Positions 1 through 64,000 of a stretch of 64,000 bases of DNA are shown piece by piece (within the stretch, counting starts at the first letter, position 1; every line of letters begins with the position of its first letter). The position numbers were made by a program, and so were the translations under genes. The DNA comes from Escherichia phage vB_EcoM-P3322, in sequence record PV191315.1; one strand, written 5' to 3'. The notes beneath the pieces were generated by a model. That model had not been told where the DNA came from and made no database searches. It saw only the letters and a list, made by a program, of their open reading frames with translations.

Positions 1-744
1 ATTAACATGAAAGGAGAGTGTTTATCAAAAGCTGGGGAAGTGTACAACCTGCCACCTCATTGGAAAGGTATTCCAAACTTTATTAGTGAAGTTGTTGGTC
101 ATCCTCTTGATGGTGAAGTGTTTGCTGGGTTAGGTGTCCTTAGTCTACAACAAATTAACAGTGCCTGGAAGAAGCATAATGCAAATACACCTTTGCTGAA
201 CTATTACGTATACGATATTCCAGTTCCAGATCTACCGTTTGAAAAACGTGTTGATGTTCTTACTGCTCTTAAGGCAGTAGTGGAGGATTATGGTCTTGAT
301 GAGCTTATTTGTGTAGTTCATACAGAGTATATTGAAAACCAAGAACAGTTTGATGCTTTCTATGAAAAAGCTTTACTTGAGAAAGCTGAAGGTGTAGTAT
401 ATCGTAATGCTCACGGAGTTTACGAATTTGATAAACGTTCTTATGATGTTATTAAACGTAAGCCTCGTCATACGCTTGAAGTTAAAGTAATAAATTCAAA
501 AAGTGATAAAAATGGCGATGGAGTGTTGACAGGTGAGATGGAAAATGGTAAAGTAGTCGAATTCTTAATGCGTAAAGATGCTCATGAGACTATCAATTAT
601 CGTAAAGCAGAGAATGCTTCGACCTTGATTAATCAGTTCGTTGAAATAGAGTATGAAGAATTTTCAGATGAAGGTATTCCAACAAAACCTGTTGGTGTTC
701 GTATTCGAGAAATGATCCCAGGCACTTGGGAACCAGCAGAATAA
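1..744 (+). CDS. ATP-dependent DNA/RNA ligase, C-terminal part (5' end truncated by window edge)
   Basis: Frame open from nt 1; ligase nucleotidyltransferase motifs DGEV (III), EGVVYR (IV), KRK (V) by recall. Confidence 0.55.
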   Translation: MNMKGECLSKAGEVYNLPPHWKGIPNFISEVVGHPLDGEVFAGLGVLSLQQINSAWKKHNANTPLLNYYVYDIPVPDLPFEKRVDVLTALKAVVEDYGLDELICVVHTEYIENQEQFDAFYEKALLEKAEGVVYRNAHGVYEFDKRSYDVIKRKPRHTLEVKVINSKSDKNGDGVLTGEMENGKVVEFLMRKDAHETINYRKAENASTLINQFVEIEYEEFSDEGIPTKPVGVRIREMIPGTWEPAE

Positions 745-797
745 GGAGGAAAAATGTTCTTAGCTTATCATTGTGCAAAATACCTGGAGGCATTTTT

Positions 798-980
798 ATG
801 ATAATTTTAGCAACAATTCTTATGATGTTGATAGCAATTGCTATTGTAATTCTGGCATCTTTTCCGGCGGATAAATGGTATTTCAATATTCCACGTATGC
901 TTGTTTTCGGTTTCGCAGGAATTTACATGGGTGAGACTGTAGTAAATATTAGCAACTTTCTAGAAAGCTATTTTAAATAA
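798..980 (+). CDS. small hydrophobic membrane protein
   Basis: GGAGG RBS 8 nt upstream of ATG 798; hydrophobic core ILATILMMLIAIAIVILA. Confidence 0.4.
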   Translation: MIILATILMMLIAIAIVILASFPADKWYFNIPRMLVFGFAGIYMGETVVNISNFLESYFK

Positions 981-989
981 GGAGTTATA

Positions 990-1715
990 ATGATCGAGAA
1001 TTTTTTTAAAGATATTAAATTCGATACTGAATTTTTCAAAAATGCAGCAAAGCACGTGATTGATTGGAATGCCAAAGCACGCGGTGGTGAACAACCTGAA
1101 TTCACTCAAGAGCTATTTATGTCCCAAATCGGGTTCGTTCGTGAAGAGCTTAAAGAGTATGAAACAGCCGCGAAAGTAAACGATCATGTAGAACTCTTGG
1201 ATGCAGCAGCGGATATTTTTGTAGTATCCAGTTATCTGACTTACATGTTCTTTGGTGAAGAACATACGATGAATTTCTTGGACTATGCTGTAGGCGATGT
1301 TTTTACTCCAACTGTGTATACTGATTTTGATGCTTTGGAACAAACATTTACAGAGCCAGTTCAAATGGCACTAATGGCTGCTGGTATTATGCGTATGTCT
1401 CGTGACACTCTAATCCGTTCAAAATATCCAGAAAAGAAAGTTATTAAAGAGGTATTGAAAAGTAATGATTCCAAGTATCCAACTAAACAACAGTTGCTGA
1501 AAACTTGGAAAACTTCGGATATCGATTCAGCCATTGCACAAGAATGCGCTGCAATTGAAGAACGAAATGCCAATCGTCCAGAAGGGGCATACACTGGTGT
1601 TCATGCTGTTTATAATGAAAAACAGAAAGTGTATGTGTTCTTTGATGATAAAGGTAAGATCATGAAACCATCGACCTTTGTCAAACCTAATATTGCAGGT
1701 ATTATTAACAAGTAA
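990..1715 (+). CDS. putative MazG-like all-alpha NTP pyrophosphohydrolase
   Basis: RBS AAGGAG; acidic motif REELKEYE...ELLDAAADIFVV resembles MazG/dCTPase EExxE...D signature (recall only). Confidence 0.4.
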   Translation: MIENFFKDIKFDTEFFKNAAKHVIDWNAKARGGEQPEFTQELFMSQIGFVREELKEYETAAKVNDHVELLDAAADIFVVSSYLTYMFFGEEHTMNFLDYAVGDVFTPTVYTDFDALEQTFTEPVQMALMAAGIMRMSRDTLIRSKYPEKKVIKEVLKSNDSKYPTKQQLLKTWKTSDIDSAIAQECAAIEERNANRPEGAYTGVHAVYNEKQKVYVFFDDKGKIMKPSTFVKPNIAGIINK

Positions 1716-1722
1716 TGTTGTA

Positions 1723-1742
1723 AGCCGCCCTTTACGGGCGGT
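1723..1742 (+). terminator. GC stem-loop downstream of 990..1715 (weak T tract)
   Basis: gccgccc-ttta-cgggcgg inverted repeat right after stop. Confidence 0.3.
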
Positions 1743-1771
1743 AATGTGAGATGTATTAAATAGGAGGAAAC

Positions 1772-2650
1772 ATGTTTGTAAAATCTTTTAAATCCGCTCT
1801 GCCTATGGTTGTTGGTGACAATGCTTCTGTAGCATCCCTTAACAGCATTACAGATATTCCTCTGGAATTTGTAACAGCAGAAGGCTCCCAGTCACACACT
1901 ATTGGTCTTGTTCGTTTCGAAGATGACTCTAAATTTGTAAAAGAGTTCTCAGATCTTGAACTGCTTAATGTAGGTCAATCTGTGAAGAAGGTAGATAAAA
2001 AGAAAGTTAAACGTATTCTGAATGAACGTCTAGAAGAAATGCGTCAGGACATGGAGAGCGAAGGTAAAGAGTTTTATGTCGATAAAGAAGTAGTCAAAGC
2101 AATGAAGGAAGATATTGAATTTGCACTATTGCCTGAAACAGAACCTGAAGATTTCTTTAACTATGTTGTCTTGGATAAAACTACGAATCTTCTTTATGTT
2201 CTTAATGGAAGTAAAAAGGTCGCAGAAGAGATTACTTCTTTCCTCCGTTCAGTTCTGGGGACTTTCCCTTCGGTAGGTTTTAGTGTGCATGAAGAAGCTA
2301 TTGTAAAAGGTTTTGGTGAATTGCTGGAGAATCACGAAGCAGATCGTATTACTCTCGGAAATTATATCAAAATGGAGGATAGCGAGGGCGTTGTTGTTTG
2401 GAGTAAAGAATCCCTATACGAGTCTAAAGCTGTCGAACTAAAAGAAGATGGTAAAGATGTTGTTGCAATCGGTCTTGAATATGACGGTGTTGTAGATTTT
2501 GTAGTGGATAAAGAGTTTAAACTTTCTAAACTACGTTTTCCGAAATATTTTGCAGACGAAGAAGGTAGTATTGAAGCTTCAGTCCTTCTGTGCTTCAATG
2601 AGATTCGAGGTCTGATGGAAGATTTAACCAAAGCAACAATCCTTAAATAA
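1772..2650 (+). CDS. rdgC: RdgC-like recombination-associated protein
   Basis: Strong RBS AGGAGG; ~290 aa; several blocks align by eye with E. coli RdgC (LLPE..D.T..L..V, KLS.LRF). Confidence 0.5.
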   Translation: MFVKSFKSALPMVVGDNASVASLNSITDIPLEFVTAEGSQSHTIGLVRFEDDSKFVKEFSDLELLNVGQSVKKVDKKKVKRILNERLEEMRQDMESEGKEFYVDKEVVKAMKEDIEFALLPETEPEDFFNYVVLDKTTNLLYVLNGSKKVAEEITSFLRSVLGTFPSVGFSVHEEAIVKGFGELLENHEADRITLGNYIKMEDSEGVVVWSKESLYESKAVELKEDGKDVVAIGLEYDGVVDFVVDKEFKLSKLRFPKYFADEEGSIEASVLLCFNEIRGLMEDLTKATILK

Positions 2651-2654
2651 GTTC

Positions 2655-2683
2655 TTGACTTGCGGGATTAGTTATGATATCAT
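2655..2683 (+). promoter_or_regulatory. sigma70-like promoter
   Basis: TTGACT-17nt-TATCAT upstream of 2723 gene. Confidence 0.45.
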
Positions 2684-2712
2684 GCCTACCTACTTAATGA
2701 GGTAGGCTTTTT
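2684..2712 (+). terminator. leader hairpin with T-run (terminator for rdgC-like gene or leader structure)
   Basis: gcctacc-tacttaatga-ggtaggc followed by ttttt. Confidence 0.45.
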
Positions 2713-2722
2713 AGGAGGCGTT

Positions 2723-2932
2723 ATGAAAAAGATTCTGACAGTCGTTCTTTTAGCTTTTAGTTTCACAGTAGCAGCAGGTCAAATTACTTTAATCTTGTCT
2801 GATTCTGAAGTTAATGGCAACACAAAATATTGCTACTATTCTAACGCTAACCAAGATGAAGTTATAGCAATCCCGAAAAGTCGTCAATGTCCGTATACTA
2901 AAACATTCTCAACAGAGGATGACGATGAATAA
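2723..2932 (+). CDS. small secreted protein (signal peptide)
   Basis: RBS AGGAGG; N-terminus MKKILTVVLLAFSFTVAAG is signal-peptide-like. Confidence 0.6.
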   Translation: MKKILTVVLLAFSFTVAAGQITLILSDSEVNGNTKYCYYSNANQDEVIAIPKSRQCPYTKTFSTEDDDE

Positions 2933-3373
2933 TTAGGGGGAAATATTAGCGGTTATATTTTAATTAAACCTGAAGATCTTCATTTATATGTCAACGAAGA
3001 AACAATAGCTGCAATTGATTATGATCAGATCGCTTTCCAAGCAGCGTCTGCATTAGAGAAAAGAACAATCATTGCGAAGCACATACCTTCAGGTGCTCAA
3101 AAGGAATTCAAAAATAAGACAGAGTTTTGGGGTAAAAGCAAGACTAAAATTGGAGGTTGGCTAGGAGATACAAATGCAGAAAGAGCCTCCAAAAACAAAC
3201 GTCCCTTCACAAAGGAAGAGTTCGAAATCATTGATAAGCAATACCCGCCAGAAGATATCGGACACACCTTCCAAGCAGCTAAAACAAAAGTCTTAGGTAT
3301 TCTAAAACATCTACGTTTAGAAAAATATTGCGGAGTTATTGGCGTAGGAAAAACTTTCAGACACGCCTTCAAA

Positions 3374-4063
3374 ATGCCTGTAGAATATAAATCTGAACGA
3401 TTAGATATCAAACCACTTCAGCTTTCAGAAACCAAAGATTATCTTGTGGAGTTCCACAATGGTGATGTTGTTACTGTAATAGAGGCTGATGATGAGTTAG
3501 AGAAGTATGGTTTCCAAGGTTATAAAGATTATAAAAGGACGGGTAAATTTTCTTATATTGTAGTGTCTATAGATAAAGATAGTTTACATACTCCTAGTAT
3601 CCTTTTTAATTTCTACAAAGAGGATGGAGTATTTAAAAATCCAGATATAATTCTTATTGACGAGTCTATTGGCGACATATGGATCGTAGATAAAGGTAAA
3701 AAGAAAGAAGTTAAAGGTTGGGGAAGTTATTGGTTAGCCTATCAGATGCTAATGGGAGATAAAACAGATAGTATCCGACCTTATCAAGATTTTGATATTA
3801 AGTTTGGAGATATTACTTGTTTTAATCTTCTTTCAGCTTGTAAAACTCAAGCAGAGCTTTTCCAAACAGTTAAAGATACTTACTACTCGTGGTTCCCAGA
3901 TGGTGTTAATTTTACTTCTTGGGATGGAGAAGAAGTCCATATGACAACAGATGAATGGATAGAAACAATTTTCCAGTTGGTATACATGAAACGCTGGGAT
4001 AACGACGATACAACATTTGAGAGTATGCTTCAGTCATACATCTCACAACAGGAGGCAGAGTGA
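3374..4063 (+). CDS. hypothetical protein (possible nuclease); reading frame is open upstream to 2933 without ATG/GTG/TTG
   Basis: Track ORF from first ATG; same frame is stop-free for 147 codons upstream (see findings). Confidence 0.55.
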   Translation: MPVEYKSERLDIKPLQLSETKDYLVEFHNGDVVTVIEADDELEKYGFQGYKDYKRTGKFSYIVVSIDKDSLHTPSILFNFYKEDGVFKNPDIILIDESIGDIWIVDKGKKKEVKGWGSYWLAYQMLMGDKTDSIRPYQDFDIKFGDITCFNLLSACKTQAELFQTVKDTYYSWFPDGVNFTSWDGEEVHMTTDEWIETIFQLVYMKRWDNDDTTFESMLQSYISQQEAE

Positions 4064-5019
4064 GCAGATTAACAGAAGAGCAGAAAGCAGATATCCTTAG
4101 TATGAGTGCAGAGGGTATGTCTTCTCGCAATATTGCAGCAATTGTTTTAGGTAGTCCAACAAGAAAAAGCACAGTAAATGATTTCCTTGCACGTTTCGGT
4201 GCAAGTAAACAAGAGCCAGTTAAAAAGAAACAACCAGTTATTAAAATTATTGATGTTGAAACTGCACCAGAGATTGCATATACTTTCCGTCGATTCAAAG
4301 CCTTCATTTCTCCAGACCAGGTAATTCGTAGGGGTTATTTGTTATCTTACTCTTCTGCTGATTTGTATACAGGTGAAGTGGAAGGTAAGAACTTGTCTTC
4401 TTATCCTCTTTTTGATATTGATCATACAGATGATTGGGAGCTTTGCCAAGATCTTTGGAACCTTCTGAACGAGGCAGATGTAGTTGTGGCACACAACGGG
4501 TATAAGTTTGACCGTGCATACATTAACCAACGATTTGCATATCACGATATGGCTCCTCCTTCTAATTATGTAGTTGTTGATACATTGAAGGCAGCTAAGA
4601 AACAATTTGCACTTCCTTCCAACTCCCTTAAAGAAATGGGAGCATATTTCGAAACAGAAAGTGAAAAACTGGATAACGAGGGGTTCCCTTTATGGAAAGC
4701 ATGTTGTGAAGGTGATCGTGATGCTTTTGAACGTATGCAGATTTACAATGATGGTGATGTTGTTTCACTCCGTGATTTGTATATGAAAATCCTTCCGTGG
4801 ATTCCGCAGCATCCTAACTTATCCGCTTATTACCCAGATGAGAAGGTCCGTTGTTCTCGTTGTGGAAGTGATCATGTTCACGTTGTTACTGGTAAGCAAT
4901 ACCACACTGCGGTAAGTTCTTTCGATATCATTCGTTGTGAATCTTGTGGAGGTTTGTCACGTAGTAGAGCAAACACCAGATCCAAGGATAAACGAGCAGC
5001 AACTATCATTGGAATCTAA
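4060..5019 (+). CDS. DEDD-type 3'-5' exonuclease with N-terminal HTH-like region and C-terminal Zn-ribbon
   Basis: GTG start overlapping upstream stop; motifs IDVET, HNGYKFD, YNDGD; CSRCGS...CESCGG. Confidence 0.6.
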   Translation: MSRLTEEQKADILSMSAEGMSSRNIAAIVLGSPTRKSTVNDFLARFGASKQEPVKKKQPVIKIIDVETAPEIAYTFRRFKAFISPDQVIRRGYLLSYSSADLYTGEVEGKNLSSYPLFDIDHTDDWELCQDLWNLLNEADVVVAHNGYKFDRAYINQRFAYHDMAPPSNYVVVDTLKAAKKQFALPSNSLKEMGAYFETESEKLDNEGFPLWKACCEGDRDAFERMQIYNDGDVVSLRDLYMKILPWIPQHPNLSAYYPDEKVRCSRCGSDHVHVVTGKQYHTAVSSFDIIRCESCGGLSRSRANTRSKDKRAATIIGI

Positions 5020-5025
5020 TAATCA

Positions 5026-5049
5026 GGGAGCTTATTGCTCCCTTTTTTA
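5026..5049 (+). terminator. rho-independent terminator
   Basis: gggagc-ttatt-gctccc then TTTTTT. Confidence 0.7.
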
Positions 5050-5078
5050 TTGACAAAAATTTTATATTAGTGTATACT
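5050..5078 (+). promoter_or_regulatory. strong sigma70-like promoter
   Basis: TTGACA-17nt-TATACT. Confidence 0.7.
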
Positions 5079-5105
5079 CTGCTAACCACAATAAAAGGAG
5101 GAAAT

Positions 5106-5333
5106 ATGAGCATTACATTAACAGGTAACGAAATTTTCGAACTGTTTGAAATGTTAGGTTTGAACTATACCATCGAGAAAGACCCAGATTTACTTGATGT
5201 TGAAATAACAATTCAAGAAGATACAGCAATCTACAATGATGATGGTGATGTTATCTATCAAGGTAGGGTAGCTTATTATACAGACTACCCAGAAGAAGGC
5301 GCAGTAGGAATTCAGGAGGAAAATTATGTCTAA
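5106..5333 (+). CDS. hypothetical protein
   Basis: RBS AAGGAGG 6 nt before ATG 5106; acidic 75 aa. Confidence 0.6.
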   Translation: MSITLTGNEIFELFEMLGLNYTIEKDPDLLDVEITIQEDTAIYNDDGDVIYQGRVAYYTDYPEEGAVGIQEENYV

Positions 5334-5721
5334 TGCTTTTGATAATCAGGTTGACGGTGATCACTACACAAAAATGGCAATGCAACCTATTGAACTAGCT
5401 TATTTGGTTGGTGGCACACCTTGTTTTTGCAAATTGGCAAAATACGCAACACGTATTAAAGGTGAACGTCAGATTAACCTAGATAAAGCTATTCATTGTA
5501 TTGAACTAGAAAGAACCCTTATGCAAAATAACACGTATATGGTTCGTGAAAATTATCCATCTATGACAAATGCAGCTAAACATGATCAAACTATGCTTCT
5601 GATTGATTTCTTCACAAAAGATCCTTTAGTACGAGTAGCACTGAAACATATGTATAACTCTTCTTATGTAGATGCAATCGAAGCTATTAAACAACTTAAG
5701 GAACGTATTAGTGGCGAGTAA
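5326..5721 (+). CDS. hypothetical protein
   Basis: RBS AGGAGG; start overlaps upstream stop. Confidence 0.6.
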   Translation: MSNAFDNQVDGDHYTKMAMQPIELAYLVGGTPCFCKLAKYATRIKGERQINLDKAIHCIELERTLMQNNTYMVRENYPSMTNAAKHDQTMLLIDFFTKDPLVRVALKHMYNSSYVDAIEAIKQLKERISGE

Positions 5722-5817
5722 TACTAAACAATATGGAGCAGGAGAAGTTTATAAAATATTCAACCGAAAAGGTGATAAACTTTTACTAACTTTGACTATT
5801 CCAGAAACAATGTGCAA

Positions 5818-5846
5818 GGCGGGGTTAGACCGCCTTTTGTTTTTTA
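5818..5846 (+). terminator. rho-independent terminator
   Basis: ggcgg-ggttaga-ccgcc followed by ttttgtttttt. Confidence 0.65.
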
Positions 5847-5915
5847 AACACAATATCCCACCAGGGGAATATACAGCTAAAAAGGTGAGCAATATTGGCA
5901 GGTGAACCAAAAATA

Positions 5916-6470
5916 ATGTGGGGTGAAGGAACACCCTGGAAAACACAAGCTGAATTTTATACTTATCTTAGGGGATGTTTTAGAAAAGCATGGATGAGAC
6001 ACCCTAATAAAATTAAGGTTATCAATGCAAGGCGTTTTAAAGTTGATCGTGTAGATAAAGACGGCAATGTAATGATAGACAAGAAAACTGGAAAACCAAA
6101 ACAAGTTTGGAATTGTGAGTGCGAAATATGTGGACACAGAGGAGGAATGAAAGACTTCCAAGTGGATCATATTCACGCAGCAAAACAACTTCAATGTTTT
6201 GAGGATATTCCCCTTTTTGTTTTCCGTTTGATCTATGTGAAAGAAGAAGATTTGCGAATGGTTTGTAAATTGTGCAACTCTATTCTTGCTTATGCAGACA
6301 AGCAAGGCATATCTTTTGAAGAAGCAAAAGCTGAAAAAGAAGCGATAGCTTTGTGTAGAGCTAAGAAAGATAAAGCGTGGCTGAAGAAGCGTAAAATAGA
6401 ACCTGAAAGCACAGTAGCAAAACGCCGTAAACAAATAGTCAAAATCCTATTGCAGGAAATTGAAAGTTAG
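5916..6470 (+). CDS. HNH-family endonuclease
   Basis: C-x2-C...DHIH...C-x2-CN zinc/HNH pattern; ATG 5916 after AGGTGA (TTG 5895 alternative). Confidence 0.55.
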   Translation: MWGEGTPWKTQAEFYTYLRGCFRKAWMRHPNKIKVINARRFKVDRVDKDGNVMIDKKTGKPKQVWNCECEICGHRGGMKDFQVDHIHAAKQLQCFEDIPLFVFRLIYVKEEDLRMVCKLCNSILAYADKQGISFEEAKAEKEAIALCRAKKDKAWLKKRKIEPESTVAKRRKQIVKILLQEIES

Positions 6471-6506
6471 TATAAGATAACTATACTAAAAGAGAGAGGA
6501 GGTTTT

Positions 6507-7115
6507 ATGCAGATAGTATGTGATTGGGATTTAGTTGTGGCTCCATTAGATGTTGCTTGGTTAGAATGGTTGAATAAGATTAGTGGACTTGGTGTTAAGA
6601 TAGACACATTCACAAAAAATGCAGACTATGATCTTACCAACTACTTTCCTGGTTTCAGGGAGGAGTTCAATATAGATCCTTACGGATTTCTGGATAATCC
6701 TCATCTCTATGATACAATGGGTTTTGTTCCAGGTATGCCAGATTTCTTAAAGTATGTTTCAAGGAAAGGTAGCAATCTTTTGATCGCAAGTGTGACAAAA
6801 GGTGGTCACTTAAGTTCTAAACATAAACATGTTTTAAGAACGTTAGATACGATTGATTTTAGCAAAGGATCTGGTAACGGCTTTTTTGCTACGAAAGAAA
6901 AATACTTATTGCCTTGTGACATAGCAATAGATGACAGGGCTGATAACCTACTATATTTTCCAGATGAAGTGGTTAAAATATATTTTAATACGCCTTATAA
7001 AGATAACCATCTAGAAGAACTAAAGAAAAAACCAAATGTTGTGATCACAGGTTTAGAAGATCAGTGGCTAACATGTTTGGATGTTTTTAACACTTTGAAC
7101 AATTTTAAAAACTAA
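6507..7115 (+). CDS. putative HAD-type 5'(3')-deoxyribonucleotidase
   Basis: RBS GAGGAGG; N-terminal DWD and later IDDRADN motifs resemble NT5C/HAD (recall only). Confidence 0.4.
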   Translation: MQIVCDWDLVVAPLDVAWLEWLNKISGLGVKIDTFTKNADYDLTNYFPGFREEFNIDPYGFLDNPHLYDTMGFVPGMPDFLKYVSRKGSNLLIASVTKGGHLSSKHKHVLRTLDTIDFSKGSGNGFFATKEKYLLPCDIAIDDRADNLLYFPDEVVKIYFNTPYKDNHLEELKKKPNVVITGLEDQWLTCLDVFNTLNNFKN

Positions 7116-7124
7116 GGAGAAAAA

Positions 7125-8123
7125 ATGACAAAACAGATTTCGGCTAGTATTATTGCGCATTCCATCACTGAAGACGGAAAAGAGATTGTAACTTTTGAAC
7201 TAGAATATCCACGTATTATTCATTCAGAATTGATGACTCACCGCCTGTTCAGTCGTAATGCTGCTTCTAGCCGTGCTATACCTGTTAAAACACTGATTGA
7301 AATGGTGCGAAATCAACCTGCTCGTCCTTATCGTTTTGGGGCTAACCAACCTGGTATGCAGGATAAAGGTGTTGATCATGACGCTCTTATTGATGCAGGT
7401 TATACTGCTCAAGAGTGGTGGAATCTTGCCGCGCTTAGTGCAGCACGTTTTGCAGAAGAATTCTCTTTGGCAGGGTACCACAAACAAGTTGCAAACCGTC
7501 TTCTGGAACCTTTCCAACGAATTAAAACAGTTCTGACAGCAACAGAATATGAAAATTTCTGGTGGCTACGTGATGACAAAGAAGCCGATCCTACTATCGA
7601 AGCTTTGGCTAAAGAGATGCACAAAGAGTATGAAGAATCTACACCAGAAGTGCTGAAACCAGGGCAATGGCACACACCTTATGTAGACCATTTCTATGAT
7701 ACTATTGGCACAGAAGGTGACGATCATTTTGTTTTTGGTGGATACTACGTTCAAGATGAATCTGGAGAAGTCGTTGTGCTTACTTTGGAAGAAGCCAAAG
7801 CTATTTCAGCTTCGTGTTGTGCACAGGTTAGCTATCGTCGTTTAAATGCAACTAAAGATAAAGCTTTAGATATCTATGGTCGCTTGCTGACTGGGCGCAA
7901 GGTTCATGCTTCTCCGTTTGAACATCAAGCCACTCCAATGCAAGAAACATACGAACAATATGGAGAGAACTGTTTTGAAGATTTGTTTATCAATGCTCCT
8001 TGGGATTTTAACTCTTGGGAACCAGGTATTACCCATGTAGATCGTAATGGTAAGTTTTGGTCTGGCAATTTCAAAGGCTGGATTCAACATCGTCAACTTT
8101 TAACAAATCATACTAAATGGTGA
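7125..8123 (+). CDS. thyX: ThyX-like flavin-dependent thymidylate synthase (unusually long, 332 aa)
   Basis: RBS AAGGAG; HRLFSRNAASSR resembles ThyX RHR-x7-S motif. Confidence 0.55.
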   Translation: MTKQISASIIAHSITEDGKEIVTFELEYPRIIHSELMTHRLFSRNAASSRAIPVKTLIEMVRNQPARPYRFGANQPGMQDKGVDHDALIDAGYTAQEWWNLAALSAARFAEEFSLAGYHKQVANRLLEPFQRIKTVLTATEYENFWWLRDDKEADPTIEALAKEMHKEYEESTPEVLKPGQWHTPYVDHFYDTIGTEGDDHFVFGGYYVQDESGEVVVLTLEEAKAISASCCAQVSYRRLNATKDKALDIYGRLLTGRKVHASPFEHQATPMQETYEQYGENCFEDLFINAPWDFNSWEPGITHVDRNGKFWSGNFKGWIQHRQLLTNHTKW

Positions 8124-8139
8124 TCTGTTTAAATAGTTA

Positions 8140-8167
8140 TTGACTTTAGTATTAGTTTTAGTATAAT
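8140..8167 (+). promoter_or_regulatory. sigma70-like promoter
   Basis: TTGACT-16nt-TATAAT; leader hairpin gggagga/cctccc follows. Confidence 0.55.
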
Positions 8168-8221
8168 ATAGCACAATACTGGGAGGAGGTGAGTCCTCCC
8201 ATTCAAAATGAAGGAGAAAAT

Positions 8222-8632
8222 ATGTCATTAGTAAATACTACAACTTGGGCTACCGTAAGCATGTCTACTGTAATGTCTACCCCTATCTGGAAACTAGAAT
8301 CAAATAAACACAATGGCAATATCCCACACGAGAAACAAAATGCTGTTATTAGAGCGTCGCTTGTAATGCTGGGTATGGCTGAAGATTCACACTATTCTGT
8401 TGAGCGTAATGTGAATATCCGAAGCAATAACGATAAGCGAGTAGTGTTTGCAAATACAACGCTTTTCACTTTCCCTGTTTCACCTAATTGTGGTTTTAAA
8501 CGAATCTATCAAGAAAATGATATTTTTCATTTTGGTGATGAAGAATTTACAGGTTGGGGTGCGTCACATATTAAGATGGATGATTTCGGTAACTCTTATG
8601 ATCCTGCGAAAGCAGATGATACTAATCAATGA
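8222..8632 (+). CDS. hypothetical protein
   Basis: ATG 8222 after AAGGAG; track start 8189 lies inside the leader hairpin. Confidence 0.6.
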   Translation: MSLVNTTTWATVSMSTVMSTPIWKLESNKHNGNIPHEKQNAVIRASLVMLGMAEDSHYSVERNVNIRSNNDKRVVFANTTLFTFPVSPNCGFKRIYQENDIFHFGDEEFTGWGASHIKMDDFGNSYDPAKADDTNQ

Positions 8633-8640
8633 GAGGGACA

Positions 8641-8883
8641 ATGACTGATAATAAATATGAAGGCTGTGAAATCGAAGTCTATTTTGATGAAACTGTTGGT
8701 TGTAATGTAACTGTAATTCTAGACACTTCAAAACGTTTATCTCCTAAAAGACAAGAAGCAGACCGTCGAGCAAAAGCAAAAGGGTTTGATGACATAACTC
8801 ATTTTGAAGGTTTTCTATATGCTAATGGACTTTTTAATGAAATGAAGTTCGGTTATGATGTAGATGTTTTGAATATGCATTAA
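8641..8883 (+). CDS. hypothetical protein
   Basis: ATG 8641 after GAGAGGGA; 80 aa. Confidence 0.5.
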   Translation: MTDNKYEGCEIEVYFDETVGCNVTVILDTSKRLSPKRQEADRRAKAKGFDDITHFEGFLYANGLFNEMKFGYDVDVLNMH

Positions 8884-8899
8884 TAATAGGGAGGAGAAG

Positions 8900-11140
8900 T
8901 TGATTCGTTTTGTAACTAAATCTAACGGTAAGACAGAGGAGTTTAATCCAGAAAAACTTCGCAAGTGGTCTGAATTTGCAGCAGGTAAACTAAACTGGTC
9001 TGAAATTGAATTAGAAGCTGTGAAGCGGTGTTATGACGGTGTGTCTACACGTGATCTGCATAAAGCAATGATTGCAGCGTGTATTGACAAGAAAACACAA
9101 GCTTACAGTGATATGGCAGGAAGACTTCTTCTTGGTATGATTTACAAACAGGCTCATGGGGGATACCACAGTATCCCTTCACTGAATACCTTTTATCATG
9201 ATATGGTAGAACGTGGACATTGGGCTAAAATGGATTATACTGATGAAGAGATCAAAGAAATCGGTAAGATTGTAAAGCATAATAAAAATCTAACTTATGG
9301 TTATTCTGTTTTACGTCAGATGGTAGATAAATATCTTATTCGAGATGCAGTAAACGATGTGGTGCATGAGTCTCCACAGTTTCTTTTCATTGGTATCGCA
9401 ATGAAGGTTATGGAGATCCAACCAAAAGAACGCCGTATAGAAGATATTAAAAAACTTTATACTTATGTTAGCGATCTTAAGATTAATCTGCCATCGCCGT
9501 ATCTGACAACTCTACGAACTCCAATCAAAGGAAGTGCGTCTTGTTGTTTATTCCGTGCAGACGATACAGCAGAGTCTTTAGCCATTGCTAATTACTTAGC
9601 TCATGAGTATACGTTGAATAACGCAGGTATTGGTGTTAATCTTCAAACTCGTGCCACAGGTCAAGGTGTTAAGAATAATCGTATTATTCATGGTGGTCTT
9701 CTTCCGTATCTGAAATGGATGGAAGATAGTGTTGGAGCTTCGAAGCAAGCAAGCCGTGGAGGTAGTGCTACAGTTACCTTTACCATACTTGAACCAGATT
9801 TCGACGATCTGATTCGACTGAAGAATCCAACAACACCTATAGATAAACGAGTAGACAAACTGGATTATTCTATTGTTGTTAACCGTTCGTTCTTGCGTCG
9901 AGCAGCAAAAAACGAAGATTGGATGTTAGTTAGTTGTGACGATGCTCCTGAACTTTATGAAGCTTTGTATAAAAGTGAAGAAGAGTTTGATGCAGTTTAT
10001 GACAAAGTAAGCCGTCGTCGCATTAAGAAAAAATTTGTTAAGGCTCGTGATCTTCTGACAGAGATTATTGTTCAACGTGCAGAAACAGGACGTATTTACA
10101 TGTTCTTTGCTGACAACGTTAACAACCATACACCTTTCCTGGATACGGTGTATCAATCAAACCTGTGTCAAGAAATCTTCTTACCAACTAAAGCTTTCCA
10201 TAGTATGCCGGATCTCTTTACTGGTGAGAATACAGAAGATCAAGAATTGGCTTTATGCTTCTTATCTTCTATTGTTGCTGGTCGTGTATTACCTGAAGAA
10301 TATGAAGATGTTGCATACTACACTGTATTGACAATTGACAACGTTATTGAAACAATGGATTATCCATTTAAACATAACGAAATAACTGCTAAAGCACGTA
10401 GATCTATTGGTGTAGGTATTACAAACTTAGCGCATTATTTGGCAAGTAATTTTGTAAATTATTCAGATGCTTATGCTAAAAAATTAATGCATGAACTTGC
10501 AGAACGTCATTACTTTTGGTTGGCAAAAGCCTCTCTGCGTCTGGCTAAGGAAAAAGGTAATGCAGAATGGATCGATAAGACCAAATGGCCTCAAGGTTGG
10601 CTACCAATTGACACTTATGCTAAAACAGTAGATAGTATCGGTAATTTTGATCTTAAAATGGACTGGGAAGGCTTACGTGCTGAAATCATTGAACAAGGTG
10701 GTATCCGTAACAGTGTCTTGGCTGCTATTGCACCTAATGAGTCCAGCAGTTTGGTAAGTAATACGACTAACTCTCTGTACCCTGTTCGTGATACTATTAT
10801 GTATAAACAAAGTCAGAAAGGTAGCGTATTATTTATTGTTCCAGATTACGAAAAACTGAAAATGTTCTACCAATCCGCCTGGGATACTCCGGCTAAAGAC
10901 CTTGCAGAAATGTATGGTATCTTTACCAAGTTTACGGACCAAGGAATTTCTTGTGATTCTTGGTTAGATTATTCTAAATTGGTAGGGGGACGTTTATCAG
11001 TTAAAGAAGAGATGAAATTTATTTTGAACTTTGCTAGACTGGGTGGTAAGTCATTGTATTACCTTAATAGTAGAACAAAATCAGCAGATTCTTTAGCACA
11101 AGAAGATTCTGATGGTGGTTGTGAAGCTTGTAAGATGTGA
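8900..11140 (+). CDS. nrdA: ribonucleotide reductase class Ia large subunit
   Basis: 746 aa colinear with E. coli NrdA incl. C-terminal redox cysteines (CEACKM); TTG start after GGAGGAG. Confidence 0.95.
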   Translation: MIRFVTKSNGKTEEFNPEKLRKWSEFAAGKLNWSEIELEAVKRCYDGVSTRDLHKAMIAACIDKKTQAYSDMAGRLLLGMIYKQAHGGYHSIPSLNTFYHDMVERGHWAKMDYTDEEIKEIGKIVKHNKNLTYGYSVLRQMVDKYLIRDAVNDVVHESPQFLFIGIAMKVMEIQPKERRIEDIKKLYTYVSDLKINLPSPYLTTLRTPIKGSASCCLFRADDTAESLAIANYLAHEYTLNNAGIGVNLQTRATGQGVKNNRIIHGGLLPYLKWMEDSVGASKQASRGGSATVTFTILEPDFDDLIRLKNPTTPIDKRVDKLDYSIVVNRSFLRRAAKNEDWMLVSCDDAPELYEALYKSEEEFDAVYDKVSRRRIKKKFVKARDLLTEIIVQRAETGRIYMFFADNVNNHTPFLDTVYQSNLCQEIFLPTKAFHSMPDLFTGENTEDQELALCFLSSIVAGRVLPEEYEDVAYYTVLTIDNVIETMDYPFKHNEITAKARRSIGVGITNLAHYLASNFVNYSDAYAKKLMHELAERHYFWLAKASLRLAKEKGNAEWIDKTKWPQGWLPIDTYAKTVDSIGNFDLKMDWEGLRAEIIEQGGIRNSVLAAIAPNESSSLVSNTTNSLYPVRDTIMYKQSQKGSVLFIVPDYEKLKMFYQSAWDTPAKDLAEMYGIFTKFTDQGISCDSWLDYSKLVGGRLSVKEEMKFILNFARLGGKSLYYLNSRTKSADSLAQEDSDGGCEACKM

Positions 11141-11147
11141 TGAAACT

Positions 11148-11168
11148 AGGGGCTTCGGCCCCTTTTTA
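11148..11168 (+). terminator. rho-independent terminator
   Basis: aggggc-ttcg-gcccct then ttttt. Confidence 0.7.
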
Positions 11169-11184
11169 TTGAGGAGAATTTTAA

Positions 11185-12270
11185 ATGGCAGCAATTAATT
11201 TACACAATGAAGTTTACAAAACAGGAAAATATCCAGTATTTTTAGGGGAACAATTAGGGATTTTTGATTCTGTTAACGTAACTTATCCAGAGATGCACAA
11301 ACTCTACAAACTTCAAAAAGCACAAGATTGGGATGAGAATGAAGTCAATCTGGATCAGACACGTAAAGATTTCGTAGCTTGTTCTAAAAACAACTATGAT
11401 GTTATGATTAAAAACTTATCGTTCCAATGGGAAAATGATTCTCTTGCAAAATCAATCATCACTTTGTTCTCTCCATTCTTGAGTAACAATGAAGCCTGTG
11501 CTATGATGATGAAGCAGAGTGAAATGGAAGTTCTCCATGCGTTAACGTATTCTGAAATAATCCGTCAATGTACTCCAGATCCAATTGAAGTCATCAATCA
11601 GATTATGATTAATGATAAAATTTTCAATCGTATGGGTATCATTGCTGATATCATGGGTCAGTTGGAAGAAGCTGGTCATAAGTATGCTCTAGGATTGATT
11701 GAAGCTAACGATGAACTTCGATTGCTGATTCTTAAAGGGATGGTAGCCCTGATTGGATTAGAAGGTATTCAGTTTATATCTTCCTTCTCTGCTACTTTTG
11801 CTATGGCAGAACAACAACTGTTTGTTGGGGCTTGTAAACTGATCCAGAAAATTATGCTAGATGAAATCTTGCATGTTAAGATGGATTATGCTGTAATTGA
11901 TGCATTGATGCATGACCCAATTTGGCGTAAAATTTACGAAGACAATATTGAAGAGTTGACTTTGATCCTCGACACTGTTGTTGAACAAGAGGAACAGTGG
12001 TGTGACTACCTGTTTAGTGAAGGTCGTTTTATTGTAGGTCTTAACGCCGAATTGTCTAAACAGTGGGTTTATTTCAATGCTGCGCCTATTTATCGTCGAT
12101 TGAAAATGAAAGCCAAGTTTAAAGCACCTAAACATAGTCCTTTAGCTTGGATGGAAAAATGGTTGAATCCTGATTTGATTCAGTCAGCAGCCCAAGAGAT
12201 TCAGTTAACTAATTACAAATTGAATTCAGCTAACAAAGATCTCTCTGATGATGAGGAGCTTGACTTCTAA
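11185..12270 (+). CDS. nrdB: ribonucleotide reductase class Ia small subunit
   Basis: 361 aa; NrdB-like N-terminus (PVFLGEQ) and iron-ligand regions; RBS GAGGAG. Confidence 0.9.
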   Translation: MAAINLHNEVYKTGKYPVFLGEQLGIFDSVNVTYPEMHKLYKLQKAQDWDENEVNLDQTRKDFVACSKNNYDVMIKNLSFQWENDSLAKSIITLFSPFLSNNEACAMMMKQSEMEVLHALTYSEIIRQCTPDPIEVINQIMINDKIFNRMGIIADIMGQLEEAGHKYALGLIEANDELRLLILKGMVALIGLEGIQFISSFSATFAMAEQQLFVGACKLIQKIMLDEILHVKMDYAVIDALMHDPIWRKIYEDNIEELTLILDTVVEQEEQWCDYLFSEGRFIVGLNAELSKQWVYFNAAPIYRRLKMKAKFKAPKHSPLAWMEKWLNPDLIQSAAQEIQLTNYKLNSANKDLSDDEELDF

Positions 12271-12479
12271 TGATTTTGAGATGTGTTGGTATAATCGACA
12301 CATTCAAAGACGTTTTTGATAAAGGGGCTTCTTATGAAGCCTCCGAAATGAAGAATGGTTTTTGTGATGTATTCGGTAAACGCCTGAAGAAAAACGGCGA
12401 TCCTTGGCTAGGAGTTATGTCTTGTGGTCATATTATTGTAAATGGTGTTGCCAAGTTTGAAATAATTAAGGAGGAATAA
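12270..12479 (+). CDS. hypothetical protein
   Basis: ATG overlaps nrdB stop (TAATG). Confidence 0.5.
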   Translation: MILRCVGIIDTFKDVFDKGASYEASEMKNGFCDVFGKRLKKNGDPWLGVMSCGHIIVNGVAKFEIIKEE

Positions 12480-12625
12480 TGGCTGAAAAACTTATTTTTT
12501 GTCCTGTGTGCGGTGGGACTGGACAGATGGAAGTGGAAATTATGGTAACATTTCCTTGCCTGAATTGTCATGGTGAGGGACGAGTAGTAGTCTTTGAAAA
12601 AGAAGAGGTGGAAGATGGAGAATGA
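12479..12625 (+). CDS. small zinc-ribbon protein (DnaJ-type CxxCxGxG)
   Basis: 48-aa ORF below track threshold; RBS AAGGAGG; CPVCGGTG...CLNCHGEG. Confidence 0.45.
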   Translation: MAEKLIFCPVCGGTGQMEVEIMVTFPCLNCHGEGRVVVFEKEEVEDGE

Positions 12626-12779
12626 AAAAGAGTATGTCCGTATTCCACGAGAATTAACAGATCACATTGCAGAAGCAATAGCTTTCGAAGCTAGATGTTG
12701 TGGAGGCATTGCTTACGATATTTATGAAGCAATTATTAAAGCTGCTCAAGAAGAGGAGGAGATGAAAAATGGGTATTGA
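12615..12779 (+). CDS. hypothetical acidic protein
   Basis: ATG 12615 overlaps previous stop; start uncertain (track 12594). Confidence 0.4.
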   Translation: MENEKEYVRIPRELTDHIAEAIAFEARCCGGIAYDIYEAIIKAAQEEEEMKNGY

Positions 12780-13095
12780 TATCGAATGGCGTATGTTACA
12801 GGGTGCACCTTTTAATAAGTGGGAAGAGGCTGTAGGAGAAGATCCTAGAATTGAAGAAGAATTTGATGGAGATTTTAACTGGTTCTTACAAGAAGGTCTG
12901 GACTTAAGCCGCATCTCTCCTTTCTACGATGCGGATGAGTCTTATTGCATATATGGCCTTGATTTAGAAGGCGGAGAGGGAAGCATAGCTGTAGATCTTG
13001 AGCAATTGAATGAGAATGCAAAAGAAGCCTATGCAAAGCTACTTGAAAAATATAACATTAAAACGGAAACTATTATTTCTCAACATGTCTGGTAA
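12769..13095 (+). CDS. hypothetical protein
   Basis: RBS GAGGAG before ATG. Confidence 0.55.
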   Translation: MGIDIEWRMLQGAPFNKWEEAVGEDPRIEEEFDGDFNWFLQEGLDLSRISPFYDADESYCIYGLDLEGGEGSIAVDLEQLNENAKEAYAKLLEKYNIKTETIISQHVW

Positions 13096-13104
13096 GGAGA
13101 ACTG

Positions 13105-14097
13105 ATGCGCTATCTGGTAACAGGTGGTCTTGGTTTTATTGGGAGTGCCGTGGTGCGCTCTCTTTGTCAAGATCCTAATAACGAAGTTTTTGTCGTTGAT
13201 AAGATGGGCTATGCAGCAGATATTGAGAATGTAGGCGATATCACTCACGTTAAACTAAGCATGACAGATTTGGCAAACGAAACCCAGGTCAAAAGTTTAG
13301 TAGTAGAGTGCAATCCTGACTTCATCATTCACTTAGCGGCAGAAAGTCATGTGGATAATTCTATCAAGAATCCACGAGTTTTCATCGACTCCAATATTAT
13401 CGGTACATACAATTTATTGGAAGCTGCAAGGCTCCTCCCAAAAAATAAACTGAAGATGTTCGTACACGTCTCCACAGACGAAGTGTACGGCGATATGGCA
13501 GACTCTGGCGTTCCCTTTACCGAAGAGACAGCTTATGCCCCTTCAAGCCCGTACAGTGCGTCTAAAGCAGCATCTGACCATCTTGTGAAAGCTTGGCACC
13601 GCACCTACGATTTGCCTGTTGTGATAACCAACTGCTCCAATAACTTTGGGCCTTATCAACATCCAGAAAAGCTGATCCCAAAAATCATCACAAGTATCTT
13701 GACGAATAAAGAGATTCCGGTGTATGGTAAAGGCGACCAGGTGCGAGACTGGCTTTTTGTTGAGGATCATGCGCGAGCTATTCTTCAAGTGGCAACAGGT
13801 GGAGAACCAGGTCAAACGTATAATGTTGGAACACGTAATCCCAAAACCAATATGGAGATCATCTATATGGTTTGTGACTATATGGATACTGTACATCCAG
13901 AAGCAGTAACCTACCCTTCTTCCAACTTGATAACTTTTGTTGAAGATCGTAAAGGACATGACTTGCGTTATGAAATCAATCCTTCTAAGATAGAGTCTGA
14001 ACTGGGCTGGAGTGCAAACTCTACATTTGAACAAGATCTCTACTCAACGATTGAATGGTACTTAAACAACCCTCAATGGTGGAGTGAGAAAATTTAA
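13105..14097 (+). CDS. rfbB: dTDP-glucose 4,6-dehydratase
   Basis: [10 protein letters not shown] Rossmann motif, YSASK catalytic motif, RmlB-like length. Confidence 0.9.
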
Positions 14098-14105
14098 GGA
14101 GGGTT

Positions 14106-14984
14106 ATGAAAGGTATTATTTTGGCGGGAGGAAGTGGAACCCGCCTTCATCCGGTAACACGCAGTGTGAGCAAGCAATTGCTCCCTGTGTATGACAAACC
14201 CATGATCTACTACCCTTTATCGGTATTGATGTTGGCTGACATTAAGGATATTTTAATCATCACCACACCAGGTGATCAGGAAGACTTTCAGTATCTTCTC
14301 GGAGATGGGTCTATGTTTGGAATAAAACTCACTTACGCAATCCAATCCGAGCCACGAGGTCTTGCGGAAGCTTTCATCATAGGTAAAGATTTTATCGGAG
14401 AAGACTCTGTTGCTCTTATTTTAGGTGACAACCTATTCTTCGGACAAAGCTTTGGTAAACTACTGATTAACGCCAGTGAGATGGTAGATGTTTGGGGAGG
14501 AGCTTGTATTTTCGGGTATTTGGTGAAAGATCCTGAACGATTCGGTGTGGTTGAATTTGGGAGTAATCGTCAAGCTATTTCTATTGAAGAGAAACCTGAA
14601 AATCCTAAATCAGATTATGCTGTCACAGGTTTGTATTTCTATGATAACTCTGTTATTCAACGTGCATTAGAAGTAACCCCTTCCGCGCGTGGAGAACTGG
14701 AGATCACTGATATCAATCGCAGCTACCTAGAAGACAGGAAGTTACAAGTGGAAGTTCTCGGACGAGGATTTACTTGGCTTGACACAGGAACACACGCCAG
14801 TCTGATGGAAGCTGGTCAATTCGTGCAGACTATTGAGAACTGTCAAGGATTGAAGATTGCGTGCCTGGAAGAAATTGCTTTCAAAAAAGGGTGGATTTCT
14901 TTAGAGACTTTGGTGTATCATGGAAACTCACTGAAGAAAACAGAGTACGGGCAATACCTACTCAAATTAGCGGAGAGAAAATGA
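14106..14984 (+). CDS. rfbA: glucose-1-phosphate thymidylyltransferase
   Basis: [16 protein letters not shown]...[17 protein letters not shown] signature. Confidence 0.92.
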
Positions 14985-15547
14985 AAGTAGAAAAAACAAA
15001 AATTGAAGGTGCGGTAATTATCAAACCAGACGTTTATAAAGATGATCGTGGTTTCTTTCTAGAAACATATAATGAACAAAAATACGAAGATATTATTGGT
15101 AGACAAACTTTCGTTCAAGATAACATGTCTAAATCAAACTTCGGTGTTTTGCGAGGAATGCACTTTCAAACAAATAACCCGCAAGGTAAGCTAGTTCGTT
15201 GTGTAAGTGGGGAAGTATTGGATTTCGCTGTAGATTTACGTAAAGATAGTCCAACTTACGGTGCTTGGGACGGTGTTGTTCTTCGTGCACGACACCATAC
15301 GCAGTTTTGGCTTCCGCCTGGTTTGGCTCATGGTTTTATAGTTTTGAGTATGGATGCTATCTTTGAATACAAATGCACAACTCCATACGACCCTTCTAGT
15401 GAACAAAGTTTACGTTGGGATGATCCTGATATAGGGATCGATTGGGGCTTCGATATGATTTTTGACGAAGGTTTTAAACCTATTCTATCAACAAAAGATG
15501 CAATGGCTAAATCTTTTCAACAGTTACGTAGCGAGGGTGTATGCTAA
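14981..15547 (+). CDS. rfbC: dTDP-4-dehydrorhamnose 3,5-epimerase
   Basis: ATG overlaps rfbA stop (ATGA); RmlC-like DDRGFF and cupin motifs; track start 14861 is an upstream GTG. Confidence 0.88.
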
Positions 15548-16382
15548 CATATCTGGTATTGGGCGGTAATGGACAACTGGGACAAGCTTTACGTAAAGTG
15601 GCTCCTTCAAATGTATCTTTAATTTATCCTAAAGAACGTGTAGATATTACAAATTTTGAAGCTGTGCGAAACGCTATTATTGAAGATTATGTAGATGGTG
15701 TTATTAATTGCGCCGCTTATACGGCTGTAGATAAAGCAGAACATGATTTTGCTACTGCTTTGGCTGTTAATGCGTATGGACCTGCAAATATTGCGGCAGT
15801 GTGCAGCAAACTTAAAATTGATTTTGTGCATATTTCTACAGACTATATTTTTAATTATTCTCATCCTATTTTTGAAGATACTACACCTAACCCAATAAAC
15901 AATTATGGGTATACGAAAGAACTTGGTGAAAAATGGTGCGAGGAGTTAACCCAAATGCATATATTATTCGAACAGCCTCGGTATATAGCGAATTTGGAAA
16001 TAACTTTCTAAAAACCATGTTGTCTCGCTATAATGATGGACAACGTGATTTTATTATTGTTGCTGATCAGTTCTCTTGTCCAACATATGCTCCAGATTTA
16101 GCAGAAGCTATTTTTGAAGTATTAAAAACAGGTTGGTCAAGGTCTATTAAGACTTACCATTTTGCAGGAAGCCATCTTATTTCTTGGGCGGAGTTTGCGG
16201 AAAAGATCTTGACACAGATGCCAGAACCTGTTAAGATATCGGCGGTATCAGCTTCAACCTACAATGCTCCAGCAGCACGTCCGGTGAAGTCACAACTAGT
16301 AACCAGTCACTATCTTACAAAATCAGATTTAAATAAAGGTATTGAACAGTCTTTAGCAGTATTACTTAATAAGGAGAGGTAA
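15541..16382 (+). pseudogene. rfbD: dTDP-4-dehydrorhamnose reductase, interrupted by 1-nt frameshift in A5 run near 15928-15933
   Basis: N-terminal half (15541..16011) and C-terminal half (15933..16382) in different frames; together colinear with RmlD. Confidence 0.75.
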
Positions 16383-16642
16383 TGGAATTTGTAATTTTTG
16401 GTAAACCTAACTGTCAATTTTGTGAAATGTCAAAACAACTATTAACTATGCGCAATAAACAGTTTGAATATTTAAGTCTTGATCAAGACTATGATTTAGA
16501 ATCAATGACTAAAACAGTTGTTGATCTTACCGGAGTTCCTCCACGCACATTTCCACAAATTCTGTCCGAAGTGAACGGGGAGGTAACATACGTAGGCGGT
16601 TTTACCGAACTGCGTGATCTCATGGCTCAAATTGCGGAGTAA
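16382..16642 (+). CDS. nrdC: glutaredoxin (T4 NrdC-like)
   Basis: CQFC active site; C-terminal PQI...GGF..LR resembles T4 NrdC. Confidence 0.75.
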   Translation: MEFVIFGKPNCQFCEMSKQLLTMRNKQFEYLSLDQDYDLESMTKTVVDLTGVPPRTFPQILSEVNGEVTYVGGFTELRDLMAQIAE

Positions 16643-16647
16643 CAATT

Positions 16648-16797
16648 ATGAAAAGTAAACAGAAACGTAAGATCTTTTCTCGTGCTTTGGCAAATGAGCT
16701 GAAGTCCAACATAAAGAAAACGAAACCAAAACGTGAAACTTCTCCAGAACATCTGTTGTTTAACGAGTTGGATCACGGAGTAGGAGACGACGAATAG
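16648..16797 (+). CDS. small basic hypothetical protein
   Basis: 49-aa ORF below track threshold; fills gap between nrdC and lysozyme. Confidence 0.35.
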   Translation: MKSKQKRKIFSRALANELKSNIKKTKPKRETSPEHLLFNELDHGVGDDE

Positions 16798-16804
16798 GAA
16801 GTAA

Positions 16805-17305
16805 ATGGCTAAAGTAGTAGATGAGTTTGATATGCTACGAGTCGATGAAGGACTGAAGCTTACTGTTTATCAAGACCATCTTGGTTATTGGACAGTCGGC
16901 ATAGGACACCTTCTGACTAAAATAAAAGATAAAGCAAAGGCTATTCAAATCTTAGATAATCTTCTTGGTCGTAAGACTAATGGAGTTATCACAGAAAAAG
17001 AAGCCCGTCAAATCTTTGCTGACGATGTTGCAAAAGTGAAGAGAGACATAAAAAACAGTACTATCTTATCACCAATCTATGATAAGGTTAGTGATACTCG
17101 TAAATTGGGAATAATTAACATGGTTTTCCAGTTGGGGTTAAAAGGTGCTGAAGGGTTTCAAAATAGCTTGACTTTAATCAGCAATGCATATTATACTCAA
17201 GCAGGTAAAAACATGCGTAAAAGCCGATGGTATAGCCAGACGCCAAACCGTGCTGAACGAGTAATTAAAGTTCTGACTTCTGGAACTTTAGATGCTTACA
17301 ACTAA
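16805..17305 (+). CDS. e: T4-type lysozyme (endolysin)
   Basis: MLRVDEGLKLTVYQD..GYWTVGIGHLL and SRWYSQTPNRAERVI match T4 lysozyme. Confidence 0.92.
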   Translation: MAKVVDEFDMLRVDEGLKLTVYQDHLGYWTVGIGHLLTKIKDKAKAIQILDNLLGRKTNGVITEKEARQIFADDVAKVKRDIKNSTILSPIYDKVSDTRKLGIINMVFQLGLKGAEGFQNSLTLISNAYYTQAGKNMRKSRWYSQTPNRAERVIKVLTSGTLDAYN

Positions 17306-17309
17306 TAAA

Positions 17310-17330
17310 GGGGCTTCGGCCCCTTCTAAA
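17310..17330 (+). terminator. stem-loop terminator
   Basis: aggggc-ttcg-gcccct. Confidence 0.6.
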
Positions 17331-17342
17331 AGGAGTGCTACT

Positions 17343-18101
17343 ATGGGAAATAAAACCGCAGCTAAAACACAACGGCAGAAACTGGCTAATTCAGCAAAGA
17401 TTGAAAGCCGTTATGCAGCAAAAGCGGTAGGTAATGACGATTACCGTTTAGATGAATTTATGCCTGAAGGGGACCAAAATAAGATTGTTCAAAGCATGAT
17501 TTGGAATGATCTGACTGTTGTAAATGCTCCGGCAGGGACTGGTAAAACCTCTGTTGCTTTATGGAAAGCTTTGCAGATGCTTCGTTCAGGAGACTTCCGT
17601 AAACTACTTTTTATCAAGAACCCTACTGAAGTCGGAGATGACCAGATTGGTTTCTTGTCTGGGGATAAAACAGATAAACTAGCAGCACACTATGAATCTA
17701 CAAAACGTATTTTCCAGCAATTCATGACAGCCAACAAATTGGAAAACGATATTGGATCAGGTAAGATCGAATTGAATATTCCTAACTATTTGTTGGGGGC
17801 CACCCTGGATAATACTATCGTCATTATTGACGAAGCACAACTTATGTCAACAGAAACACTTAAACTTCTTATTGAACGTGCAGGTATTAATACGCATGTT
17901 ATTGTATTAGGCGATGTTCGCCAGACATATGCAATTAAAAAACGTAGTAATGGTCTGCATCAAATTTTGGAACTTTTATATCCAGAGAATGAAGAAGGTG
18001 TTCGTGAGCCAATTGTAGATTTTATTGGATATGTTGAACTGACAACGGACGATAATAAACGTGGACGTTTGTCTAAACTGATTACTGAAGTGTTTATTTA
18101 A
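17343..18101 (+). CDS. phoH: PhoH-like ATPase
   Basis: Walker A GTGKTS; PhoH-like length; ATG 17343 after AAAGGAG. Confidence 0.85.
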   Translation: MGNKTAAKTQRQKLANSAKIESRYAAKAVGNDDYRLDEFMPEGDQNKIVQSMIWNDLTVVNAPAGTGKTSVALWKALQMLRSGDFRKLLFIKNPTEVGDDQIGFLSGDKTDKLAAHYESTKRIFQQFMTANKLENDIGSGKIELNIPNYLLGATLDNTIVIIDEAQLMSTETLKLLIERAGINTHVIVLGDVRQTYAIKKRSNGLHQILELLYPENEEGVREPIVDFIGYVELTTDDNKRGRLSKLITEVFI

Positions 18102-18136
18102 TAATGTGGCAGGGAAGCCATTTATAAGGAGGATTG

Positions 18137-18637
18137 ATGGGTGTAGCAACAATAGCTATCGGAAGAAGCGGTATAGATGAGTGCTATCAAACGGGACTCG
18201 TAAAACCTAACGAATTTCGTCAAATTTGTGTAAACCATATTGAAAAAGAGATTGCTCTTACTTTAGAGAATATGACCCTCCGAGATAAACTGGAAATGTT
18301 TAAATGTTGGTGTCTAGGAGAAGATTGGCTTTTAAACCATTTTCAAGAACTTTCTGATAGTAAAGAAAGCTTGTTTGATTGTATAATAGGAATAGCTGGC
18401 TCCGATCCTAGCCTTCTGCACATAACAGAAGAAGAGGCGAAGTTACTGTTCTTAAGTAATTTGTTTAATAAGAAAGCACTGCTTGTTCGTGATTGCAGTG
18501 ATCTTCTTAATAACCCGCTCGCAACGTCTGATCAAATTTTTGTTGACAAAGAGACACTACGTGCGATAGAATACATCTGCAAATATGTGAATGGCGGGAA
18601 AGCGGTTCTTAAAACATTAACAGAGGAGGAAGAATAG
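18137..18637 (+). CDS. hypothetical protein
   Basis: RBS AAGGAGG. Confidence 0.6.
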   Translation: MGVATIAIGRSGIDECYQTGLVKPNEFRQICVNHIEKEIALTLENMTLRDKLEMFKCWCLGEDWLLNHFQELSDSKESLFDCIIGIAGSDPSLLHITEEEAKLLFLSNLFNKKALLVRDCSDLLNNPLATSDQIFVDKETLRAIEYICKYVNGGKAVLKTLTEEEE

Positions 18638-19329
18638 TGACGACAATTATTGCAACCAAAAATAAGATTTTGAGTGACGGTAAGGTAACTTTTGGTGGAC
18701 GTGTAGATTCTATTAATTTCAAAAAGGTTCGAAAAATTGGAGATTACCTTGTAGGTGGTGCTGGTCGTCTGACCTCCGTGCTTTCTTTCTTTCAATGGTT
18801 TGAACAAAATCTACAGTGCGAAGCAGCACGTGATGCTGTCCCTGGTTTGATGATTCACTCTGATCCAGACAAAGAAGATGAAGAATTTATTGCACTTGTT
18901 GTTCATCCAGATGGACGTATTTTCCTGCACGAAGGTAACAACCCAACACGTGCATATCCGATTGATGAAGAATATTATGCAGTAGGAAGTGGGTCAGACT
19001 TTGCTTTAGCTGCTCTTGACGCAGGGGCAACACCAGAACAAGCTATGGAAGTAGCTAAAAAGCGAGATGCTTTTTCTGGTGGTGAAACATTTATTGAAGA
19101 ACAAGACGAGATTATTGAATTAACAGACGATGATTTAGAAAACTTCTCCAAAGAAGAATTGATCAATCTTTTGAAATTCGGTAATCCCTACGGTGAAGAA
19201 GAACCTCGTAACGTGGCAGGTAACGAGGCGGATACTGAAGAAAAATCTGTTGCAGAAAACAACTTGACTTCTAAATCTGAAAATATTAATCTCGTAAATG
19301 TGGCGGATTTCGAAGGAACCGCTATTTAA
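18637..19329 (+). CDS. HslV/proteasome-beta-like Ntn peptidase with acidic C-terminal extension
   Basis: N-terminal MTTIIATKN (Thr1 nucleophile); GxGxxxS-like segments; GTG start after GAGGAGGA. Confidence 0.5.
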   Translation: MTTIIATKNKILSDGKVTFGGRVDSINFKKVRKIGDYLVGGAGRLTSVLSFFQWFEQNLQCEAARDAVPGLMIHSDPDKEDEEFIALVVHPDGRIFLHEGNNPTRAYPIDEEYYAVGSGSDFALAALDAGATPEQAMEVAKKRDAFSGGETFIEEQDEIIELTDDDLENFSKEELINLLKFGNPYGEEEPRNVAGNEADTEEKSVAENNLTSKSENINLVNVADFEGTAI

Positions 19330-19335
19330 CAAACT

Positions 19336-19355
19336 GCCCCTTCGGGGGCATTTCT
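19336..19355 (+). terminator. stem-loop terminator
   Basis: gcccc-ttcg-ggggc then atttctt. Confidence 0.6.
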
Positions 19356-19374
19356 TAAACATAGGAGATTAATA

Positions 19375-19809
19375 ATGTTACAAGTTCCTGCTAAGTTTGT
19401 TGAAGGCGCTATCCACTCTTACCGTCAAACATGTAAGAGGGCAAGAAACTGTTTAGATGGTCTGGTGGCAAAAACCTATACTGTTGAAAAGAAGAAACGT
19501 TGGTTTGGCAAAGATGTTTACGAAGTTAATATTTTTGGTGAACATAAACTAAACCACGATACTCCTGAAAACATGTTAGAAATATTTCTAAGAGATGACA
19601 AAATATCTCCTATGGATTACCAACTTTTAAAATTTTATGATTCTTCTTTGGCTATTGATAAGTTTGTTGAAGATATTCTATCTAGAAAAACAGATAAAAA
19701 CACTTATCCTCTAGAAGCTGATCAAATAGGATTATTAAACGAGATTTCATCCTTTAAAGAGTTGGATAATATTACAAAAGAGGAGATTTTAGATGGCATT
19801 AGATTATGA
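19375..19809 (+). CDS. hypothetical protein
   Basis: RBS AGGAG. Confidence 0.6.
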   Translation: MLQVPAKFVEGAIHSYRQTCKRARNCLDGLVAKTYTVEKKKRWFGKDVYEVNIFGEHKLNHDTPENMLEIFLRDDKISPMDYQLLKFYDSSLAIDKFVEDILSRKTDKNTYPLEADQIGLLNEISSFKELDNITKEEILDGIRL

Positions 19810-20302
19810 TCGCCCAACGAGCGATTATTATCCGACACCGCAAAAAGCAATCAATAGTTTGTTTAGTGTTATAGATTTCAAAAATCTAAAGGAAGAAGGT
19901 TGGGTTTTTGCAGAACCTTGCAGAGGTGAAGCTGAAGCGATTTATCGCCATTTTCCTGAAGGTTCAGAATATTGCGAACTTGAAGAAGGTAAAGATTATT
20001 TTAGTCATGAATGGGAAAATCGTCCCGACATTATAATCACAAATCCTCCATTTAAGTTAGCAATGGAGTTCTTGGAAAAGAGCTTAAAAGAGGCGGATGT
20101 TTGTATTTATCTTCTTCGGTTGGGCTTCTTGGAGTCAAAGAAACGACGAGAGTTCCATCAAAAGAATCCACCAACAAACCTTATAGTCCTTTCAGAACGG
20201 CCTTCGTTTGTTGCAGGTGGAACAGATAAGACAGCATACGCTTGGTATGTATACGACCCAAAGAATCGTTTGGGCCTCTCTCAACCATTTTATTTTGTTT
20301 AA
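19793..20302 (+). CDS. putative small DNA N6-adenine methyltransferase
   Basis: NPPF catalytic-type motif and upstream YYPTP motif. Confidence 0.45.
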   Translation: MALDYDRPTSDYYPTPQKAINSLFSVIDFKNLKEEGWVFAEPCRGEAEAIYRHFPEGSEYCELEEGKDYFSHEWENRPDIIITNPPFKLAMEFLEKSLKEADVCIYLLRLGFLESKKRREFHQKNPPTNLIVLSERPSFVAGGTDKTAYAWYVYDPKNRLGLSQPFYFV

Positions 20303-20314
20303 GGAGTGTGAACT

Positions 20315-20551
20315 ATGGGTAAACTAATTATGACAGTGGCTATTGATTTTGATGAAGTAGATGAAAGCCTCAACCTTTCACTTTCTACTGACGTAGATGG
20401 CGAAATGGATAATATTGAAGCAGCTACTGCTCTTTTCTTCAAAAAAGCCATTGAAGTTTATGCCGAACATGCTGCAAATCAGGCAGTAGATTACGGTGGT
20501 ATCGTGCGAGCTTTAGTTCACTCTACCGAGGGCAATGACTGGGAAGATTAA
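20315..20551 (+). CDS. hypothetical acidic protein
   Basis: RBS AAGGAG. Confidence 0.5.
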   Translation: MGKLIMTVAIDFDEVDESLNLSLSTDVDGEMDNIEAATALFFKKAIEVYAEHAANQAVDYGGIVRALVHSTEGNDWED

Positions 20552-20754
20552 TGGCTTACAATTATTACTGCATTTATGCACATGAAAAGAAAAAAGGTGA
20601 CACTGGGACTAACGTTTATGCGGAGTCCGAATCTCATGCAAAAGAGATTGGTGCTATCCTTTTATCACGCTGGACTGGAAATAATTACAGTGCAGAAGAT
20701 ATGTTTGCAGAAGTGGATTCTAGAATCCAAGAAGACAACATAACAACTACGTGA
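20551..20754 (+). CDS. hypothetical protein
   Basis: ATG overlaps upstream stop. Confidence 0.5.
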   Translation: MAYNYYCIYAHEKKKGDTGTNVYAESESHAKEIGAILLSRWTGNNYSAEDMFAEVDSRIQEDNITTT

Positions 20755-20763
20755 TATACTTAT

Positions 20764-20790
20764 ACTCCCTTTTCGGAGGGAGTATTTTAA
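20764..20790 (+). terminator. stem-loop terminator
   Basis: actccct-tttcgg-agggagt then attttaa. Confidence 0.6.
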
Positions 20791-20799
20791 GGAGGGATT

Positions 20800-20994
20800 A
20801 TGCAGAGCGGAGAAGAACTTTTAGAGAAACAATTCTCAACGCGTCAACAAGCTTTAAGTTATATGGTTTTTCTAAGCAATCTTGATGTGAATGAGATACT
20901 TTTACGGCGCGAAGGTAATTTCTGGAGCGTTAAATATCATGCAACAAGGTCTGTAATCTACCTGGAAGAGGCGGAATTCTCTTTGGTAGAATGA
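20800..20994 (+). CDS. hypothetical protein
   Basis: RBS AAGGAGGG. Confidence 0.5.
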   Translation: MQSGEELLEKQFSTRQQALSYMVFLSNLDVNEILLRREGNFWSVKYHATRSVIYLEEAEFSLVE

Positions 20995-21008
20995 TCCGAG
21001 GAGTAGTT

Positions 21009-21581
21009 ATGCGTTCAACTTTCACTGGCAAAATAAATGCTGGTTTGATTTTTACAGCAGTAAGCATTCTTAGCAAAAAGTTTAAAGTTGTTAACTTACC
21101 TGTGTGTGTCGATTTCGATCATGTTTTTGATCCTTCGAACCCCACTCGTTGCATAGTAAGGAGTAATGTTGAAAACCCAACAGAAAATCTTTTTTATGTA
21201 ACAAAACCATCTCAAAGCATACTTAACCAGGTTGAGGCGAAATTGATACCTAACGGTAAATATTACTCCTTTTTACCTTGTAAGTCGGTTGAAGTAGAGA
21301 ATAGCAATACTTTCGCTAATAACTTGTCTGTATTCGTTTTCTTTGTTTCACAGGAAGACGAAACAGATGAAATGGTAGCAACAGTGAGATCACTTTATGA
21401 CTCTTTAGGGGTTGTTTATAGTCAACAAGTGTGCGAAAATAATAAAGCCTGTGTAGATTTCATTATCAACGGTATTTGTGTTTGTAGAGTAGAATCTTTT
21501 TGGCTGCACGATACATATGTGACTGTAGCAGAGGTTATATCTGAACCAAGATTTAGTCATGCGGTTTCGTTAATAATTTGA
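21009..21581 (+). CDS. hypothetical protein
   Basis: ATG 21009 after GAGGAG. Confidence 0.55.
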   Translation: MRSTFTGKINAGLIFTAVSILSKKFKVVNLPVCVDFDHVFDPSNPTRCIVRSNVENPTENLFYVTKPSQSILNQVEAKLIPNGKYYSFLPCKSVEVENSNTFANNLSVFVFFVSQEDETDEMVATVRSLYDSLGVVYSQQVCENNKACVDFIINGICVCRVESFWLHDTYVTVAEVISEPRFSHAVSLII

Positions 21582-21591
21582 GGAGGAAGGA

Positions 21592-21921
21592 ATGGAAATT
21601 ACTACAGAACAAGCCCTTATCGACGAGGGTCGTAAAATCTTAGAAAAGTATTTAGGGGAGATTCATAAAACCCCTGGCTATTTGGGTTGGAGAATTGTTG
21701 AAGCTGTAGATTTCCTTCCTCGTAACAGTAAAAACGTCGAAATGCGATCTCTTTTCTTATTAGTAAAGGTGGATGGGGATACGCCTTTTAAAGATGCCGC
21801 AGAACATATTGAAAAAGTTGAAGAGAAAGCTTATGCAGAATTTGCCGATCTTGTTTTAGAACAAGAGATTGAAGGAAAGGTGAATATTTTTATTTTCTTA
21901 GATTTTGAGGAGGATAAGTGA
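21592..21921 (+). CDS. hypothetical protein
   Basis: RBS GAGGAGGAAGG. Confidence 0.55.
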   Translation: MEITTEQALIDEGRKILEKYLGEIHKTPGYLGWRIVEAVDFLPRNSKNVEMRSLFLLVKVDGDTPFKDAAEHIEKVEEKAYAEFADLVLEQEIEGKVNIFIFLDFEEDK

Positions 21922-22661
21922 TCATACACAGAGAAATTACTGTTAAAAGCGATCAAGATCTTTTTATAATTGGAGATCTACACGGTTGTTATAATTTGTA
22001 TGAAAAAGGAAAGGCAAAGTTAGGTATCCGAGATACAGATGTGGTTGTATCTCTAGGAGATCTTACTGACCGTGGAAAGCAAAACTTTCGTTGTGTTTTA
22101 GAATTTACTCGTAAACACAATCGCTACGCTATTCGTGGCAATCATGAAGACATGATGATTAAAGGTATGCTGGAAGGAGATCGTAGCTACTACGAGTGTT
22201 GGTATCAAAATGGAGGATATACGGTCTTTGAAGAATGTGGTGAAGAAGGAGCTACAGCCTTAGCAATGATGACAGAAGATTTACCTGTTGTTCTCATTGT
22301 TAACTACAGAGGCATGAAACTTGCGTTTATTCATGGTGGGTATCCATCTTCTTTGGAATATCTCCCTGTAACAGATATTCCAGAATACATTTCGAAGATG
22401 ACAAAAACACAGGAAAACCGTTTTGCTGAAGCACTTATGTGGGACAGAGATATGGTAGACTGTGCTAAAGAGGGAATGAAACTTCCTGTTGTGATGGGTG
22501 TGGATTATGTGTTTCATGGACACTCTTATGTAAAAACACCTATTATCAATGCGAATCGTGTTTATATGGATACTGGATCTGTGTTCAATAATAACTTAAC
22601 ATTTGCTTATTTCGATATGGACGGTGGTCTTCAATTTTATTCAACTCTTGAGGAGGATTAA
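21918..22661 (+). CDS. Ser/Thr protein phosphatase (calcineurin-like metallophosphoesterase)
   Basis: GDLHG, GDLTDRG, GNHE motifs. Confidence 0.8.
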   Translation: MIIHREITVKSDQDLFIIGDLHGCYNLYEKGKAKLGIRDTDVVVSLGDLTDRGKQNFRCVLEFTRKHNRYAIRGNHEDMMIKGMLEGDRSYYECWYQNGGYTVFEECGEEGATALAMMTEDLPVVLIVNYRGMKLAFIHGGYPSSLEYLPVTDIPEYISKMTKTQENRFAEALMWDRDMVDCAKEGMKLPVVMGVDYVFHGHSYVKTPIINANRVYMDTGSVFNNNLTFAYFDMDGGLQFYSTLEED

Positions 22662-22969
22662 TGTATAAGATTACAATTATTCAAAGTGTAGGTAATATCC
22701 GTAAAGAAGTTATCTTAGAAACAGAAGATGTTAATCTTGTTCGTGAGATTGTTCTTAAGGAAGATAACCTGCAAGCTGTAGAATCAGATGCACCGAATCT
22801 TATGGTGGATCAAGAATATTCTGAACTTCGTCGTATTTTTGAAGAGATTCAGAAGAAAGAAACACAACCTACCATAAAACCTTTTGGTCCTTATGATCCG
22901 AGCAATCCTAGCAGTCCTTGGATCATGAGAAATACGGAACCCTATACACCTTTTGAAATTACTTGTTGA
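22661..22969 (+). CDS. hypothetical protein
   Basis: RBS GAGGAGG; ATG overlaps stop. Confidence 0.55.
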   Translation: MYKITIIQSVGNIRKEVILETEDVNLVREIVLKEDNLQAVESDAPNLMVDQEYSELRRIFEEIQKKETQPTIKPFGPYDPSNPSSPWIMRNTEPYTPFEITC

Positions 22970-22976
22970 GGTGATT

Positions 22977-23558
22977 ATGGCAGAACTGTTCTATACGGGA
23001 GTTGGAAGTAGGGACATATCTGAAGAAGAGTGGGCTTTGATGGTAGGCATAGGGAAATGGCTTTCAAACCTTGGGTTTAAATTACGGTCTGGGAAGGCAG
23101 AGGGTAGTGATTCTGCTTTTGAAACAGGTGTCCAAGAGTCTGAAAATCCTACTAACAAGGAGATTTATGTTCCTTGGGAAAATTTCAAAGGTAATCAGAT
23201 TCCAGGTGATGTTATTGTTCTTGCAAAACCAGATACAATGAACTATGCTATCTCTGTGCAATGGATCAAAGATGTTCACCCAGCTTATGAAAAGCTTAAG
23301 CAGGGTGCTAGAAAATTGCACCAACGTAATGTGCATCAAGTGTTAGGCAGAGATTTGGAGAATCCTGCTCCATCATGTTTCTTGTTGGCTTGTGCTAATA
23401 CTGATAAATATGGAGATGCAAAAGGTGGAACAGCTACGGCTTGGAAGATAGCTAAAGCCAATAATGTTCCTTGTTTAAACATTCGTGGGAAAACAAAACA
23501 AGAGATTTACGATTTTCTACGACCTTTGGTAATGAGGGCGATAACAAGTGATTCCTAG
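22977..23558 (+). CDS. DprA/SLOG-like Rossmann-fold protein
   Basis: GVGSRDIS...G..L..LGFKLRSGKAEGSDSA resembles DprA/LOG core; ATG 22977 after GAGGTGA. Confidence 0.45.
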   Translation: MAELFYTGVGSRDISEEEWALMVGIGKWLSNLGFKLRSGKAEGSDSAFETGVQESENPTNKEIYVPWENFKGNQIPGDVIVLAKPDTMNYAISVQWIKDVHPAYEKLKQGARKLHQRNVHQVLGRDLENPAPSCFLLACANTDKYGDAKGGTATAWKIAKANNVPCLNIRGKTKQEIYDFLRPLVMRAITSDS

Positions 23559-24060
23559 ACGTAAACGTGGTGAACAAAGAACAAACTTGGCAGAAATCTT
23601 AGATTACAACATGGTTAATGATGTGACAAAAGAAATTCTGCCTGTTGTAGAAGATATTCTTCGTAGAGGGTTACGATTCTGCTCGGATCGGGTGCATTTC
23701 ATGTGGACACATAAAAGTGACTCCGCTTTGAATTTCTATCCTTTGGACTATACTCTGAACAATACAGAGATGAAAGATATCAACAAATATTTAATGGGAT
23801 ATAAAGATATAACCGAAACTGTTCTTGGAGAATTGGCAGAAATCTTGGCTAACGATATCCTTAGAAATATTAATAAGGCTCTTGACAGAAGCCCAGCAGG
23901 AGTAGTAATATCTTTTGCTGTGCCAGATATGGTTAAATATGAGTCTACAATACCTAATAAAGCTTATGCCTTTCTTCGGAGAGACGTTCGTGGAAATGTG
24001 TTGGAGATGGAGTCAAACTACAAGATTGAGGAGGTTTTATGGCAGAGTTCGGATCAGTAA
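23548..24060 (+). CDS. hypothetical protein
   Basis: Track ORF; start uncertain (ATG 23608 alternative). Confidence 0.5.
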   Translation: MIPRRKRGEQRTNLAEILDYNMVNDVTKEILPVVEDILRRGLRFCSDRVHFMWTHKSDSALNFYPLDYTLNNTEMKDINKYLMGYKDITETVLGELAEILANDILRNINKALDRSPAGVVISFAVPDMVKYESTIPNKAYAFLRRDVRGNVLEMESNYKIEEVLWQSSDQ

Positions 24061-24329
24061 CAAGTTTTGAAAGTAACTTCGTTACCGCTTGGGAAGCTTG
24101 GGATGAAATGGGTGTTGGGGAACTTTATTTTTACAATGTAACACTACGCCCAGAATATGCTTACCTGGTACCAGAAGGAACAGTTCAAATTGGCATGTAT
24201 TTGTCTTCTCAAGACGGTGTTGTTCAATTTGAGTTTTATTCTAACACAACGGACAACGAATTTACATACCGCGCATTTCATGTCAACATGTCTTTAGGAG
24301 AGGAGAAATTTTATGACGACCAAGTTTAA
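24039..24329 (+). CDS. hypothetical protein
   Basis: RBS GAGGAGG. Confidence 0.5.
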   Translation: MAEFGSVTSFESNFVTAWEAWDEMGVGELYFYNVTLRPEYAYLVPEGTVQIGMYLSSQDGVVQFEFYSNTTDNEFTYRAFHVNMSLGEEKFYDDQV

Positions 24330-24510
24330 AACAGTAGAAGAAGCCGTAAAAGCAGCTTATGAGGCTTTAGCGGAAGCAGAGCAGTTAGCAGACGAGACTG
24401 GTGAAGGTTTCAGTTTCTCCCCTGAATATGGGATGGGTGGTTATTATGATCCAGAAGATGAAAATGAGAATACTGGAACAAATTGGCATCCATCTTCTTT
24501 AAGTTGTTAA
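24313..24510 (+). CDS. small acidic protein, C-terminal W-x-SS-x-C motif family
   Basis: RBS GGAGAGGAG; C-terminus NWHPSSLSC. Confidence 0.5.
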   Translation: MTTKFKTVEEAVKAAYEALAEAEQLADETGEGFSFSPEYGMGGYYDPEDENENTGTNWHPSSLSC

Positions 24511-24521
24511 TAGGAGGTAAA

Positions 24522-24791
24522 GTGGGAATCGAAGATATCAAAGGTTATAAACCGCATACCGATGACAAAATTGGTAAAGTGAATGCTATTAAAGATGCTG
24601 AAGTTCGATTAGGATTAATCTTTGATGCTCTAATGTCTGAATTGTGGGCTGAACTGGATGATTGTGAAGATTTGGAAGAGTCTACCAATATATCCACCCG
24701 CCTTGACCAAATTTCAATAGCAAAGACTAAGTTGAAAGAAGCTTCTATGTGGGCCTGTCGTTCCGTTTTCCAACCAGAGGAGAAATACTAA
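24522..24791 (+). CDS. hypothetical protein
   Basis: GTG 24522 after TAGGAGG; track start 24483 lacks RBS. Confidence 0.45.
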   Translation: MGIEDIKGYKPHTDDKIGKVNAIKDAEVRLGLIFDALMSELWAELDDCEDLEESTNISTRLDQISIAKTKLKEASMWACRSVFQPEEKY

Positions 24792-25009
24792 TGAGTTATC
24801 GTAATGTTGAAGAATTAACTGAAAAAGCCCAAGCTATTATGGCTTTGGTGGACGAACTTACAAAAGAAGCTGAAGATGCTGGTTTTGGTCTTAGTTTAGA
24901 AGATGACGCAATCTGTTTTGAAGATTGGCAATCCTCTTCTTGTTATGGTGAAGGTGATGATGGTTTCGTTGTTAATTCTCAAGGCGTTTGGCACAGTAGT
25001 AGCTGTTAA
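24791..25009 (+). CDS. small acidic protein, C-terminal W-x-SS-x-C motif family
   Basis: RBS AGAGGAG; C-terminus GVWHSSSC. Confidence 0.5.
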   Translation: MSYRNVEELTEKAQAIMALVDELTKEAEDAGFGLSLEDDAICFEDWQSSSCYGEGDDGFVVNSQGVWHSSSC

Positions 25010-25018
25010 GGAGAGATT

Positions 25019-25291
25019 GTGGAGTCTGAAGGCGAACTGCTGATAAAAAAGAAAGTTAAAGAGATGGAACAAGCACAAAGAAAGTTTCGTAAGGAAATTG
25101 AAGAACTTTGTGAACAGTTTCAGGAACAAGCTTGGATAGGTGACTACGGTAACGGAGAAACTTATTACCCTACAGGAACGCCAGCCGCAGATCACTATAT
25201 TGATTTCATTTGTGAAGATTATGGTGTAGAGTTGGATGAAAATGGTTTAACCACAAGAGGTGTTTGGATCTCTTCTTCCTCAATGTGTTAG
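25019..25291 (+). CDS. small acidic protein, C-terminal W-x-SS-x-C motif family
   Basis: RBS AAGGAGAG; C-terminus GVWISSSSMC. Confidence 0.5.
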   Translation: MESEGELLIKKKVKEMEQAQRKFRKEIEELCEQFQEQAWIGDYGNGETYYPTGTPAADHYIDFICEDYGVELDENGLTTRGVWISSSSMC

Positions 25292-25299
25292 TAAATAAT

Positions 25300-25322
25300 A
25301 ACCCGCTTCGGCGGGTTTTTTA
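25300..25322 (+). terminator. rho-independent terminator
   Basis: aacccgc-ttcg-gcgggtt then tttttt. Confidence 0.7.
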
Positions 25323-25351
25323 TTGACAGGAATCTGGAAGCTTGATAAACT
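25323..25351 (+). promoter_or_regulatory. sigma70-like promoter
   Basis: TTGACA-17nt-TAAACT. Confidence 0.6.
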
Positions 25352-25381
25352 TAACCTATCAACCAATAGAGGAGAAATATT

Positions 25382-26323
25382 ATGGTGTTAATTGGTAGCC
25401 GTGCATTACAAATTCATGCTATGGACATGGGAAAAGACTTGTATCGCCCTTGTGTAGATTTAGATTACCTGTGTACAGAACAAGAGTGGGAAGAATTATC
25501 AAAAATGTTCTCTCAAGACGAGTTTGTTGAACTTGTAGAACGTAAAGGGAACAAAGGCCATGTCAAAATGATAGCTGGTGCACATTTGGAATACGATATT
25601 GCTTCTCAAGGAGATAGCACAGAAGCTTTGATTAGTTATTGTGAAGATTCTGATGATGTTCGTCGAACTTACGCTGGACATGTTGTTGCTCCTTTAGATG
25701 TGCTCTACCTTCTTAAAATGAGTCATCGTTTTAAAAAGGATAGTCCTCACTTCTTTAAAACTATGAAAGATATTCATTTCATGCGGTCACTGGGCGCAAA
25801 GATCCCAGAAAATCTTAAGAGTATTTATGAGTTGCGTGAGAAAGAAACATACACTTACTCTCATCCTAACTTAAACGTAAAAAGTAAAGAGTTCTTTAAA
25901 GGTGACGAGGTTCCGTATGTTTATGATCATGATTCTATCCATGAAGCAATCGCGTTAATGGATGCTCCAGCATATAAATCTTATATGAAAGATGGAAGTG
26001 AAGTTATGACCAGCAAAGAAAAGTTTTTTGCTCAACCAAAACATGTGCGCCTGTTAGGTGTTTATGAAGAAGCGTGTGTTTTGGCTTTGGAACGTTCACA
26101 AATTCCTTTCGGTGGAGAGATCGGAGGTCCAACCCCTAAGCAAAGTTTTATAATGGCTTTATCTAAAGTCTGCACATCCATCACTAGTGGTTGGTTTAGG
26201 GAATATGCTTGGGAAAACTTTTATGTTGTTATTAAGCTATATGAAAACATGGGCGAAAACGACTATGTTGAACGTTTTAAAGCTAATCAACATGTAGTAA
26301 AGCCTTTTGAAGGAGGTTATTAA
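25382..26323 (+). CDS. hypothetical protein (possible Pol-beta-type nucleotidyltransferase fold)
   Basis: RBS AGAGGAG; N-terminal IGSRA...DLD pattern, weak. Confidence 0.55.
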   Translation: MVLIGSRALQIHAMDMGKDLYRPCVDLDYLCTEQEWEELSKMFSQDEFVELVERKGNKGHVKMIAGAHLEYDIASQGDSTEALISYCEDSDDVRRTYAGHVVAPLDVLYLLKMSHRFKKDSPHFFKTMKDIHFMRSLGAKIPENLKSIYELREKETYTYSHPNLNVKSKEFFKGDEVPYVYDHDSIHEAIALMDAPAYKSYMKDGSEVMTSKEKFFAQPKHVRLLGVYEEACVLALERSQIPFGGEIGGPTPKQSFIMALSKVCTSITSGWFREYAWENFYVVIKLYENMGENDYVERFKANQHVVKPFEGGY

Positions 26324-26324
26324 T

Positions 26325-26720
26325 ATGTGTGGATATCTTTCAGAAAGTTATTTCAAAGTGACGCATGAGGATTTAGAAAAAGCACGATTGAAACTGACAG
26401 CTATTATTGAATACTCTAATACTGTTGAACACAGATTAAAGACTACTAAAGTATCTGTTCCTTGTTGGTTAGGTTTACGGCATAAAATAATGTCTCAACA
26501 TGACCATGTTGTTCGAGAGATGCATGGTTGGTGTTGGTTTCACGATGTGGCTCTGCATTTTGGTTATATTACAGAAGAAGAGCATAGATTCTGTGAACTA
26601 ACATATCGTATTCCAACCCTTCACGATTTAGATTTGTGGAAGAAAGCAAACGAGATTTTTCTTACAGAAAGTGATTGGCGTAAAGTTATGGCTTGTCTTG
26701 AATGGAGGGGTAATGAGTAA
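26325..26720 (+). CDS. hypothetical protein
   Basis: ATG 26325 after GAAGGAGG. Confidence 0.5.
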   Translation: MCGYLSESYFKVTHEDLEKARLKLTAIIEYSNTVEHRLKTTKVSVPCWLGLRHKIMSQHDHVVREMHGWCWFHDVALHFGYITEEEHRFCELTYRIPTLHDLDLWKKANEIFLTESDWRKVMACLEWRGNE

Positions 26721-27396
26721 AACAGTTTTGTCTATGTTTGACGGATCTGGGATCATGGTGTTACGTTATGCCGAAGCAGGTCACAAGTGTTTTTGTGTAA
26801 ACGCTGATGAAGGGGATCACGGTAAATACGAGGTTAGGATGGAGCACCCAAACATAACCTATGTGAATGCCTGGATAGATTCTACATTCAACCCTGAAGA
26901 TCATGGGATACCTAAACCCGATATTATTTTTGGATTTCCACCTTGCACTATGTTAGCAGGTAGTGGTAGCAAACACGAACGTAGCACAGAGGAATTAGAT
27001 GAAGCTTTAGCTAATATTCGTGTAGTGGAAGCTTTGGGTAACAAATATAATGTTCCTTGGATGATTGAAAACCCAGTAGGTAAACTTTCAACCTTATGGC
27101 GTAAACCCGATTTTTACTTTGATCCTTATGAGTATGGTGGGTATTTGTTTGAAGAGGAAGGAAGCTTTCATCCTAAAATGCCTACCCGTGATGGGTATAC
27201 AAAGAAAACTTGTATTTGGCACGGCAATGGTTTTGTTCAACCAGTGAAGAAACCAGTAGATCATATAGGCTGCTTCTGGGGTTGGAAAAGCTTAGGCGGA
27301 GCTAGTGCAAAAACAAAACAACTTAGATCCCTAACCGCACGTGGTTTTGCTCGTGCCGTGTTTTTGTCTAACAATCTTCTAGATAAGGAGAAATAA
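26713..27396 (+). CDS. C5-methyltransferase-like protein (short, PPCT in place of PCQ)
   Basis: FDGSG (motif I-like), FGFPPCT (motif IV-like), ENPVG (motif VI-like); ATG 26713 after GGAGGGG. Confidence 0.5.
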   Translation: MSKTVLSMFDGSGIMVLRYAEAGHKCFCVNADEGDHGKYEVRMEHPNITYVNAWIDSTFNPEDHGIPKPDIIFGFPPCTMLAGSGSKHERSTEELDEALANIRVVEALGNKYNVPWMIENPVGKLSTLWRKPDFYFDPYEYGGYLFEEEGSFHPKMPTRDGYTKKTCIWHGNGFVQPVKKPVDHIGCFWGWKSLGGASAKTKQLRSLTARGFARAVFLSNNLLDKEK

Positions 27397-28049
27397 TGTC
27401 AAATTCAAAACCAATAGTTGCTTATCAAGTAGATCGTAATGATGGTGAAGGAAGTGTTATTATTTTCAGTACACACGGTCTTGAGGCTCGTCGAAAAGGT
27501 GCATATCGTTTAGAATGTGAGTTTGAAGACTGCACAAGCCACCGTGTCAAACAATTCGATCAATATGCTGATAAAGGCTTCGTCCCTATCAAAGCCTTAC
27601 TGGAAGATGGTTGGTGGGTATATTCTGCTTTTGATTACTCAAGACTGGAGGAGTCAGCCTCGTGCGCCTCCGAGATCGAATATGATGATTACTATGACAC
27701 TCTCTACCTTCCAGAATGGCTTGTCTTTTCTCCTGATGAAAGAAGTGTCTGGAAAACGTGGGAAGAAATGGAGAGACATGCATATAGCATCAATGAAGCT
27801 TTAGATCGTAAAGCTTGGTTTATTGAGGCAGTAAAGGCGGCATACCCCCAATTCTCATTCTGTGATTTCACTGGTGGCCCAGGATACATTACACATACAG
27901 CCTCTTTTGAGTTCCCTGGTTCACGTTATAAGGGTAATGTTTATTGGGACTGGGATGAAAATAAACAACCTTCGGCTCAAGACTTCCGTTGCTATGTTTG
28001 TCAAGGCGATCAAGAAGCCCTTGACAAATACCTACAAAGTCTGGTATAG
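27396..28049 (+). CDS. hypothetical protein
   Basis: RBS AAGGAG; ATG overlaps stop. Confidence 0.55.
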   Translation: MSNSKPIVAYQVDRNDGEGSVIIFSTHGLEARRKGAYRLECEFEDCTSHRVKQFDQYADKGFVPIKALLEDGWWVYSAFDYSRLEESASCASEIEYDDYYDTLYLPEWLVFSPDERSVWKTWEEMERHAYSINEALDRKAWFIEAVKAAYPQFSFCDFTGGPGYITHTASFEFPGSRYKGNVYWDWDENKQPSAQDFRCYVCQGDQEALDKYLQSLV

Positions 28050-28065
28050 TGCCAGCATCTGAACA

Positions 28066-28096
28066 AAGCCTCCTGTTTCAGGGGGCTTTTCTTTTA
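28066..28096 (+). terminator. stem-loop terminator
   Basis: agcctcc-tgtttca-gggggct then ttttctttt. Confidence 0.6.
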
Positions 28097-28107
28097 TAGG
28101 AGGGAAT

Positions 28108-28593
28108 ATGTTTCAAGTAAATGTCAATGTGCATAATAGTTACTCTGATTGTGAAACGTGTGGCTATAATTCATCTAATGTTATTCGTATTAGTGGCGAT
28201 TTAGGAGAAGCTTCTTTTGGAGAAGAAGCAAGTTGCTTTAGTGGTATGGATGCAGAATGGAATGATATTGCACATTGGTTAGTGAGCAAACTAAAAGAAA
28301 AAGAGAAACCATTTCCTACTCTGCTTGATCGTTCTCTTGTGGAAGATGCAGGTAAAGCATATGCAGACTATGCGTATGCAGACGGGAAATATTTGGAAGA
28401 TGATAAGGCTAACCATTTGCTTTATGTTTACTATGAAGCTGAATCTGCCTACGATAATTATTACAGCATGTCTAACATCCTACGTCTGTTTGCAGAGTTT
28501 GATATTTATTTCGAAGTAGAATTTTCAGAAGATGATACTTACGAGTACAATTCTTATGATCCATTTGAGGAGGAAGAATGCCAAGACGAGTGA
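28108..28593 (+). CDS. hypothetical acidic protein
   Basis: RBS AGGAGGG. Confidence 0.55.
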   Translation: MFQVNVNVHNSYSDCETCGYNSSNVIRISGDLGEASFGEEASCFSGMDAEWNDIAHWLVSKLKEKEKPFPTLLDRSLVEDAGKAYADYAYADGKYLEDDKANHLLYVYYEAESAYDNYYSMSNILRLFAEFDIYFEVEFSEDDTYEYNSYDPFEEEECQDE

Positions 28594-29393
28594 TTTTTGT
28601 AAGCGGTGCAGGTTTAAGTGCAGACAGTGGGATTCGAACATTTAGAACAGACACAGATAGTGGTCGTGCTTTATGGGAAGAATATGATTTAGAAGAGGTC
28701 TGCGATATTGGAGCTTTCCAGGCAGGTTATCGTGTTAGAACATCTCCAGATCTTCCAGTGGTCGGTGGTGTAGACGAGAACGGTATGGATTTGTATGCCA
28801 AAACACACGAATTTTATAACAAAAGACGTGTTGAGCTTAAAGATGTACAACCTAATGCTGCACATATTCAAATAGCAAAGTGGTTTAAGGAATATCCTAA
28901 CCAAATAGTAAACTTGACAACAAACGTTGATGATCTACTAGAGCGAGCAGGTGTAGACAGAGATTCTGTTATTCACGTACACGGATATCTTCCTGAAGTA
29001 GTTTACCGTATGCATCCTGGAGATTACAAAACACTGGTAGATATTGGTTACAATAGTATAAACATAGATGATTATAACTGGGTGAAGCCTAATGTTGTAT
29101 TTTTTGGTGAGGCTGCACCTTTGTATGCAGATATGGCTCACTTGTTTGATACTTTGACCATGCAAGATTTGGTTGTTGTAGTGGGATGTTCAAACCAAGT
29201 TATCAATTTTAATTGGGAATTGTTCCCTGCACTTAGTATGGGTACAAAAATGATTGTTGTTAACCCAGGAATTAATTACGAAGAAACTCTTCTTTACGAA
29301 GATAGAGGAGTCTTTGTTTACCGAGAAAAAGCTGCAACAGCCTTCAGTAATGAAGGTTTCATTAAAATGGTCGAAGACCACTTAAACAAATAA
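28578..29393 (+). CDS. Sir2-family (sirtuin-like) NAD-binding protein
   Basis: GAGLSADSGIRTFR and TTNVDDLLERAG...HVHG resemble Sir2 motifs; RBS GAGGAGGAAG. Confidence 0.7.
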   Translation: MPRRVIFVSGAGLSADSGIRTFRTDTDSGRALWEEYDLEEVCDIGAFQAGYRVRTSPDLPVVGGVDENGMDLYAKTHEFYNKRRVELKDVQPNAAHIQIAKWFKEYPNQIVNLTTNVDDLLERAGVDRDSVIHVHGYLPEVVYRMHPGDYKTLVDIGYNSINIDDYNWVKPNVVFFGEAAPLYADMAHLFDTLTMQDLVVVVGCSNQVINFNWELFPALSMGTKMIVVNPGINYEETLLYEDRGVFVYREKAATAFSNEGFIKMVEDHLNK

Positions 29394-29401
29394 ACCACTC
29401 A

Positions 29402-29425
29402 AGGGGCTTCGGCCCCTTTCTTATT
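29402..29425 (+). terminator. rho-independent terminator
   Basis: aggggc-ttcg-gcccct then tttcttatt. Confidence 0.7.
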
Positions 29426-29436
29426 AGGAGAATAAA

Positions 29437-29709
29437 ATGACTGAAGAAATCCGTGATTACTACCTTGCACATTACGTTTACTACTTTGCTAATGCTACAC
29501 AAAAAGGGGAAGGTAATCTTTACTTGGCAACAGGACATGGAACAGGCGTTAGGAAATCAAATATTGATAATGCCTTGGCTCAAGTGGCTGCGGGGCTAGA
29601 AGATAAACTTCAAACACCTGTAGTTGTAGTGATGCAAAATATAAGTTACCTAGCAAGTTGTACTGAAACCGAATTTAACGCGTCTGAGACGCAATCTAAC
29701 GAAGAATAA
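29437..29709 (+). CDS. hypothetical protein
   Basis: RBS TAGGAG. Confidence 0.55.
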   Translation: MTEEIRDYYLAHYVYYFANATQKGEGNLYLATGHGTGVRKSNIDNALAQVAAGLEDKLQTPVVVVMQNISYLASCTETEFNASETQSNEE

Positions 29710-29712
29710 AAC

Positions 29713-29745
29713 AAAGGCACCCAAGTGGGTGCCTTTTCTATTTTA
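29713..29745 (+). terminator. rho-independent terminator at end of + strand block
   Basis: ggcaccc-aagt-gggtgcc then ttttctatttt. Confidence 0.65.
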
Positions 29746-29778
29746 GAGCGTCTCTGTTCGATTTAGGTGGGTTCTAGC

Positions 29779-30009
29779 TTACTTGTGTAGTGCTCTCTCG
29801 TATAACTCAATGATCAATTCATCCTCTACTGTAATACGCGCCATTTGATCCGTCTTAAGTATTGTTGGTTGGTAGTGGTGCATTTCACTATTGATACTGC
29901 AATCCCATTCGTCATAACCTAAATACTCTCCTACATGGACCTTAACCATAAAGGGAAACGGGTTATCTACCAAAAATGCCATACAACCTTCTTCGATTTT
30001 ATTTAACAC
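29779..30009 (-). CDS. hypothetical protein
   Basis: Track ORF; first gene of minus block. Confidence 0.45.
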   Translation of the reverse strand: MLNKIEEGCMAFLVDNPFPFMVKVHVGEYLGYDEWDCSINSEMHHYQPTILKTDQMARITVEDELIIELYERALHK

Positions 30010-30034
30010 ACGACCTCCTATTGCTACAGATATG

Positions 30035-30055
30035 AAAAAACCCGCCGAAGCGGGT
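30035..30055 (-). terminator. rho-independent terminator (minus strand)
   Basis: aaaaaa-cccgc-cgaa-gcggg on + strand = hairpin+T-run on minus. Confidence 0.65.
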
Positions 30056-30100
30056 TCTATTGCTACGATAGGATCACTATCCTATAGTATTGTTTCTGTG

Positions 30101-30382
30101 TCAAGCCTTAGCGTAGAAAAACTTCTCATATTCAGATTTTGTTACGATTGTGGGGCAACCTTTTGTTCCATCCTCGATAACAGGGGCTTCTACCATTCTG
30201 GTGTTGAATAAGCAATAAGTTCCACGCATGTAAATACCCAGTTTTGTTTCTACGATGTGCTCTTTACTTACGCTTGAAAACTTAATCTCACCATCGGAGT
30301 CTCTTATAGCAATAAGCGCATGTTCGGGCCAATCTTTTCCTTTTGCTCCTAAAGCATTATACAATTCTTGAACGAGTTCCAT
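30101..30382 (-). CDS. hypothetical protein
   Basis: RBS AAGGAGG. Confidence 0.6.
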   Translation of the reverse strand: MELVQELYNALGAKGKDWPEHALIAIRDSDGEIKFSSVSKEHIVETKLGIYMRGTYCLFNTRMVEAPVIEDGTKGCPTIVTKSEYEKFFYAKA

Positions 30383-30394
30383 ATGACCTCCTTA

Positions 30395-30568
30395 TTAAAT
30401 AACAAATTTTTCTTCTTCTGGCTTATCGTAATCTGGAGAATAAACATGTGCGGGATTAAAACCTTTAAAATTTCCGCGACCTTTACGTGGACAGTTGAAT
30501 GTGCGAGCTTGATGATCCCCAAAAGATTTCCCACAATGCATACATTTAAAATCAGTGCGTTTAGTCAT
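30395..30568 (-). CDS. small zinc-ribbon protein
   Basis: ATG 30568 after AAGGAG; CMHCGK...CPRKG. Confidence 0.5.
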   Translation of the reverse strand: MTKRTDFKCMHCGKSFGDHQARTFNCPRKGRGNFKGFNPAHVYSPDYDKPEEEKFVI

Positions 30569-30588
30569 GCCATATCTCCTTTTAAAAG

Positions 30589-30611
30589 GCTGCACCTATT
30601 GAAGATGCAGC
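30589..30611 (-). other. intergenic hairpin (terminator/attenuator-like)
   Basis: gctgca-N11-tgcagc inverted repeat. Confidence 0.35.
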
Positions 30612-30620
30612 TTTGATAGA

Positions 30621-30722
30621 TTATTTAGATGAGTCTAAAATGTCTTTTACTTTTGCCGTGATAACGTCTTGATATTTGTTAATAAGATAGCCTACAACTA
30701 CACCTACGATAAATGAAACCAT
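30621..30722 (-). CDS. small hydrophobic peptide (33 aa)
   Basis: Below track threshold; RBS GGAGAAATA; MVSFIVGVVVGYLINK. Confidence 0.3.
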   Translation of the reverse strand: MVSFIVGVVVGYLINKYQDVITAKVKDILDSSK

Positions 30723-30731
30723 TATTTCTCC

Positions 30732-31340
30732 TTATTTAAGTGGTGAGAGAACAATCTCTCGGTTTTTTAAGAACCAAAGCATGTCATCTTGATCATAGTC
30801 TGATCCCTCTGTAGTAGAATTTTTGATAGAATCAAAAAACCAACGAGGTATACCAAAACAACTTCCAGATGACTGTATGTCTTTCTGCGACATTTTAAAT
30901 GTGATTGGAAAATCACAATTATCAATCTCTCGGATATCTGCTGAAGATAAGATTGTAACTTCAACCAGTTCGTCGTTAGATGTAGTATCGTTGTCTTCCT
31001 GAATAATGTCAAATGCTTTTTGCACATCTTTTGCATCTAATGTTAAACCTGTGGCTTTCTGAAAAGCCGAAACAAAAATTAGAGCTTCTTCAGAGCAAGG
31101 GGCTTCCAGCAAATGAGCCATAATAGGTGACAAGCAAATGTTAAGATCTTTGTCATACCAACGAACAATCCACACAGGCGTTGCTCCGTTTTGTTTGTCA
31201 CGAGCCAAAATTGTAACGTGCTGACCTTCTTCTTGTATATGATACAAACCAGAAAAACCAGGACCTGTAGTAGATTTTTTGACACGCGCTACGTGTCCAA
31301 CTTCTAAAGGATCTTTACCATCCCAAATCTTCTCTTCCAT
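30732..31340 (-). CDS. hypothetical protein
   Basis: RBS TAGGAGG. Confidence 0.6.
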   Translation of the reverse strand: MEEKIWDGKDPLEVGHVARVKKSTTGPGFSGLYHIQEEGQHVTILARDKQNGATPVWIVRWYDKDLNICLSPIMAHLLEAPCSEEALIFVSAFQKATGLTLDAKDVQKAFDIIQEDNDTTSNDELVEVTILSSADIREIDNCDFPITFKMSQKDIQSSGSCFGIPRWFFDSIKNSTTEGSDYDQDDMLWFLKNREIVLSPLK

Positions 31341-31348
31341 ATAACCTC

Positions 31349-31612
31349 CTAAATAACATCTTTGAAATAGTGAATCACTTCAATATTATGGTACAAAGTA
31401 CTTCGCTCTTTTGTGTACTCTGTTTTAGTAACAAACACTTTTGCAATACCGTACTTATGCGCTGGTAGGTTTGGATTGGTTTGCATAATTTCTTTCACTA
31501 CACTTATAGTTTCGTGCTCGGATTCCCAATAAGTGAAGTAACCCTCACTATCAACGATTAAAGACTCGTTTTCAAGATCTACAAAACAGAAAAATATTGA
31601 CGGATGGCTCAT
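31349..31612 (-). CDS. hypothetical protein
   Basis: Track ORF; start overlaps upstream stop (ATGA). Confidence 0.55.
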   Translation of the reverse strand: MSHPSIFFCFVDLENESLIVDSEGYFTYWESEHETISVVKEIMQTNPNLPAHKYGIAKVFVTKTEYTKERSTLYHNIEVIHYFKDVI

Positions 31613-31776
31613 TCTTTTTCTTCAACCTTCCTCAAAGCTTTTTGATCGAATATAGCGTGTTGCAACTCCCCGTTTTCATCAAACCAAGTTACTTTACAAG
31701 ATTCACCATAACTTTCTATTACTGTCATTTGTTTGTTTGCACCTTTAAGACAAACCACATCACCTACTTGCATCAT
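31609..31776 (-). CDS. small DUF2158/YodC-like protein
   Basis: 55-aa ORF below track threshold; RBS AAGGAA; GDVVCLKG...MTV...C.WFDENGEL pattern. Confidence 0.5.
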   Translation of the reverse strand: MMQVGDVVCLKGANKQMTVIESYGESCKVTWFDENGELQHAIFDQKALRKVEEKE

Positions 31777-32222
31777 GATTGAGTTCCTTTTTGTTTTTCA
31801 ATAGCTGCACGAATTTCTGCTAAAGGCTCTGCTACCAGATCTTCAACTTCTTGGATTTGTTCATTCATTACGTCACGAACCATTTGAATCCGCTCTTCAA
31901 GGGAAACAGCAAGTTCATCTGCATAAGCCATATTAAGAACGTGGTAGAAATTTTCTTGTGCACTTAAAGCACCAGATAACAAATAATCCTGATCTTCCTC
32001 TGGTAAAAGCATGTGTTGCTCATATTCAGCAAAAGTGTTTTTGTTAATCTCAAGCAAAGCACCCATCATAACATCATACTGATAATCTTTATGACCAGGA
32101 TTGTTTAAAATAACATCTTCAAAGATATTAAGAAGAATCTTAGTAACAAAAGCATTGTTTTCGGCACCTTCCATCTGACGGATTACCGTGATTACTTCTT
32201 TTTCTTTAGTGTTTTGGCTCAT
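31773..32222 (-). CDS. hypothetical acidic protein
   Basis: RBS GAGGAG. Confidence 0.6.
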   Translation of the reverse strand: MSQNTKEKEVITVIRQMEGAENNAFVTKILLNIFEDVILNNPGHKDYQYDVMMGALLEINKNTFAEYEQHMLLPEEDQDYLLSGALSAQENFYHVLNMAYADELAVSLEERIQMVRDVMNEQIQEVEDLVAEPLAEIRAAIEKQKGTQS

Positions 32223-32412
32223 AGTGTTTCTCCTCTGATTCTATTTGGATATAACCTGTGGTTTTGCACGGGTTACACTCGTAAATTTGACCTACATCCG
32301 CCATAACATATCCTGCACCACCACAATAGGGACAAGGCATAGGAGGACAAGGTATGGACGTAGTGATTGTTACGACATTATCAATTTCCAACATTTTCGC
32401 CATTATTACCAT
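32206..32412 (-). CDS. small zinc-ribbon protein (CxxCxGxG)
   Basis: CPYCGGAG...CNPCKTTG. Confidence 0.45.
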   Translation of the reverse strand: MVIMAKMLEIDNVVTITTSIPCPPMPCPYCGGAGYVMADVGQIYECNPCKTTGYIQIESEEKHYEPKH

Positions 32413-32654
32413 TCCGCTATTAACGTCAAACCAAGTGCATCGTTAAAACGCTCAACATTTGAGTATAGGTATGGAGGGGTTATTTGCTCTAAAATTTGTG
32501 CTGCTTCCACTTGGTGTTCTATGTTTTGAGAAGTTCGGGCATAAACTAAGACACCCATTTTATTCAAAATAAAAACAGAATCAGACCCATCCAGCTTATC
32601 AACGGCTGCATACATTTTAGTCATATTTTCTCCTGGATTACCACTCAGCAACAA
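32406..32654 (-). CDS. hypothetical protein
   Basis: Track ORF, overlapping neighbours. Confidence 0.5.
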   Translation of the reverse strand: MLLSGNPGENMTKMYAAVDKLDGSDSVFILNKMGVLVYARTSQNIEHQVEAAQILEQITPPYLYSNVERFNDALGLTLIAEW

Positions 32655-32853
32655 GACTAGGATTCATAGCAAAAGCTTTGAAAGTTGTTATGTCATGACT
32701 AACATTAAAACTAACACCTTTTACTTTCTCTAGTATTTGAACTTTCGTCTCTCCGTCCCACGGCAGGATGATAACACCATCTGCTGTGATCAACCACCAA
32801 TGGTTCTCTCCATCTCGTGAATCTTTTGCTTTGTATAGAAAATTGGAACTCAT
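32638..32853 (-). CDS. hypothetical protein
   Basis: RBS GGAGGAAG. Confidence 0.55.
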   Translation of the reverse strand: MSSNFLYKAKDSRDGENHWWLITADGVIILPWDGETKVQILEKVKGVSFNVSHDITTFKAFAMNPSLVAEW

Positions 32854-32904
32854 TCTTCCTCCTGTTCGGTATTATTCACCTGTGAGACACAATGTAACAC
32901 AAGC

Positions 32905-32940
32905 TTTGTGAGTTTGTCAAGGATCTAATTACATTCTACA
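32905..32940 (-). promoter_or_regulatory. sigma70-like promoter (minus strand)
   Basis: rc: TTGACA-18nt-TACATT. Confidence 0.4.
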
Positions 32941-33213
32941 GAAGAAGAGGGTTAATAACTATAGGAATAGTCTTACTATAGGTGCAATACTAGTTAAGAG
33001 TTAGATTGATAGGTAAGATTTATCTTAAACGGATAATTGATAGGTGAGTCAGCATTGACTTTTTCAAAAAAATATGGTACCCTAAACATATGTTTACGAG
33101 CGATAGCGAGTAGTAGATTTCTATATAATAGTGTTTCATGTTACTCACGATAGTGAGGTATGAAACGTAAGTGAAGGTAGATAAACTATGATCATCTATC
33201 TACCATCTATTAA

Positions 33214-33423
33214 TCAGTATAGATCCAATGTTAGACTAACAGTTATCCAACAAACAATAACAGTCCATATAACAAGTAATGATCTACAAACTACATCCCA
33301 TTCAAATACATTGTATGTTAACCATTCTCCCATCACAACACAAGAACCTAACCAACATCCGACAATAACTATAATCCAATAAAAGAATCCTACAGTAGAG
33401 TATATAGCAAAAGCTTTTAACAT
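33214..33423 (-). CDS. small membrane protein
   Basis: RBS GGAGGA; two hydrophobic segments. Confidence 0.5.
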   Translation of the reverse strand: MLKAFAIYSTVGFFYWIIVIVGCWLGSCVVMGEWLTYNVFEWDVVCRSLLVIWTVIVCWITVSLTLDLY

Positions 33424-33836
33424 CTTTCCTCCAGAAGTTGTTCAACAGTTTGACGAGTATGATTGTCCCAGTAAACCTTAGTGAAGTCAAGAGTTCCTTG
33501 TTCGTTTCTCTTAGTTTCGAAGAAGTATCCGCCTTCTCTTTCTACTCTGTCTCTAATGTGCTCTATGAGGTGCTTTTTACAAGATGCTGATAAACAATAG
33601 TCATACTCCCCACGAAGCAATGCTATAGCTGCAAGTCTGTTATCACCAACTTGAGATATTGTCCAAGAAAGCATACTACCTTTTATACCTAAAGGTGTTT
33701 GTTTAATTGAATATCCACCATACCGACTGATAGAAATTATGGCAAGTGGTTCTCCTGTTAGAGATCTTCCTAATGCACCTTCTGTTGGACTTCCTTCAAC
33801 AATACGTTTGAAAAAAGCTTTGATCTTACCTAACAT
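33417..33836 (-). CDS. hypothetical protein
   Basis: RBS AGGGGGAC. Confidence 0.6.
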   Translation of the reverse strand: MLGKIKAFFKRIVEGSPTEGALGRSLTGEPLAIISISRYGGYSIKQTPLGIKGSMLSWTISQVGDNRLAAIALLRGEYDYCLSASCKKHLIEHIRDRVEREGGYFFETKRNEQGTLDFTKVYWDNHTRQTVEQLLEERC

Positions 33837-33853
33837 AAGTCCCCCTTAAAAAT

Positions 33854-33988
33854 TTACTTGTTTAAAGTATCTCTTACTTGTTCTGCTTGACGTTTAGTAA
33901 TAAAAGTCCCAACCGAAACGTTAAACTCATTGACTACAGAGAACGATCCATCACGGTTCTCACGAATATTAAACAATTTCTTACTCAT
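33854..33988 (-). CDS. small hypothetical protein (44 aa)
   Basis: Below track threshold; strong RBS GAAGGAGG. Confidence 0.4.
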   Translation of the reverse strand: MSKKLFNIRENRDGSFSVVNEFNVSVGTFITKRQAEQVRDTLNK

Positions 33989-34184
33989 TTCTACCTCCTT
34001 CAATGCTTTGTGCCGTACCATCCCAAGCCATTAGAATGTTTTCCAATAGTTCACGAGGCTCTTTAAACCAAACTTCCATTTCATCAAGAATCTCGTCCGT
34101 GTCGTAAGTATAACCTGGAACACCAAGTTCACATTTCTTAAGATAGCTTTCTAACCAGCGGTGATAATTCTTAACCCCATTCAT
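33981..34184 (-). CDS. hypothetical protein
   Basis: Track ORF. Confidence 0.45.
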   Translation of the reverse strand: MNGVKNYHRWLESYLKKCELGVPGYTYDTDEILDEMEVWFKEPRELLENILMAWDGTAQSIEGGRNE

Positions 34185-34557
34185 ACTGTGCTACCTTTTC
34201 TTTTACCCAATCTACACGATCTTTATCATAATGTTGAGTGCCAAGGAAAAGACCATTGTGGAAACTTTCCTCACCGAAAGGATAAATTGGATCTAAACCA
34301 TCTTCTTCAAACAACATTTTTAATCTGTTTGATGTAGATTTCTTAGTTTCTGAATTGTAGTTTGTGGTTATAAGCCAATCTTCCAAACAACGACACAAGC
34401 CTTGACGAGAATCCCAAGGAAAAACACAATCTCCGACAGGAGCTTGTTCCGCCCATTTCAACCAACCTTTAAAAAAGTTATACAATATGTAGTCTTCAGT
34501 GTAATACATTAGCGCCTCCTTTACATATACAATAACACCCCGCAGAACGGGGTGCAA
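34171..34557 (-). CDS. paralog family A member (divergent)
   Basis: Shares W..W......GLC.C....PF.....(V/I).WVKE.(V/I) pattern with 5 other ORFs. Confidence 0.55.
   Translation of the reverse strand: MHPVLRGVIVYVKEALMYYTEDYILYNFFKGWLKWAEQAPVGDCVFPWDSRQGLCRCLEDWLITTNYNSETKKSTSNRLKMLFEEDGLDPIYPFGEESFHNGLFLGTQHYDKDRVDWVKEKVAQYEWG
34536..34554 (-). other. intergenic hairpin
   Basis: caccccg-cagaa-cggggtg. Confidence 0.35.
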
Positions 34558-34560
34558 CTA

Positions 34561-35172
34561 TTATTTAATCTGTTTAAAAATTTCGTTTGGAACGGTACCG
34601 TTTAAAATACCTTCTACGATCTCTTGTGCAGATGTGTAAGAGAGTCCAAAAGAAGCTACGCCTAAAATTGCCTCCTTCAAAGGATCTGGCAGGGGTTCAA
34701 AATTACCTGCAACAAAGCCACCTGCACAAGCAGCGCCTTCATCATCCCAGAAAACAACTGCTACATCGTTACCATGCGAAGTTGTGCGATGTGCAATAAC
34801 TTCAACTTCGGTGCCTTCTTTAGGAATAGAATAAGAACTGTCCCAAGAATATCTTTCCAAATCAGGAACAAAGATAACCTTTACACCTACTGGCGGCAGT
34901 TCACAACGATAATACCAAGAATTTTTTTCGTTCATTGTTTTATTTTCCTCCACGTCTTCAAAAGTAACGATCCAATCGTAGCCGTAAGAAAACGGATATT
35001 TTAGATCTAAAGAATAAGTTTGACCCAGATCGTCCTCAACAAGAACCATCCTATCAAAGTTTGCGATGTTAGGATTATGTTTAATGACAGGATATGTTTC
35101 CCCTACAGTAAATTGTCCCAAATGGTAAAGTTCATCTCTCCAAGTAATTTGGATATGAGTGCATTGAATCAT
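34561..35172 (-). CDS. hypothetical protein
   Basis: Track ORF, 203 aa. Confidence 0.6.
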   Translation of the reverse strand: MIQCTHIQITWRDELYHLGQFTVGETYPVIKHNPNIANFDRMVLVEDDLGQTYSLDLKYPFSYGYDWIVTFEDVEENKTMNEKNSWYYRCELPPVGVKVIFVPDLERYSWDSSYSIPKEGTEVEVIAHRTTSHGNDVAVVFWDDEGAACAGGFVAGNFEPLPDPLKEAILGVASFGLSYTSAQEIVEGILNGTVPNEIFKQIK

Positions 35173-35176
35173 AAAA

Positions 35177-35449
35177 TCACCCCCAAGAAATATTTATATA
35201 TCTTACAATGTTTGCACTGTCTAAAGCCATGTTTGCACCACACCCACGCTCGCGCCAGTAACTAACAATACCTTCACAGATACTCTCTTGTATCTTCTTA
35301 TCACTTGGCATTTCTAGTATAAGACTTGGGTTGTGGATGTTTATGTTATAATATCCTTCCTCTGCGGCTTGAGCTACCAATTTACTTACTTTTTCAAAGT
35401 ACGGGGAATTAGTGGCATCTGCCATTGTTTTTAAGGTTTGTCTATCCAT
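35177..35449 (-). CDS. hypothetical protein
   Basis: Track ORF. Confidence 0.55.
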   Translation of the reverse strand: MDRQTLKTMADATNSPYFEKVSKLVAQAAEEGYYNINIHNPSLILEMPSDKKIQESICEGIVSYWRERGCGANMALDSANIVRYINISWG

Positions 35450-35814
35450 TATTCTGCCTCATCATAGAAGAAATCCAACTCTTGTTCCAGTTGTTTAACT
35501 CGATCCTTAACCCACTGTACACGTTTTTCATTAAACATGCAACGTTTTTCCTTACACTCTTGCTCAAAAGATTTTGCTGTGTTAAATGGGAAAGTTGTAT
35601 CTAAGCCAGCGTTTTCAAAACTGGCTAATTGCATACCATAAACAGAATATGCTAAAGAATGCTCGGCCCGAAATTCATCACTTATATACATACGTAGACC
35701 TCGGCATAAGCCAACATCAGCGTAACCACTTTCTCTTGGAAAGAGCCGGAGGTGTTCTAACCAATTATTATAGAAATCTAAAAGAATCCTCTTACACTTC
35801 AAATCGATTGTCAT
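35449..35814 (-). CDS. paralog family A member
   Basis: ATG 35814 after GAAGGAG; LLDFYNNWLEH...GLCRGL...PFN...RVQWVKDRV. Confidence 0.6.
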   Translation of the reverse strand: MTIDLKCKRILLDFYNNWLEHLRLFPRESGYADVGLCRGLRMYISDEFRAEHSLAYSVYGMQLASFENAGLDTTFPFNTAKSFEQECKEKRCMFNEKRVQWVKDRVKQLEQELDFFYDEAE

Positions 35815-36214
35815 AAAAAGTTTCTCCTTCATCAAACAAGTTGGCAAGATTGTTCACGGCAATCTGGGTGGAAAGAAGACAACTGTTTGCAGACACATAA
35901 GCACGAGCTATTTTGTAAACATAGACTTTCGTATTACAATTATCTAGGATCGGAAGACTTTCGTCGATAGCATCTATAACACTAAACATCACATCTAAAA
36001 CTTTAATGGTGAGTGTTGTATTTGTATCTTCGTAACCTTTTTCAATCCGACCTGAATAGAAAGCATAGTCCTCAACAGTTCGTCGTTTAAACTGGCGCAT
36101 AAAATCGGAACCATCTGTAGCAGAATTGAACAAATTTTCAAAAAATACGTCCCATCCGGCAAAAAGGGCTGACAGCATGATTAAGTGATCTACAGATTCA
36201 TTTTCTTGTTTCAT
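35792..36214 (-). CDS. hypothetical protein
   Basis: RBS AGGAGAGG. Confidence 0.55.
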   Translation of the reverse strand: MKQENESVDHLIMLSALFAGWDVFFENLFNSATDGSDFMRQFKRRTVEDYAFYSGRIEKGYEDTNTTLTIKVLDVMFSVIDAIDESLPILDNCNTKVYVYKIARAYVSANSCLLSTQIAVNNLANLFDEGETFYDNRFEV

Positions 36215-36222
36215 ATCCTCTC

Positions 36223-36894
36223 CTATTTAATGTTCAGTCTGGCACACAAACGAGAAACAGTTTTAGCATCCCATTTACCACCACGTGCTGTTGCTATTTT
36301 CTTACTATTGAATTTTTCAGCAATAGTTTTGTAAGGGGTATTTAAATCTCTAAGGATCTCCAAGCGTTCACGGAATGTCTCTGCAAAAGCGTCTGCTTTA
36401 ACAGAATTGTATTCCATTTTTCCTTTTCTACGTGCAGCGGCAGTTTTAGGATTAGCACTGCCTAATAAAACACCTTTACTTTTTGCTACAGCAAGACCCT
36501 TTTTAATACGATCAGCAATACCTCTAACTTCTTGTTCAGCCAGAACAGACAGAAGCTGTATAACCATTTTATCTGCGTCTGGCATAATGGCTATCTTAAC
36601 ATCGATCATTTCTAGAAGAGTTGCTACGGAGGCGTTGTTACGACCCAAGCGGTCAACTTTAGCTACCAATAAAGTTGCTCCGGTAGCTTTACACATTTCA
36701 ACCGCTTTAACCAGTTCCTTACGTTGCTTCCAATCGCCCTTACCCGAATAGTATTCAGAAAATTGACCAATAACTTCCGCATCAGGCACAGAGTCTAAGA
36801 AGTAACGGATATCATTCTCTTGGCTCTCCATACCATATTGTGCCTCACCTTTTTTCTGTTTAGAAAGACGACTGTAAACAACAAACTTTTTCAT
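36223..36894 (-). CDS. serine recombinase (resolvase/invertase family)
   Basis: YSRLS (catalytic Ser region), VAKVDRLGRN, C-terminal HTH-like TARGGKW..TVSRL; ATG 36894 after AGGAGTGG. Confidence 0.75.
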   Translation of the reverse strand: MKKFVVYSRLSKQKKGEAQYGMESQENDIRYFLDSVPDAEVIGQFSEYYSGKGDWKQRKELVKAVEMCKATGATLLVAKVDRLGRNNASVATLLEMIDVKIAIMPDADKMVIQLLSVLAEQEVRGIADRIKKGLAVAKSKGVLLGSANPKTAAARRKGKMEYNSVKADAFAETFRERLEILRDLNTPYKTIAEKFNSKKIATARGGKWDAKTVSRLCARLNIK

Positions 36895-36914
36895 AACCAC
36901 TCCTAAACTATTGC

Positions 36915-36945
36915 TGTATTCTCACTTTACAAAACGAATAAACAC
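36915..36945 (-). promoter_or_regulatory. sigma70-like promoter for recombinase
   Basis: rc: TTGACA-17nt-TAAAGT. Confidence 0.45.
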
Positions 36946-36964
36946 TTGTCAAGGTATTTATTAT

Positions 36965-37177
36965 TTACAGCCATTCTACTCTTAAGCAGTATTCCTCGAC
37001 ATGTTGTTTACGCTTGTTTTTGTCTATGTAAGTGTATTCAACAAATGTCCCAAGATAGTCCTTGTCTACATTGTGTGGGCTATTGATTGGACATTTAGTA
37101 CGACAAACCCGTTGCCACTGACGAAGAATTACGGCTTTGTTTTTAGGATCAAAGGGATGAGGGTAATGTACCTTCAT
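36965..37177 (-). CDS. hypothetical protein
   Basis: RBS AGGAGG. Confidence 0.55.
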   Translation of the reverse strand: MKVHYPHPFDPKNKAVILRQWQRVCRTKCPINSPHNVDKDYLGTFVEYTYIDKNKRKQHVEEYCLRVEWL

Positions 37178-37501
37178 TCACGCCTCCTGTTTTAGTCGAA
37201 AAATATTTTGAATAACTAGAGATGTATAGTTATCACCTAGTCCCATAAGTTCTACTTCCAAGTTTCGAATATCCTCCACCGTAGGAGGATATGTTGGTAA
37301 AAATGCTTGAGCATTACCAGATCCAACTTCATTGCTGTAAGCAGTTGTAAAATTGTAAGATACAAAACATGAAACACCTTTTTGTCGGTACCCGATTAAT
37401 CGACGAATACACCAGATAAGAGCCAAACCTATGAGAACACCTCCTAAACCAGCTAACAAGAAGGATAAGTTCATAATAGCTTCGTTAACAACTGCTTCCA
37501 T
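37178..37501 (-). CDS. membrane protein
   Basis: RBS AAGGAG; TM segment LSFLLAGLGGVLIGLALIW. Confidence 0.6.
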   Translation of the reverse strand: MEAVVNEAIMNLSFLLAGLGGVLIGLALIWCIRRLIGYRQKGVSCFVSYNFTTAYSNEVGSGNAQAFLPTYPPTVEDIRNLEVELMGLGDNYTSLVIQNIFRLKQEA

Positions 37502-37511
37502 TCTTTTCTCC

Positions 37512-37811
37512 TTAGTTATGTAAACCCAAATGTGCTACAACTTCTCTACGATAAGACAACTGCATAGCGATTTTATAGCCAGGATGAAAACCATTTACAT
37601 CAATGTCATCAAACCAAATCTCAAACGAACCGTGCTTAAGAGTCATTAAGTTGATATACCATTCGATAATATAATGATCGTCAGCAATACCTTCGATGTA
37701 AAATTCTCGGCAACAGTGAGATAGGTCTTCACTCGTTTCACGTTTCCAGTCTTTGATAGCACCCTTCTCTTTGGCTTTATTCAGAATCTGGATCAGGTCT
37801 TCAACTTGCAT
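37512..37811 (-). CDS. hypothetical protein
   Basis: RBS AAGGAGAG. Confidence 0.6.
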   Translation of the reverse strand: MQVEDLIQILNKAKEKGAIKDWKRETSEDLSHCCREFYIEGIADDHYIIEWYINLMTLKHGSFEIWFDDIDVNGFHPGYKIAMQLSYRREVVAHLGLHN

Positions 37812-37864
37812 TTTCTCTCCTTTTGTGGTTAATCTTTATATTTTAAATATTGCACCGTTTTCTG

Positions 37865-38278
37865 TCAAATAGCCTCTTTCTCTAAAACAACTCTTTGGAT
37901 CACAACATCTTCAATGTTTGCCAAACAATGACCCAAAGTCAATCCCGCCTTGAAAGGTGCTTGTAGCTTGGATTCGGCTTCTACGCGAACAGAATGTTCC
38001 GCTCCGCACATGGTGTAATCTACACGGTAAACGTTTAAACCTAAGAACATAGATTCTTCTTCTTCACAACAAGGATTGAGTTCAGCCCAGTCCCAAGCAT
38101 CTCCTTCTAAAGCAAATGGAGTGTTGTAATTGAAGAAAGTGCAGCGCGGATATTCCCCGTTGAAAGAATCTTTCAGCAGAATATATTTCTTACCGTTTGC
38201 ATGGAAGAGTTCTCCTTTGATAACCTTACCTACAAGGATATCACTGTTAGTGGAACGGGTGCAAATAAACTTTTTCAT
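37865..38278 (-). CDS. hypothetical protein
   Basis: RBS AGAGGAG. Confidence 0.6.
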   Translation of the reverse strand: MKKFICTRSTNSDILVGKVIKGELFHANGKKYILLKDSFNGEYPRCTFFNYNTPFALEGDAWDWAELNPCCEEEESMFLGLNVYRVDYTMCGAEHSVRVEAESKLQAPFKAGLTLGHCLANIEDVVIQRVVLEKEAI

Positions 38279-38332
38279 GATTTTCTCCTCTTTGTTTCGA
38301 TGAGATGATTATGACAAAGACAGATCCTTCTG

Positions 38333-38659
38333 TCAACTATTTATTTCTTCTGCTACACGTTCTTTTACCCAGTTCACACGATCCACATTCAAATGACAAC
38401 GGCTTTTTTCCGCTTCTAAGGTGTACTTTCCAAAATTACTGTTGAAAGGCAACACCATAACCAAATCTTTGTGGTAGAACTGCTCATGCATTTCATCCAG
38501 TACGGGTTCGTATCGTTCGCTTTCACCCATATCGTAAAAATCATAGAGGTTCGAGCACAAACCTGTGCAACGGGTGAACGGTTCGCCTTCAGGAGCACCA
38601 GCTTCCAACCATGCCAAATACGTGCGGTAAAATGTTAATAGTTCTTCGCTCATTTCCAC
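38333..38659 (-). CDS. paralog family A member
   Basis: RBS GAAGGAG; FYRTYLAWLEAGAPEG...GLCSNL...PFN...HLNVDRVNWVKERV. Confidence 0.65.
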   Translation of the reverse strand: MEMSEELLTFYRTYLAWLEAGAPEGEPFTRCTGLCSNLYDFYDMGESERYEPVLDEMHEQFYHKDLVMVLPFNSNFGKYTLEAEKSRCHLNVDRVNWVKERVAEEINS

Positions 38660-38868
38660 TCTCCTTCATGATAGTAAACCTCAAAAGAATAGTAAGTGAA
38701 CATGCTCATTGTAACACCTGCCATTTCTGGATCAACGGAAGTGTTGTTATACATGTCAACTACTGCCTGACCCGCTGCTTTGGCATGTGCTGCCGAATCA
38801 CAAGCACAAACATCTTTCTCCCACGGAAACTTGCCATCATACTTAAGACGCACAATCCACATGATCAT
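38650..38868 (-). CDS. hypothetical protein
   Basis: Track ORF, translationally coupled. Confidence 0.5.
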   Translation of the reverse strand: MIMWIVRLKYDGKFPWEKDVCACDSAAHAKAAGQAVVDMYNNTSVDPEMAGVTMSMFTYYSFEVYYHEGEWK

Positions 38869-39092
38869 TCTTCCATCTCAAACCATTCAGGGAACACTTT
38901 GCGGAAGACCCGCGTGTTTTCTAAGAGAAATTCCAACTCTTTTTCCAAATCTGCGTTCCAACCGTTTATTTTAACACGGATTGCCAATGCACTTGCACGG
39001 CGACTCAATTCTTGACAGATTGGATCACGCAGAACTATTGAGTCATAAAACTGACAAACAGCCTCAAGTTCATACCAGTTATAATCCGACAT
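38865..39092 (-). CDS. hypothetical protein
   Basis: Track ORF, ATGA-type overlap. Confidence 0.5.
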   Translation of the reverse strand: MSDYNWYELEAVCQFYDSIVLRDPICQELSRRASALAIRVKINGWNADLEKELEFLLENTRVFRKVFPEWFEMEE

Positions 39093-39418
39093 TATTCATC
39101 CTCCTCTGCAATACGATCTCTTACCCAATTAATCCTGTCCACATTCAGGTGACATACCTCTGCATCTGATTCTAAGACATATGCATCGTAGTTCTCATTG
39201 AAGGGTAATTCTTGACTCAACCCTTTGTGGTAAAACTGTGCGTGCATTTCATCTGCCAAGGTTGTTATAAGGGGATTGTAGCCATCCGCGTGCACATAGT
39301 CGAATAAGTTGGCACACAAACCGCAATCCCGCCGAAAAGGTTTACCATCAGGAGCACCAACATCAATCCATGCTAGATAAATTTTATAAAACTCCATCAA
39401 CCTTGCGCTTGTTTTCAT
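39092..39418 (-). CDS. paralog family A member
   Basis: FYKIYLAWIDVGAPDG...GLCANL...PFN...HLNVDRINWVRDRI. Confidence 0.65.
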   Translation of the reverse strand: MKTSARLMEFYKIYLAWIDVGAPDGKPFRRDCGLCANLFDYVHADGYNPLITTLADEMHAQFYHKGLSQELPFNENYDAYVLESDAEVCHLNVDRINWVRDRIAEEDE

Positions 39419-39656
39419 TTAGCCACCTCGTTAGTTTTTCTTGCTCTTTGTTTGCGCGTTCTAAGCTTCTGAACTTTAAACAGAGGGAACGAGAATCCCT
39501 ACCCATGCACAAGCTTTCATCTAAGCTGTGCTCCCCAACCAACCAAAGAGAGTATGTTTGAACATCTAACCCATAGTTTCTGTCTTTCCATAATCTCACC
39601 CCAAGAACATCAAAAGGCGCTTCCGCGACTAAAGAAAGAAACCGATCTTTATTCAT
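39384..39656 (-). CDS. hypothetical protein
   Basis: RBS AAGGTGG. Confidence 0.45.
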   Translation of the reverse strand: MNKDRFLSLVAEAPFDVLGVRLWKDRNYGLDVQTYSLWLVGEHSLDESLCMGRDSRSLCLKFRSLERANKEQEKLTRWLNENKRKVDGVL

Positions 39657-39714
39657 ATTACACCACCTTGCTCACGTTGATAATGTACACCATACATAAA
39701 ATAAATGTCAAGGC

Positions 39715-39912
39715 TTATCGACACAGATGGTTGTAACGATCTGCTTTATCCTCTGCTTCAGCAAAGTCAGCAATCAAGGAAGTTTTGAGTTCTTCCAACT
39801 CTTTCACCCAAGAGTCGTAATCGTTCTGTGTTTCTCCAATAGTTTGGAGAAAACAATCGTCGTAGCCAATAGACATGGCTAACTCGATAATACGTTCCAG
39901 TTTTTCTTCCAT
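39715..39912 (-). CDS. hypothetical protein
   Basis: ATG 39912 after AAGGAGAG. Confidence 0.5.
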   Translation of the reverse strand: MEEKLERIIELAMSIGYDDCFLQTIGETQNDYDSWVKELEELKTSLIADFAEAEDKADRYNHLCR

Positions 39913-40274
39913 CACTTCTCTCCTTCTACACACTTCTGTTTAACATAGAAGTAAGCACCACGAGCAAGATACAAATCATGTTCAATATCGCTCACAGGAA
40001 AACCATCTGGATTTTTAAAGCCATCTTCTACAGCCAAAATGAGAGATCGTAAACTGATAGCTAACAACTCCATTTGATCTTGTAGTTTTCTATTTTCTGC
40101 GTAAAGGTTTTTGCATTTTTGTTCTGCATTTTTCCATTGTTCTAGTGCATGATCATAGCGGTGCATAAGAATAGCTTTTTCTTGTTCACGCTTAAAAGTT
40201 TCTTCACAAATGAAACCCGTGCCTAAACCAGTTTCTTCATCTTTAACAAATACTTCAACAAAATCTTTAGACAT
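39912..40274 (-). CDS. hypothetical protein (coiled-coil-like)
   Basis: ATG 40274 after AGGAGAT; track start 40394 overlaps next gene. Confidence 0.5.
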   Translation of the reverse strand: MSKDFVEVFVKDEETGLGTGFICEETFKREQEKAILMHRYDHALEQWKNAEQKCKNLYAENRKLQDQMELLAISLRSLILAVEDGFKNPDGFPVSDIEHDLYLARGAYFYVKQKCVEGEK

Positions 40275-40275
40275 A

Positions 40276-40539
40276 TTATCTCCTATTTGCTTTTGGATAC
40301 TCCCAACCCTCTGGGAGATCTTCTTTACACATCCACTCAAAAGGCCAGCGACAATAACTGTGCCACTTTCCATCGAGATACAAGCAATCTTCATCTACTG
40401 GTCCACAAGGGTTGATAACTACAACACACCCTTTCGCTCGCCAATATTGAACTATTTCAGGGTAAAAACAAGAAACGTCGGTCCACTCCCAAATACGCTC
40501 ATCATTCAAACGGTATGCTGCTGGCAATGTTTCTTCCAT
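40276..40539 (-). CDS. hypothetical Cys/Trp-rich protein
   Basis: RBS AGAGG. Confidence 0.5.
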   Translation of the reverse strand: MEETLPAAYRLNDERIWEWTDVSCFYPEIVQYWRAKGCVVVINPCGPVDEDCLYLDGKWHSYCRWPFEWMCKEDLPEGWEYPKANRR

Positions 40540-40543
40540 ATTA

Positions 40544-40990
40544 TTAAACCTCTGTCAAAGAGAAACGCCAATCCTTACTACTACCTACACCAAGGAAGAT
40601 ATAGTTTCCGGTACTAACGGAATATCTCCAAGCGGGAATCCAATCAGGAATCTCTGGCTTATGGCTGTAGCCATAACGCTCGCCACTCGAATCTGTTGCA
40701 ATATAATTAACAAATTCAGGAACCTCTAAAGTTTCACCTTGATACTCTACACGCTTGAAGCCATCTTCCACTTCTTTCTCACCTTCTACCAGACAAGCAA
40801 GAAGTTTGATGTGAGGGCAAGTGAAATCTTGTCCTGGATAACGTGAACGGATATCGGTTAACAATGCGATCACAGCATCCGATAACTCTTTATAATCCTC
40901 ATATCTTACAAATGTGCCTTCTGTCGGATCATCAGGACACAAACGCCAAGCATCGTTGCAGTTTACAGCATAATGTCGCACTTTAGTCAT
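40544..40990 (-). CDS. hypothetical protein
   Basis: RBS AGGGGG. Confidence 0.6.
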   Translation of the reverse strand: MTKVRHYAVNCNDAWRLCPDDPTEGTFVRYEDYKELSDAVIALLTDIRSRYPGQDFTCPHIKLLACLVEGEKEVEDGFKRVEYQGETLEVPEFVNYIATDSSGERYGYSHKPEIPDWIPAWRYSVSTGNYIFLGVGSSKDWRFSLTEV

Positions 40991-41000
40991 AAATACCCCC

Positions 41001-41399
41001 TTATCGTTGCGTACAATCAGCTTCTAGAGTAAGAACATTCGTTATTGTTTTATCATTTTTTAGAAATGCAAACCAAGCTAAAGTGTCTCGATACTCTGTG
41101 CGCATCATCACAACTTCAGTAGTGCCAATAAACTGTTGTGAACCATACATAGCACTACCATCTTTACTTTTTTCTCCTGTGTATTGCAGAATGCCACTCA
41201 TCAAAGCACCACCTGAATTTTTAAGGATAAAGGAGTTATCTTTATTAATGACAACAGAAGCCATTTTCTTAGGACCAGAAATCACTTCACCTTTCAGATT
41301 TTTAACAACCACATCTGACACACACTCATAAACTTGAGACGCATTTGCTGTTCCGAGTGATGCAATGAGTAACAATAAACCTACGATGATCTTTTTCAT
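41001..41399 (-). CDS. secreted/lipoprotein-like protein (signal peptide)
   Basis: RBS AGAGGAGAG; MKKIIVGLLLLIASLGTANA. Confidence 0.6.
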   Translation of the reverse strand: MKKIIVGLLLLIASLGTANASQVYECVSDVVVKNLKGEVISGPKKMASVVINKDNSFILKNSGGALMSGILQYTGEKSKDGSAMYGSQQFIGTTEVVMMRTEYRDTLAWFAFLKNDKTITNVLTLEADCTQR

Positions 41400-41494
41400 A
41401 TAAACTCTCCTCTTTATTTACCCGACGCGCCCCTGTTGGGCGGAAAGGGTTGTACGCAAAATTTTTAGCTCCAATCGTCGGGTGTCCCGACTCC

Positions 41495-41701
41495 TTACGC
41501 TTTTAATGTTTTAACAGAATGACAAGCTTTGCAAACCATAACCGGAACAAGTTCGTCTCCACTGTCCGCATAAATCACTGTTTTCTTCATTCTGCTACCA
41601 CATGAACAATACTCTGTATGATCCGCTGGAATATTAAATATTCCGTAATCACTTTCATACTGTTTCTTACATATGGACACTGCTTTTGTAAAACGAGACA
41701 T
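41495..41701 (-). CDS. small zinc-ribbon protein
   Basis: RBS GGAGTAGG; CSCGS...CKACHS. Confidence 0.5.
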   Translation of the reverse strand: MSRFTKAVSICKKQYESDYGIFNIPADHTEYCSCGSRMKKTVIYADSGDELVPVMVCKACHSVKTLKA

Positions 41702-41703
41702 AC

Positions 41704-41925
41704 CTACTCCGCAAGAACATTCACTTCGTCAGAGAAAAATACGTAATCACAACCTTCCCAAACATCTTCTTCAAACCACTCCCATCCCTCAACTTTGGAC
41801 ATTTCTTCTATCGTAACAAAGAATGTTGTCATATCATCGCTAACAAGATGCGCTTCAACAACAAAAGGAATCTGAACATTCTCAAAACCAACATAACCCA
41901 ATACATCACAAACTCTAATTTTCAT
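41704..41925 (-). CDS. paralog family B member
   Basis: RBS AAAGGAG; shares W.W...........DYVFF motif with 45957..46187. Confidence 0.55.
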   Translation of the reverse strand: MKIRVCDVLGYVGFENVQIPFVVEAHLVSDDMTTFFVTIEEMSKVEGWEWFEEDVWEGCDYVFFSDEVNVLAE

Positions 41926-41926
41926 A

Positions 41927-42115
41927 TTATGCTCCTTTGTAGATTATGTTGGTGCGTTCACACTCTGCCACCAGCAAGCGATTAGCAATGTTGTCCATAG
42001 GAACATCAATCTCTACGCTCCAGGCATTGATATACACTTCTTCAATCTTTGCTCCAAGCATTTGTGCGATCAGAGCAACAGCCCCAGCATATTCAAGTTT
42101 AATCTCAATTACCAT
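41927..42115 (-). CDS. hypothetical protein
   Basis: ATG 42115 after GAGGTG. Confidence 0.5.
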   Translation of the reverse strand: MVIEIKLEYAGAVALIAQMLGAKIEEVYINAWSVEIDVPMDNIANRLLVAECERTNIIYKGA

Positions 42116-42129
42116 TTTGCACCTCAAGG

Positions 42130-42330
42130 TTATTTATCTTGCTTGTATCTTACAAGGCGATCACACTCCAGGTCAAGAAATTTCTCCGCATTTCGTTCGT
42201 GTTTGAGCACAATACATTGTTCTTTCCAGTCTGTAGCTCTTTGCTGCGCTGCTCCTGGGTCAAAATCCCAAAGCCATGCCGCGAAAAGAACAACCATAAC
42301 AATTACTAAGAAACTAAACACTATTGGCAT
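42130..42330 (-). CDS. small membrane protein
   Basis: ATG 42330 after AGGAGGA; TM segment IVFSFLVIVMVVLFAAWLW. Confidence 0.5.
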   Translation of the reverse strand: MPIVFSFLVIVMVVLFAAWLWDFDPGAAQQRATDWKEQCIVLKHERNAEKFLDLECDRLVRYKQDK

Positions 42331-42635
42331 TGCACATCCTCCTGTGTAGCATGGTCTTTTACCCATTTTATACGGGCAGCATTCAAATGCAATAGCCCGT
42401 TTCTTTGTGCAAAATCATATTTAAACCAGTCTCCGTCATCAAACGGGTATTCTTCAGACAATCCTGCCTCACGGAATTGCATTTGCATTTCATAATTTAG
42501 ATCATCATAACCTCCAGTCCAAAGGTAGAGGCAACTACATAATCCTTTATCATGCCAGAAAGGATTATTATCTGGAGCACCAGCTAATAGCCAATTATGA
42601 TATGCCTGATAAAATTCTTTAAGTTCCTCTGACAT
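42321..42635 (-). CDS. paralog family A member
   Basis: RBS AGGAGG; FYQAYHNWLLAGAPDN...GLCSCL...PF...HLNAARIKWVKDH. Confidence 0.65.
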   Translation of the reverse strand: MSEELKEFYQAYHNWLLAGAPDNNPFWHDKGLCSCLYLWTGGYDDLNYEMQMQFREAGLSEEYPFDDGDWFKYDFAQRNGLLHLNAARIKWVKDHATQEDVQCQ

Positions 42636-42812
42636 TTAACCTCCTGTATATAGTGTTGAAAGATACACAGCAAAAGCATTCTCGGCTGTTTTCACCTCCT
42701 CTTCAAGATCTTCACGCTCTGCTGGCGTTAATGCATTCCGCACAGCAGCGTCTGCTTCTCGGATTTTTCTTACTAAACGTGAAACATCTTTCAGTTGTTG
42801 AAAAGTAGCCAT
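42636..42812 (-). CDS. small hypothetical protein (58 aa)
   Basis: Below track threshold; RBS AACAGGAGAAAG. Confidence 0.4.
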   Translation of the reverse strand: MATFQQLKDVSRLVRKIREADAAVRNALTPAEREDLEEEVKTAENAFAVYLSTLYTGG

Positions 42813-42827
42813 AGTCTTTCTCCTGTT

Positions 42828-43187
42828 TTAGTGAGTGTCGCGCCATTCGGCAATCTCTTCGGCTAAACGATCACAAGAATCGAAAGCCACTTTACCTTCG
42901 CCAGGGTAGTTCCAGAAGACACCCCGTGAATCTGTAATGTTTATATGATACTTGTCCCACATCTCTTTTGCAAGTGGTCGATCAACATATCCTTCAAAAT
43001 ATACTTCAGTTTCTGCTGAATATGGAGTGTAATCGCTGGCAGCAAAAGCGTTCTGGAAGATCACCATCACATTACGTGTTGTGCTTGGATGCATCAATTG
43101 GTGAAATTTTAACAATCTTCCGTTGATCCTAACAACATCTCCTTCAAACAAGGAGATATCTTTTACTTTACGAAATTCTCCGCTCAT
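42828..43187 (-). CDS. hypothetical protein
   Basis: RBS AAGGGGG. Confidence 0.6.
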   Translation of the reverse strand: MSGEFRKVKDISLFEGDVVRINGRLLKFHQLMHPSTTRNVMVIFQNAFAASDYTPYSAETEVYFEGYVDRPLAKEMWDKYHINITDSRGVFWNYPGEGKVAFDSCDRLAEEIAEWRDTH

Positions 43188-43196
43188 TTTACCCCC

Positions 43197-43388
43197 TTAA
43201 TACACATCTCCTACAAACCAGATTTCTGGATCGCCATACTGATCCTTCTCGTAAGATTTATAGACACTACAGCAATATTTCAAAACACCATCGACAAGGA
43301 TTGTTGATCTTTCTTCTGGAATCTCTGTGATTTCACCTTTGCGGGTTTCGAAGATGGTATCACCCTTTTCAATCAGTCTGATTTTCAT
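43197..43388 (-). CDS. hypothetical protein
   Basis: Track ORF. Confidence 0.5.
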   Translation of the reverse strand: MKIRLIEKGDTIFETRKGEITEIPEERSTILVDGVLKYCCSVYKSYEKDQYGDPEIWFVGDVY

Positions 43389-43587
43389 ATCGTACTTCCT
43401 TCAATGCGAGTAATGCATTTACCAGATTATCAACACCTTGATCATCCAGTGCGATAACATCGAAGTTAAACCCTGTGTCAGTTGGGACTTTACGTTTTAT
43501 GGTGTAATAGTCCCCTTCATGACGTTCAACATACACGTATGGGTAACTGCTGTTCGGATCATGTTTCACGCGAATAGATGTTTTCAT
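43369..43587 (-). CDS. hypothetical protein
   Basis: RBS AAGAGGAG. Confidence 0.55.
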   Translation of the reverse strand: MKTSIRVKHDPNSSYPYVYVERHEGDYYTIKRKVPTDTGFNFDVIALDDQGVDNLVNALLALKEVRYENQTD

Positions 43588-43602
43588 GTTTTGTTCTCCT
43601 CT

Positions 43603-43839
43603 TTAGTCAAACCAGTTGTATTCAGAAGGGTAACGAGCGTAGTTTGGCTTATACCCCAGCCTTTTCATCTTGACAGACATACGAGTGAAGCCAAAAGTTG
43701 TTTTGCCCTTAGACATAAACTTCTTCCCACTCTTCATTGGCTTCTTAGGGTCTTTGATCGTCTGGTGTAACGCTCGCGCAAGCCACAAAGTGTATGCGCT
43801 CGGCACTTGATTAACTTTCATCTTGTTACCTTTCATCAT
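43603..43839 (-). CDS. small basic protein
   Basis: ATG 43839 after GAGGT; Lys/Arg-rich. Confidence 0.5.
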   Translation of the reverse strand: MMKGNKMKVNQVPSAYTLWLARALHQTIKDPKKPMKSGKKFMSKGKTTFGFTRMSVKMKRLGYKPNYARYPSEYNWFD

Positions 43840-44135
43840 TTTACCTCGGACCAATCAATAGTGATCCACTCGTATGCCCCGTTCAGATCCATTTCTTTAT
43901 AAACAATAAGCCCACGCTCACGAAGAATTGCTACTGCTTCATCCATCCACTTCACCTGATTGTAGATCTGCTCTGGGTGGGTGGGAGAATTATTCAGACC
44001 AAAATCGGATGGCGTGAAATTTCTTGAAGAGTTTCCCGCTCGGGCTTCAGCAAAACATGTCTCGATCACTTCTTCAACAGGGAAATTGAAGGAAGCTTCT
44101 TTTGCAATACGGCGTAACTGTTCGGTCAGATTCAT
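43836..44135 (-). CDS. hypothetical protein
   Basis: RBS AAAGGAG. Confidence 0.6.
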   Translation of the reverse strand: MNLTEQLRRIAKEASFNFPVEEVIETCFAEARAGNSSRNFTPSDFGLNNSPTHPEQIYNQVKWMDEAVAILRERGLIVYKEMDLNGAYEWITIDWSEVK

Positions 44136-44162
44136 CTTATTCTCCTTTCGTTGTGCGAAACA

Positions 44163-44600
44163 TTATAACAGATCTAATGCTTTCAACTCTTCTTTCAATG
44201 ATTCAGGCAGGTCACATTCAATGTCAATCAGAGATAACAAGTGACCAACAATGCCTTCCAGATGTTGATACTCACTATAACTTATAAATTCAGAATTGTA
44301 AACAGAAACATCCTTAGTTTCTTTCACAACTTCCCCCGCAGACACGCACATAAAAAAGTTACGCTCTCCGCGAGCTAACAATATCTCCCAACTCCTGAAC
44401 GGATACTGTCCAGCTTCAATAATATCTCCACTGTCCAGTAAAGTCAATGAGCAAACAGACCCTGATTCACTAACATCTTCGACGCGGAAACAAGACCCTT
44501 CAATCAAAGCTGCCATTTTGAAATTTTCATCAGAGATCATAGAGAAAGCTTCACATGCAGCTTTACTTTTGAAACAATAAACAGCATTAACTTTAAACAT
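44163..44600 (-). CDS. hypothetical protein
   Basis: RBS AAAGGGGAA. Confidence 0.6.
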   Translation of the reverse strand: MFKVNAVYCFKSKAACEAFSMISDENFKMAALIEGSCFRVEDVSESGSVCSLTLLDSGDIIEAGQYPFRSWEILLARGERNFFMCVSAGEVVKETKDVSVYNSEFISYSEYQHLEGIVGHLLSLIDIECDLPESLKEELKALDLL

Positions 44601-44612
44601 AACATTCCCCTT

Positions 44613-45068
44613 TTAAACAAAAGATACGCCGATGGTAGCAACAACCAAACGTTTATAAACTTCAACCTCTTCTGTAGGATTAGCCATTTTATGCTCTGCT
44701 GCTTCTTTCAAAGCTTCTTCATAACTTTCAAATCCAGAAATACAGGTGTCATCAGTCATTACAACATACCACTCTTCTTTTGTTGTATCAACAGGTTCTT
44801 CTTGGGGTTTTCCACGACCACCGCGAATACCACCGTCAACAAAATAATCTATATGAGCAGAATTGATTATGTAACGATCCCCATCACTAGCAGTGATAAT
44901 ACCGTCTCTCCCTATCACAACAATTGACAAGATATTACCATTTGCATCAGTGCTCAACACCTCGAAAAAATTCTCTCCAATGATAGCAGCAATACTGTTA
45001 TCAAAGGTAGAATATAGTCGCATATAATCCTCATCCTGGAAACGGTAGACATGACCTTCTTTAAACAT
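44613..45068 (-). CDS. hypothetical protein
   Basis: ATG 45068 after GAAGGAG. Confidence 0.55.
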   Translation of the reverse strand: MFKEGHVYRFQDEDYMRLYSTFDNSIAAIIGENFFEVLSTDANGNILSIVVIGRDGIITASDGDRYIINSAHIDYFVDGGIRGGRGKPQEEPVDTTKEEWYVVMTDDTCISGFESYEEALKEAAEHKMANPTEEVEVYKRLVVATIGVSFV

Positions 45069-45161
45069 TGTATGCTCCTTCTTGTTCAAGAGTAAAAGGA
45101 ATGATCTCACCATAGCTGTATTGCATGGCATCCACTTCTGCTTCTGCACGTTGTGCTAGTT

Positions 45162-45254
45162 CTAATGTTGCACAGATCTTGTAAGGGACAGTGCTGCATT
45201 GGCTCCAGCCTGGGTATTCTTTGTTACTAAATATACAGTAGTTCCTTTATTCAT
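45162..45254 (-). CDS. small hypothetical peptide (30 aa)
   Basis: Strong RBS AGAGGAGAAAG; below track threshold. Confidence 0.25.
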   Translation of the reverse strand: MNKGTTVYLVTKNTQAGANAALSLTRSVQH

Positions 45255-45708
45255 AACTTTCTCCTCTTAGTTCATCATACCATTTCAAAGCGTCTTTTGG
45301 AAGCATACCAAAATCTTCTTTTAGTTCTTTTTCAATCTCTTCTTGCATTTCCATCAGCGTTTTCAGTTGACGGACTTTTTTGTGCATAGCCACATTCCTT
45401 TCATTAAGGTTTGTCACTACATTATTTGCACGACTTGGTGGAAATGACAAAGGTTTCACGGGAAGATAATCTTCGATATTATCTAGTGCGTTACGAAAAT
45501 TATGATCCAAGAAACGTACATCTACACGATTGTAATCGGCAGCTACAACAGTGAACACTTTAAACGGCACATTGGATAAAGTATGTTGCACATAGACAGT
45601 ACCCATATTGCCTTCAATTTTACTATTAACTTCCAGCAAACCTGTATGAGCACTAACATAATCGTGAACACATTGCACATAAGCTGCCAGTATAGTGAAT
45701 TGTCTCAT
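45247..45708 (-). CDS. hypothetical protein
   Basis: RBS GGGGAGG. Confidence 0.6.
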   Translation of the reverse strand: MRQFTILAAYVQCVHDYVSAHTGLLEVNSKIEGNMGTVYVQHTLSNVPFKVFTVVAADYNRVDVRFLDHNFRNALDNIEDYLPVKPLSFPPSRANNVVTNLNERNVAMHKKVRQLKTLMEMQEEIEKELKEDFGMLPKDALKWYDELRGESYE

Positions 45709-45953
45709 TTTCTACCTCCCCATAATGCTAACATTTTATTGAAAATGGAAACGCGTCGTGCGCGAGATGCCATATCATAATTCATTCTTTCCGTCTCTGC
45801 AAGAAATTGATCTACTGTAATCAACGCTTTTGTCTTCTCTTTCAGAGTTTGCATATTCATCCATTCACATTCAGAATACCAATTATCGAAATACAAACTA
45901 TCAAGAAGATCCATTGCTGCTTCGTTCTGCTGTGGTGTGATCATTGCACACAA
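45705..45953 (-). CDS. hypothetical protein
   Basis: Track ORF; start likely internal ATG. Confidence 0.5.
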   Translation of the reverse strand: MCAMITPQQNEAAMDLLDSLYFDNWYSECEWMNMQTLKEKTKALITVDQFLAETERMNYDMASRARRVSIFNKMLALWGGRK

Positions 45954-45956
45954 CCT

Positions 45957-46187
45957 TTAATAGACAATTTCATATTCGTGAGGAAAGAAAACATAATCTT
46001 CCCCTTCTCGTGCATCTATCTCGTCCCAAAACCATTCCTGCACTTCCATCATCTTCGAGAATCGCACATGAGCAAGCCCACTGTATTCCACCGTAGCTTC
46101 CAGCACAAGTGGAAATTTTGCATGTGCCAATCCTTTATAACCACCATCATTCTCAATACGAATTTTCATGCGTTTCATATTATGCAT
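45957..46187 (-). CDS. paralog family B member
   Basis: Shares W.W........DYVFF motif with 41704..41925. Confidence 0.55.
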   Translation of the reverse strand: MHNMKRMKIRIENDGGYKGLAHAKFPLVLEATVEYSGLAHVRFSKMMEVQEWFWDEIDAREGEDYVFFPHEYEIVY

Positions 46188-46389
46188 CCTTCAGACCCTT
46201 AATGAAATAACGACCAACCGGATTCCCTCGGAAGTATTCGTTAATGAAATCGATAACACACGTTTCACTACCTGTCACAACGGACGGTGCGAAGTTTCGG
46301 AACTGCACGAGTACACGACTTGCGTTAGCAAGGGTGTGCACACGATCAGTGTTAGCTAAATACAAGGATACAGTTTTCAAATTCTTCAT
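46180..46389 (-). CDS. hypothetical protein
   Basis: RBS GAGGAG. Confidence 0.55.
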   Translation of the reverse strand: MKNLKTVSLYLANTDRVHTLANASRVLVQFRNFAPSVVTGSETCVIDFINEYFRGNPVGRYFIKGLKDA

Positions 46390-46438
46390 TTCATCTCCTC
46401 ATTGGCTATCTGTTATGTCATCCATTATACAAACATCT

Positions 46439-46813
46439 TTATTCAAAGCAAACATTATTTGCATCTTCAATTCTGTCTTTCACCCATTGAAGACGTAACG
46501 TGTTGGTATGACACGCCAAGTTTATACACTCTGAAAGGTAATCCATGCAATCTGCATTGAACGGAAGATTGTAGTCCAGCCCTGCACATGTAAACTGTTT
46601 CCTCATTTCGTATTTCAAACTATCCAACAAACGATCACGCCATCTTTTATCTTCTTCTCTGGTTGTCTCACCAACAAAATCATCTACATAATCTACCAGA
46701 CAACCACATAAGCCACTCGTTGTGCGATTCATTGCAGGATAGTTGGCAATCCATGCTTTATAGAAGCGAAGCAATGTTGCACTACTCAACGGAATATTTT
46801 TACTCTCTTGCAT
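46439..46813 (-). CDS. paralog family A member (N-terminally extended)
   Basis: RBS GAGAGGAG; FYKAWIANYPA...GLCGCL...PFN...RLQWVKDRI. Confidence 0.6.
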   Translation of the reverse strand: MQESKNIPLSSATLLRFYKAWIANYPAMNRTTSGLCGCLVDYVDDFVGETTREEDKRWRDRLLDSLKYEMRKQFTCAGLDYNLPFNADCMDYLSECINLACHTNTLRLQWVKDRIEDANNVCFE

Positions 46814-48434
46814 GACAATCTCCTCTCATCGTTAGCCATCTTTCATGGCAATCATCAATCACCAACATCATACGATCAATCTCAGGGAATTACAATCGAA
46901 TTATCATAGGGGATTCCTATCAATTATCCCATATATACCGATTATTTTTGACACCCCACTCTTGTATAAAAAGTAACCCAAAATATCTACGGGGAGAGAT
47001 TATTTCGGGACACCCTGTTTCATGGCAATCATGGCAAGAATATCTAATAGAATCAATATCATATGGCAAAAATCATGACGCATACGTAAGAAGTGCTTAA
47101 CGCGAATTTTCGGGCCGTCAGGTCCACGCAGCGACAATTCCCAAATATCATGAGAATGAGAATAATTATCATTCGTATTCAATGACTTATGCAAGGCTCA
47201 TGCCAACATAGCGACAAGGTGGGCCACTTGATTATAAATCACACAAACACTTATTTATCAATAGGTTGGCAACTTCATCATATGACGGAACATTGTCAAC
47301 TGATCCCGCTCATGACAAGCAGACTATTATTTATATGAGAATGATTATTATTTAAACGTTTATTAACATAAAAATTAAAATAAATCAAGAATTTTCTGAT
47401 TTTATTTACGTTTAAGAGAAGATGCTCAACATCCTACCGGATCGCCGTTGGCAATCCTCGGATATTTACGCCCCCATGATTAAGGTTTATCTCTTTTCTT
47501 AGTGCTCAACATTCCCGCCCGTGGCGGTAACATTTCGCCCCCAAAATTATTGCTTTTTATTCTATTATGTGCATAGTGTGCAATGTATCGGAATGATGAT
47601 AATCATCCTCCCATTGCCCCCATAATTATTGCCATGCTAATGATTTCATCTTGTAATTACCACAATGATTATTGTTATTGCGCTAATGTTATGATCTTGG
47701 TAATTACATATAATGCTAATAATAAGCCAGCGCAATAAGTGTAAGCGTCATTACGCTTGCAATTATTGCAAGCTACGCAGTAACAAGAAATAACCATCAC
47801 CGATGGTTATGATTGTTGGGGTGTAGTTGGCTTATTATTAGCTCGCTATGTGTCCGGCATAGCGTGCTAATGATGATCCTGGGAATGATTCGTTTTGTAA
47901 TGATTTCATTCAGTCACTATTATGGCAATAGTTATTATTTTAATGGTTTCGTTTGTTATTGTTCGTTAGTTGGTTGTTTTGTCGTGTTATCGTTATCTTG
48001 CTTAGTATTCATCATGGTTTGATTGTTTGTCGTTATCAATCATCTTGCTATTATTCCTTTGATTATGATTAGTTTGCTTATTGTTTTAGGTTGTTGGTTA
48101 GTTAGTTGTTGCGAACTATTATCAACATTATAGTTATGCACTTATATTGCATAGATAAACATGGATAGATGATAATGGTTATCATTGAACTAGAAAAGAG
48201 GTAAAAGGGTGTTTTTGATGGTTTGTTGTTGGTTGTTGATCGATTTTAACCGCTATAAATGGCTCTCTAACAGCCTGTTACCCTGGGAGGTATGGTTATT
48301 CGTTTAATGGTTGATTAGCTCGATACCGCGATTTATTCAATTTTGTTCTGTGTCGGTTTTTCATAGGCGAAAGCTATCAACATTGTTCGGGCAAAAAGAA
48401 AGGGCGCTTGGTGCGCCCCTTGTTTTGTTGTCGC
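46814..48434. other. 1.6-kb ORF-poor region with iterons, palindromes and a GT-skewed tract; candidate origin/packaging/regulatory region
   Basis: No convincing ORF; direct repeats gctaatg..atcttg.taattac; perfect palindrome gcttgcaattattgcaagc; GT-rich low-complexity 47930-48130. Confidence 0.5.
48398..48429 (-). terminator. bidirectional hairpin terminator (copy 1 of AAGGGCGC-N5-GCGCCCTT)
   Basis: aaagggcgc-ttggt-gcgcccctt flanked by T/A runs. Confidence 0.6.
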
Positions 48435-48854
48435 TTATAACGCTTCATAGATTGAGTAGATCCGGTTTGCCAGATCATTACGAAAGCGGAATTTTTCATC
48501 ACGTTTGATCATCAGATCCTTAAAACCGCATTCTTTCAGTGCTTCATTAACTTTATGGCGGCAAACGTTCATATTATCCTGCGCGTCACCAATAAACTTA
48601 TTGCTGTGATGCATTGCTTTGATCTCTTCCTCTAATACCAGGGCAACTACACGGATCGGATCAAGCTGATATGCGGTAACATCCATGCGGCATTGTAGAC
48701 GGCTTTTAACATCGTTTACCGGATATACTGCAACCTCTTCCCCGTCAACGTTCACAATAACCAATTTACCATCGATTTCGAAGCCTTTGGCGGCGCTACC
48801 GTGACAAAAAGCGTTATCGAAGGAGTAAGCTGGATTATTTGATTTAATGTTCAT
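48435..48854 (-). CDS. hypothetical protein
   Basis: ATG 48854 after AAAGGATAA; track start 48938 lacks RBS. Confidence 0.55.
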   Translation of the reverse strand: MNIKSNNPAYSFDNAFCHGSAAKGFEIDGKLVIVNVDGEEVAVYPVNDVKSRLQCRMDVTAYQLDPIRVVALVLEEEIKAMHHSNKFIGDAQDNMNVCRHKVNEALKECGFKDLMIKRDEKFRFRNDLANRIYSIYEAL

Positions 48855-48894
48855 AGTGTTATCCTTTGTTTCGTTGTTTGCTGCCAGTGAATTA

Positions 48895-48923
48895 AATATA
48901 ATATAACGCCGATCCCCTGTCAA
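48895..48923 (-). promoter_or_regulatory. sigma70-like promoter embedded in palindrome
   Basis: rc: TTGACA-17nt-TATATT; -35 flanked by atcccct/aggggat inverted repeat. Confidence 0.5.
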
Positions 48924-48959
48924 TAGGGGATAGCGCATTATTTACATTTCTTTACGTTA

Positions 48960-48980
48960 AAGGGCGCTTAGTGCGCCCTT
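48960..48980 (-). terminator. hairpin terminator (copy 2 of AAGGGCGC-N5-GCGCCCTT)
   Basis: aagggcgc-ttagt-gcgccctt. Confidence 0.55.
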
Positions 48981-48988
48981 GTATAATC

Positions 48989-49357
48989 TTACTTTGTGCT
49001 GTTGTAAACGTTATCGCGTTCAACCATCACGGCAAGGCGGATCAGTTGATCAGTTGTATCGCGTAAATTGTCGGGCCATGTTTTACTGTTCCAGCTATCC
49101 AGGTTTGATTGTATATAGGTTTCAATGGCTTGATCCATATTATCAAACAAGTTTTCCTCCAGGCTCTCGGCTGTTTCACACTGGAAAGCATTAGCGACAC
49201 TATTAATCAATAAGCAAGCCAGTAAATCAGCATTACGCCAATTTTTACGGATAGTTTCATCTGTCAAATAACCAACGAGATTAACCTTTGCGCCAGTGGT
49301 TGACGTTGCGATCACTTCTTGTGCTTTTTCAAGTGCTTTAATTGCTGATTTGCTCAT
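48989..49357 (-). CDS. hypothetical protein
   Basis: RBS AAAGAGGAAAAG. Confidence 0.6.
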   Translation of the reverse strand: MSKSAIKALEKAQEVIATSTTGAKVNLVGYLTDETIRKNWRNADLLACLLINSVANAFQCETAESLEENLFDNMDQAIETYIQSNLDSWNSKTWPDNLRDTTDQLIRLAVMVERDNVYNSTK

Positions 49358-49369
49358 CTTCTTTTCCTC

Positions 49370-49425
49370 TTTGTGGGCTTGCTGTATTGCTCGCCCTACG
49401 CAATAACTATAAGTTAACAGGAGAA
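49370..49425 (-). promoter_or_regulatory. PeSL-like unit (degenerate)
   Basis: gcccTACGcaataa core; weak stem gggc/gccc. Confidence 0.35.
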
Positions 49426-49435
49426 ATAAAGCAAG

Positions 49436-49669
49436 CTATTTTTTATAAAATTTTTCTGCTGTGATATTCTTCCCAGTAGGCTTAACCACTTGCAAGATCT
49501 TATCATGTGCCGAACGTCCAAAAGAGTAAGATCCGTACACGGTAAACCAATAATCCCCGTTCGGTTGAACGGTTACGGCGGCGTACGGTGTACCTCTTTC
49601 ATTATCCCCGATGAAGTGAGAAACATTACCGTTAACATTTGGTTTAGTGCTTTTAATTTGTTCGATCAT
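49436..49669 (-). CDS. hypothetical protein
   Basis: Track ORF preceded by PeSL-like unit. Confidence 0.6.
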   Translation of the reverse strand: MIEQIKSTKPNVNGNVSHFIGDNERGTPYAAVTVQPNGDYWFTVYGSYSFGRSAHDKILQVVKPTGKNITAEKFYKK

Positions 49670-49685
49670 GATATGACTCCTAAAT

Positions 49686-49748
49686 CAGGCGGGAAACATT
49701 CCCGCCCTACGTGATAAATGATAATGTAAGCGTGATCCGGTGTCAATA
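49686..49748 (-). promoter_or_regulatory. PeSL-like unit
   Basis: hairpin ggcgggaaacattcccgcc; rc TTGACA-17-TATCAT. Confidence 0.65.
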
Positions 49749-49887
49749 GGTAGGATTGTAAAGATTTGATAGTTTATCTCTTTGATGTTTTGTTGTTTGA
49801 TAGATGTTAGCTATCAATATATAGCGGGGTCGTCCGGTGATTATCTTCCCCTGCTCCCAGGTGCCGCCCGTTCAATAAGTATAACAA

Positions 49888-49913
49888 AAAACAGGACAAA
49901 AACAAGCCCTGTT
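49888..49913 (-). terminator. hairpin terminator (minus strand)
   Basis: aaacagg-acaaaaacaagc-cctgttt with T-run on minus. Confidence 0.45.
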
Positions 49914-49921
49914 TATTTATC

Positions 49922-50056
49922 TTAAAACCAGTTGCCAACCGTTTCCAATAGGTCACTGACTACCAGGACAACATTAATCAGCACATATTCAACCAGGAAG
50001 GGAATAAGCGCCAGCGTTGCTACTACGATCCCCATTGTGATGATTACCTTTCTCAT
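49922..50056 (-). CDS. small membrane peptide (44 aa)
   Basis: Below track threshold; ATG 2 nt after upstream stop; hydrophobic. Confidence 0.35.
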   Translation of the reverse strand: MRKVIITMGIVVATLALIPFLVEYVLINVVLVVSDLLETVGNWF

Positions 50057-50058
50057 GG

Positions 50059-50343
50059 TTAGCGGCTTACGTAAGCTTTACCGTTTACGGTCATCGGTAT
50101 GGCCTCAAGGTCTGGATCTTCCTTAAGGTCGCGTGCAAGCTCACCGCAGCGGATACCCTCGAATCCGTGGTATTCTGTCGCGCCGTCCTGGAAAGTTTTA
50201 GCGGCAAGGCATAGGCGATAATTAACACCGATCCGGTTTACCGCGTTGATATCGGTTAACGTGATGGATTCAGGCAAATCATTAGCCATTACAGGCGCGT
50301 TAATACCAACAACCAGGGCAACTACTGCGATCATCTTTTTCAT
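50059..50343 (-). CDS. small secreted protein (signal peptide)
   Basis: MKKMIAVVALVVGINAPVMA; PeSL-like hairpin upstream. Confidence 0.6.
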   Translation of the reverse strand: MKKMIAVVALVVGINAPVMANDLPESITLTDINAVNRIGVNYRLCLAAKTFQDGATEYHGFEGIRCGELARDLKEDPDLEAIPMTVNGKAYVSR

Positions 50344-50369
50344 GTGTCTATCCTCTTCCTATTGCGTTT

Positions 50370-50392
50370 AATGGGGGCGTTACCGCCCTGCT
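50370..50392 (-). promoter_or_regulatory. PeSL-like hairpin
   Basis: gggggcg-ttac-cgccc. Confidence 0.5.
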
Positions 50393-50398
50393 TATGGT

Positions 50399-50635
50399 TT
50401 ATTGATTGATGTTATAATGAAAATTATTTTCTTCAATAGCTTTTAAAATAAAAGCCGTGATCGCTTTCGTGTCTACTTGTTCGAACGTATCAGAATAGCA
50501 CCAATAATAATCATCCCCTACTTTCGGCGGGTAAACCTGGACAAGGAGATCGCCACCTGGTTGATCTATAAGCTCAACATGCAAGCCGGATGATTCAGCG
50601 GTTTTAACGGCGGTTAATACTGTTGCAATACTCAT
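50399..50635 (-). CDS. hypothetical protein
   Basis: Track ORF; hairpin upstream. Confidence 0.6.
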   Translation of the reverse strand: MSIATVLTAVKTAESSGLHVELIDQPGGDLLVQVYPPKVGDDYYWCYSDTFEQVDTKAITAFILKAIEENNFHYNINQ

Positions 50636-50652
50636 AATCTTTTCCTTTCTGA

Positions 50653-50672
50653 TGTGGGGCGTTGCCGCCCCT
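50653..50672 (-). promoter_or_regulatory. PeSL-like hairpin
   Basis: ggggcg-ttgc-cgcccc. Confidence 0.5.
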
Positions 50673-50679
50673 TTGTTGA

Positions 50680-50979
50680 TTAGATCGCTGTTTCCAGTAG
50701 TTCGGCTAACGTCTTACCGCCTGATAGTTGGTCTAACGTTTGCTCTTCTGGCAAGAAATTAGCTGATATTAATCCGACTTGATTTCCTTTGTGCCAATTA
50801 GCTTGACGGATGATTCCATCCTTTAAAGATTTTACCGCCATTGTGCAACCGTCGCCAAATGATTCATTTTTATGATCCATCACTTCATAAGCGCCCAGCT
50901 TGCTACTGTTAGGCACCATTAACGCGAATACATCACCAACAACCAGTTTTTCTACGGTAATAATAGCGATAGTTTCCAT
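50680..50979 (-). CDS. hypothetical protein
   Basis: RBS AGGAAAG; PeSL upstream. Confidence 0.6.
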   Translation of the reverse strand: METIAIITVEKLVVGDVFALMVPNSSKLGAYEVMDHKNESFGDGCTMAVKSLKDGIIRQANWHKGNQVGLISANFLPEEQTLDQLSGGKTLAELLETAI

Positions 50980-50985
50980 TTTACT

Positions 50986-51046
50986 TTCCTCATTATCGGC
51001 GGCACCATTGCCGCCCTACGTGGTAAATATTAGCACACTGGCGATC
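50986..51046 (-). promoter_or_regulatory. PeSL-like unit
   Basis: hairpin ggcggcaccattgccgcc; rc TTGACA at 51039-51044. Confidence 0.65.
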
Positions 51047-51060
51047 TGTGTCAATACTTT

Positions 51061-51447
51061 TTATTCAATATAAATCAAATTATCTTCACCAATGTAAGCC
51101 GACACGTTCGGCATAAACTTAGCTGCATTGGTTAGGCGGTTGGCTGTGTTAGTGGTGTATATTTCAGGGCGATCCCAAAAGCCTACGCCGTGACCGTTAC
51201 GGGTAAAATGTAAATCATTCCCGATCTGGTTGGCTGTTGCGCCGTCGCTCATTGCCTCAGAGATAGCGGCAAGATTAGCATTAATAAAGGCTGTTACATC
51301 CTGGGCGATCCGTTGATCTGCGCTAGGAGAAAAATCATAATCGTCTAAGTTATCAATAAAATTACCTTCATGATCCCTTGCTGATTCAGCAAAAATAAAG
51401 GCTTCTTTATAGCCGTTGATGATTTCAATAATGATTTCTGTTTTCAT
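51061..51447 (-). CDS. hypothetical protein (conserved HFTRNGHGVGFWDR motif)
   Basis: Track ORF, 128 aa. Confidence 0.6.
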   Translation of the reverse strand: MKTEIIIEIINGYKEAFIFAESARDHEGNFIDNLDDYDFSPSADQRIAQDVTAFINANLAAISEAMSDGATANQIGNDLHFTRNGHGVGFWDRPEIYTTNTANRLTNAAKFMPNVSAYIGEDNLIYIE

Positions 51448-51668
51448 GCTGTACGCTCGACAATAATAATAGTTTGCGGGATCTCGTTTTCTACTACTAA
51501 CAAGGCTTTTTTCTGTGTGATAGATATTTTAACACGTTGTAAAGTAGCGGTAAAATCTTTCATTTCATTATGCGCGGATTTAGTACAATGCCAGATCTCA
51601 GGCTTACCAACTTGTAAGCCGCGTAAAAATTCCGTTTTGCCTGTTTTGTTCGTGATCATTTGTTTCAC
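51444..51668 (-). CDS. hypothetical protein
   Basis: Track ORF, overlaps neighbours. Confidence 0.55.
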   Translation of the reverse strand: MKQMITNKTGKTEFLRGLQVGKPEIWHCTKSAHNEMKDFTATLQRVKISITQKKALLVVENEIPQTIIIVERTA

Positions 51669-51669
51669 C

Positions 51670-51774
51670 TTAACCGATACCGTGGGAAGATAGGATCATA
51701 TTAGCCATAGTTGCAACTACTCCAACCGATAACGCCAGGCCAACCACTGCAACCGTGAAAATTTTCTCTAACAT
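51670..51774 (-). CDS. small single-TM peptide (34 aa)
   Basis: ATG 51774 after GAGGGTAG, downstream of PeSL; track start 51873 reads through the hairpin. Confidence 0.45.
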   Translation of the reverse strand: MLEKIFTVAVVGLALSVGVVATMANMILSSHGIG

Positions 51775-51790
51775 GATTCTACCCTCATTA

Positions 51791-51856
51791 ATGGGCGTTG
51801 CACCATTGCCCCGCCCTACGTAATACACTTTACTAGATAACAAATTATTGTCAAGC
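51791..51856 (-). promoter_or_regulatory. PeSL-like unit
   Basis: hairpin gggcgttgcaccattgccccgccc; rc TTGACA at 51849-51854. Confidence 0.6.
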
Positions 51857-51857
51857 T

Positions 51858-51995
51858 TTATTTTACTTCCCAAACGGAAAATTCGCTGCCTGTTGGGATC
51901 ATTTTTTTAATCTTGTTTGCTGCCGCTACCAGGTCAACGGCTTGTACTGTAATAATATAACCAATTGTCGAGGCTGTTGCGTTGAAAGTTTTCAT
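51858..51995 (-). CDS. small hypothetical protein (45 aa)
   Basis: Below track threshold; RBS AAAGGG; perfect palindrome upstream. Confidence 0.35.
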   Translation of the reverse strand: MKTFNATASTIGYIITVQAVDLVAAANKIKKMIPTGSEFSVWEVK

Positions 51996-52012
51996 TATAT
52001 TGCCCTTTAATA

Positions 52013-52034
52013 CAGGCGGGATTAATCCCGCCTT
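52013..52034 (-). promoter_or_regulatory. perfect palindromic hairpin
   Basis: ggcgggattaatcccgcc. Confidence 0.5.
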
Positions 52035-52039
52035 TTTGA

Positions 52040-52210
52040 TTACTCTTCATTATCGCCGTTATAGTATTCAATGCCGTTTTCATCGGTTACGGTGATGTTA
52101 ACGCCACCGATAGCAACACGATCACGGGCAAACGTCATAGCTTCATTTAAATCTTCAGACCAAAAAATATTGTGACCTTTGCGCGATACATAAAACATAG
52201 TCGGGATCAT
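52040..52210 (-). CDS. hypothetical protein
   Basis: ATG 52210 after AGAAGAGAAA; track N-terminus reads through PeSL. Confidence 0.5.
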   Translation of the reverse strand: MIPTMFYVSRKGHNIFWSEDLNEAMTFARDRVAIGGVNITVTDENGIEYYNGDNEE

Positions 52211-52230
52211 GATTTGTTTCTCTTCTGTTA

Positions 52231-52296
52231 TGAGCGGTGGACCATTCCGCCGCCCTATGTGGTAAACTTTACTACGTTGTTTGCCTGCTGTCAAAC
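52231..52296 (-). promoter_or_regulatory. PeSL-like unit
   Basis: hairpin agcggtggaccattccgccgccc; rc TTGACA at 52289-52294. Confidence 0.6.
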
Positions 52297-52580
52297 TATT
52301 TTTTAATGTTTTGCCCTACAAAATCGATCACTTCCTTAAGCTGTCTCTCTGTCATGATCGTACCTGGTAACTCTTCTTTAATTTCTTCCGGTAAATAGAT
52401 ATTACCGCGCCAGGTTAACAAACAACCGTTTTGATCTTCGCAGATAGAATAAGAAAACATCCACTCGCAATCATTTTCAAGCTCCCAAAAACACAAAAAG
52501 TCTTCTTTCCCTAAGTTTTCAACGGTTAAACATAATCCGCGACGTGCTGCATAATTAGTTAGGCTTTTTGTGATTTTCAT
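52296..52580 (-). CDS. hypothetical protein
   Basis: ATG 52580 after AGAAGAGAGAAA. Confidence 0.55.
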   Translation of the reverse strand: MKITKSLTNYAARRGLCLTVENLGKEDFLCFWELENDCEWMFSYSICEDQNGCLLTWRGNIYLPEEIKEELPGTIMTERQLKEVIDFVGQNIKK

Positions 52581-52598
52581 GATTTTTCTCTCTTCTTG

Positions 52599-52659
52599 TG
52601 AGCGGCACCATTGCCGCCCTACAAGATACATATTACCAGATTAAGCGGACTTGTCAAAC
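52599..52659 (-). promoter_or_regulatory. PeSL-like unit
   Basis: hairpin agcggcaccattgccgccc; rc TTGACA-17-TAATAT. Confidence 0.65.
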
Positions 52660-52769
52660 TATTTTTTCTTTTTCTTTGCTTTCAATCGTCTAAGGTTACG
52701 GCTGGACTTATTGCGCAAGGCGCTTAGATCGTCGTACCCTTTCCATGCTTGCATATCTTTCGGATTCAT
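52659..52769 (-). CDS. small basic peptide (36 aa)
   Basis: Below track threshold; RBS AAGGGGATAAC; Lys-rich C-terminus. Confidence 0.35.
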   Translation of the reverse strand: MNPKDMQAWKGYDDLSALRNKSSRNLRRLKAKKKKK

Positions 52770-52778
52770 GTTATCCCC

Positions 52779-52940
52779 TTACTTGTTAGCCGGATCATAT
52801 ACCAGGACCGCGCCGCTTGCTTTCACGCTTTCCGCTTCATAGTTGCGCAGATCGTTTTCTGTAAGATTGAGCGCGATCACTTCCTCGATCTCAACGCCAG
52901 CGGCAAGGGCGATCTCTTTGATAATATCTGTTGTTTTCAT
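52779..52940 (-). CDS. hypothetical protein
   Basis: ATG 52940 after AAGGTG. Confidence 0.5.
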   Translation of the reverse strand: MKTTDIIKEIALAAGVEIEEVIALNLTENDLRNYEAESVKASGAVLVYDPANK

Positions 52941-52950
52941 GGTGTGCACC

Positions 52951-53070
52951 TTATAAGATGATTGATAAGATAGTGACAACGAAAGCGATTATACTGATGG
53001 CAAATGTCATCTTTTTACCTTCGGATACTGCCGGATTTTCTACCGTGTATTCTACTGTGTACTTGCTCAT
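52951..53070 (-). CDS. small single-TM peptide (39 aa)
   Basis: Below track threshold; RBS GAGAGGATTA; FAISIIAFVVTILSIIL. Confidence 0.4.
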   Translation of the reverse strand: MSKYTVEYTVENPAVSEGKKMTFAISIIAFVVTILSIIL

Positions 53071-53091
53071 CGTGTAATCCTCTCGTTTGCT

Positions 53092-53152
53092 TTGGGAACT
53101 ATTCCCGCCGCCCTATGAATTAAATATACACTATCTCAAAATGATTGCAAGC
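53092..53152 (-). promoter_or_regulatory. PeSL-like unit
   Basis: hairpin gggaactattcccgccgccc; rc TTGCAA -35. Confidence 0.55.
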
Positions 53153-53168
53153 CTTTTTCTAAATTATT

Positions 53169-53453
53169 TTATTCAGTAAACAAACCATCATTTACAACGG
53201 CGGCGATGATCTCCCGTGCCATTGATTCAGGGAAAGGGGCGCTATAGTCCTGGCTTGTCTCATCGGTATCGGTGATCCAATGATAAGCTAACGAGTAAAA
53301 GCCTTTACTAACTGTTTTCAGTGAGATGATGATCACTCGGTCAAGCTTATTGGTGAATGTTGCCGTTAATGTGTTACCCTCCTGCGTCATGTTGGACAAG
53401 TAAGCGAGATCATTAATCAGGGAAAACATTAGCACGGTGTTAGCTTTACTCAT
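53169..53453 (-). CDS. hypothetical protein
   Basis: ATG 53453 after GAGGATG. Confidence 0.55.
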   Translation of the reverse strand: MSKANTVLMFSLINDLAYLSNMTQEGNTLTATFTNKLDRVIIISLKTVSKGFYSLAYHWITDTDETSQDYSAPFPESMAREIIAAVVNDGLFTE

Positions 53454-53468
53454 GATTGCATCCTCAAA

Positions 53469-53529
53469 GGGGCGCGGCACCATTGCCGCCCTACACGATA
53501 ACTATAACACAATGTAAAACAGGGTCAAC
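53469..53529 (-). promoter_or_regulatory. PeSL-like unit
   Basis: hairpin gcgcggcaccattgccgccc; rc TTGACC -35. Confidence 0.6.
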
Positions 53530-53731
53530 CTTTATTTTTCCACGGTGTCAGCTTGTTAATCATTGGTGATAAATAGCGTTTACCAACGTAAAACAGTACG
53601 CCAACTGATGCAACGGCGGCGACCTCATGCATAGCCGACGGGAAACGGGTATCATAATAAGATCCAATAATAGCAATAGCGGCAACGGCTGCAACGTCGA
53701 TAATGATTTTCTCTTGTTTTGCGGTGATCAT
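53525..53731 (-). CDS. small two-TM membrane protein
   Basis: RBS AAAAAGG; hydrophobic segments. Confidence 0.55.
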   Translation of the reverse strand: MITAKQEKIIIDVAAVAAIAIIGSYYDTRFPSAMHEVAAVASVGVLFYVGKRYLSPMINKLTPWKNKG

Positions 53732-53750
53732 AGTATTTACCTTTTTGTAT

Positions 53751-53811
53751 GGTGGGGAACTATTCCCCGCCTGATGTAATACAGTTTAACAGGTCCGGTT
53801 ATGGTGTCAAC
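53751..53811 (-). promoter_or_regulatory. PeSL-like unit
   Basis: hairpin ggggaactattccccgcc; rc TTGACA at 53804-53809. Confidence 0.6.
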
Positions 53812-53816
53812 CACTT

Positions 53817-54002
53817 TTAAAGATATTTTATGCTAATGACGTTTTCAGGTTTTACCTTGTTATAATGTGCATCAACATAGATCAAACCATCGTCAGAAAA
53901 GCCCAGGATCACGCCCTGCGCGATAAAACCGTACTCGTCACGGTAACGCACGGCTATTTTTAATGTTGCGTTGTAGGCTGTTTTAAGCTCGTTTAAAGTC
54001 AT
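53817..54002 (-). CDS. hypothetical protein
   Basis: RBS AGAGGATAA. Confidence 0.55.
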   Translation of the reverse strand: MTLNELKTAYNATLKIAVRYRDEYGFIAQGVILGFSDDGLIYVDAHYNKVKPENVISIKYL

Positions 54003-54029
54003 TTTTGTTTATCCTCTACATGTAAAAAG

Positions 54030-54051
54030 AAAGGGCGCTTGATGCGCCCTT
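54030..54051 (-). terminator. hairpin terminator (copy 3 of AAGGGCGC-N5-GCGCCCTT)
   Basis: aaagggcgc-ttgat-gcgccctt. Confidence 0.55.
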
Positions 54052-54057
54052 GTTATG

Positions 54058-54204
54058 TTAATCCTCTAAATCCATCCAATTATATTTGTCACTCTTCCCG
54101 CGCTTTGTTTTATTACGCTTGTCACCTTTGCGGATCACTTCCTCGTTCCAGGCCTTGCGGATCTTGGAAGATTGAATTTTTTCTGCGCGATTAGATGTAT
54201 TCAT
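54058..54204 (-). CDS. small basic protein (48 aa)
   Basis: Below track threshold; RBS AAGAGGAAAC. Confidence 0.4.
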   Translation of the reverse strand: MNTSNRAEKIQSSKIRKAWNEEVIRKGDKRNKTKRGKSDKYNWMDLED

Positions 54205-54220
54205 TTTGTTTCCTCTTTAT

Positions 54221-54279
54221 ATGAGCGGCACCATTGCCGCTATATTGTTAATTTAAACTGTTTTGTAAAATTGTCAAGG
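54221..54279 (-). promoter_or_regulatory. PeSL-like unit
   Basis: hairpin gagcggcaccattgccgct; rc TTGACA at 54272-54277. Confidence 0.6.
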
Positions 54280-54283
54280 TTTA

Positions 54284-54637
54284 TCATTCATAAGAGCAAG
54301 CAAGGATCACGCCTGCAATATAAAGCCAATAATTTTCCCTTTCTCGTTGGATTTTATCATCGCTGCTATTCTCTTTAATGTATCCCCAGGATGTTAACAA
54401 GCGATCAATTTCCCAATATTCGAAAGCTATATTAATATCTGATGGCAAACCTTGTAACCATGATGCAAGTGCTTTAACAATACTATAATTAAAACGTGAT
54501 TGATTATCAGGGTACCAGTACTCGGAATTAAAACGGCGCATCAATTCCGCGATCTTCTCTTTTTCGGTTGTAATACCGTAATCATTAAAATCGATAGCGG
54601 CAAGGATGTACTCTTTAATTGCATTTTGTGCTTTCAT
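54284..54637 (-). CDS. hypothetical protein
   Basis: RBS AAGAGAGAAAG. Confidence 0.6.
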   Translation of the reverse strand: MKAQNAIKEYILAAIDFNDYGITTEKEKIAELMRRFNSEYWYPDNQSRFNYSIVKALASWLQGLPSDINIAFEYWEIDRLLTSWGYIKENSSDDKIQRERENYWLYIAGVILACSYE

Positions 54638-54652
54638 GGTCTTTCTCTCTTT

Positions 54653-54714
54653 TTAGCGGGAACTATTCCCGCCCTACGTGTAACAGTTTACTGAAAATTA
54701 AATCCGTGTCAAGC
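54653..54714 (-). promoter_or_regulatory. PeSL-like unit
   Basis: hairpin agcgggaactattcccgcc; rc TTGACA at 54707-54712. Confidence 0.65.
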
Positions 54715-54715
54715 T

Positions 54716-54937
54716 TTATTTTGTTACTACCATTTGGTACCCTGTTTCAATGTTAGTAAATACTGTTATCCCGTCCTGGCGTTCACTCATTAGCATACAA
54801 GGCGCTAACATCCTTTCTACTGCCTTGCACTCATTGTAAACGGCGGTTATGTCTCCTGCGGCCTTGTCTTCTGTGGTGAATGTATCGTTTATGTAAACTT
54901 GACTAGCGACAACGGCGACAATAGCGAAAGTGATCAT
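54716..54937 (-). CDS. small secreted protein (signal-peptide-like)
   Basis: RBS AAAGAGAAA; MITFAIVAVVASQVY. Confidence 0.55.
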   Translation of the reverse strand: MITFAIVAVVASQVYINDTFTTEDKAAGDITAVYNECKAVERMLAPCMLMSERQDGITVFTNIETGYQMVVTK

Positions 54938-55010
54938 GATATTTTTCTCTTTATGTGTTTCTATTAGTTGATATTACAGCAATTCGCAGATTATTTTTTA
55001 GCAATTCGTG

Positions 55011-55229
55011 CTATTTACTCATAACAGTATCGAAAACAAATTTTTCTTTGTTGTCAAAGCTCACGTATCCGATTCTACCACGCAAGCCGCAAGTAGTGCC
55101 GTATTCGTAACCGTCAAGACCTTTAACCTTCCAATCCACGCCCATTAAAACCGCATTATATTTCTGACCAACTACAAACGCGCCACCAGTTGATTCAATG
55201 CAAACAACTTTAATTTTACGGATTGCCAT
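55011..55229 (-). CDS. hypothetical protein
   Basis: RBS AGAAAGAGAGAAAG. Confidence 0.55.
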   Translation of the reverse strand: MAIRKIKVVCIESTGGAFVVGQKYNAVLMGVDWKVKGLDGYEYGTTCGLRGRIGYVSFDNKEKFVFDTVMSK

Positions 55230-55267
55230 TTTCTTTCTCTCTTTCTGGTGATTGGTTTCTCTTCTCT

Positions 55268-55310
55268 ATAGCGCCCATTGTAAGGCGCTATAACGAAAAG
55301 TCAACGATTA
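55268..55310 (-). promoter_or_regulatory. variant promoter/hairpin unit
   Basis: hairpin tatagcgcc-cattgtaa-ggcgctata; rc TTGACT -35. Confidence 0.45.
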
Positions 55311-55475
55311 TTTTTTAAGGCTTAAAGTACCTAACTTGTCAGCATGACGCAGACCAGGGAATATCCATTTGCCTGACTCATCTTTCACCGGGGCTTTAAG
55401 CGTAGCGCCCAGGTTGGCGGCGTTAACTTTACGTGCAACGTTGCGAGCGGCTTCACGGGTAGCGAAAGTGATCAT
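55308..55475 (-). CDS. small hypothetical protein (55 aa)
   Basis: Below track threshold; RBS GAGGAAAACACC. Confidence 0.4.
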   Translation of the reverse strand: MITFATREAARNVARKVNAANLGATLKAPVKDESGKWIFPGLRHADKLGTLSLKK

Positions 55476-55497
55476 GGTGTTTTCCTCTTCTCTTTGT

Positions 55498-55563
55498 TAG
55501 GCGGTGGACCATTCCGCCGCCTTGATGTAATACAGTTTACTTTATTTTATTAAGATTGCAAGC
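55498..55563 (-). promoter_or_regulatory. PeSL-like unit
   Basis: hairpin ggcggtggaccattccgccgcc; rc TTGCAA -35. Confidence 0.6.
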
Positions 55564-55567
55564 GGTT

Positions 55568-55783
55568 TTATGAAATAATTGTCAAAGTAAAATCATAAGA
55601 CTGATTTAATTTATATTGTACTTTATTGCCGTAGTAGTCACCTTTACGTAAAGATCCGCGAATACCTATCACATCCTTTACATCTTTAAGATTTTTTACG
55701 CCTGTAATGTCTTTATTGAAATACTCGTCATCTGAAAATAAAACTTGACTTGCATTTTTTAACAGTGTACGGATATTAGCCAT
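55568..55783 (-). CDS. hypothetical protein
   Basis: RBS AGAAGAGAGATTA. Confidence 0.55.
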   Translation of the reverse strand: MANIRTLLKNASQVLFSDDEYFNKDITGVKNLKDVKDVIGIRGSLRKGDYYGNKVQYKLNQSYDFTLTIIS

Positions 55784-55805
55784 CGTGATAATCTCTCTTC
55801 TGTTG

Positions 55806-55866
55806 TGAGCGGCACTATTGCCGCCCTACGTAATACAGTTTACTCTTTTTCTTTCCGGTGTCAACA
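55806..55866 (-). promoter_or_regulatory. PeSL-like unit
   Basis: hairpin gagcggcactattgccgccc; rc TTGACA-16-TAAACT. Confidence 0.65.
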
Positions 55867-55873
55867 ATCTTTT

Positions 55874-56101
55874 TCAGATTAATTCATCCAGGCATAACAG
55901 GCGATCAACGTTGAGATCGGTTAGGCTGATGGTTGGCACCTGGTAGGATTCGATGTACTCGACGCTTGCATATTCCCCAAAATTAGCAACAGCCCACTTA
56001 TTCAAGATCTCACATACATCATTAATCTTTTTGTTTGTTACAACTGCAATGACCTGGGAAGTGCCAACGGTGCCGGATACGCGAACAATATTGATAGCCA
56101 T
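55874..56101 (-). CDS. hypothetical protein
   Basis: RBS AGAGAGATTAAAG. Confidence 0.55.
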   Translation of the reverse strand: MAINIVRVSGTVGTSQVIAVVTNKKINDVCEILNKWAVANFGEYASVEYIESYQVPTISLTDLNVDRLLCLDELI

Positions 56102-56120
56102 AATCTTTAATCTCTCTGTT

Positions 56121-56184
56121 TTGGCGGGAAACCACTTCCCGCCCTATGTGATACATCTTACACTAATTTTAAACGTTGTCAACT
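56121..56184 (-). promoter_or_regulatory. PeSL-like unit
   Basis: hairpin ggcgggaaaccacttcccgccc; rc TTGACA at 56177-56182. Confidence 0.65.
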
Positions 56185-56191
56185 GTTTTTA

Positions 56192-56431
56192 TTACATTCC
56201 AACCATCGCGGCACGGATCGCAGTAGTGCTATATTTGAAACCGTCTGGCGTTTTATCTTGTCCAGTTTGTTCCAGAAAAAGCATCATATCCCGCGCCGCA
56301 TCATTACGATTAGCATTAGCGTTAATAAAATCTTGGGCCAACCGGTATAACGATTCATCGTTATTAATCCAAAGGCTTACATTCCAATGAGTTTTGTTTT
56401 TGTGACCGTTGTACATTTTAGATTTAGCCAT
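56192..56431 (-). CDS. hypothetical protein
   Basis: RBS AAAGAGAGAAAA. Confidence 0.55.
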   Translation of the reverse strand: MAKSKMYNGHKNKTHWNVSLWINNDESLYRLAQDFINANANRNDAARDMMLFLEQTGQDKTPDGFKYSTTAIRAAMVGM

Positions 56432-56452
56432 GATTTTTCTCTCTTTTTCAGT

Positions 56453-56516
56453 GAGGCGGGAAGTGTTCCCGCTCTCTATGTAATACAGTTTACTCTTTTT
56501 ATTCGTGCTGTCAATG
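56453..56516 (-). promoter_or_regulatory. PeSL-like unit
   Basis: hairpin gaggcgggaagtgttcccgctctc; rc TTGACA at 56509-56514. Confidence 0.6.
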
Positions 56517-56520
56517 CTTT

Positions 56521-56886
56521 TTATAAATCTTTTTTACGTTTTACATCGCTCGCATGACTGTATACAGTGATCCCATTGTCACGGCAAAAACGGGAAAGAT
56601 ACGCGCCGCGTGAAAACTCTTTACCTTCCATATTAATAACCTTGCTAAATTCTTCTAGGGCAACGGTATCAAAATGATCCCCATAGCCATATTGAAACGG
56701 AACGTTAACTACTTCGATCAGTTTACCGCCGATCTCAACATCAACCATCAAAGAGAAATAAGTATTACCATAAGACTTTTGAAACCAGCGACGGGCGCTA
56801 ATATGTACCGCTTCAATGCTGGATAGTTCAATTTTAGCAGTGTTAGCCAGGGTAGCATAAGCAGAAACATTGATATTTTTAGCCAT
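56521..56886 (-). CDS. hypothetical protein
   Basis: RBS AAGAGATTAAAG. Confidence 0.6.
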   Translation of the reverse strand: MAKNINVSAYATLANTAKIELSSIEAVHISARRWFQKSYGNTYFSLMVDVEIGGKLIEVVNVPFQYGYGDHFDTVALEEFSKVINMEGKEFSRGAYLSRFCRDNGITVYSHASDVKRKKDL

Positions 56887-56909
56887 AGTCTTTAATCTCT
56901 TTTGATTAG

Positions 56910-56964
56910 TTAGGAGTATTCCCGATAAAAGTTATTATGCTTATACTATCACTCATTGTCAATA
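56910..56964 (-). promoter_or_regulatory. PeSL-like unit (degenerate hairpin)
   Basis: rc TTGACA at 56957-56962; truncated ggagtattcccg. Confidence 0.4.
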
Positions 56965-56981
56965 GTATAAGACTAAAACTT

Positions 56982-57161
56982 TTAACGATAATCGTTATAG
57001 GCTTTATTGACCTGGCGAATGTAACATTCGAAAGCAAGATCAATGTATTCGTATTCACGCACATAATCACCATAGGTCACTACATACATTTTTAAAGTTT
57101 CCTCATAAGCCAGGAGGATCGAATCTAAACCTATAATCTCAGTTTTTGCAATGATAGCCAT
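56982..57161 (-). CDS. small hypothetical protein (59 aa)
   Basis: Below track threshold; RBS AAAGG. Confidence 0.4.
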   Translation of the reverse strand: MAIIAKTEIIGLDSILLAYEETLKMYVVTYGDYVREYEYIDLAFECYIRQVNKAYNDYR

Positions 57162-57179
57162 GATGTTAACCTTTTATTG

Positions 57180-57240
57180 TTGGCGGCACCATTGCCGCCC
57201 TACGTGATAAACTATACCAGAATTTTAAACAGTGTCAACC
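57180..57240 (-). promoter_or_regulatory. PeSL-like unit
   Basis: hairpin ggcggcaccattgccgcc; rc TTGACA at 57233-57238. Confidence 0.65.
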
Positions 57241-57244
57241 GTTT

Positions 57245-57607
57245 TTATTCGTAAATTTTACCGCTTTCGGCCCATACCATAACGCGGCGCATACTATCCC
57301 AAGTGTTTTGATCCAAGTTTAAGCCGTGCAACTCTTCGGTACTTCCCAGACCAGGTACCGCTTTGTTGTAAGTTGCATATAAGCGCCCTTGATACTCATA
57401 CGCCAGAGTAAGATCCGTTTGAATCATCTTTTTAAGCATAGCATTAAGCATCATATTAGCGGCATGTTGATCACGTTTTAGCGGTAACATATCAATAAGG
57501 GCGCGATAAGCTGAAACATGAATATCAACCGTTTCACGTGGTAAATTTTTCATATCATCACGGAAAGATACCAGATTAAACATGATAGTATTGATTTGCT
57601 TGCTCAT
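57245..57607 (-). CDS. hypothetical protein
   Basis: RBS AAAGGGTAA. Confidence 0.6.
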   Translation of the reverse strand: MSKQINTIMFNLVSFRDDMKNLPRETVDIHVSAYRALIDMLPLKRDQHAANMMLNAMLKKMIQTDLTLAYEYQGRLYATYNKAVPGLGSTEELHGLNLDQNTWDSMRRVMVWAESGKIYE

Positions 57608-57626
57608 TGTGTTACCCTTTTTTGTT

Positions 57627-57691
57627 TTGGCGGGGAAGTATTCCGCCGCCCTATGTGATACATCTTACCAGATTAAAAAACGTTGTCAAGA
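57627..57691 (-). promoter_or_regulatory. PeSL-like unit
   Basis: hairpin ggcggggaagtattccgccgccc; rc TTGACA at 57684-57689. Confidence 0.65.
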
Positions 57692-57698
57692 ATATTTT

Positions 57699-57794
57699 TT
57701 AGAAAATAATAACCGCTACTACAACCCAAAATGGAACGGCTAGAATGATAGCGTTAATCGTTCCAACCGTCAAGCTATTTTCTTTATTAATCAT
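57699..57794 (-). CDS. small single-TM peptide (31 aa)
   Basis: Below track threshold; RBS AAGAGGCTTACA; AIILAVPFWVVVAVIIF. Confidence 0.4.
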   Translation of the reverse strand: MINKENSLTVGTINAIILAVPFWVVVAVIIF

Positions 57795-57820
57795 TGTAAG
57801 CCTCTTGCATAATTTCACTA

Positions 57821-57883
57821 TTAGCGGCACCATTGCCGCCCTACGTGGTAAATATTATGCCAGTGGCGGCGATATGTCAAAGA
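57821..57883 (-). promoter_or_regulatory. PeSL-like unit
   Basis: hairpin agcggcaccattgccgcc; rc TTGACA at 57876-57881. Confidence 0.65.
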
Positions 57884-58434
57884 CTATTTTCAAAGTTTTC
57901 TAGTGCGATCCTTTTTTCTTCCTCTGTTGGCTGATAATCAGGAAAAGCATCAACACACAACAACGGCGGGATCTCTTCGTACTCTTCCTCTTCCGTTGTC
58001 TCCTCGTCTTCCTCCTGGGCTATGGCTGCAATTTTGGCTAATTTTCTTTCAGCTTGAATCAATTTACCATCAAGTACGTTTTTTGCCATGTTGTAAGCGG
58101 TCCAGGTGATGCGCTTACTTTCCAATGCTTCATCAAGCGCCGCTATCTTGCTGGGGTATTCATCCAGGACACGAAAAGCCGGATCAATTTTGTACAAAGG
58201 ATTATCTTTCGCGCCGTCGCTCGCATCTTCCGCACTGGATAAATCAGCGTTACCATTTGCCAGCCAGCCAGGGCGCACATAACGCGCTTTTACGTTGCCG
58301 TTACTACGTGCTAATCTGTTACCTATTTGCTCACCGCTATATCCCGTGGATTCATCGATAAGATGATCGGGAATGATGCGCGGATCATCTGCTTCATGTT
58401 TTACCCAAGACTGGATCACATATTCGCGGCCCAT
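57877..58434 (-). CDS. hypothetical protein with acidic C-terminal tail
   Basis: ATG 58434 after AAGGTGG. Confidence 0.6.
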   Translation of the reverse strand: MGREYVIQSWVKHEADDPRIIPDHLIDESTGYSGEQIGNRLARSNGNVKARYVRPGWLANGNADLSSAEDASDGAKDNPLYKIDPAFRVLDEYPSKIAALDEALESKRITWTAYNMAKNVLDGKLIQAERKLAKIAAIAQEEDEETTEEEEYEEIPPLLCVDAFPDYQPTEEEKRIALENFENSL

Positions 58435-58435
58435 A

Positions 58436-58693
58436 TTAACCACCTTTTTTCAACAATTGGCATACTTTAAAAAGACTTGCTGAATCCTTGCAAGGGTAGA
58501 AAGATGTACGATAATCACGTACGCCAACCTTGCGGATCTCGATGTTTTCGCATGTTGTTTGATCAAAGATATTTATTTCATCACGCCCCCTTATATAAAC
58601 ATAGTGGGGATGTATTAACGCATATTTTGCTAATCTGTAAAAAGCGTTATCTTTGAACGCGATCACGTGACCTTTTAATTTGATGTAAAACAT
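58436..58693 (-). CDS. hypothetical protein
   Basis: RBS AAGGTGG. Confidence 0.55.
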   Translation of the reverse strand: MFYIKLKGHVIAFKDNAFYRLAKYALIHPHYVYIRGRDEINIFDQTTCENIEIRKVGVRDYRTSFYPCKDSASLFKVCQLLKKGG

Positions 58694-58707
58694 TCTACCA
58701 CCTTACA

Positions 58708-58767
58708 AATAGCGGGAACTATTCCCGCTTTATGTAACATATTAACAAATTATTCGTTAATGTCAAG
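58708..58767 (-). promoter_or_regulatory. PeSL-like unit
   Basis: hairpin agcgggaactattcccgct; rc TTGACA at 58760-58765. Confidence 0.65.
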
Positions 58768-58769
58768 CC

Positions 58770-59042
58770 TTAAAGCAAAAACGCTACATCTTGCGCTTTT
58801 AGTGTAGTATCAACCATTTTCGGGCTTTTATAATCAACAAAGCGCGCGGTTTTTTCAATAGCGAAACCGAGATAATCTTGCTTGTTGAAATTACATTCTT
58901 TCTTAAATGTTTCCCGTGCAATGGCAATCGCTGCGTCCAGGGATAAACGCCCGTCAATATTGATATTAGCGAAAGATCCGCCACCGCTCATAGGTTTACC
59001 AGTGGTGCCAGCTACGATCATTGTTGCGCTATATGATGCCAT
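58770..59042 (-). CDS. hypothetical protein
   Basis: RBS AGAAGAGAGATTA. Confidence 0.6.
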   Translation of the reverse strand: MASYSATMIVAGTTGKPMSGGGSFANINIDGRLSLDAAIAIARETFKKECNFNKQDYLGFAIEKTARFVDYKSPKMVDTTLKAQDVAFLL

Positions 59043-59064
59043 GATGATAATCTCTCTTCTGTTA

Positions 59065-59128
59065 CGAGCGGGAAACCACTTCCCGCCCTATGTGATACAT
59101 CTTATCAGGTTGTTGTTTGTTGTCAATA
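59065..59128 (-). promoter_or_regulatory. PeSL-like unit
   Basis: hairpin agcgggaaaccacttcccgccc; rc TTGACA at 59121-59126. Confidence 0.65.
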
Positions 59129-59132
59129 CTTT

Positions 59133-59330
59133 TTATTCTATCCCTGCAATTTGATTAACGCGCTTGCATTTTGTAGCGTGCTGGTCTTCTGTAATGACTC
59201 CCATTTCTAACAGGGAATCAATGAAAGATAAAACCGTTTCATGATCATCCTGGGGATGACTGAACTCAGTAAAACCGTTTACTATTACGTTGATTTGTCC
59301 AGCTTTCGCCACAATATGCAATGTTGCCAT
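59133..59330 (-). CDS. hypothetical protein
   Basis: RBS TGGAG; long GC-rich leader upstream. Confidence 0.55.
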   Translation of the reverse strand: MATLHIVAKAGQINVIVNGFTEFSHPQDDHETVLSFIDSLLEMGVITEDQHATKCKRVNQIAGIE

Positions 59331-59603
59331 GATCTTAACTCCAGGTGATGAATGATGTTTTTTGTTGGTGGACGGTGGATTATGGAGATCCTCACCTTTG
59401 CCCGTCCTGCATTGCGCCCTCCTGTTGTTTATTGTCGTTGTGCCGCGCCCCCCTCGACAAGATGAATACTACGCTACCAGGCGAGGAACGTCAACCACTT
59501 TTTCAATCTTTTTTATTTTCTTTTTGCTTGCTATATATAAAGGAAAGGGCTATCATCTTTCTACCGCGCCAACCAGGGCGCACAACAAAGAAAGGGCGAC
59601 ACC

Positions 59604-59870
59604 ATGACAAATACTACATTACACCTTATGCACTCATTGGGCTGGCAAGGCGGCACGGTGCACCAGGTAGCAAGCGCAACGGGCTTAAAGGTTGAAACAG
59701 TTCTCAACCTGGGCGATCATAAGGTGGAAGAGATAGACCATTTTGATCCGTTCGCTGATGGTTATTTATGGGCTTGCAGTGGCGGCGGGGAAAGCAAGAT
59801 CCCACCAGGGGCGCGGGGCGATATGCATTTTTGGTTAGGTGTCCTTTCCTGGCAAGAAAACAAAAAATAA
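59604..59870 (+). CDS. hypothetical protein (isolated + strand ORF in GC-rich island)
   Basis: Track ORF with non-repetitive sequence; weak RBS. Confidence 0.3.
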   Translation: MTNTTLHLMHSLGWQGGTVHQVASATGLKVETVLNLGDHKVEEIDHFDPFADGYLWACSGGGESKIPPGARGDMHFWLGVLSWQENKK

Positions 59871-59872
59871 TC

Positions 59873-59901
59873 TTGACAAGCCCAGGGATCGGGCTTATAC
59901 T
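59873..59901 (+). promoter_or_regulatory. strong sigma70-like promoter with palindromic spacer, no downstream ORF
   Basis: TTGACA-17nt-TATACT; spacer agccc-agggatc-gggct. Confidence 0.55.
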
Positions 59902-59907
59902 GTTTTA

Positions 59908-60010
59908 CATACAGAAGAGGAAGCGCCACCCCACGGCGTAAAGGCGGGGCTAACATACCAGGGCGCTGGTTGGAAGGTTGATCGCCGGTAGGCTGGGCGC
60001 TATATATTTG
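59908..60010 (+). ncRNA. candidate small structured RNA
   Basis: GC-rich transcript from consensus promoter; no credible ORF; boundaries approximate. Confidence 0.25.
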
Positions 60011-60119
60011 TAAAGAAATGTAAAGATAAAATAATCGCTTGCTTTCCTGGCTGGATCTGTTATTCTTATTACATGGCGAGGGGACACGGGAGCGCGAGAC
60101 AAACACCGCCCCTGCGCGT

Positions 60120-60500
60120 CATTCTCTAAATGAGAATGATTATCATTTACCTTATCAAATAAGAATCAATCTCATTTATAAACCTAAATGCGAATCATTA
60201 TCATTTGCATTTCCATATGAGAACTCTTCTCATTCCCATCTGCATAAATTTTTGTAAACTTTAAATTTTGCTTTTGTACTTTCATTTTTGTAAAAGCAAA
60301 AAAACTTTAAATACTGTGGGCGCGCAAAATTTTTAAAATTTTCCTTGACTTTTGAGTTTTGTTTTGTATCTAACATTTTAAGATAATTTTCCTAAACTTT
60401 AAATTTTGGTTTTCAACTTTCACTTTTGTAAATTCTTAAAAAGTTTAAATAATTTGAGGAATTTTTGAGATAACAAGTAGGGGTAATTTGAGATAACCTT
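60120..60500. repeat. AT-rich iteron cluster
   Basis: Direct repeats aaactttaaattttgNttttNNactttcaNttttgtaaa x2; aatgattatcattt x2; tttgagataac x2. Confidence 0.5.
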
Positions 60501-60593
60501 TAATCTTATTGGCAGACCTTCAGGAACCCACCTAGATCGAATCCTAATGATGCAAACTGAAAAAGATAAGTGTTTGTATAGGACAAAATAATA

Positions 60594-60626
60594 GGCTCTC
60601 TACAGTGTTGTAGGAGCCTTATTTCT
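60594..60626 (-). terminator. bidirectional hairpin terminator downstream of NADAR gene
   Basis: ggctc-t-ctaca-gtgt-tgtag-gagcc flanked by T-rich runs on both strands. Confidence 0.55.
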
Positions 60627-60674
60627 GTGCTACAAAGTGACACCTTTGTTCTAAAAATGAAAAAAGTTAAAATA

Positions 60675-61217
60675 TCACAAATATCGTCTTTGCGGTATTT
60701 TGTCTGGGAAAAGTATTTCGATCAGTTTGTTATGATATTTGCCTAAAAGATTCTGCCCTTTCCAGGTGGCAGGGTTTAGCACCCCTGGTTCATACATCCC
60801 CATTCCAATTCCGTAAACCTTATCGTAGGGGCTTGCTTCAACAAACGTTTTGTATTGGTAAAGGTGTAAGTCTGCATACAAATCTGGATTCTGTACATAT
60901 TTCAAGCATAAACCTCGCATAACAATACGCTCACGGTTCTCTTCCCATACGTTGTTATCAAAATCCGACACTGCCCTACCCATACGTTTGTAATAAGCTT
61001 GGATCTTCTCATCTTTCCGTATCAAACTATGAGTCAGAATAGCCTGTGCAGTGTTGTGGTCATTAAAAAGCAAAGCTTTACGCCACATCATGTATTGTTC
61101 GACACAATTAAATGTCTGATTGTAACCTGGTTCGGTTTCTGTAAAGGGTGCAATATACCAATTACTAAAAACATCTTTATGTGAAAAGAAGAATACATAT
61201 TCGTCAGTTATTCTCAT
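60675..61217 (-). CDS. NADAR-domain (YbiA-like) protein
   Basis: 180 aa; N-terminal FFFSH..FSNWY and central NCVEQYMMWRKALLF resemble the NADAR/DUF1768 signature (recall only). Confidence 0.6.
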   Translation of the reverse strand: MRITDEYVFFFSHKDVFSNWYIAPFTETEPGYNQTFNCVEQYMMWRKALLFNDHNTAQAILTHSLIRKDEKIQAYYKRMGRAVSDFDNNVWEENRERIVMRGLCLKYVQNPDLYADLHLYQYKTFVEASPYDKVYGIGMGMYEPGVLNPATWKGQNLLGKYHNKLIEILFPDKIPQRRYL

Positions 61218-61393
61218 TTTTTCATACCTTCTAAGACTTTAGCTTGCCCGTCTTGAAAAGCTTTCATCAGAACTATCTTAAGATTGACTTCCAAGCGTTC
61301 TTCATCCTCTTTATAACAATCCAACACTGCTTTAAGTTCATCATAGTGGTTCAGAATAGGTTTAAAGATTTCATGATCTGCTAAACGTGCCAT
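61214..61393 (-). CDS. hypothetical protein
   Basis: ATG 61393 after AAAGGAGAAAC; track start 61429 overlaps next gene. Confidence 0.5.
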   Translation of the reverse strand: MARLADHEIFKPILNHYDELKAVLDCYKEDEERLEVNLKIVLMKAFQDGQAKVLEGMKK

Positions 61394-61406
61394 AGTTTCT
61401 CCTTTG

Positions 61407-61772
61407 TTAATCCATCCACCAGTAGCCATAAACTGCGTCTGCGTCGATTAGTTTGTGTTTGTTGTTCCGCATGTAGTCTAAGATAAGTAGGCGTTTATTG
61501 TATCTGGAGAGATTATGACCCTCTTTTCCGCCATAGTCAAAATATTTTGCAAGATCTTTGCACTCAAACAAAATTAGTTCGGGAGTTTCTTCACACTGGT
61601 CTGTCTGGTACACTTGACGAATGATCATGTATACATCGTCGTCTTCCGCTAAATGCTCTACTGGTCCACATCCAGCAGGAACAAATTCATAGTCCCATCT
61701 GATCAGATGTTTCTCTACTGCTTCAAAGAAGTCCATTCTTTCGTTGCGCATAATTTGAACGTCAACTAACAT
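61407..61772 (-). CDS. hypothetical protein
   Basis: RBS CAGGAGGAAAC. Confidence 0.6.
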   Translation of the reverse strand: MLVDVQIMRNERMDFFEAVEKHLIRWDYEFVPAGCGPVEHLAEDDDVYMIIRQVYQTDQCEETPELILFECKDLAKYFDYGGKEGHNLSRYNKRLLILDYMRNNKHKLIDADAVYGYWWMD

Positions 61773-62755
61773 GTTTCCTCCTGTAATGTTCCACCATAAA
61801 GTTTATAAATGTTTTGTATTGAGGCCATGCAAGATAACTCTACTGTTTCTGTGTAGCCATCTGGCATAGAATATTTGCTCACTGCTTCCGTGTGAAGGAC
61901 ACGCTTACAACGCTTTTCTGCATCTTTGCATTGCTTCACAGTAGGGAAGTGCCACACTTGGCTCTGTTTCATAGTAAACACATTATGACTATTTTGTTCT
62001 TTGATACGGCGATCACTACTATTGGCAATACCAAACTTCAAAGCACAGAGAAGATTTTGTTCATCGTAGATATAGTTGATGTATGCCTGTTGTTGTGTAT
62101 GCCCTTTACACTTCGGACAACCACGCCCCTTATGTAATAAGTGGTCAGCATTCCCTATTTGCTCCCCGTGATCCTTACATCCATATTTAAACTCTCCTGT
62201 TGAGGAAGGTTTACTAATCCACTCTATCCAGATATATCCTTTACTTTCTAAACCTTTTCTCACCTTGTAAGTGATCTGATCTTTTGTATAACGGTAAACT
62301 CTAGTACAACGACAAGGGATAATCCCTTTTTTAAGATCGTTCCCTGCAATGTAAAATTTACCATCACACACTCCTGCTTGTACGTATTCATCATGAGAAC
62401 AAACAGGACATTCAACCATCCAGAGAATATGACTCCCTTTACGTTTGCCTGTATTGGTGAAAATGGTACCAGGTTTAAACTTTCCTGTGTTAATGAAATC
62501 TTTTATGTGCTGATCGTCTGTCTTACCTCCTTTCCCAAATCCTTTCCCAATTGCACAGACAGGACAACCAGCACGACCAGTTTTAAAGTTTTTAAATGTT
62601 GTAGTGTTCCATTCATGAGCATACTGACAACGATTGATCATTTTCGTGTGTTGTCCTGTAAACGGCTCAACAATTCCAATAATCTCAATCCCTTTAGCAG
62701 CAGCAATAGGTTGACACTCTTCAATATATTGTTCAATACTCTTCTTTACTGGCAT
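61766..62755 (-). CDS. multi-zinc-ribbon protein with C-terminal T5orf172/GIY-YIG-like domain (possible homing-endonuclease-like)
   Basis: Repeated CPVC/CPKC motifs; C-terminal YINYIYDEQNLLCALKFGIANSSDRRIKEQ; ATG 62755 after AGGGAGA. Confidence 0.5.
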   Translation of the reverse strand: MPVKKSIEQYIEECQPIAAAKGIEIIGIVEPFTGQHTKMINRCQYAHEWNTTTFKNFKTGRAGCPVCAIGKGFGKGGKTDDQHIKDFINTGKFKPGTIFTNTGKRKGSHILWMVECPVCSHDEYVQAGVCDGKFYIAGNDLKKGIIPCRCTRVYRYTKDQITYKVRKGLESKGYIWIEWISKPSSTGEFKYGCKDHGEQIGNADHLLHKGRGCPKCKGHTQQQAYINYIYDEQNLLCALKFGIANSSDRRIKEQNSHNVFTMKQSQVWHFPTVKQCKDAEKRCKRVLHTEAVSKYSMPDGYTETVELSCMASIQNIYKLYGGTLQEETC

Positions 62756-62796
62756 ATCTAACAATTATCTCCCTGTTAAACTGAAATCAATATAAC

Positions 62797-62815
62797 AAAA
62801 CCCGCCGAAGCGGGT
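62797..62815 (-). terminator. rho-independent terminator (minus strand)
   Basis: aaaa-cccgc-cgaa-gcggg on + strand. Confidence 0.65.
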
Positions 62816-62833
62816 TTAGCTATTTGTGCTGTA

Positions 62834-63973
62834 TCAGAATACGCTACCCAGGGTAGTGGAACGTTGTGTTACAGGCTCCAGCACCACTCGCAGAGTGTTT
62901 CCTGGTGTAGTGCTCATAACCAGAATCTTACCACCTTCAATCAGATCACAAGTTAGACCATCAGCCGTTGCACATAGATCAATATGTGGATCACCATCTT
63001 CATCCAGGATAACATAACTGTTGGTTTCCATTGCTTCCACTTCATCATCTTTCAAACTTTGTAGATAGATGTTCAGGGAACAAGCACCCGACAAAAACTT
63101 AGTAGGGGTGAAGTCGTGCCAGTTATTGATCCAATTCACCTTCAGCGTTTTGCCATTAGCTACGATAGAAGCCACATTCCATTTAGCATCGTTGCCTAAA
63201 GAAATACCCATCATTTCAAGACATTCTTTAAAAGTCATTTTTGGATAGAAATTCAATTCTTCTACAATACCTTGAATAACATCGAAAGACAACTCTGTGC
63301 TAACATCCCATAAACGTTGGAAGTTATCTACGTGTTTTTTATTTACCAAGTTCTTATCCAAGTAATCTAACATAGTTTCACTAGACAGTTTATCGTAATT
63401 GAAACTGTAATAGATACGACTAGGACGGTTTACAAAATATTCCGAGATATAACCACTATTTTTAGTTAGGATGTAAAGTTTATTCCCACTTCCTGTTCCA
63501 TCCAACAAGGTCAACAGTGCTTCCTGATCTTCTTTCTTAGCGTACACTTTATCAAATTCGTCAAATAAAACAACAGCACGATCTGTAATTTTACTCATAA
63601 ATTCTAAGAAGCCAGCATCTGTGTAAGGCTGTGTAACCAAAATGGTTGGAATACCTAAACCTTCTGTGGACATTAGGGACATGCTAATTAGTTTAGCTAA
63701 CATCGTCTTACCACTGCCTTTTGTGCCTGTCAGTAACACCCCAGTATTTTTACCTTCTTTACTACGACGAGCAAATGTTTTAATAACATGTGCGGCGCGG
63801 TCTTTAGTTTCCCCATAAAGAGTGTTCGGAAGAGAGAAACTTTCGCCACGCACTAAAGAGTAGTTACCGTGCGGATCGCAGTTGACAACCCAAACTCCAG
63901 CAGGAAGTTTATTAGCTTCAACACCATATTCCTTATTTACAACAGCCACATCTCCAAAAATAGTGTATTTCAT
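62834..63973 (-). CDS. AAA+/P-loop ATPase (possibly clamp-loader/RFC-like)
   Basis: Walker A GTKGSGKT, Walker B VVLFDEFD; motif order resembles T4 gp44 (recall only); RBS AAAGGAGAAAC. Confidence 0.6.
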   Translation of the reverse strand: MKYTIFGDVAVVNKEYGVEANKLPAGVWVVNCDPHGNYSLVRGESFSLPNTLYGETKDRAAHVIKTFARRSKEGKNTGVLLTGTKGSGKTMLAKLISMSLMSTEGLGIPTILVTQPYTDAGFLEFMSKITDRAVVLFDEFDKVYAKKEDQEALLTLLDGTGSGNKLYILTKNSGYISEYFVNRPSRIYYSFNYDKLSSETMLDYLDKNLVNKKHVDNFQRLWDVSTELSFDVIQGIVEELNFYPKMTFKECLEMMGISLGNDAKWNVASIVANGKTLKVNWINNWHDFTPTKFLSGACSLNIYLQSLKDDEVEAMETNSYVILDEDGDPHIDLCATADGLTCDLIEGGKILVMSTTPGNTLRVVLEPVTQRSTTLGSVF

Positions 63974-64000
63974 TAGAACGTTTCTCCTTTTAAAATAATT

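Follow-up and report, generated by a model that had tools for sequence, protein, structure and literature searches.

An array of promoter-hairpin cassettes in a Phapecoctavirus genome resembles the PeSLs of T4-type phages without sharing their sequence

Promoter-early stem-loops (PeSLs) have been described in the T4-type phages RB49/phi1, PST/T4 and nt-1/KVP40 (Arbiol et al. 2010, PMC2839356; Comeau et al. 2014, PMC4122927). Each PeSL is a composite of ~75-100 nt that comprises a stop codon in an A-rich tract, a sigma70 promoter, a stem-loop, a conserved leader, a Shine-Dalgarno sequence (SD) and an ATG; the units are densely repeated in plastic regions of small ORFans, and chimeric cassettes mark indel junctions. 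A different precedent is found in the Bacillus phage SPO1, which reportedly, from work by Stewart and co-workers in 1998, carries a host-takeover module in its terminal redundancy. This module contains about two dozen very small early genes with closely spaced, unusually strong promoters for the host sigma factor; SPO1 is not known to have a conserved leader hairpin or gene shuffling mediated by cassettes.

The array described here is like the PeSLs in all the respects listed. It lies in Escherichia phage vB_EcoM-P3322, a phAPEC8-like myovirus of the genus Phapecoctavirus (Stephanstirmvirinae), within a 64,000-nt stretch of record PV191315.1 that we refer to as the window. Strand reading and promoter scans identified 22 sigma70-type promoter units on the minus strand between positions 49,373 and 59,132, the promoters themselves lying between 49,434 and 59,126; the initial annotation had correctly placed the recurrence on this strand, with a somewhat higher count of about 24. 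Apart from two variants of hairpin position, the units follow the same order: a stop codon that closes the preceding ORF within an A-rich tract (TAA and an A run immediately 5' of the promoter), promoter, hairpin, leader with SD, and ATG. The regulatory cassette is roughly 70-100 nt long. The units and associated hairpins are as follows, with the ORFs that each would drive:

49373-59132, minus: whole array, 22 promoter/hairpin cassettes and ~33 small ORFs; transcription leftwards, toward the genome terminus
59064-59132, minus: u59126, promoter TTGACA-16-TAAGAT; hairpin GGGCGGGAA/TTCCCGCTC; 90-aa ORF (58770-59042)
58708-58772, minus: u58766, hairpin AGCGGGAA-TAG-TTCCCGCT; 85-aa and 185-aa ORFs
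57820-57886, minus: u57880, 17-nt spacer; hairpin GGCGGCA-ATGG-TGCCGCT; 31-aa ORF
57626-57695, minus: u57689, hairpin GGCGG.GGAA-TAC-TTCCCCGCC; 120-aa ORF
57179-57244, minus: u57238, top covariance-model score (81 bits); 59-aa ORF, missing from ZCKP1 and PNJ1809-36
56934-56971, minus: u56962, variant read from the sequence, 9-bp inverted repeat CTTATACTA/TAGTATAAG around the -35 box, without leader hairpin; 121-aa ORF
56451-56520, minus: u56514, hairpin GAG.GCGGGAA-CAC-TTCCCGCCTC; 79-aa ORF
56120-56188, minus: u56182, 75-aa ORF, of which the phiWec179 copy (99% aa) has another hairpin
55805-55870, minus: u55864, 71-aa ORF; recombined with u55561 in phage nieznany
55497-55567, minus: u55561, -35 box TTGCAA; hairpin GGCGGCGGA-ATGG-TCCACCGCC; 55-aa ORF
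55267-55304, minus: u55304, variant read from the sequence, 9-bp inverted repeat TATAGCGCC/GGCGCTATA around the -10 box (TACAAT); 72-aa ORF
54652-54718, minus: u54712, 117-aa ORF
54221-54283, minus: u54277, 48-aa T7 gene-1.1 homologue (54061-54204), then an intrinsic terminator
54031-54051, minus: promoter-less hairpin with U tract, an intrinsic terminator within the array (terminator scan)
53752-53816, minus: u53810, 68-aa ORF
53470-53534, minus: u53528, ORF ending at 53169, likely start 53453
53089-53150, minus: u53150, -35 box TTGCAA; weak hairpin GGGAA-TAG-TTCCC; not detected by the covariance model
52598-52663, minus: u52657, 94-aa ORF; recombined with u51054 in phage nieznany
52230-52300, minus: u52294, 56-aa ORF
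52014-52033, minus: promoter-less intergenic hairpin GGCGGGATTAATCCCGCC; indel breakpoint in ZCKP1
51791-51860, minus: u51854, 34-aa hydrophobic peptide and two more ORFs, a module common to FV3 and phi92
50995-51060, minus: u51054, 99-aa ORF
50656-50671, minus: promoter-less intergenic hairpin GGGGCGGCAACGCCCC; recombined with the hairpin at 50374-50389 in ZCKP1
50374-50389, minus: promoter-less intergenic hairpin AGGGCGGTAACGCCCC; partner of the 50656-50671 hairpin in ZCKP1
49889-49914, minus: terminator-like hairpin with U tract; 200-489 nt insertions here in five relatives
49685-49752, minus: u49746, 77-aa ORF
49373-49440, minus: u49434, -35 box TTGCTT; divergent hairpin GGGC..GC-AATACA-GC..GCCC; 122-aa ORF

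The TTGACA/TAnnnT promoters anticipated by the initial annotation are present in all 22 units, with spacers of 16-17 nt. Their -35 boxes are TTGACA-like throughout and exactly TTGACA in 19, and each of the 22 agrees with the consensus at 10-11 of 12 positions, with all of them on one strand. The predicted GC-rich leader hairpin, followed by a ribosome-binding site and an ORF, is likewise found in 20 of the 22 units, which share the pattern TAGGGCGG...CCGCY; the hairpin starts 11-13 nt past the -10 box, has a stem of 7-10 bp and gives way to a purine-rich leader of 17-28 nt with an SD before the ATG. In the other two (-35 boxes at 56,962 and 55,304), a perfect 9-bp inverted repeat surrounds the -35 or -10 box instead. 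The small size expected of the ORFs holds (31-185 aa), although the proposed one-to-one relation does not, as cassettes serve between one and four of them. The segment had also been called visibly GC-richer, which is only weakly true because the excess is small (40.9% versus 38.5% in the rest of the window). Almost none of the genes had been credited with a recognizable function, and indeed Pfam matches were obtained for only 2 of 35 ORFs (T7 gene 1.1 and DUF7249), with every PHROG match among the 35 falling in a family of unknown function.

Within the window, the units are confined to the array. There are 14 copies of the exact TAGGGCGG sequence, every one of them on the minus strand and between 49.7 and 59.1 kb. 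A covariance model trained on six units aligned 19 at a cut-off of E<0.05, all on the minus strand of 49,373-59,132, and gave no further match at E<1 elsewhere in the 64-kb window. An independent repeat finder recovered the same unit families. Across the whole 151-kb genome of the related phage Mt1B1_P17, 19 of 20 model hits fall in the syntenic region and one lies elsewhere. A search of 47-61 kb against Rfam 15 returned no family match, only a single chance snoRNA match (E=0.83), and we found no description of such an array for this phage lineage in the literature. With the five promoter-less hairpins included, the unit count is 27.

Window positions 47,099-47,432 match both ends of the Mt1B1_P17 record, and a direct terminal repeat is therefore placed there. 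The array begins ~1 kb inside the terminal repeat and is transcribed toward the repeat; phi92 has the same layout, with the terminal repeat annotated. The homologue of the T7 early gene 1.1 is located within the array. The only recombinase found, a small serine recombinase (Resolvase domain, E=5e-18), is encoded 12.5 kb away.

Several observations support the view that the hairpin is a selected structure of the sense-strand RNA. For 17 of the 19 leaders that were correctly extracted, folding gave z <= -2.2 relative to dinucleotide shuffles; in the predicted transcripts, the hairpin begins at nt 3-7 and the SD is unpaired. Pairing is canonical in 98.8% of pair cells across 98 distinct cassettes drawn from 19 sources; the covariation signal comprises two to three pairs, in paralogous, non-independent copies whose alignment was fitted to the model. 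For the inner pair, 54 of these cassettes have C-G and 31 have G-C; for the outer pair, 41 have G·U, 39 have G-C and 11 have A-U. A G·U outer pair would become a C·A mismatch if the opposite strand were the RNA. In ~40% of copies the 3' half-site reads CCGCT, which keeps G·U pairing in RNA and breaks the palindrome in DNA. In 15 of 20 units the sense strand folds more stably than the antisense strand, with a difference of only ~1 kcal/mol. Finally, orthologous ORFs in phiWec179 and phi92 retain a hairpin, but as a different variant.

As to function, the leader hairpin is probably an mRNA stabilizer. Messenger RNAs in E. coli are known to be stabilized by 5'-terminal stem-loops (review PMC3997798, citing work from the Belasco laboratory). 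Depending on the true start site, 2-6 unpaired nucleotides would precede the stem, and with as many as six, only a weak form of the protection described in E. coli would be expected. In RB49, a PeSL stem-loop lowered downstream expression (PMC2839356), and by analogy the hairpins here may also cause some attenuation.

Comparison of related phages shows that the repeated units are sites of gene swapping, deletion and insertion, in agreement with the earlier proposal of PeSL-like shuffling of accessory genes. Phage nieznany lacks 51,066-52,602 and 55,547-55,782, and PNJ1809-36 and PsgM04F lack 49,409-49,703. A single chimeric cassette remains at each deletion, and the crossover stretch differs each time, being the -10/discriminator stretch, the whole hairpin or CGTAGGGCG; a base-by-base check confirmed these three junctions, and HSP chains showed many more. 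A replacement of 51,819-52,663 has both ends within cassettes, whereas one of 57,246-58,001 has its left end in a cassette and its right end in coding sequence, ~110 nt from u57880. Further junctions coincide with SD-ATGGCTA microhomology or with promoter-less hairpins. Overall, cassette cores make up 17.5% of the region and hold 15 of the 33 breakpoints (p=2e-4). There is no enrichment relative to non-coding positions alone (10 of 16 in cassettes versus 67.5% expected); selection against gene-breaking indels would alone suffice to put breakpoints there. Such modules also recur in the Vequintavirinae, where FV3 has cassette-plus-ORF modules in common with phi92 and the present phage at 87-95% nucleotide identity and in a different order.

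Could the hairpin serve chiefly for termination or attenuation, shielding each unit from read-through out of its upstream neighbour, a role suggested and in part demonstrated for PeSL stem-loops? A PeSL stem-loop placed between promoter and lacZ cut expression about as much as rrnB T1 (PMC2839356), the array hairpins are located between successive ORFs, and the array contains genuine terminators too (54,031-54,051 and 49,889-49,914). We nevertheless consider this reading unlikely. A terminator scan of the minus strand flagged none of the 20 leader hairpins, all of which are followed by A-rich tails without a U tract, and their identity as Rho-independent terminators was rejected. Moreover, because the hairpin is downstream of its own promoter, efficient termination there would cut short the cassette's transcript at about +30, and several cassettes are the sole promoter of their ORFs. 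The inverted repeat might instead be a DNA operator at +5 to +25, bound by a dimeric phage or host protein that shuts off the early promoters together at a later stage of infection. Coordinated early-gene shut-off is expected of a large lytic phage, and the GGCGG/CCGCC half-sites hardly vary and keep a constant distance to the -10 box, the classical position for a roadblock. Yet the half-sites stand at variable distances from each other (8-13 nt), and changes in the inner stem are compensatory. The CCGCT half-sites, the better folding of the sense strand and the interchangeable hairpin variants of orthologous genes also speak against an operator, which we regard as quite improbable.

On the recombination side, the hairpins could be dedicated recombinase sites and the array an integron-like capture system with folded attC-like sites. 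The small single-gene cassettes, each with an imperfect palindrome, and the nearby serine recombinase would suit such a system, and a protein of this kind was speculated for PeSLs by Arbiol et al. (PMC2839356). However, the three sequenced crossover intervals have no point in common, further junctions are at microhomology or promoter-less hairpins, and the array has no attC-type conserved core sites. This pattern fits general homologous recombination, and dedicated sites appear very improbable. A bolder and improbable proposal is that the hairpin, with its invariant GGCGG/CCGCY base and AAURGU-like loop, is a recognition element for a phage factor such as the serine recombinase or an RNA-binding regulator, and that the array is an actively managed platform. 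Gene capture and expression would then share one platform exchanged across Stephanstirmvirinae and Vequintavirinae, rather than being a passive by-product of homologous recombination.

The reading that we favour as likely takes the array as an early-gene region at the genome terminus and combines autonomous early units, a leader hairpin acting at the RNA level and homology shuffling driven by the repetition itself. The near-consensus sigma70 promoters would be read by unmodified host RNA polymerase, and each cassette would make its own gene or genes an autonomous, strongly expressed early unit; both the early timing and the transcription of the hairpin are what we infer from sequence. The GC-rich hairpin would form the 5' end of the transcript and leave the purine-rich leader with its SD unstructured. 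Its most likely job would be to shield early mRNAs from 5'-end-dependent decay (RppH/RNase E), and on read-through transcripts an intercistronic hairpin may block 3' exonucleases; it would not be an efficient terminator. The close likeness of the cassettes lets general homologous recombination act between them, within a genome or between co-infecting relatives, and so delete, insert, replace and reorder modules while leaving genes unbroken, as the comparative junctions show.

This array shares with the SPO1 module a cluster of very small, predicted early genes at a genome terminus with many closely spaced promoters, and adds conserved leader hairpins and cassette shuffling, neither of which is known from SPO1. 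As in the ompA, papA and T7 phi10 leaders (PMC3997798), a stable hairpin lies a few nucleotides from the predicted mRNA 5' end and precedes an open ribosome-binding site; those leaders are single and gene-specific, whereas here one hairpin family with a putative stabilizing role is fused to a promoter in more than 20 copies. Integron cassettes are also small single-gene units, mostly of unknown function, with imperfect palindromes between them, but they are promoter-less and moved by a tyrosine integrase at folded attC sites. Identity as an integron cassette array was rejected given a promoter in each cassette, scattered crossovers and a serine enzyme as the only recombinase. Morons of lambdoid phages (Hendrix et al. 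2000, cited in PMC2839356) resemble the units as autonomous promoter-gene-(terminator) elements with accessory genes, but are solitary, lack shared flanking homology and are thought to arrive via illegitimate recombination.

The match to PeSLs drawn by the initial annotation holds for anatomy and shuffling behaviour, and the two units with a stem-loop around the -35 or -10 box are like the commonest PeSL subclasses. Membership of the T4-type PeSLs was rejected: the array belongs to Stephanstirmvirinae and Vequintavirinae, not Straboviridae, and the RB49 unit (TTGACA-GGGGATC..GATCCCC-TATAAT) shares no sequence with it, the covariance model finding nothing (E>1.7) when run over 40 kb of the plastic region of RB49. 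In RB49/phi1 the hairpin is mostly inside the promoter and has been shown to terminate; here, 20 of 22 hairpins lie in the predicted transcribed leader and, unlike PeSLs, bear signs of RNA-level selection. The array is a convergent variant of PeSLs, alike in outcome, unrelated in sequence and found in another lineage.

Reading of the minus strand between 49.0 and 59.5 kb revealed a recurrent intergenic order. The stop codon of the preceding ORF lies in an A-rich tract and is followed by TTGACA, a 16-17-nt spacer and TAnnnT; next come a conserved GTATCAC or TTACCAC plus a purine, TAGGGCGG, a loop and CCGCC or CCGCT. Downstream of this hairpin, a purine-rich leader of 17-28 nt that includes a Shine-Dalgarno (SD) sequence leads to the ATG. 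A mechanical promoter scan and a unit-by-unit listing gave 22 promoters, each with 10-11 of 12 consensus matches and all on the minus strand; 20 of these 22 units carry the leader hairpin. Cassettes are named here by the start of the -35 box (u59126 and so on).

59126, 58766, 57880, 57689, 57238, 56962, 56514, 56182 (-): -35 box starts of promoters 1-8
55864, 55561, 55304, 54712, 54277, 53810, 53528, 53150 (-): -35 box starts of promoters 9-16
52657, 52294, 51854, 51054, 49746, 49434 (-): -35 box starts of promoters 17-22
56962 (-): variant unit, perfect 9-bp inverted repeat CTTATACTA...TAGTATAAG enclosing the -35 box instead of a leader hairpin
55304 (-): variant unit, perfect 9-bp inverted repeat TATAGCGCC...GGCGCTATA enclosing the -10 box instead of a leader hairpin

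The repeated promoter and hairpin cassettes proposed for this strand by the initial annotation are thus real, as judged by the promoter scan, a covariance model, a repeat finder and leader folding; their number is 22 rather than about 24, and the GC enrichment claimed for the segment has the right direction but is slight (40.9% versus 38.5%). The covariance model, for which six units of equal length were used together with a model-guided realignment, matches 19 array units at E<0.05, with the rest of the 64 kb empty at E<1. With MAFFT followed by RNAalifold, no consensus structure emerged from the 20 raw units, owing to misalignment of the 3' arms. Exact copies of TAGGGCGG number 14, on the minus strand and within the array interval only, and an independent repeat finder recovered the same unit families. 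The array also holds five hairpins that lack a promoter of their own; two of these have U tracts and are true terminators.

Several observations point to the cassette hairpin being an RNA element. Of the 19 valid predicted leaders (a set that leaves out u53528, for which the coordinates were wrong), 17 fold with z <= -2.2; the hairpin begins at nucleotides 3-7 and the SD region is open. Among 98 distinct cassettes from 19 sources, base pairs are canonical in 98.8% of pair cells; one inner stem pair is C-G in 54 cassettes and G-C in 31, and at the outermost pair G·U (41) and G-C (39) prevail over A-U (11). A G·U pair on the sense strand corresponds to a C·A mismatch on the opposite strand, and the sense fold is more stable than the antisense fold in 15 of 20 units. 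The invariant GGCGG and CCGCY are 8 to 13 nt apart, and the inner stem shows compensating changes (CA/TG, GAA/TTC, GGA/TCC). At orthologous genes in phages phiWec179 and phi92, the promoter is often unchanged while the hairpin variant differs (for example, at the ORFs behind u59126, u56182, u54712 and u52657). The variants are thus interchangeable: what is kept is some hairpin, not one particular sequence, and a rigid DNA operator is correspondingly less likely. A role as an operator for early shut-off is further disfavoured by the variable spacing of the half-sites and by the G·U pairs in the stem.

The hairpin could also act as a terminator or attenuator, as the stem-loops of PeSLs (promoter-early stem-loop cassettes of T4-type phages) do. 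The leader hairpins, however, have no U tract on either strand and lie downstream of their own promoters, where an efficient terminator would be self-defeating. Termination is therefore unlikely as the main function and possible as a minor effect. In E. coli, stem-loops at the 5' terminus shield mRNAs from decay that depends on the 5' end (review PMC3997798), and such protection is our preferred candidate for the function of the leader hairpin. Transcription from a conserved pyrimidine-purine step 7-8 nt past the -10 box would place 2-3 unpaired nucleotides 5' of the stem; an alternative predicted start, an A two bases upstream of this step, would place 5-6 there. An Rfam scan returned no match to the cassette.

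The array contains 35 ORFs of 31-185 aa. Pfam matches were obtained for two, T7 early gene 1.1 (54,061-54,204) and DUF7249, and the PHROG matches each fall in a different family of unknown function, in line with the initial impression that almost none of the ORFs has a recognisable role. A 34-aa hydrophobic peptide, MLEKIFTVAVVGLALSVGVVATMANMILSSHGIG, encoded at 51673-51774 (-), is 91-100% conserved in Phapecoctavirus, Justusliebigvirus and Vequintavirus amid widely variable neighbours. For the ORF behind u53528, the start annotated in relatives, ATG at 53483 (-), is an AUG within the hairpin loop (GGCGGCAAUGGUGCCGC); the ATG at 53453 (-), preceded by a GAGGA SD, is likelier to be the start.

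Collinear BLAST chains of the array against seven relatives show many deletions, insertions and replacements, and the HSP ends overlap by 8-77 nt, as recombination between repeats would leave them. Base-by-base checks covered three junctions. Phage nieznany lacks 51,066-52,602, and its single remaining cassette reads as u52657 up to GTAGGGCGGCAATGGTGCCGC and as u51054 thereafter; it also lacks 55,547-55,782, with the crossover within AGTAAACTGTATTAC. PNJ1809-36 and PsgM04F lack 49,409-49,703, with the crossover within CGTAGGGCG. The three intervals share no common point, and further junctions lie in SD-ATGGCTA microhomology (56,886/57,154) and between two similar promoter-less hairpins (50,388/50,656). 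General homologous recombination fits this pattern; a site-specific enzyme does not. An integron-like system, for which the serine recombinase encoded at 36,223-36,900 might speak, is accordingly unlikely, the crossover intervals being scattered rather than coincident. The recombinase itself is a 223-aa minus-strand ORF of this strictly lytic phage and matches the serine-recombinase catalytic domain (PF00239) at E=5e-18; it is labelled 'methionine ABC transporter ATP-binding protein', 'DNA invertase' or 'recombinase' in relatives.

Five neighbouring ORFs (56886, 56431, 56101, 55783 and 57161, all -) open with ATGGCTA (Met-Ala-Ile/Lys/Asn) behind near-identical leaders (AGAGAGATTAAAGAYT / AGAGAGATTATCAYS); cassette homology thus reaches the first codons, where it serves as a crossover site. 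Cassette cores make up 17.5% of the region and hold 15 of 33 unique breakpoints (p=2e-4), but with non-coding positions alone as the reference the enrichment disappears. The chimeric junctions, not the statistics, therefore carry the evidence for shuffling. Modules of cassette plus ORF in phage FV3, a member of another subfamily, have 87-95% nucleotide identity to those of phi92 and vB_EcoM-P3322 but stand in a different order; amino-acid identity between vB_EcoM-P3322 and phi92 varies from 34% to 97% among adjacent ORFs; and one ORF may appear with or without its own cassette.

The phage does not belong to the T4 type: its array region shares 95-99% identity with Escherichia phages Mt1B1_P17, tuntematon, ECO340P1 and many other Phapecoctavirus (Stephanstirmvirinae), phAPEC8-like myoviruses of ~150 kb. 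The records of Campylobacter phage B15, Klebsiella phage ZCKP1 and Pseudomonas phage PsgM04F show 88-97% identity to E. coli phapecoctaviruses here, and their host labels deserve caution. In the Mt1B1_P17 record, the opening 334 nt and the closing ~330 nt both map to 47,099-47,432, and this interval is therefore a direct terminal repeat and the physical genome end. The array starts ~1 kb inside that end and is transcribed towards it; phi92, whose terminal repeat is annotated, is laid out likewise. The flanks contain other repeats.

47433-48400: ~1 kb non-coding, between terminal repeat and array, with odd short T/G-rich repeats
60247-60318 and 60385-60456: two 72-nt direct repeats, 82% identical, in a non-coding, locally GC-rich tract past the array
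47326-47354 and 60121-60149: 29-nt repeat (ATGAGAATGATTAT core) on both sides of the array, 12.8 kb apart

The 72-nt and 29-nt repeats are possibly related to an origin or to packaging.

With one cassette unit as query, BLAST matched 151 phage records, including Phapecoctavirus, Justusliebigvirus (phi92) and Vequintavirinae (FV3, phiTE and others); scored with the covariance model, phi92 has at least 13 copies, FV3 has several and phiTE has two. Of the 20 model matches in the complete Mt1B1_P17 genome, 19 fall within the syntenic 10 kb. The sole outlier (record ~35.84 kb; segment L008, 20538-20604, +) lies directly upstream of a gene for a TerC-like membrane protein, as though a portable cassette had been placed in front of this accessory gene. 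When IMG/VR was scanned for the exact pattern, multi-copy arrays turned up only in rV5/phAPEC8-like contigs of 137-153 kb; other matches were mostly single, unrelated promoters. One family of GC-rich viral contigs (14-41 kb; L015, L016, L020, L031, L048, L051, L058, L067, L068, L077 and L088) shows one TTGACA promoter ahead of TAGGGCGGG(G)AGAATCCC(C)GCC; these small phages, apparently unrelated, have the same order of promoter and leader hairpin and a similar stem.

Each PeSL has an AT-rich tract with a stop codon, a sigma70 promoter, an SD and an ATG, plus a stem-loop that occupies one of five positions; the units cluster in hyperplastic regions, the stem-loop is a terminator, and recombination between units yields indels and mini-circles (PMC2839356). 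Units of the RB49 plastic region read TAAAAAGTTGTTGACA-GGGGATCnnnGATCCCC-TATAAT-ACACCCATACCGAAACGAA-GGAGAATCAAA-ATG, an architecture strikingly parallel to that described here. Nothing in that region scored with the covariance model, however (best E 1.7), and the hairpin position differs, as the hairpin of the present phage lies in the transcript. Direct comparison thus rules out homology to the RB49 PeSLs, and the cassette is an analogue. The initial match to PeSLs of T4-type phages holds for architecture and recombination footprints and fails for lineage and sequence kinship.

That unrelated sequences in the rV5/phAPEC8/phi92 supergroup have PeSL-like architecture and recombination footprints suggests that 'promoter plus hairpin' cassettes are a convergent, general way for large lytic phages to express and exchange accessory early genes. 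About 280 closely related genomes have been sequenced, many of them from therapy candidates, so cassette-mediated shuffling is quantifiable and open to experiment. In therapeutic phages, the cassettes mark sites of gain and loss of unknown host-takeover or anti-defence genes; as compact units of predicted strong early expression they would be usable in phage engineering; and they account for some annotation errors, namely promoters listed without hairpins and at least one start codon placed in a hairpin loop.

The PeSL literature comes from one group and covers T4-type phages only. The rV5 paper lists promoters clipped right after the -10 box and leaves the hairpins unmentioned, and Phapecoctavirus papers count predicted promoters and terminators and nothing more. 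A literature search, which the phi92 and PVP-SE1 genome papers lay outside, found no description of the cassettes in Phapecoctavirus or rV5-like phages, and no transcriptomes of these phages. The cassette follows PeSL logic, but with an independent sequence, in another lineage and with the hairpin moved into the transcript.

Follow-up and report, generated by a model that had tools for sequence, protein, structure and literature searches.

The window analysed here, 64,000 nucleotides in length, belongs to a virulent Phapecoctavirus-like (phAPEC8-like) E. coli myophage with 96.9% identity to Mt1B1_P17. An ORF scan of the window recovered all five ORFs of 31–68 aa that a sequence-only reading of this DNA had pointed out, exactly where it had placed them and all on the minus strand. 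We labelled them sp1 to sp5 by coordinate (Table 1). Longer mechanical ORFs enclose sp2 (51670-51873, from TTG) and sp5 (57699-57833, from ATG), with the ATGs of sp2 and sp5 internal. Since the starts of these longer versions fall within promoter or hairpin, we adopt the short versions as the more sensible reading. The genes adjoining sp1 to sp5 are small and all of unknown function.

Table 1. Short genes for predicted membrane peptides (from the ORF scan) and associated features of the window
Feature	Coordinates	Strand	Description
Intrinsic-terminator-like hairpin + T-run	49889..49914	-	immediately after sp1
sp1	49922..50056	-	44-aa peptide MRKVIITMGIVVATLALIPFLVEYVLINVVLVVSDLLETVGNWF
94-aa protein gene	50059..50343	-	N-terminal signal-peptide-like segment (MKKMIAVVALVVGINAPVMA/ND); conserved upstream partner of sp1
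Cassette promoter	51027..51054	-	TTGACA-16-TAATAT; nearest promoter upstream of the operon ending in sp1
sp2	51670..51774	-	34-aa peptide MLEKIFTVAVVGLALSVGVVATMANMILSSHGIG
sp2 cassette	51775..51854	-	-35 TTGACA / -10 TAAAGT (51854-51827), 5' hairpin, Shine-Dalgarno GAGGGT
sp3	52951..53070	-	39-aa peptide, predicted tail-anchored, MSKYTVEYTVENPAVSEGKK-MTFAISIIAFVVTILSIIL
sp3 cassette	53071..53150	-	TTGCAA-16-TATATT (53150-53123), hairpin, Shine-Dalgarno GAGAGG
sp4	53525..53731	-	68-aa protein, predicted two-helix hairpin, basic C-terminal tail (KRYLSPMINKLTPWKNKG)
sp4 cassette	53732..53810	-	TTGACA-16-TAAACT (53810-53783), hairpin, Shine-Dalgarno AAGG
sp5	57699..57794	-	31-aa peptide, predicted tail-anchored, MINKENSLTVGT-INAIILAVPFWVVVAVIIF
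sp5 cassette	57795..57880	-	TTGACA-17-TAATAT (57880-57852), GGCGGCAATGGTGCCGC hairpin, Shine-Dalgarno GAGG

The products had been described as hydrophobic peptides with a single transmembrane helix. A strongly hydrophobic helix is indeed present in 5/5 (best 19-residue Kyte-Doolittle windows of 2.69, 2.34, 2.69, 1.77 and 2.75 for sp1 to sp5), and it is the only one in sp1, sp2, sp3 and sp5, whereas the AlphaFold2 model of sp4 is a helical hairpin (H4-25 and H33-61, pLDDT 70.8). sp1 consists of an N-terminal MRK, a hydrophobic helix (residues 4-22) and an amphipathic acidic C-terminal half, which AlphaFold2 models as one continuous helix (2-43, pLDDT 92.8). sp2 joins a variable N-terminal hydrophobic part to 14 almost invariant C-terminal residues (ATM[AS]NMILS[SF][HN]GIG). 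Compared by eye with a Sec signal peptide (n-h-c layout, small residues at -1 and -3 of a signal peptidase I site), its arrangement MLEK, I5-V20, A-T-M-A/N resembles the V-M-A/N of the 94-aa protein encoded upstream of sp1, and its 24-residue hydrophobic stretch would also fit a membrane anchor. In sp3 the soluble N-terminal motif V-[EQ]-Y-[ST]-x-x-N-P-[AV]-[YV]-x-[EA]-x-[RK] is conserved and the predicted transmembrane helix extends to the final residue.

Promoter-hairpin cassettes

About 20 strong TTGACA-N16/17-TAnnnT sites lie between 49.7 and 59.2 kb. All are on the minus strand, and a GC hairpin follows every one of them. In front of sp2, sp3, sp4 and sp5 stands a repeated unit of sigma70-type promoter, 5' GC hairpin and Shine-Dalgarno site, in which 79–86 nt separate the -35 hexamer from the ATG. 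The Shine-Dalgarno site is GAGG with 6–8 nt spacing for sp2, sp3 and sp5, whereas sp4 has a weaker AAGG with a spacing of about 9 nt. The hairpin, 5'-terminal in the transcript and placed after the -10 hexamer, has no T-run. In folds of the 5' UTRs neither the Shine-Dalgarno purines nor the first two ATG bases are paired; for the sp2 cassette, where these purines are likewise free, the fold reaches -17.6 kcal/mol (z=-3.1). The next cassette begins at, or at most about 10 nt from, the stop codons of sp4 and sp5, that of sp4 falling within the following -35 hexamer. sp2 and sp3 are followed by another gene instead of a cassette, with 7 nt and 10 nt, respectively, from stop to next ATG.

That is, the claim that these ORFs sit behind cassette promoters with good ribosome-binding sites is borne out for sp2 to sp5, each with its own cassette, apart from the weaker site of sp4, but it does not extend to sp1. 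Inspection of the sequence upstream of sp1 revealed neither a promoter or cassette of its own nor a Shine-Dalgarno site. sp1 is the last gene in a four-gene operon whose nearest upstream promoter is located at 51054, and its ATG lies 2 nt beyond the stop codon of the 94-aa gene, the product of which matches phrog_9845 (function unknown). This junction is the same in 7/7 sequences examined (the window and six further loci), with the stop either 2 nt before the sp1 start or overlapping it (ATGA). sp1 would be transcribed from the cassette of its operon, and may be synthesized by translational coupling to its putatively secreted 94-aa partner.

Cassettes made of PeSL elements and ORFans were described for T4-type phages by Arbiol et al. 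2010 (PMC2839356). The region studied here resembles them in being a hyperplastic early region crowded with small orphan genes, in its composite repeat, in which a strong sigma70-like promoter is joined to a GC stem-loop and which flanks such genes, and in the mosaic gene content among relatives of the phage. PeSL-type cassettes mediate recombination, and the differing genomic position of sp5 in ESCO9 hints at shuffling here. However, the present lineage is Stephanstirmvirinae, and the PeSL stem-loop is a terminator of upstream transcription located upstream of the promoter, whereas in this phage the -10 hexamer precedes the hairpin.

Conservation, selection and annotation

Reading frame and length of sp1 to sp5 are kept in relatives, some just 39–61% identical in amino acid sequence, across phage genera and subfamilies, and frames, lengths and hydrophobic patterns are conserved over Phapecoctavirus, Justusliebigvirus and Vequintavirus. 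sp1 is likewise 44 aa long in rV5, at 61% identity, and elsewhere, and sp2 is full-length in 150 phage records. The sp3 frame also occurs in Seunavirus, Rosemountvirus and PMBT28; in other phage genera the motif and a length of 38–39 aa (41 aa as called in two records) persist next to entirely different downstream genes. sp4 is confined to Phapecoctavirus-like phages, and sp5 homologues of 31–38 aa (with two starts one codon upstream corrected) occur in Phapecoctavirus, Justusliebigvirus and Klebsiella phage KP2025. An excess of synonymous change was found in 5/5 (dN/dS 0.08-0.53, Fisher p=0.006 to 1e-5, from small counts of 2–40 substitutions per pair), with dN/dS of 0.18-0.53 for sp1, 0.08-0.34 for sp2 and 0.15-0.19 for sp4; for sp5, one comparison only held sufficient synonymous changes. 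Absence of these frames from related phages, which the sequence-only reading had named as evidence against its proposal, is clearly contradicted by the kept frames and dN/dS values below 1.

In 5000 dinucleotide shuffles per gap, ATG ORFs as long as the observed one or longer arose in 0.3–4%, and those that were as hydrophobic too in at most 0.06%. Removing sp2 to sp5 would leave intergenic gaps of 198–333 nt versus the regular 73–98 nt. Since this regularity returns only with sp2 to sp5 as genes, we counted it in favour of gene status. Could the ORFs be fortuitous, or upstream ORFs whose translation only regulates the downstream gene? They are very short, many annotators skip them, and the next gene is tightly spaced behind sp2 and sp3. 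But amino acid sequence is conserved beyond the mere open frame, with dN/dS below 1 throughout, the motif and length of sp3 persist despite wholly different downstream genes, and such ORFs seldom arise in shuffles; we consider this explanation highly improbable. Conserved frame and length, excess synonymous change and rarity in shuffles therefore identify sp1 to sp5 as real, conserved protein-coding genes on which purifying selection acts.

They are not new sequences. Full-length profile-HMM matches to independent models of PHROG families were obtained for sp1 to sp4: phrog_16005 (sp1, E=1.6e-28), phrog_14631 (sp2, E=8.5e-22), phrog_10979 'membrane protein' (sp3, E=5.9e-23, matched also by 8/8 divergent sp3 relatives) and phrog_30003 (sp4, E=1.6e-46), each without assigned function; sp5 matched no PHROG family. 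RefSeq Mt1B1_P17 annotates 4/5 of the genes, the sp5 counterpart as gp031, and in Mt1B1_P17, tuntematon, Schickermooser and rV5 the same genes are listed as 'hypothetical protein' or 'membrane protein'. In samples spread over the matching records (30–40 rows per peptide), about 40–50% of the annotated ones, among them ECO340P1 as the closest relative, had no feature under the match to sp1, sp2 or sp5, while sp3 and sp4 were nearly always annotated. The statement that such peptides are routinely missed by annotation thus partly suits sp1, sp2 and sp5, but not sp3 and sp4, nor the PHROG coverage of 4/5. As the genes are already listed in relatives, the finding is solid yet fairly ordinary.

Other searches revealed no similarity to a characterised family. 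No Pfam family, superinfection-immunity families included, was found at E<=1 for sp2 to sp5; sp1 gave nothing above the Pfam threshold, with sub-threshold matches to DUF7396 and Tom5 only. NCBIfam held nothing above threshold for sp1 to sp5, PADLOC defence profiles yielded 0 families at E<=1, Foldseek gave no structural match with E<1, and Rfam reported no family, hence no antisense-RNA family, in 48–61 kb at the gathering threshold. With Pfam, NCBIfam, PADLOC and Rfam all without a match, function can therefore only be inferred.

Predicted topologies and possible roles

Membrane insertion and topology are predictions from hydrophobicity, flanking charges and AlphaFold2. Each peptide would insert into the host inner membrane: sp1 probably by a single-pass helix in N-in orientation, after which an amphipathic acidic helix lies on the periplasmic side, sp2 by an N-terminal anchor or signal peptide that leaves an invariant C-terminal end of 10–14 residues, and sp4 as an N-in/C-in helical hairpin with its basic tail in the cytoplasm. 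sp3 and sp5 are both predicted to be tail-anchored: a short N-terminal segment would lie in the cytoplasm and the helix would extend up to the last residue. Judging by promoter type and genome position, sp2 to sp5 would each be transcribed by host sigma70 RNA polymerase immediately upon infection, from their own cassettes. Superinfection exclusion, lysis timing and inhibition of host membrane proteins, the functions put forward from sequence alone, are conjecture.

Among these functions, lysis timing is the least likely because of the early sigma70 promoters and the lack of any link to lysis genes. Small hydrophobic phage proteins are often holins or antiholins, and sp4 has two predicted helices like class II holins. 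But the peptides are encoded in an early promoter-cassette block among small unknown genes with no adjoining endolysin, the five genes are dispersed and form no lysis cassette, and no holin family was matched in Pfam or PHROGs. We therefore hardly expect holin-, antiholin- or spanin-like proteins here.

The peptides might instead oligomerise and depolarise or permeabilise the inner membrane, aiding host shut-off in the manner of TisB or Hok, a reading we regard as improbable. TisB is described as a membrane toxin in one account (PMC11575346), and type I toxins such as TisB, Hok/Gef, Ldr and Ibs are inner-membrane peptides of 19–50 aa with a single hydrophobic helix. With 31–44 aa, one very hydrophobic helix and few charges, sp1, sp2, sp3 and sp5 look similar, and the modelled 42-residue helix of sp1 carries the polar residues of its C-terminal half on one face (AlphaFold2 and sequence inspection). 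However, Pfam and NCBIfam showed no match to Hok/Gef, Ldr, TisB, Ibs, ShoB or other toxin families, and Rfam no antisense-RNA family. Type I toxins are translationally repressed, whereas the sp genes combine strong promoters with ribosome-binding sites that are open. An indiscriminate depolarising toxin made at time zero, from strong constitutive-type promoters and good ribosome-binding sites, would endanger a phage dependent on an energised host. The short soluble motifs conserved in sp3 and sp2 also favour specific recognition.

In a further reading, at least one peptide in the inner membrane or at its periplasmic face blocks DNA entry of later phages in the manner of T4 Imm and Sp. Imm, from a coliphage with a contractile tail, is a small early protein of the inner membrane, with two membrane helices reported. 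Early sigma70 promoters in a contractile-tailed phage fit this reading, and sp4, alone among the five, combines small size and a two-helix architecture (on the basis of its model) with an early-type promoter, as Imm does. In two subfamilies, sp1 shows tight coupling to a protein that is putatively directed to the periplasm. The best candidates for superinfection exclusion are sp4 and the pair of sp1 and its 94-aa partner. Imm reportedly works by binding the tape-measure channel, thereby blocking superinfection (bioRxiv 10.64898/2026.03.06.709160). But no sequence or fold similarity to Imm was found, the Pfam superinfection-immunity families and the structural search being without a match at the thresholds above, and sp4 has 68 aa and is Phapecoctavirus-restricted. 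sp3 homologues, in turn, span phages with very different tails and genomes of 48 to 150 kb, which is more readily reconciled with a host target than with an entry channel specific to one phage. Overall, we regard this reading as possible, albeit unlikely.

Bacterial peptides of the AcrZ and MgrB type are small membrane-protein modulators of membrane complexes. They, the T4 ac product and the phage early-gene product PhiNM1 Gp11 have less than about 70 aa and one helix, and work through binding to a larger protein associated with the membrane. Gp11, a small membrane protein, binds MurG and DivIC (PMC11237401), and AcrAB-TolC is the assumed target of the ac gene (PMC13250531). Although no homology connects sp1 to sp5 with any of these, so that the analogy is one of size, hydrophobicity and timing, it suggests that the peptides may likewise bind a host membrane protein. 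They would contact their targets via helix-helix interactions in the membrane, sp3 and sp2 via their short conserved soluble motif, and would thereby bind, and so modulate, either a protein of the host envelope or inner membrane or the route of DNA entry. For sp3, a constant N-terminal motif next to varying helix sequence and neighbours indicates that the gene is autonomous and that its product carries a conserved surface for interaction. The five unrelated peptides need not share one common function. We favour, with some confidence, the view that these five real genes encode inner-membrane peptides which most likely serve as early accessory host-interaction factors, in host takeover or competitor exclusion and not in lysis.

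Five short genes among promoter-hairpin cassettes

The region at 49.5-58 kb matched Escherichia phage Mt1B1_P17 (Phapecoctavirus, Stephanstirmvirinae) over its full length at 96.9% identity and ECO340P1 over a contiguous 88% of the query at 99.3% identity, both of them myophages of ~150 kb. Weaker, mosaic similarity extended to Justusliebigvirus, rV5-like Vequintavirus and a few genes of jumbo coliphages. About 20 GenBank 'Campylobacter phage' records (MG0656xx, host C. jejuni) also carry DNA resembling the region (~80% identity among the rows listed), with sp peptides up to 97% identical to the E. coli Phapecoctavirus/Vequintavirus versions; mislabelling or contamination probably accounts for them. 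From ~30 kb onward the minus strand carries the genes (GC skew), and the 35 genes at 48.4-59.3 kb are all small (31-185 codons, median ~72). At 59.35-60.7 kb the small-gene block gives way to GC-rich DNA with repeats (GC 0.447 across 58-60 kb), where a replication origin, regulatory sequences or a genome end may lie.

Two very basic small proteins are encoded in this block, one of 36 aa with a C-terminal RRLKAKKKKK (52659-52769, minus strand) and one K/R-rich protein of 48 aa (54058-54204, minus strand); both may bind nucleic acids. In the tightly packed gene block at 30-47 kb, outside 49922-57794, proteins of 69, 107 and 66 aa (33214-33423, 37178-37501 and 42130-42330, minus strand) combine strong hydrophobic segments with good Shine-Dalgarno sites. 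There, a 53-nt segment occurs four times with 66-75% identity (34184-34236, 38346-38398, 39102-39154 and 42340-42392), with additional repeat pairs at 38442/39198 and 38577/39336, which suggests a paralogous gene family.

Between 49.7 and 59.2 kb we found about 20 strong sigma70-type promoters (TTGACA, 16-17 nt, TAnnnT), on the minus strand only. Within at most ~10 nt, the -10 hexamer is followed by a conserved GC hairpin (GGCGGCAATGGTGCCGCC or GCGGGAAnnnTTCCCGC), then by a Shine-Dalgarno site and the ATG. A promoter scan returned 45 promoter-like sites versus 26.7 +/- 5.4 in shuffles, with the cassette promoters scoring highest, and when the four relevant 5' UTRs were folded, the hairpin formed and left the Shine-Dalgarno purines and the first two ATG bases unpaired. 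The scan excess, the shared layout and the UTR folds show that the cassette promoters proposed in the sequence-only reading are real. The hairpin would lie at the extreme 5' end of each early mRNA and could stabilise the mRNA or serve for recognition. The arrangement recalls the PeSL + ORFan cassettes of T4-type phages, where many small orphan genes each stand behind a repeated promoter and stem-loop (PMC2839356). The lineage and the order of parts differ, however: the stem-loop of T4-type PeSLs is a terminator, whereas the hairpin here lies in the 5' UTR.

The five short hydrophobic ORFs of the early region, sp1-sp5, were all found exactly where they had first been read.

Features of the early block and its boundary (window coordinates)
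Feature	Coordinates	Strand	Description
sp1	49922-50056	-	44 aa
sp2	51670-51774	-	34 aa
sp3	52951-53070	-	39 aa
sp4	53525-53731	-	68 aa
sp5	57699-57794	-	31 aa
Example cassettes	51775-51854; 57795-57880	-	within 49700-59200
ORF in block boundary	59604-59870	+	88 aa; within 59345-60700
Three repeats	60126-60234		29-nt spacing; within boundary
Direct repeat	60247 and 60385		72 nt; within boundary

The claim that each ORF sits behind a cassette promoter with a good ribosome-binding site held for sp2, sp3 and sp5 in full. In sp2-sp5 the -35 hexamer lies 79-86 nt upstream of the ATG, and GAGG precedes the ATG by 6-8 nt in sp2, sp3 and sp5; sp4 has a weaker AAGG at ~9 nt. For sp1 the claim failed, as it has neither a cassette nor a Shine-Dalgarno site. 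Its ATG lies 2 nt past the stop of a 94-aa gene with a signal-peptide-like N-terminus (50059-50343, minus strand), the two genes overlap as ATGA in two relatives, and a terminator-like hairpin follows sp1 (49914-49889). The missing cassette, the 2-nt junction and this hairpin identify sp1 as the last gene of an operon with its nearest promoter at 51054, probably translated by coupling.

Since sp2 and sp5 start at ATGs internal to longer mechanical ORFs that cross the hairpin and promoter, their short forms are credible. Longer upstream starts were rejected for both, as the extensions are also not conserved. For sp1, the Met8 start used by some gene callers (37 aa) was discarded as well, position 8 being Leu in rV5-type homologues and residues 1-7 being conserved. 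Comparable N-terminal extensions through the cassette hairpin are seen in mechanical ORFs at 52040-52294, 52296-52631 and 51670-51873 and in some public calls (P0003, P0005, P0006), yielding artefactual leaders (MYHIGRRNGPPLI... and MVHRSHIKERNI...); start codons are thus often mis-set in this phage group.

Length and hydrophobicity of the five ORFs exceed chance. Among 5000 dinucleotide-preserving shuffles per gap, 0.3-4% contained an ATG ORF as long as the real one or longer, and at most 0.06% contained one that was also as hydrophobic. The best 19-residue hydrophobicity windows of sp1 to sp5 were 2.69, 2.34, 2.69, 1.77 and 2.75. On the sense strand of 30-64 kb, only ~10 ATG ORFs combined a Shine-Dalgarno site with a comparably hydrophobic segment, and five of these correspond to sp1, sp2, sp3 and sp5 (the last twice, as two start variants), sp4 falling just below the cut-off of the survey. 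With the five ORFs as genes, intergenic gaps measure <=10 nt, 41-55 nt or 73-98 nt (the cassette length), apart from 134 nt at 48855-48988 and 252 nt at 49670-49921; if sp2-sp5 were not genes, gaps of 198-333 nt would result. The 252-nt gap, which lies between the terminator-like hairpin after sp1 and the next cassette promoter (49746), is without a credible ORF and might hold a small RNA; Rfam returned no RNA family across 48-61 kb.

Conservation, selection and uneven annotation

Searching 50,697 phage records with tblastn, we obtained full-length or near-full-length matches in 74 records for sp1, 150 for sp2, 165 for sp3 (63 at >=60% identity), 62 for sp4 and 113 for sp5. The 44 aa of sp1 are kept in Phapecoctavirus and Vequintavirus (rV5 gp165, 61% identity), and the 34 aa of sp2 in Phapecoctavirus, Justusliebigvirus and Vequintavirinae (UPEC06 74%, rV5 50%). 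In sp2 the hydrophobic N-terminal half drifts, but the C-terminal ATM[AS]NMILS[SF][HN]GIG hardly changes. Versions of sp3 with 38-39 aa occur in Phapecoctavirus, Justusliebigvirus (~40%), Seunavirus, Rosemountvirus and Salmonella phage PMBT28 (51%); two records call it at 41 aa because their annotated start is placed three codons further upstream. All eight of its versions match phrog_10979 and conserve the N-terminal motif V-[EQ]-Y-[ST]-x-x-N-P-[AV]-[YV]-x-[EA]-x-[RK]; the C-terminal helix is divergent, always hydrophobic and ends the protein. As its neighbours differ in each lineage, sp3 is an autonomous gene. Phapecoctavirus-like phages alone carry sp4, and sp5 occurs in versions of 31-38 aa in Phapecoctavirus, Justusliebigvirus and Klebsiella phage KP2025, at a different place within the region in ESCO9.

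The frames were kept in related phages for all five peptides, so the loss of frames that the sequence-only reading had named as counter-evidence did not appear. Pairwise Nei-Gojobori dN/dS ranged from 0.08 to 0.53 wherever computable, and synonymous change per site significantly exceeded non-synonymous change in five of five peptides (Fisher p 0.006 to 1e-5). That sp1-sp5 are translated membrane-peptide genes is very likely. With the frames under such constraint, we regard non-functional or purely regulatory ORFs as extremely improbable.

Other tiny hydrophobic ORFs, unrelated to sp1-sp5, were seen at corresponding positions in relatives: 31 aa in ESCO9 (MPYLHLFFGILLTGSFFFCMLVSIVNHVLRH, ~5650-5745, minus strand), just upstream of the sp3 homologue, and 33 aa in KE23 (MLDYTNLWCVATLVSFYVAVGAVVAIYIMLEDR, 435-536). 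In these early regions, small membrane peptides thus seem to recur as cargo that can be exchanged.

As sequences, sp1-sp5 are largely known already. Full-length PHROG matches were obtained for sp1 (16005), sp2 (14631), sp3 (10979, 'membrane protein') and sp4 (30003). RefSeq Mt1B1_P17 has all but sp2 annotated, rV5 has sp1 and, with a longer start, sp2, and Schickermooser has sp2 to sp5 and not sp1. In the sampled tblastn rows, no feature lay under the match in about half of the annotated records for sp2 and ~40% for sp1 and sp5, the nearest relative ECO340P1 being among the records without these features; sp3 and sp4 were almost always called. The suggestion that such peptides are routinely missed by annotation is thus fair for sp1, sp2 and sp5 and wrong for sp3 and sp4. 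We found no paper on these genes, and the literature yielded nothing specific on transcriptomics, ribosome profiling or functional screens of Phapecoctavirus/Vequintavirus early genes.

Predicted topology and candidate roles

Pfam gave no match above threshold for sp1-sp5, nor did NCBIfam and PADLOC give any. A large protein database returned only close phage relatives for sp4 and sp1, and phmmer against 1.8 billion representatives only the own cluster of sp3, a frameshift variant and a spurious repetitive protein. In Foldseek no viral structure matched the sp4 model at E<1, helical hairpins being uninformative. For the ten neighbouring genes scanned, Pfam and PHROG gave no family of known function, so guilt by association offered no guidance. 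As no characterised family was matched, we infer function from other features.

Promoter type and position at the edge of the early block indicate that host RNA polymerase expresses sp1-sp5 right after infection, and their architecture indicates inner-membrane insertion. AlphaFold2 modelled sp1 as one continuous 42-residue helix (pLDDT 92.8) and sp4 as two helices, 4-25 and 33-61 (pLDDT 70.8), which contradicts the single-TM description for sp4. By the positive-inside rule, the MRK of sp1, the KK before the helix of sp3, and the +5 C-terminal tail and mildly basic N-terminus of sp4 are predicted to be cytoplasmic. In sp3 and sp5 the helix ends the protein, which would make both tail-anchored.

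For sp3, a conserved soluble motif, a helix free to vary and a spread over unrelated Enterobacteriaceae phages together suggest that it recognises one particular host partner that is itself conserved. A similar but weaker argument can be made from the invariant C-terminal end of sp2. With its coupling to the secreted 94-aa protein conserved in two subfamilies, sp1 looks like one half of a module that acts at the periplasmic face. Small phage membrane proteins that act by binding are known: T4 Imm is reported to bind the tape-measure channel (bioRxiv 10.64898/2026.03.06.709160), PhiNM1 Gp11 binds MurG and DivIC (PMC11237401), and AcrAB-TolC is the presumed target of the T4 ac product (PMC13250531). 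We place sp1-sp5 in the broad, recognised kind of small phage-encoded early membrane proteins, and not in a new kind of system.

In our proposal, sp1-sp5 would be five independent accessory early membrane peptides that modulate host envelope proteins or exclude competitors. This functional reading is plausible, and binding modulation, as a class of mechanism, is a tentative but serious candidate. Superinfection exclusion specifically, for which Imm is the precedent, is unlikely. By any test applied here, none of sp1-sp5 belongs to the Imm, holin or type I toxin families. Depolarising toxins would suit short hydrophobic peptides and are rather improbable, and a role in lysis timing, also raised in the sequence-only reading, is barely credible for genes of the early cassette block.

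A separate possibility concerns sp2, which would be a 34-aa pre-peptide and not a membrane anchor: its variable N-terminal 24 residues would form a Sec signal peptide, and cleavage after the conserved A-T-M-[AS] would release the nearly invariant decapeptide NMILS[SF][HN]GIG into the periplasm or medium. The A-T-M-A|N of sp2 resembles the V-M-A|N of the neighbouring secreted 94-aa protein; still, we consider this a long shot. If true, two subfamilies of virulent enterobacterial myophages would use sp2 to secrete a peptide effector or signal that is produced at time zero.

Significance for the phage group

Five easily overlooked ORFs are now well supported as genes, with their starts defined, their topologies predicted and conserved motifs recognised. 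Automated annotation in this phage group is inconsistent below 45 codons, and its starts often lie inside the promoter cassette. It is among the 'dark matter' genes of the early region that phages encode functions in host takeover, exclusion and anti-defence, and members of Phapecoctavirus and Vequintavirus are often considered for therapy and biocontrol. Three of the peptides stand out: sp3 by its predicted cytoplasmic V-E-Y-T-x-x-N-P-A-Y motif, common to at least five enterobacterial phage lineages, sp2 by its invariant C-terminal end, and sp1 by its conserved coupling to a secreted protein. These features are concrete handles for finding the targets.
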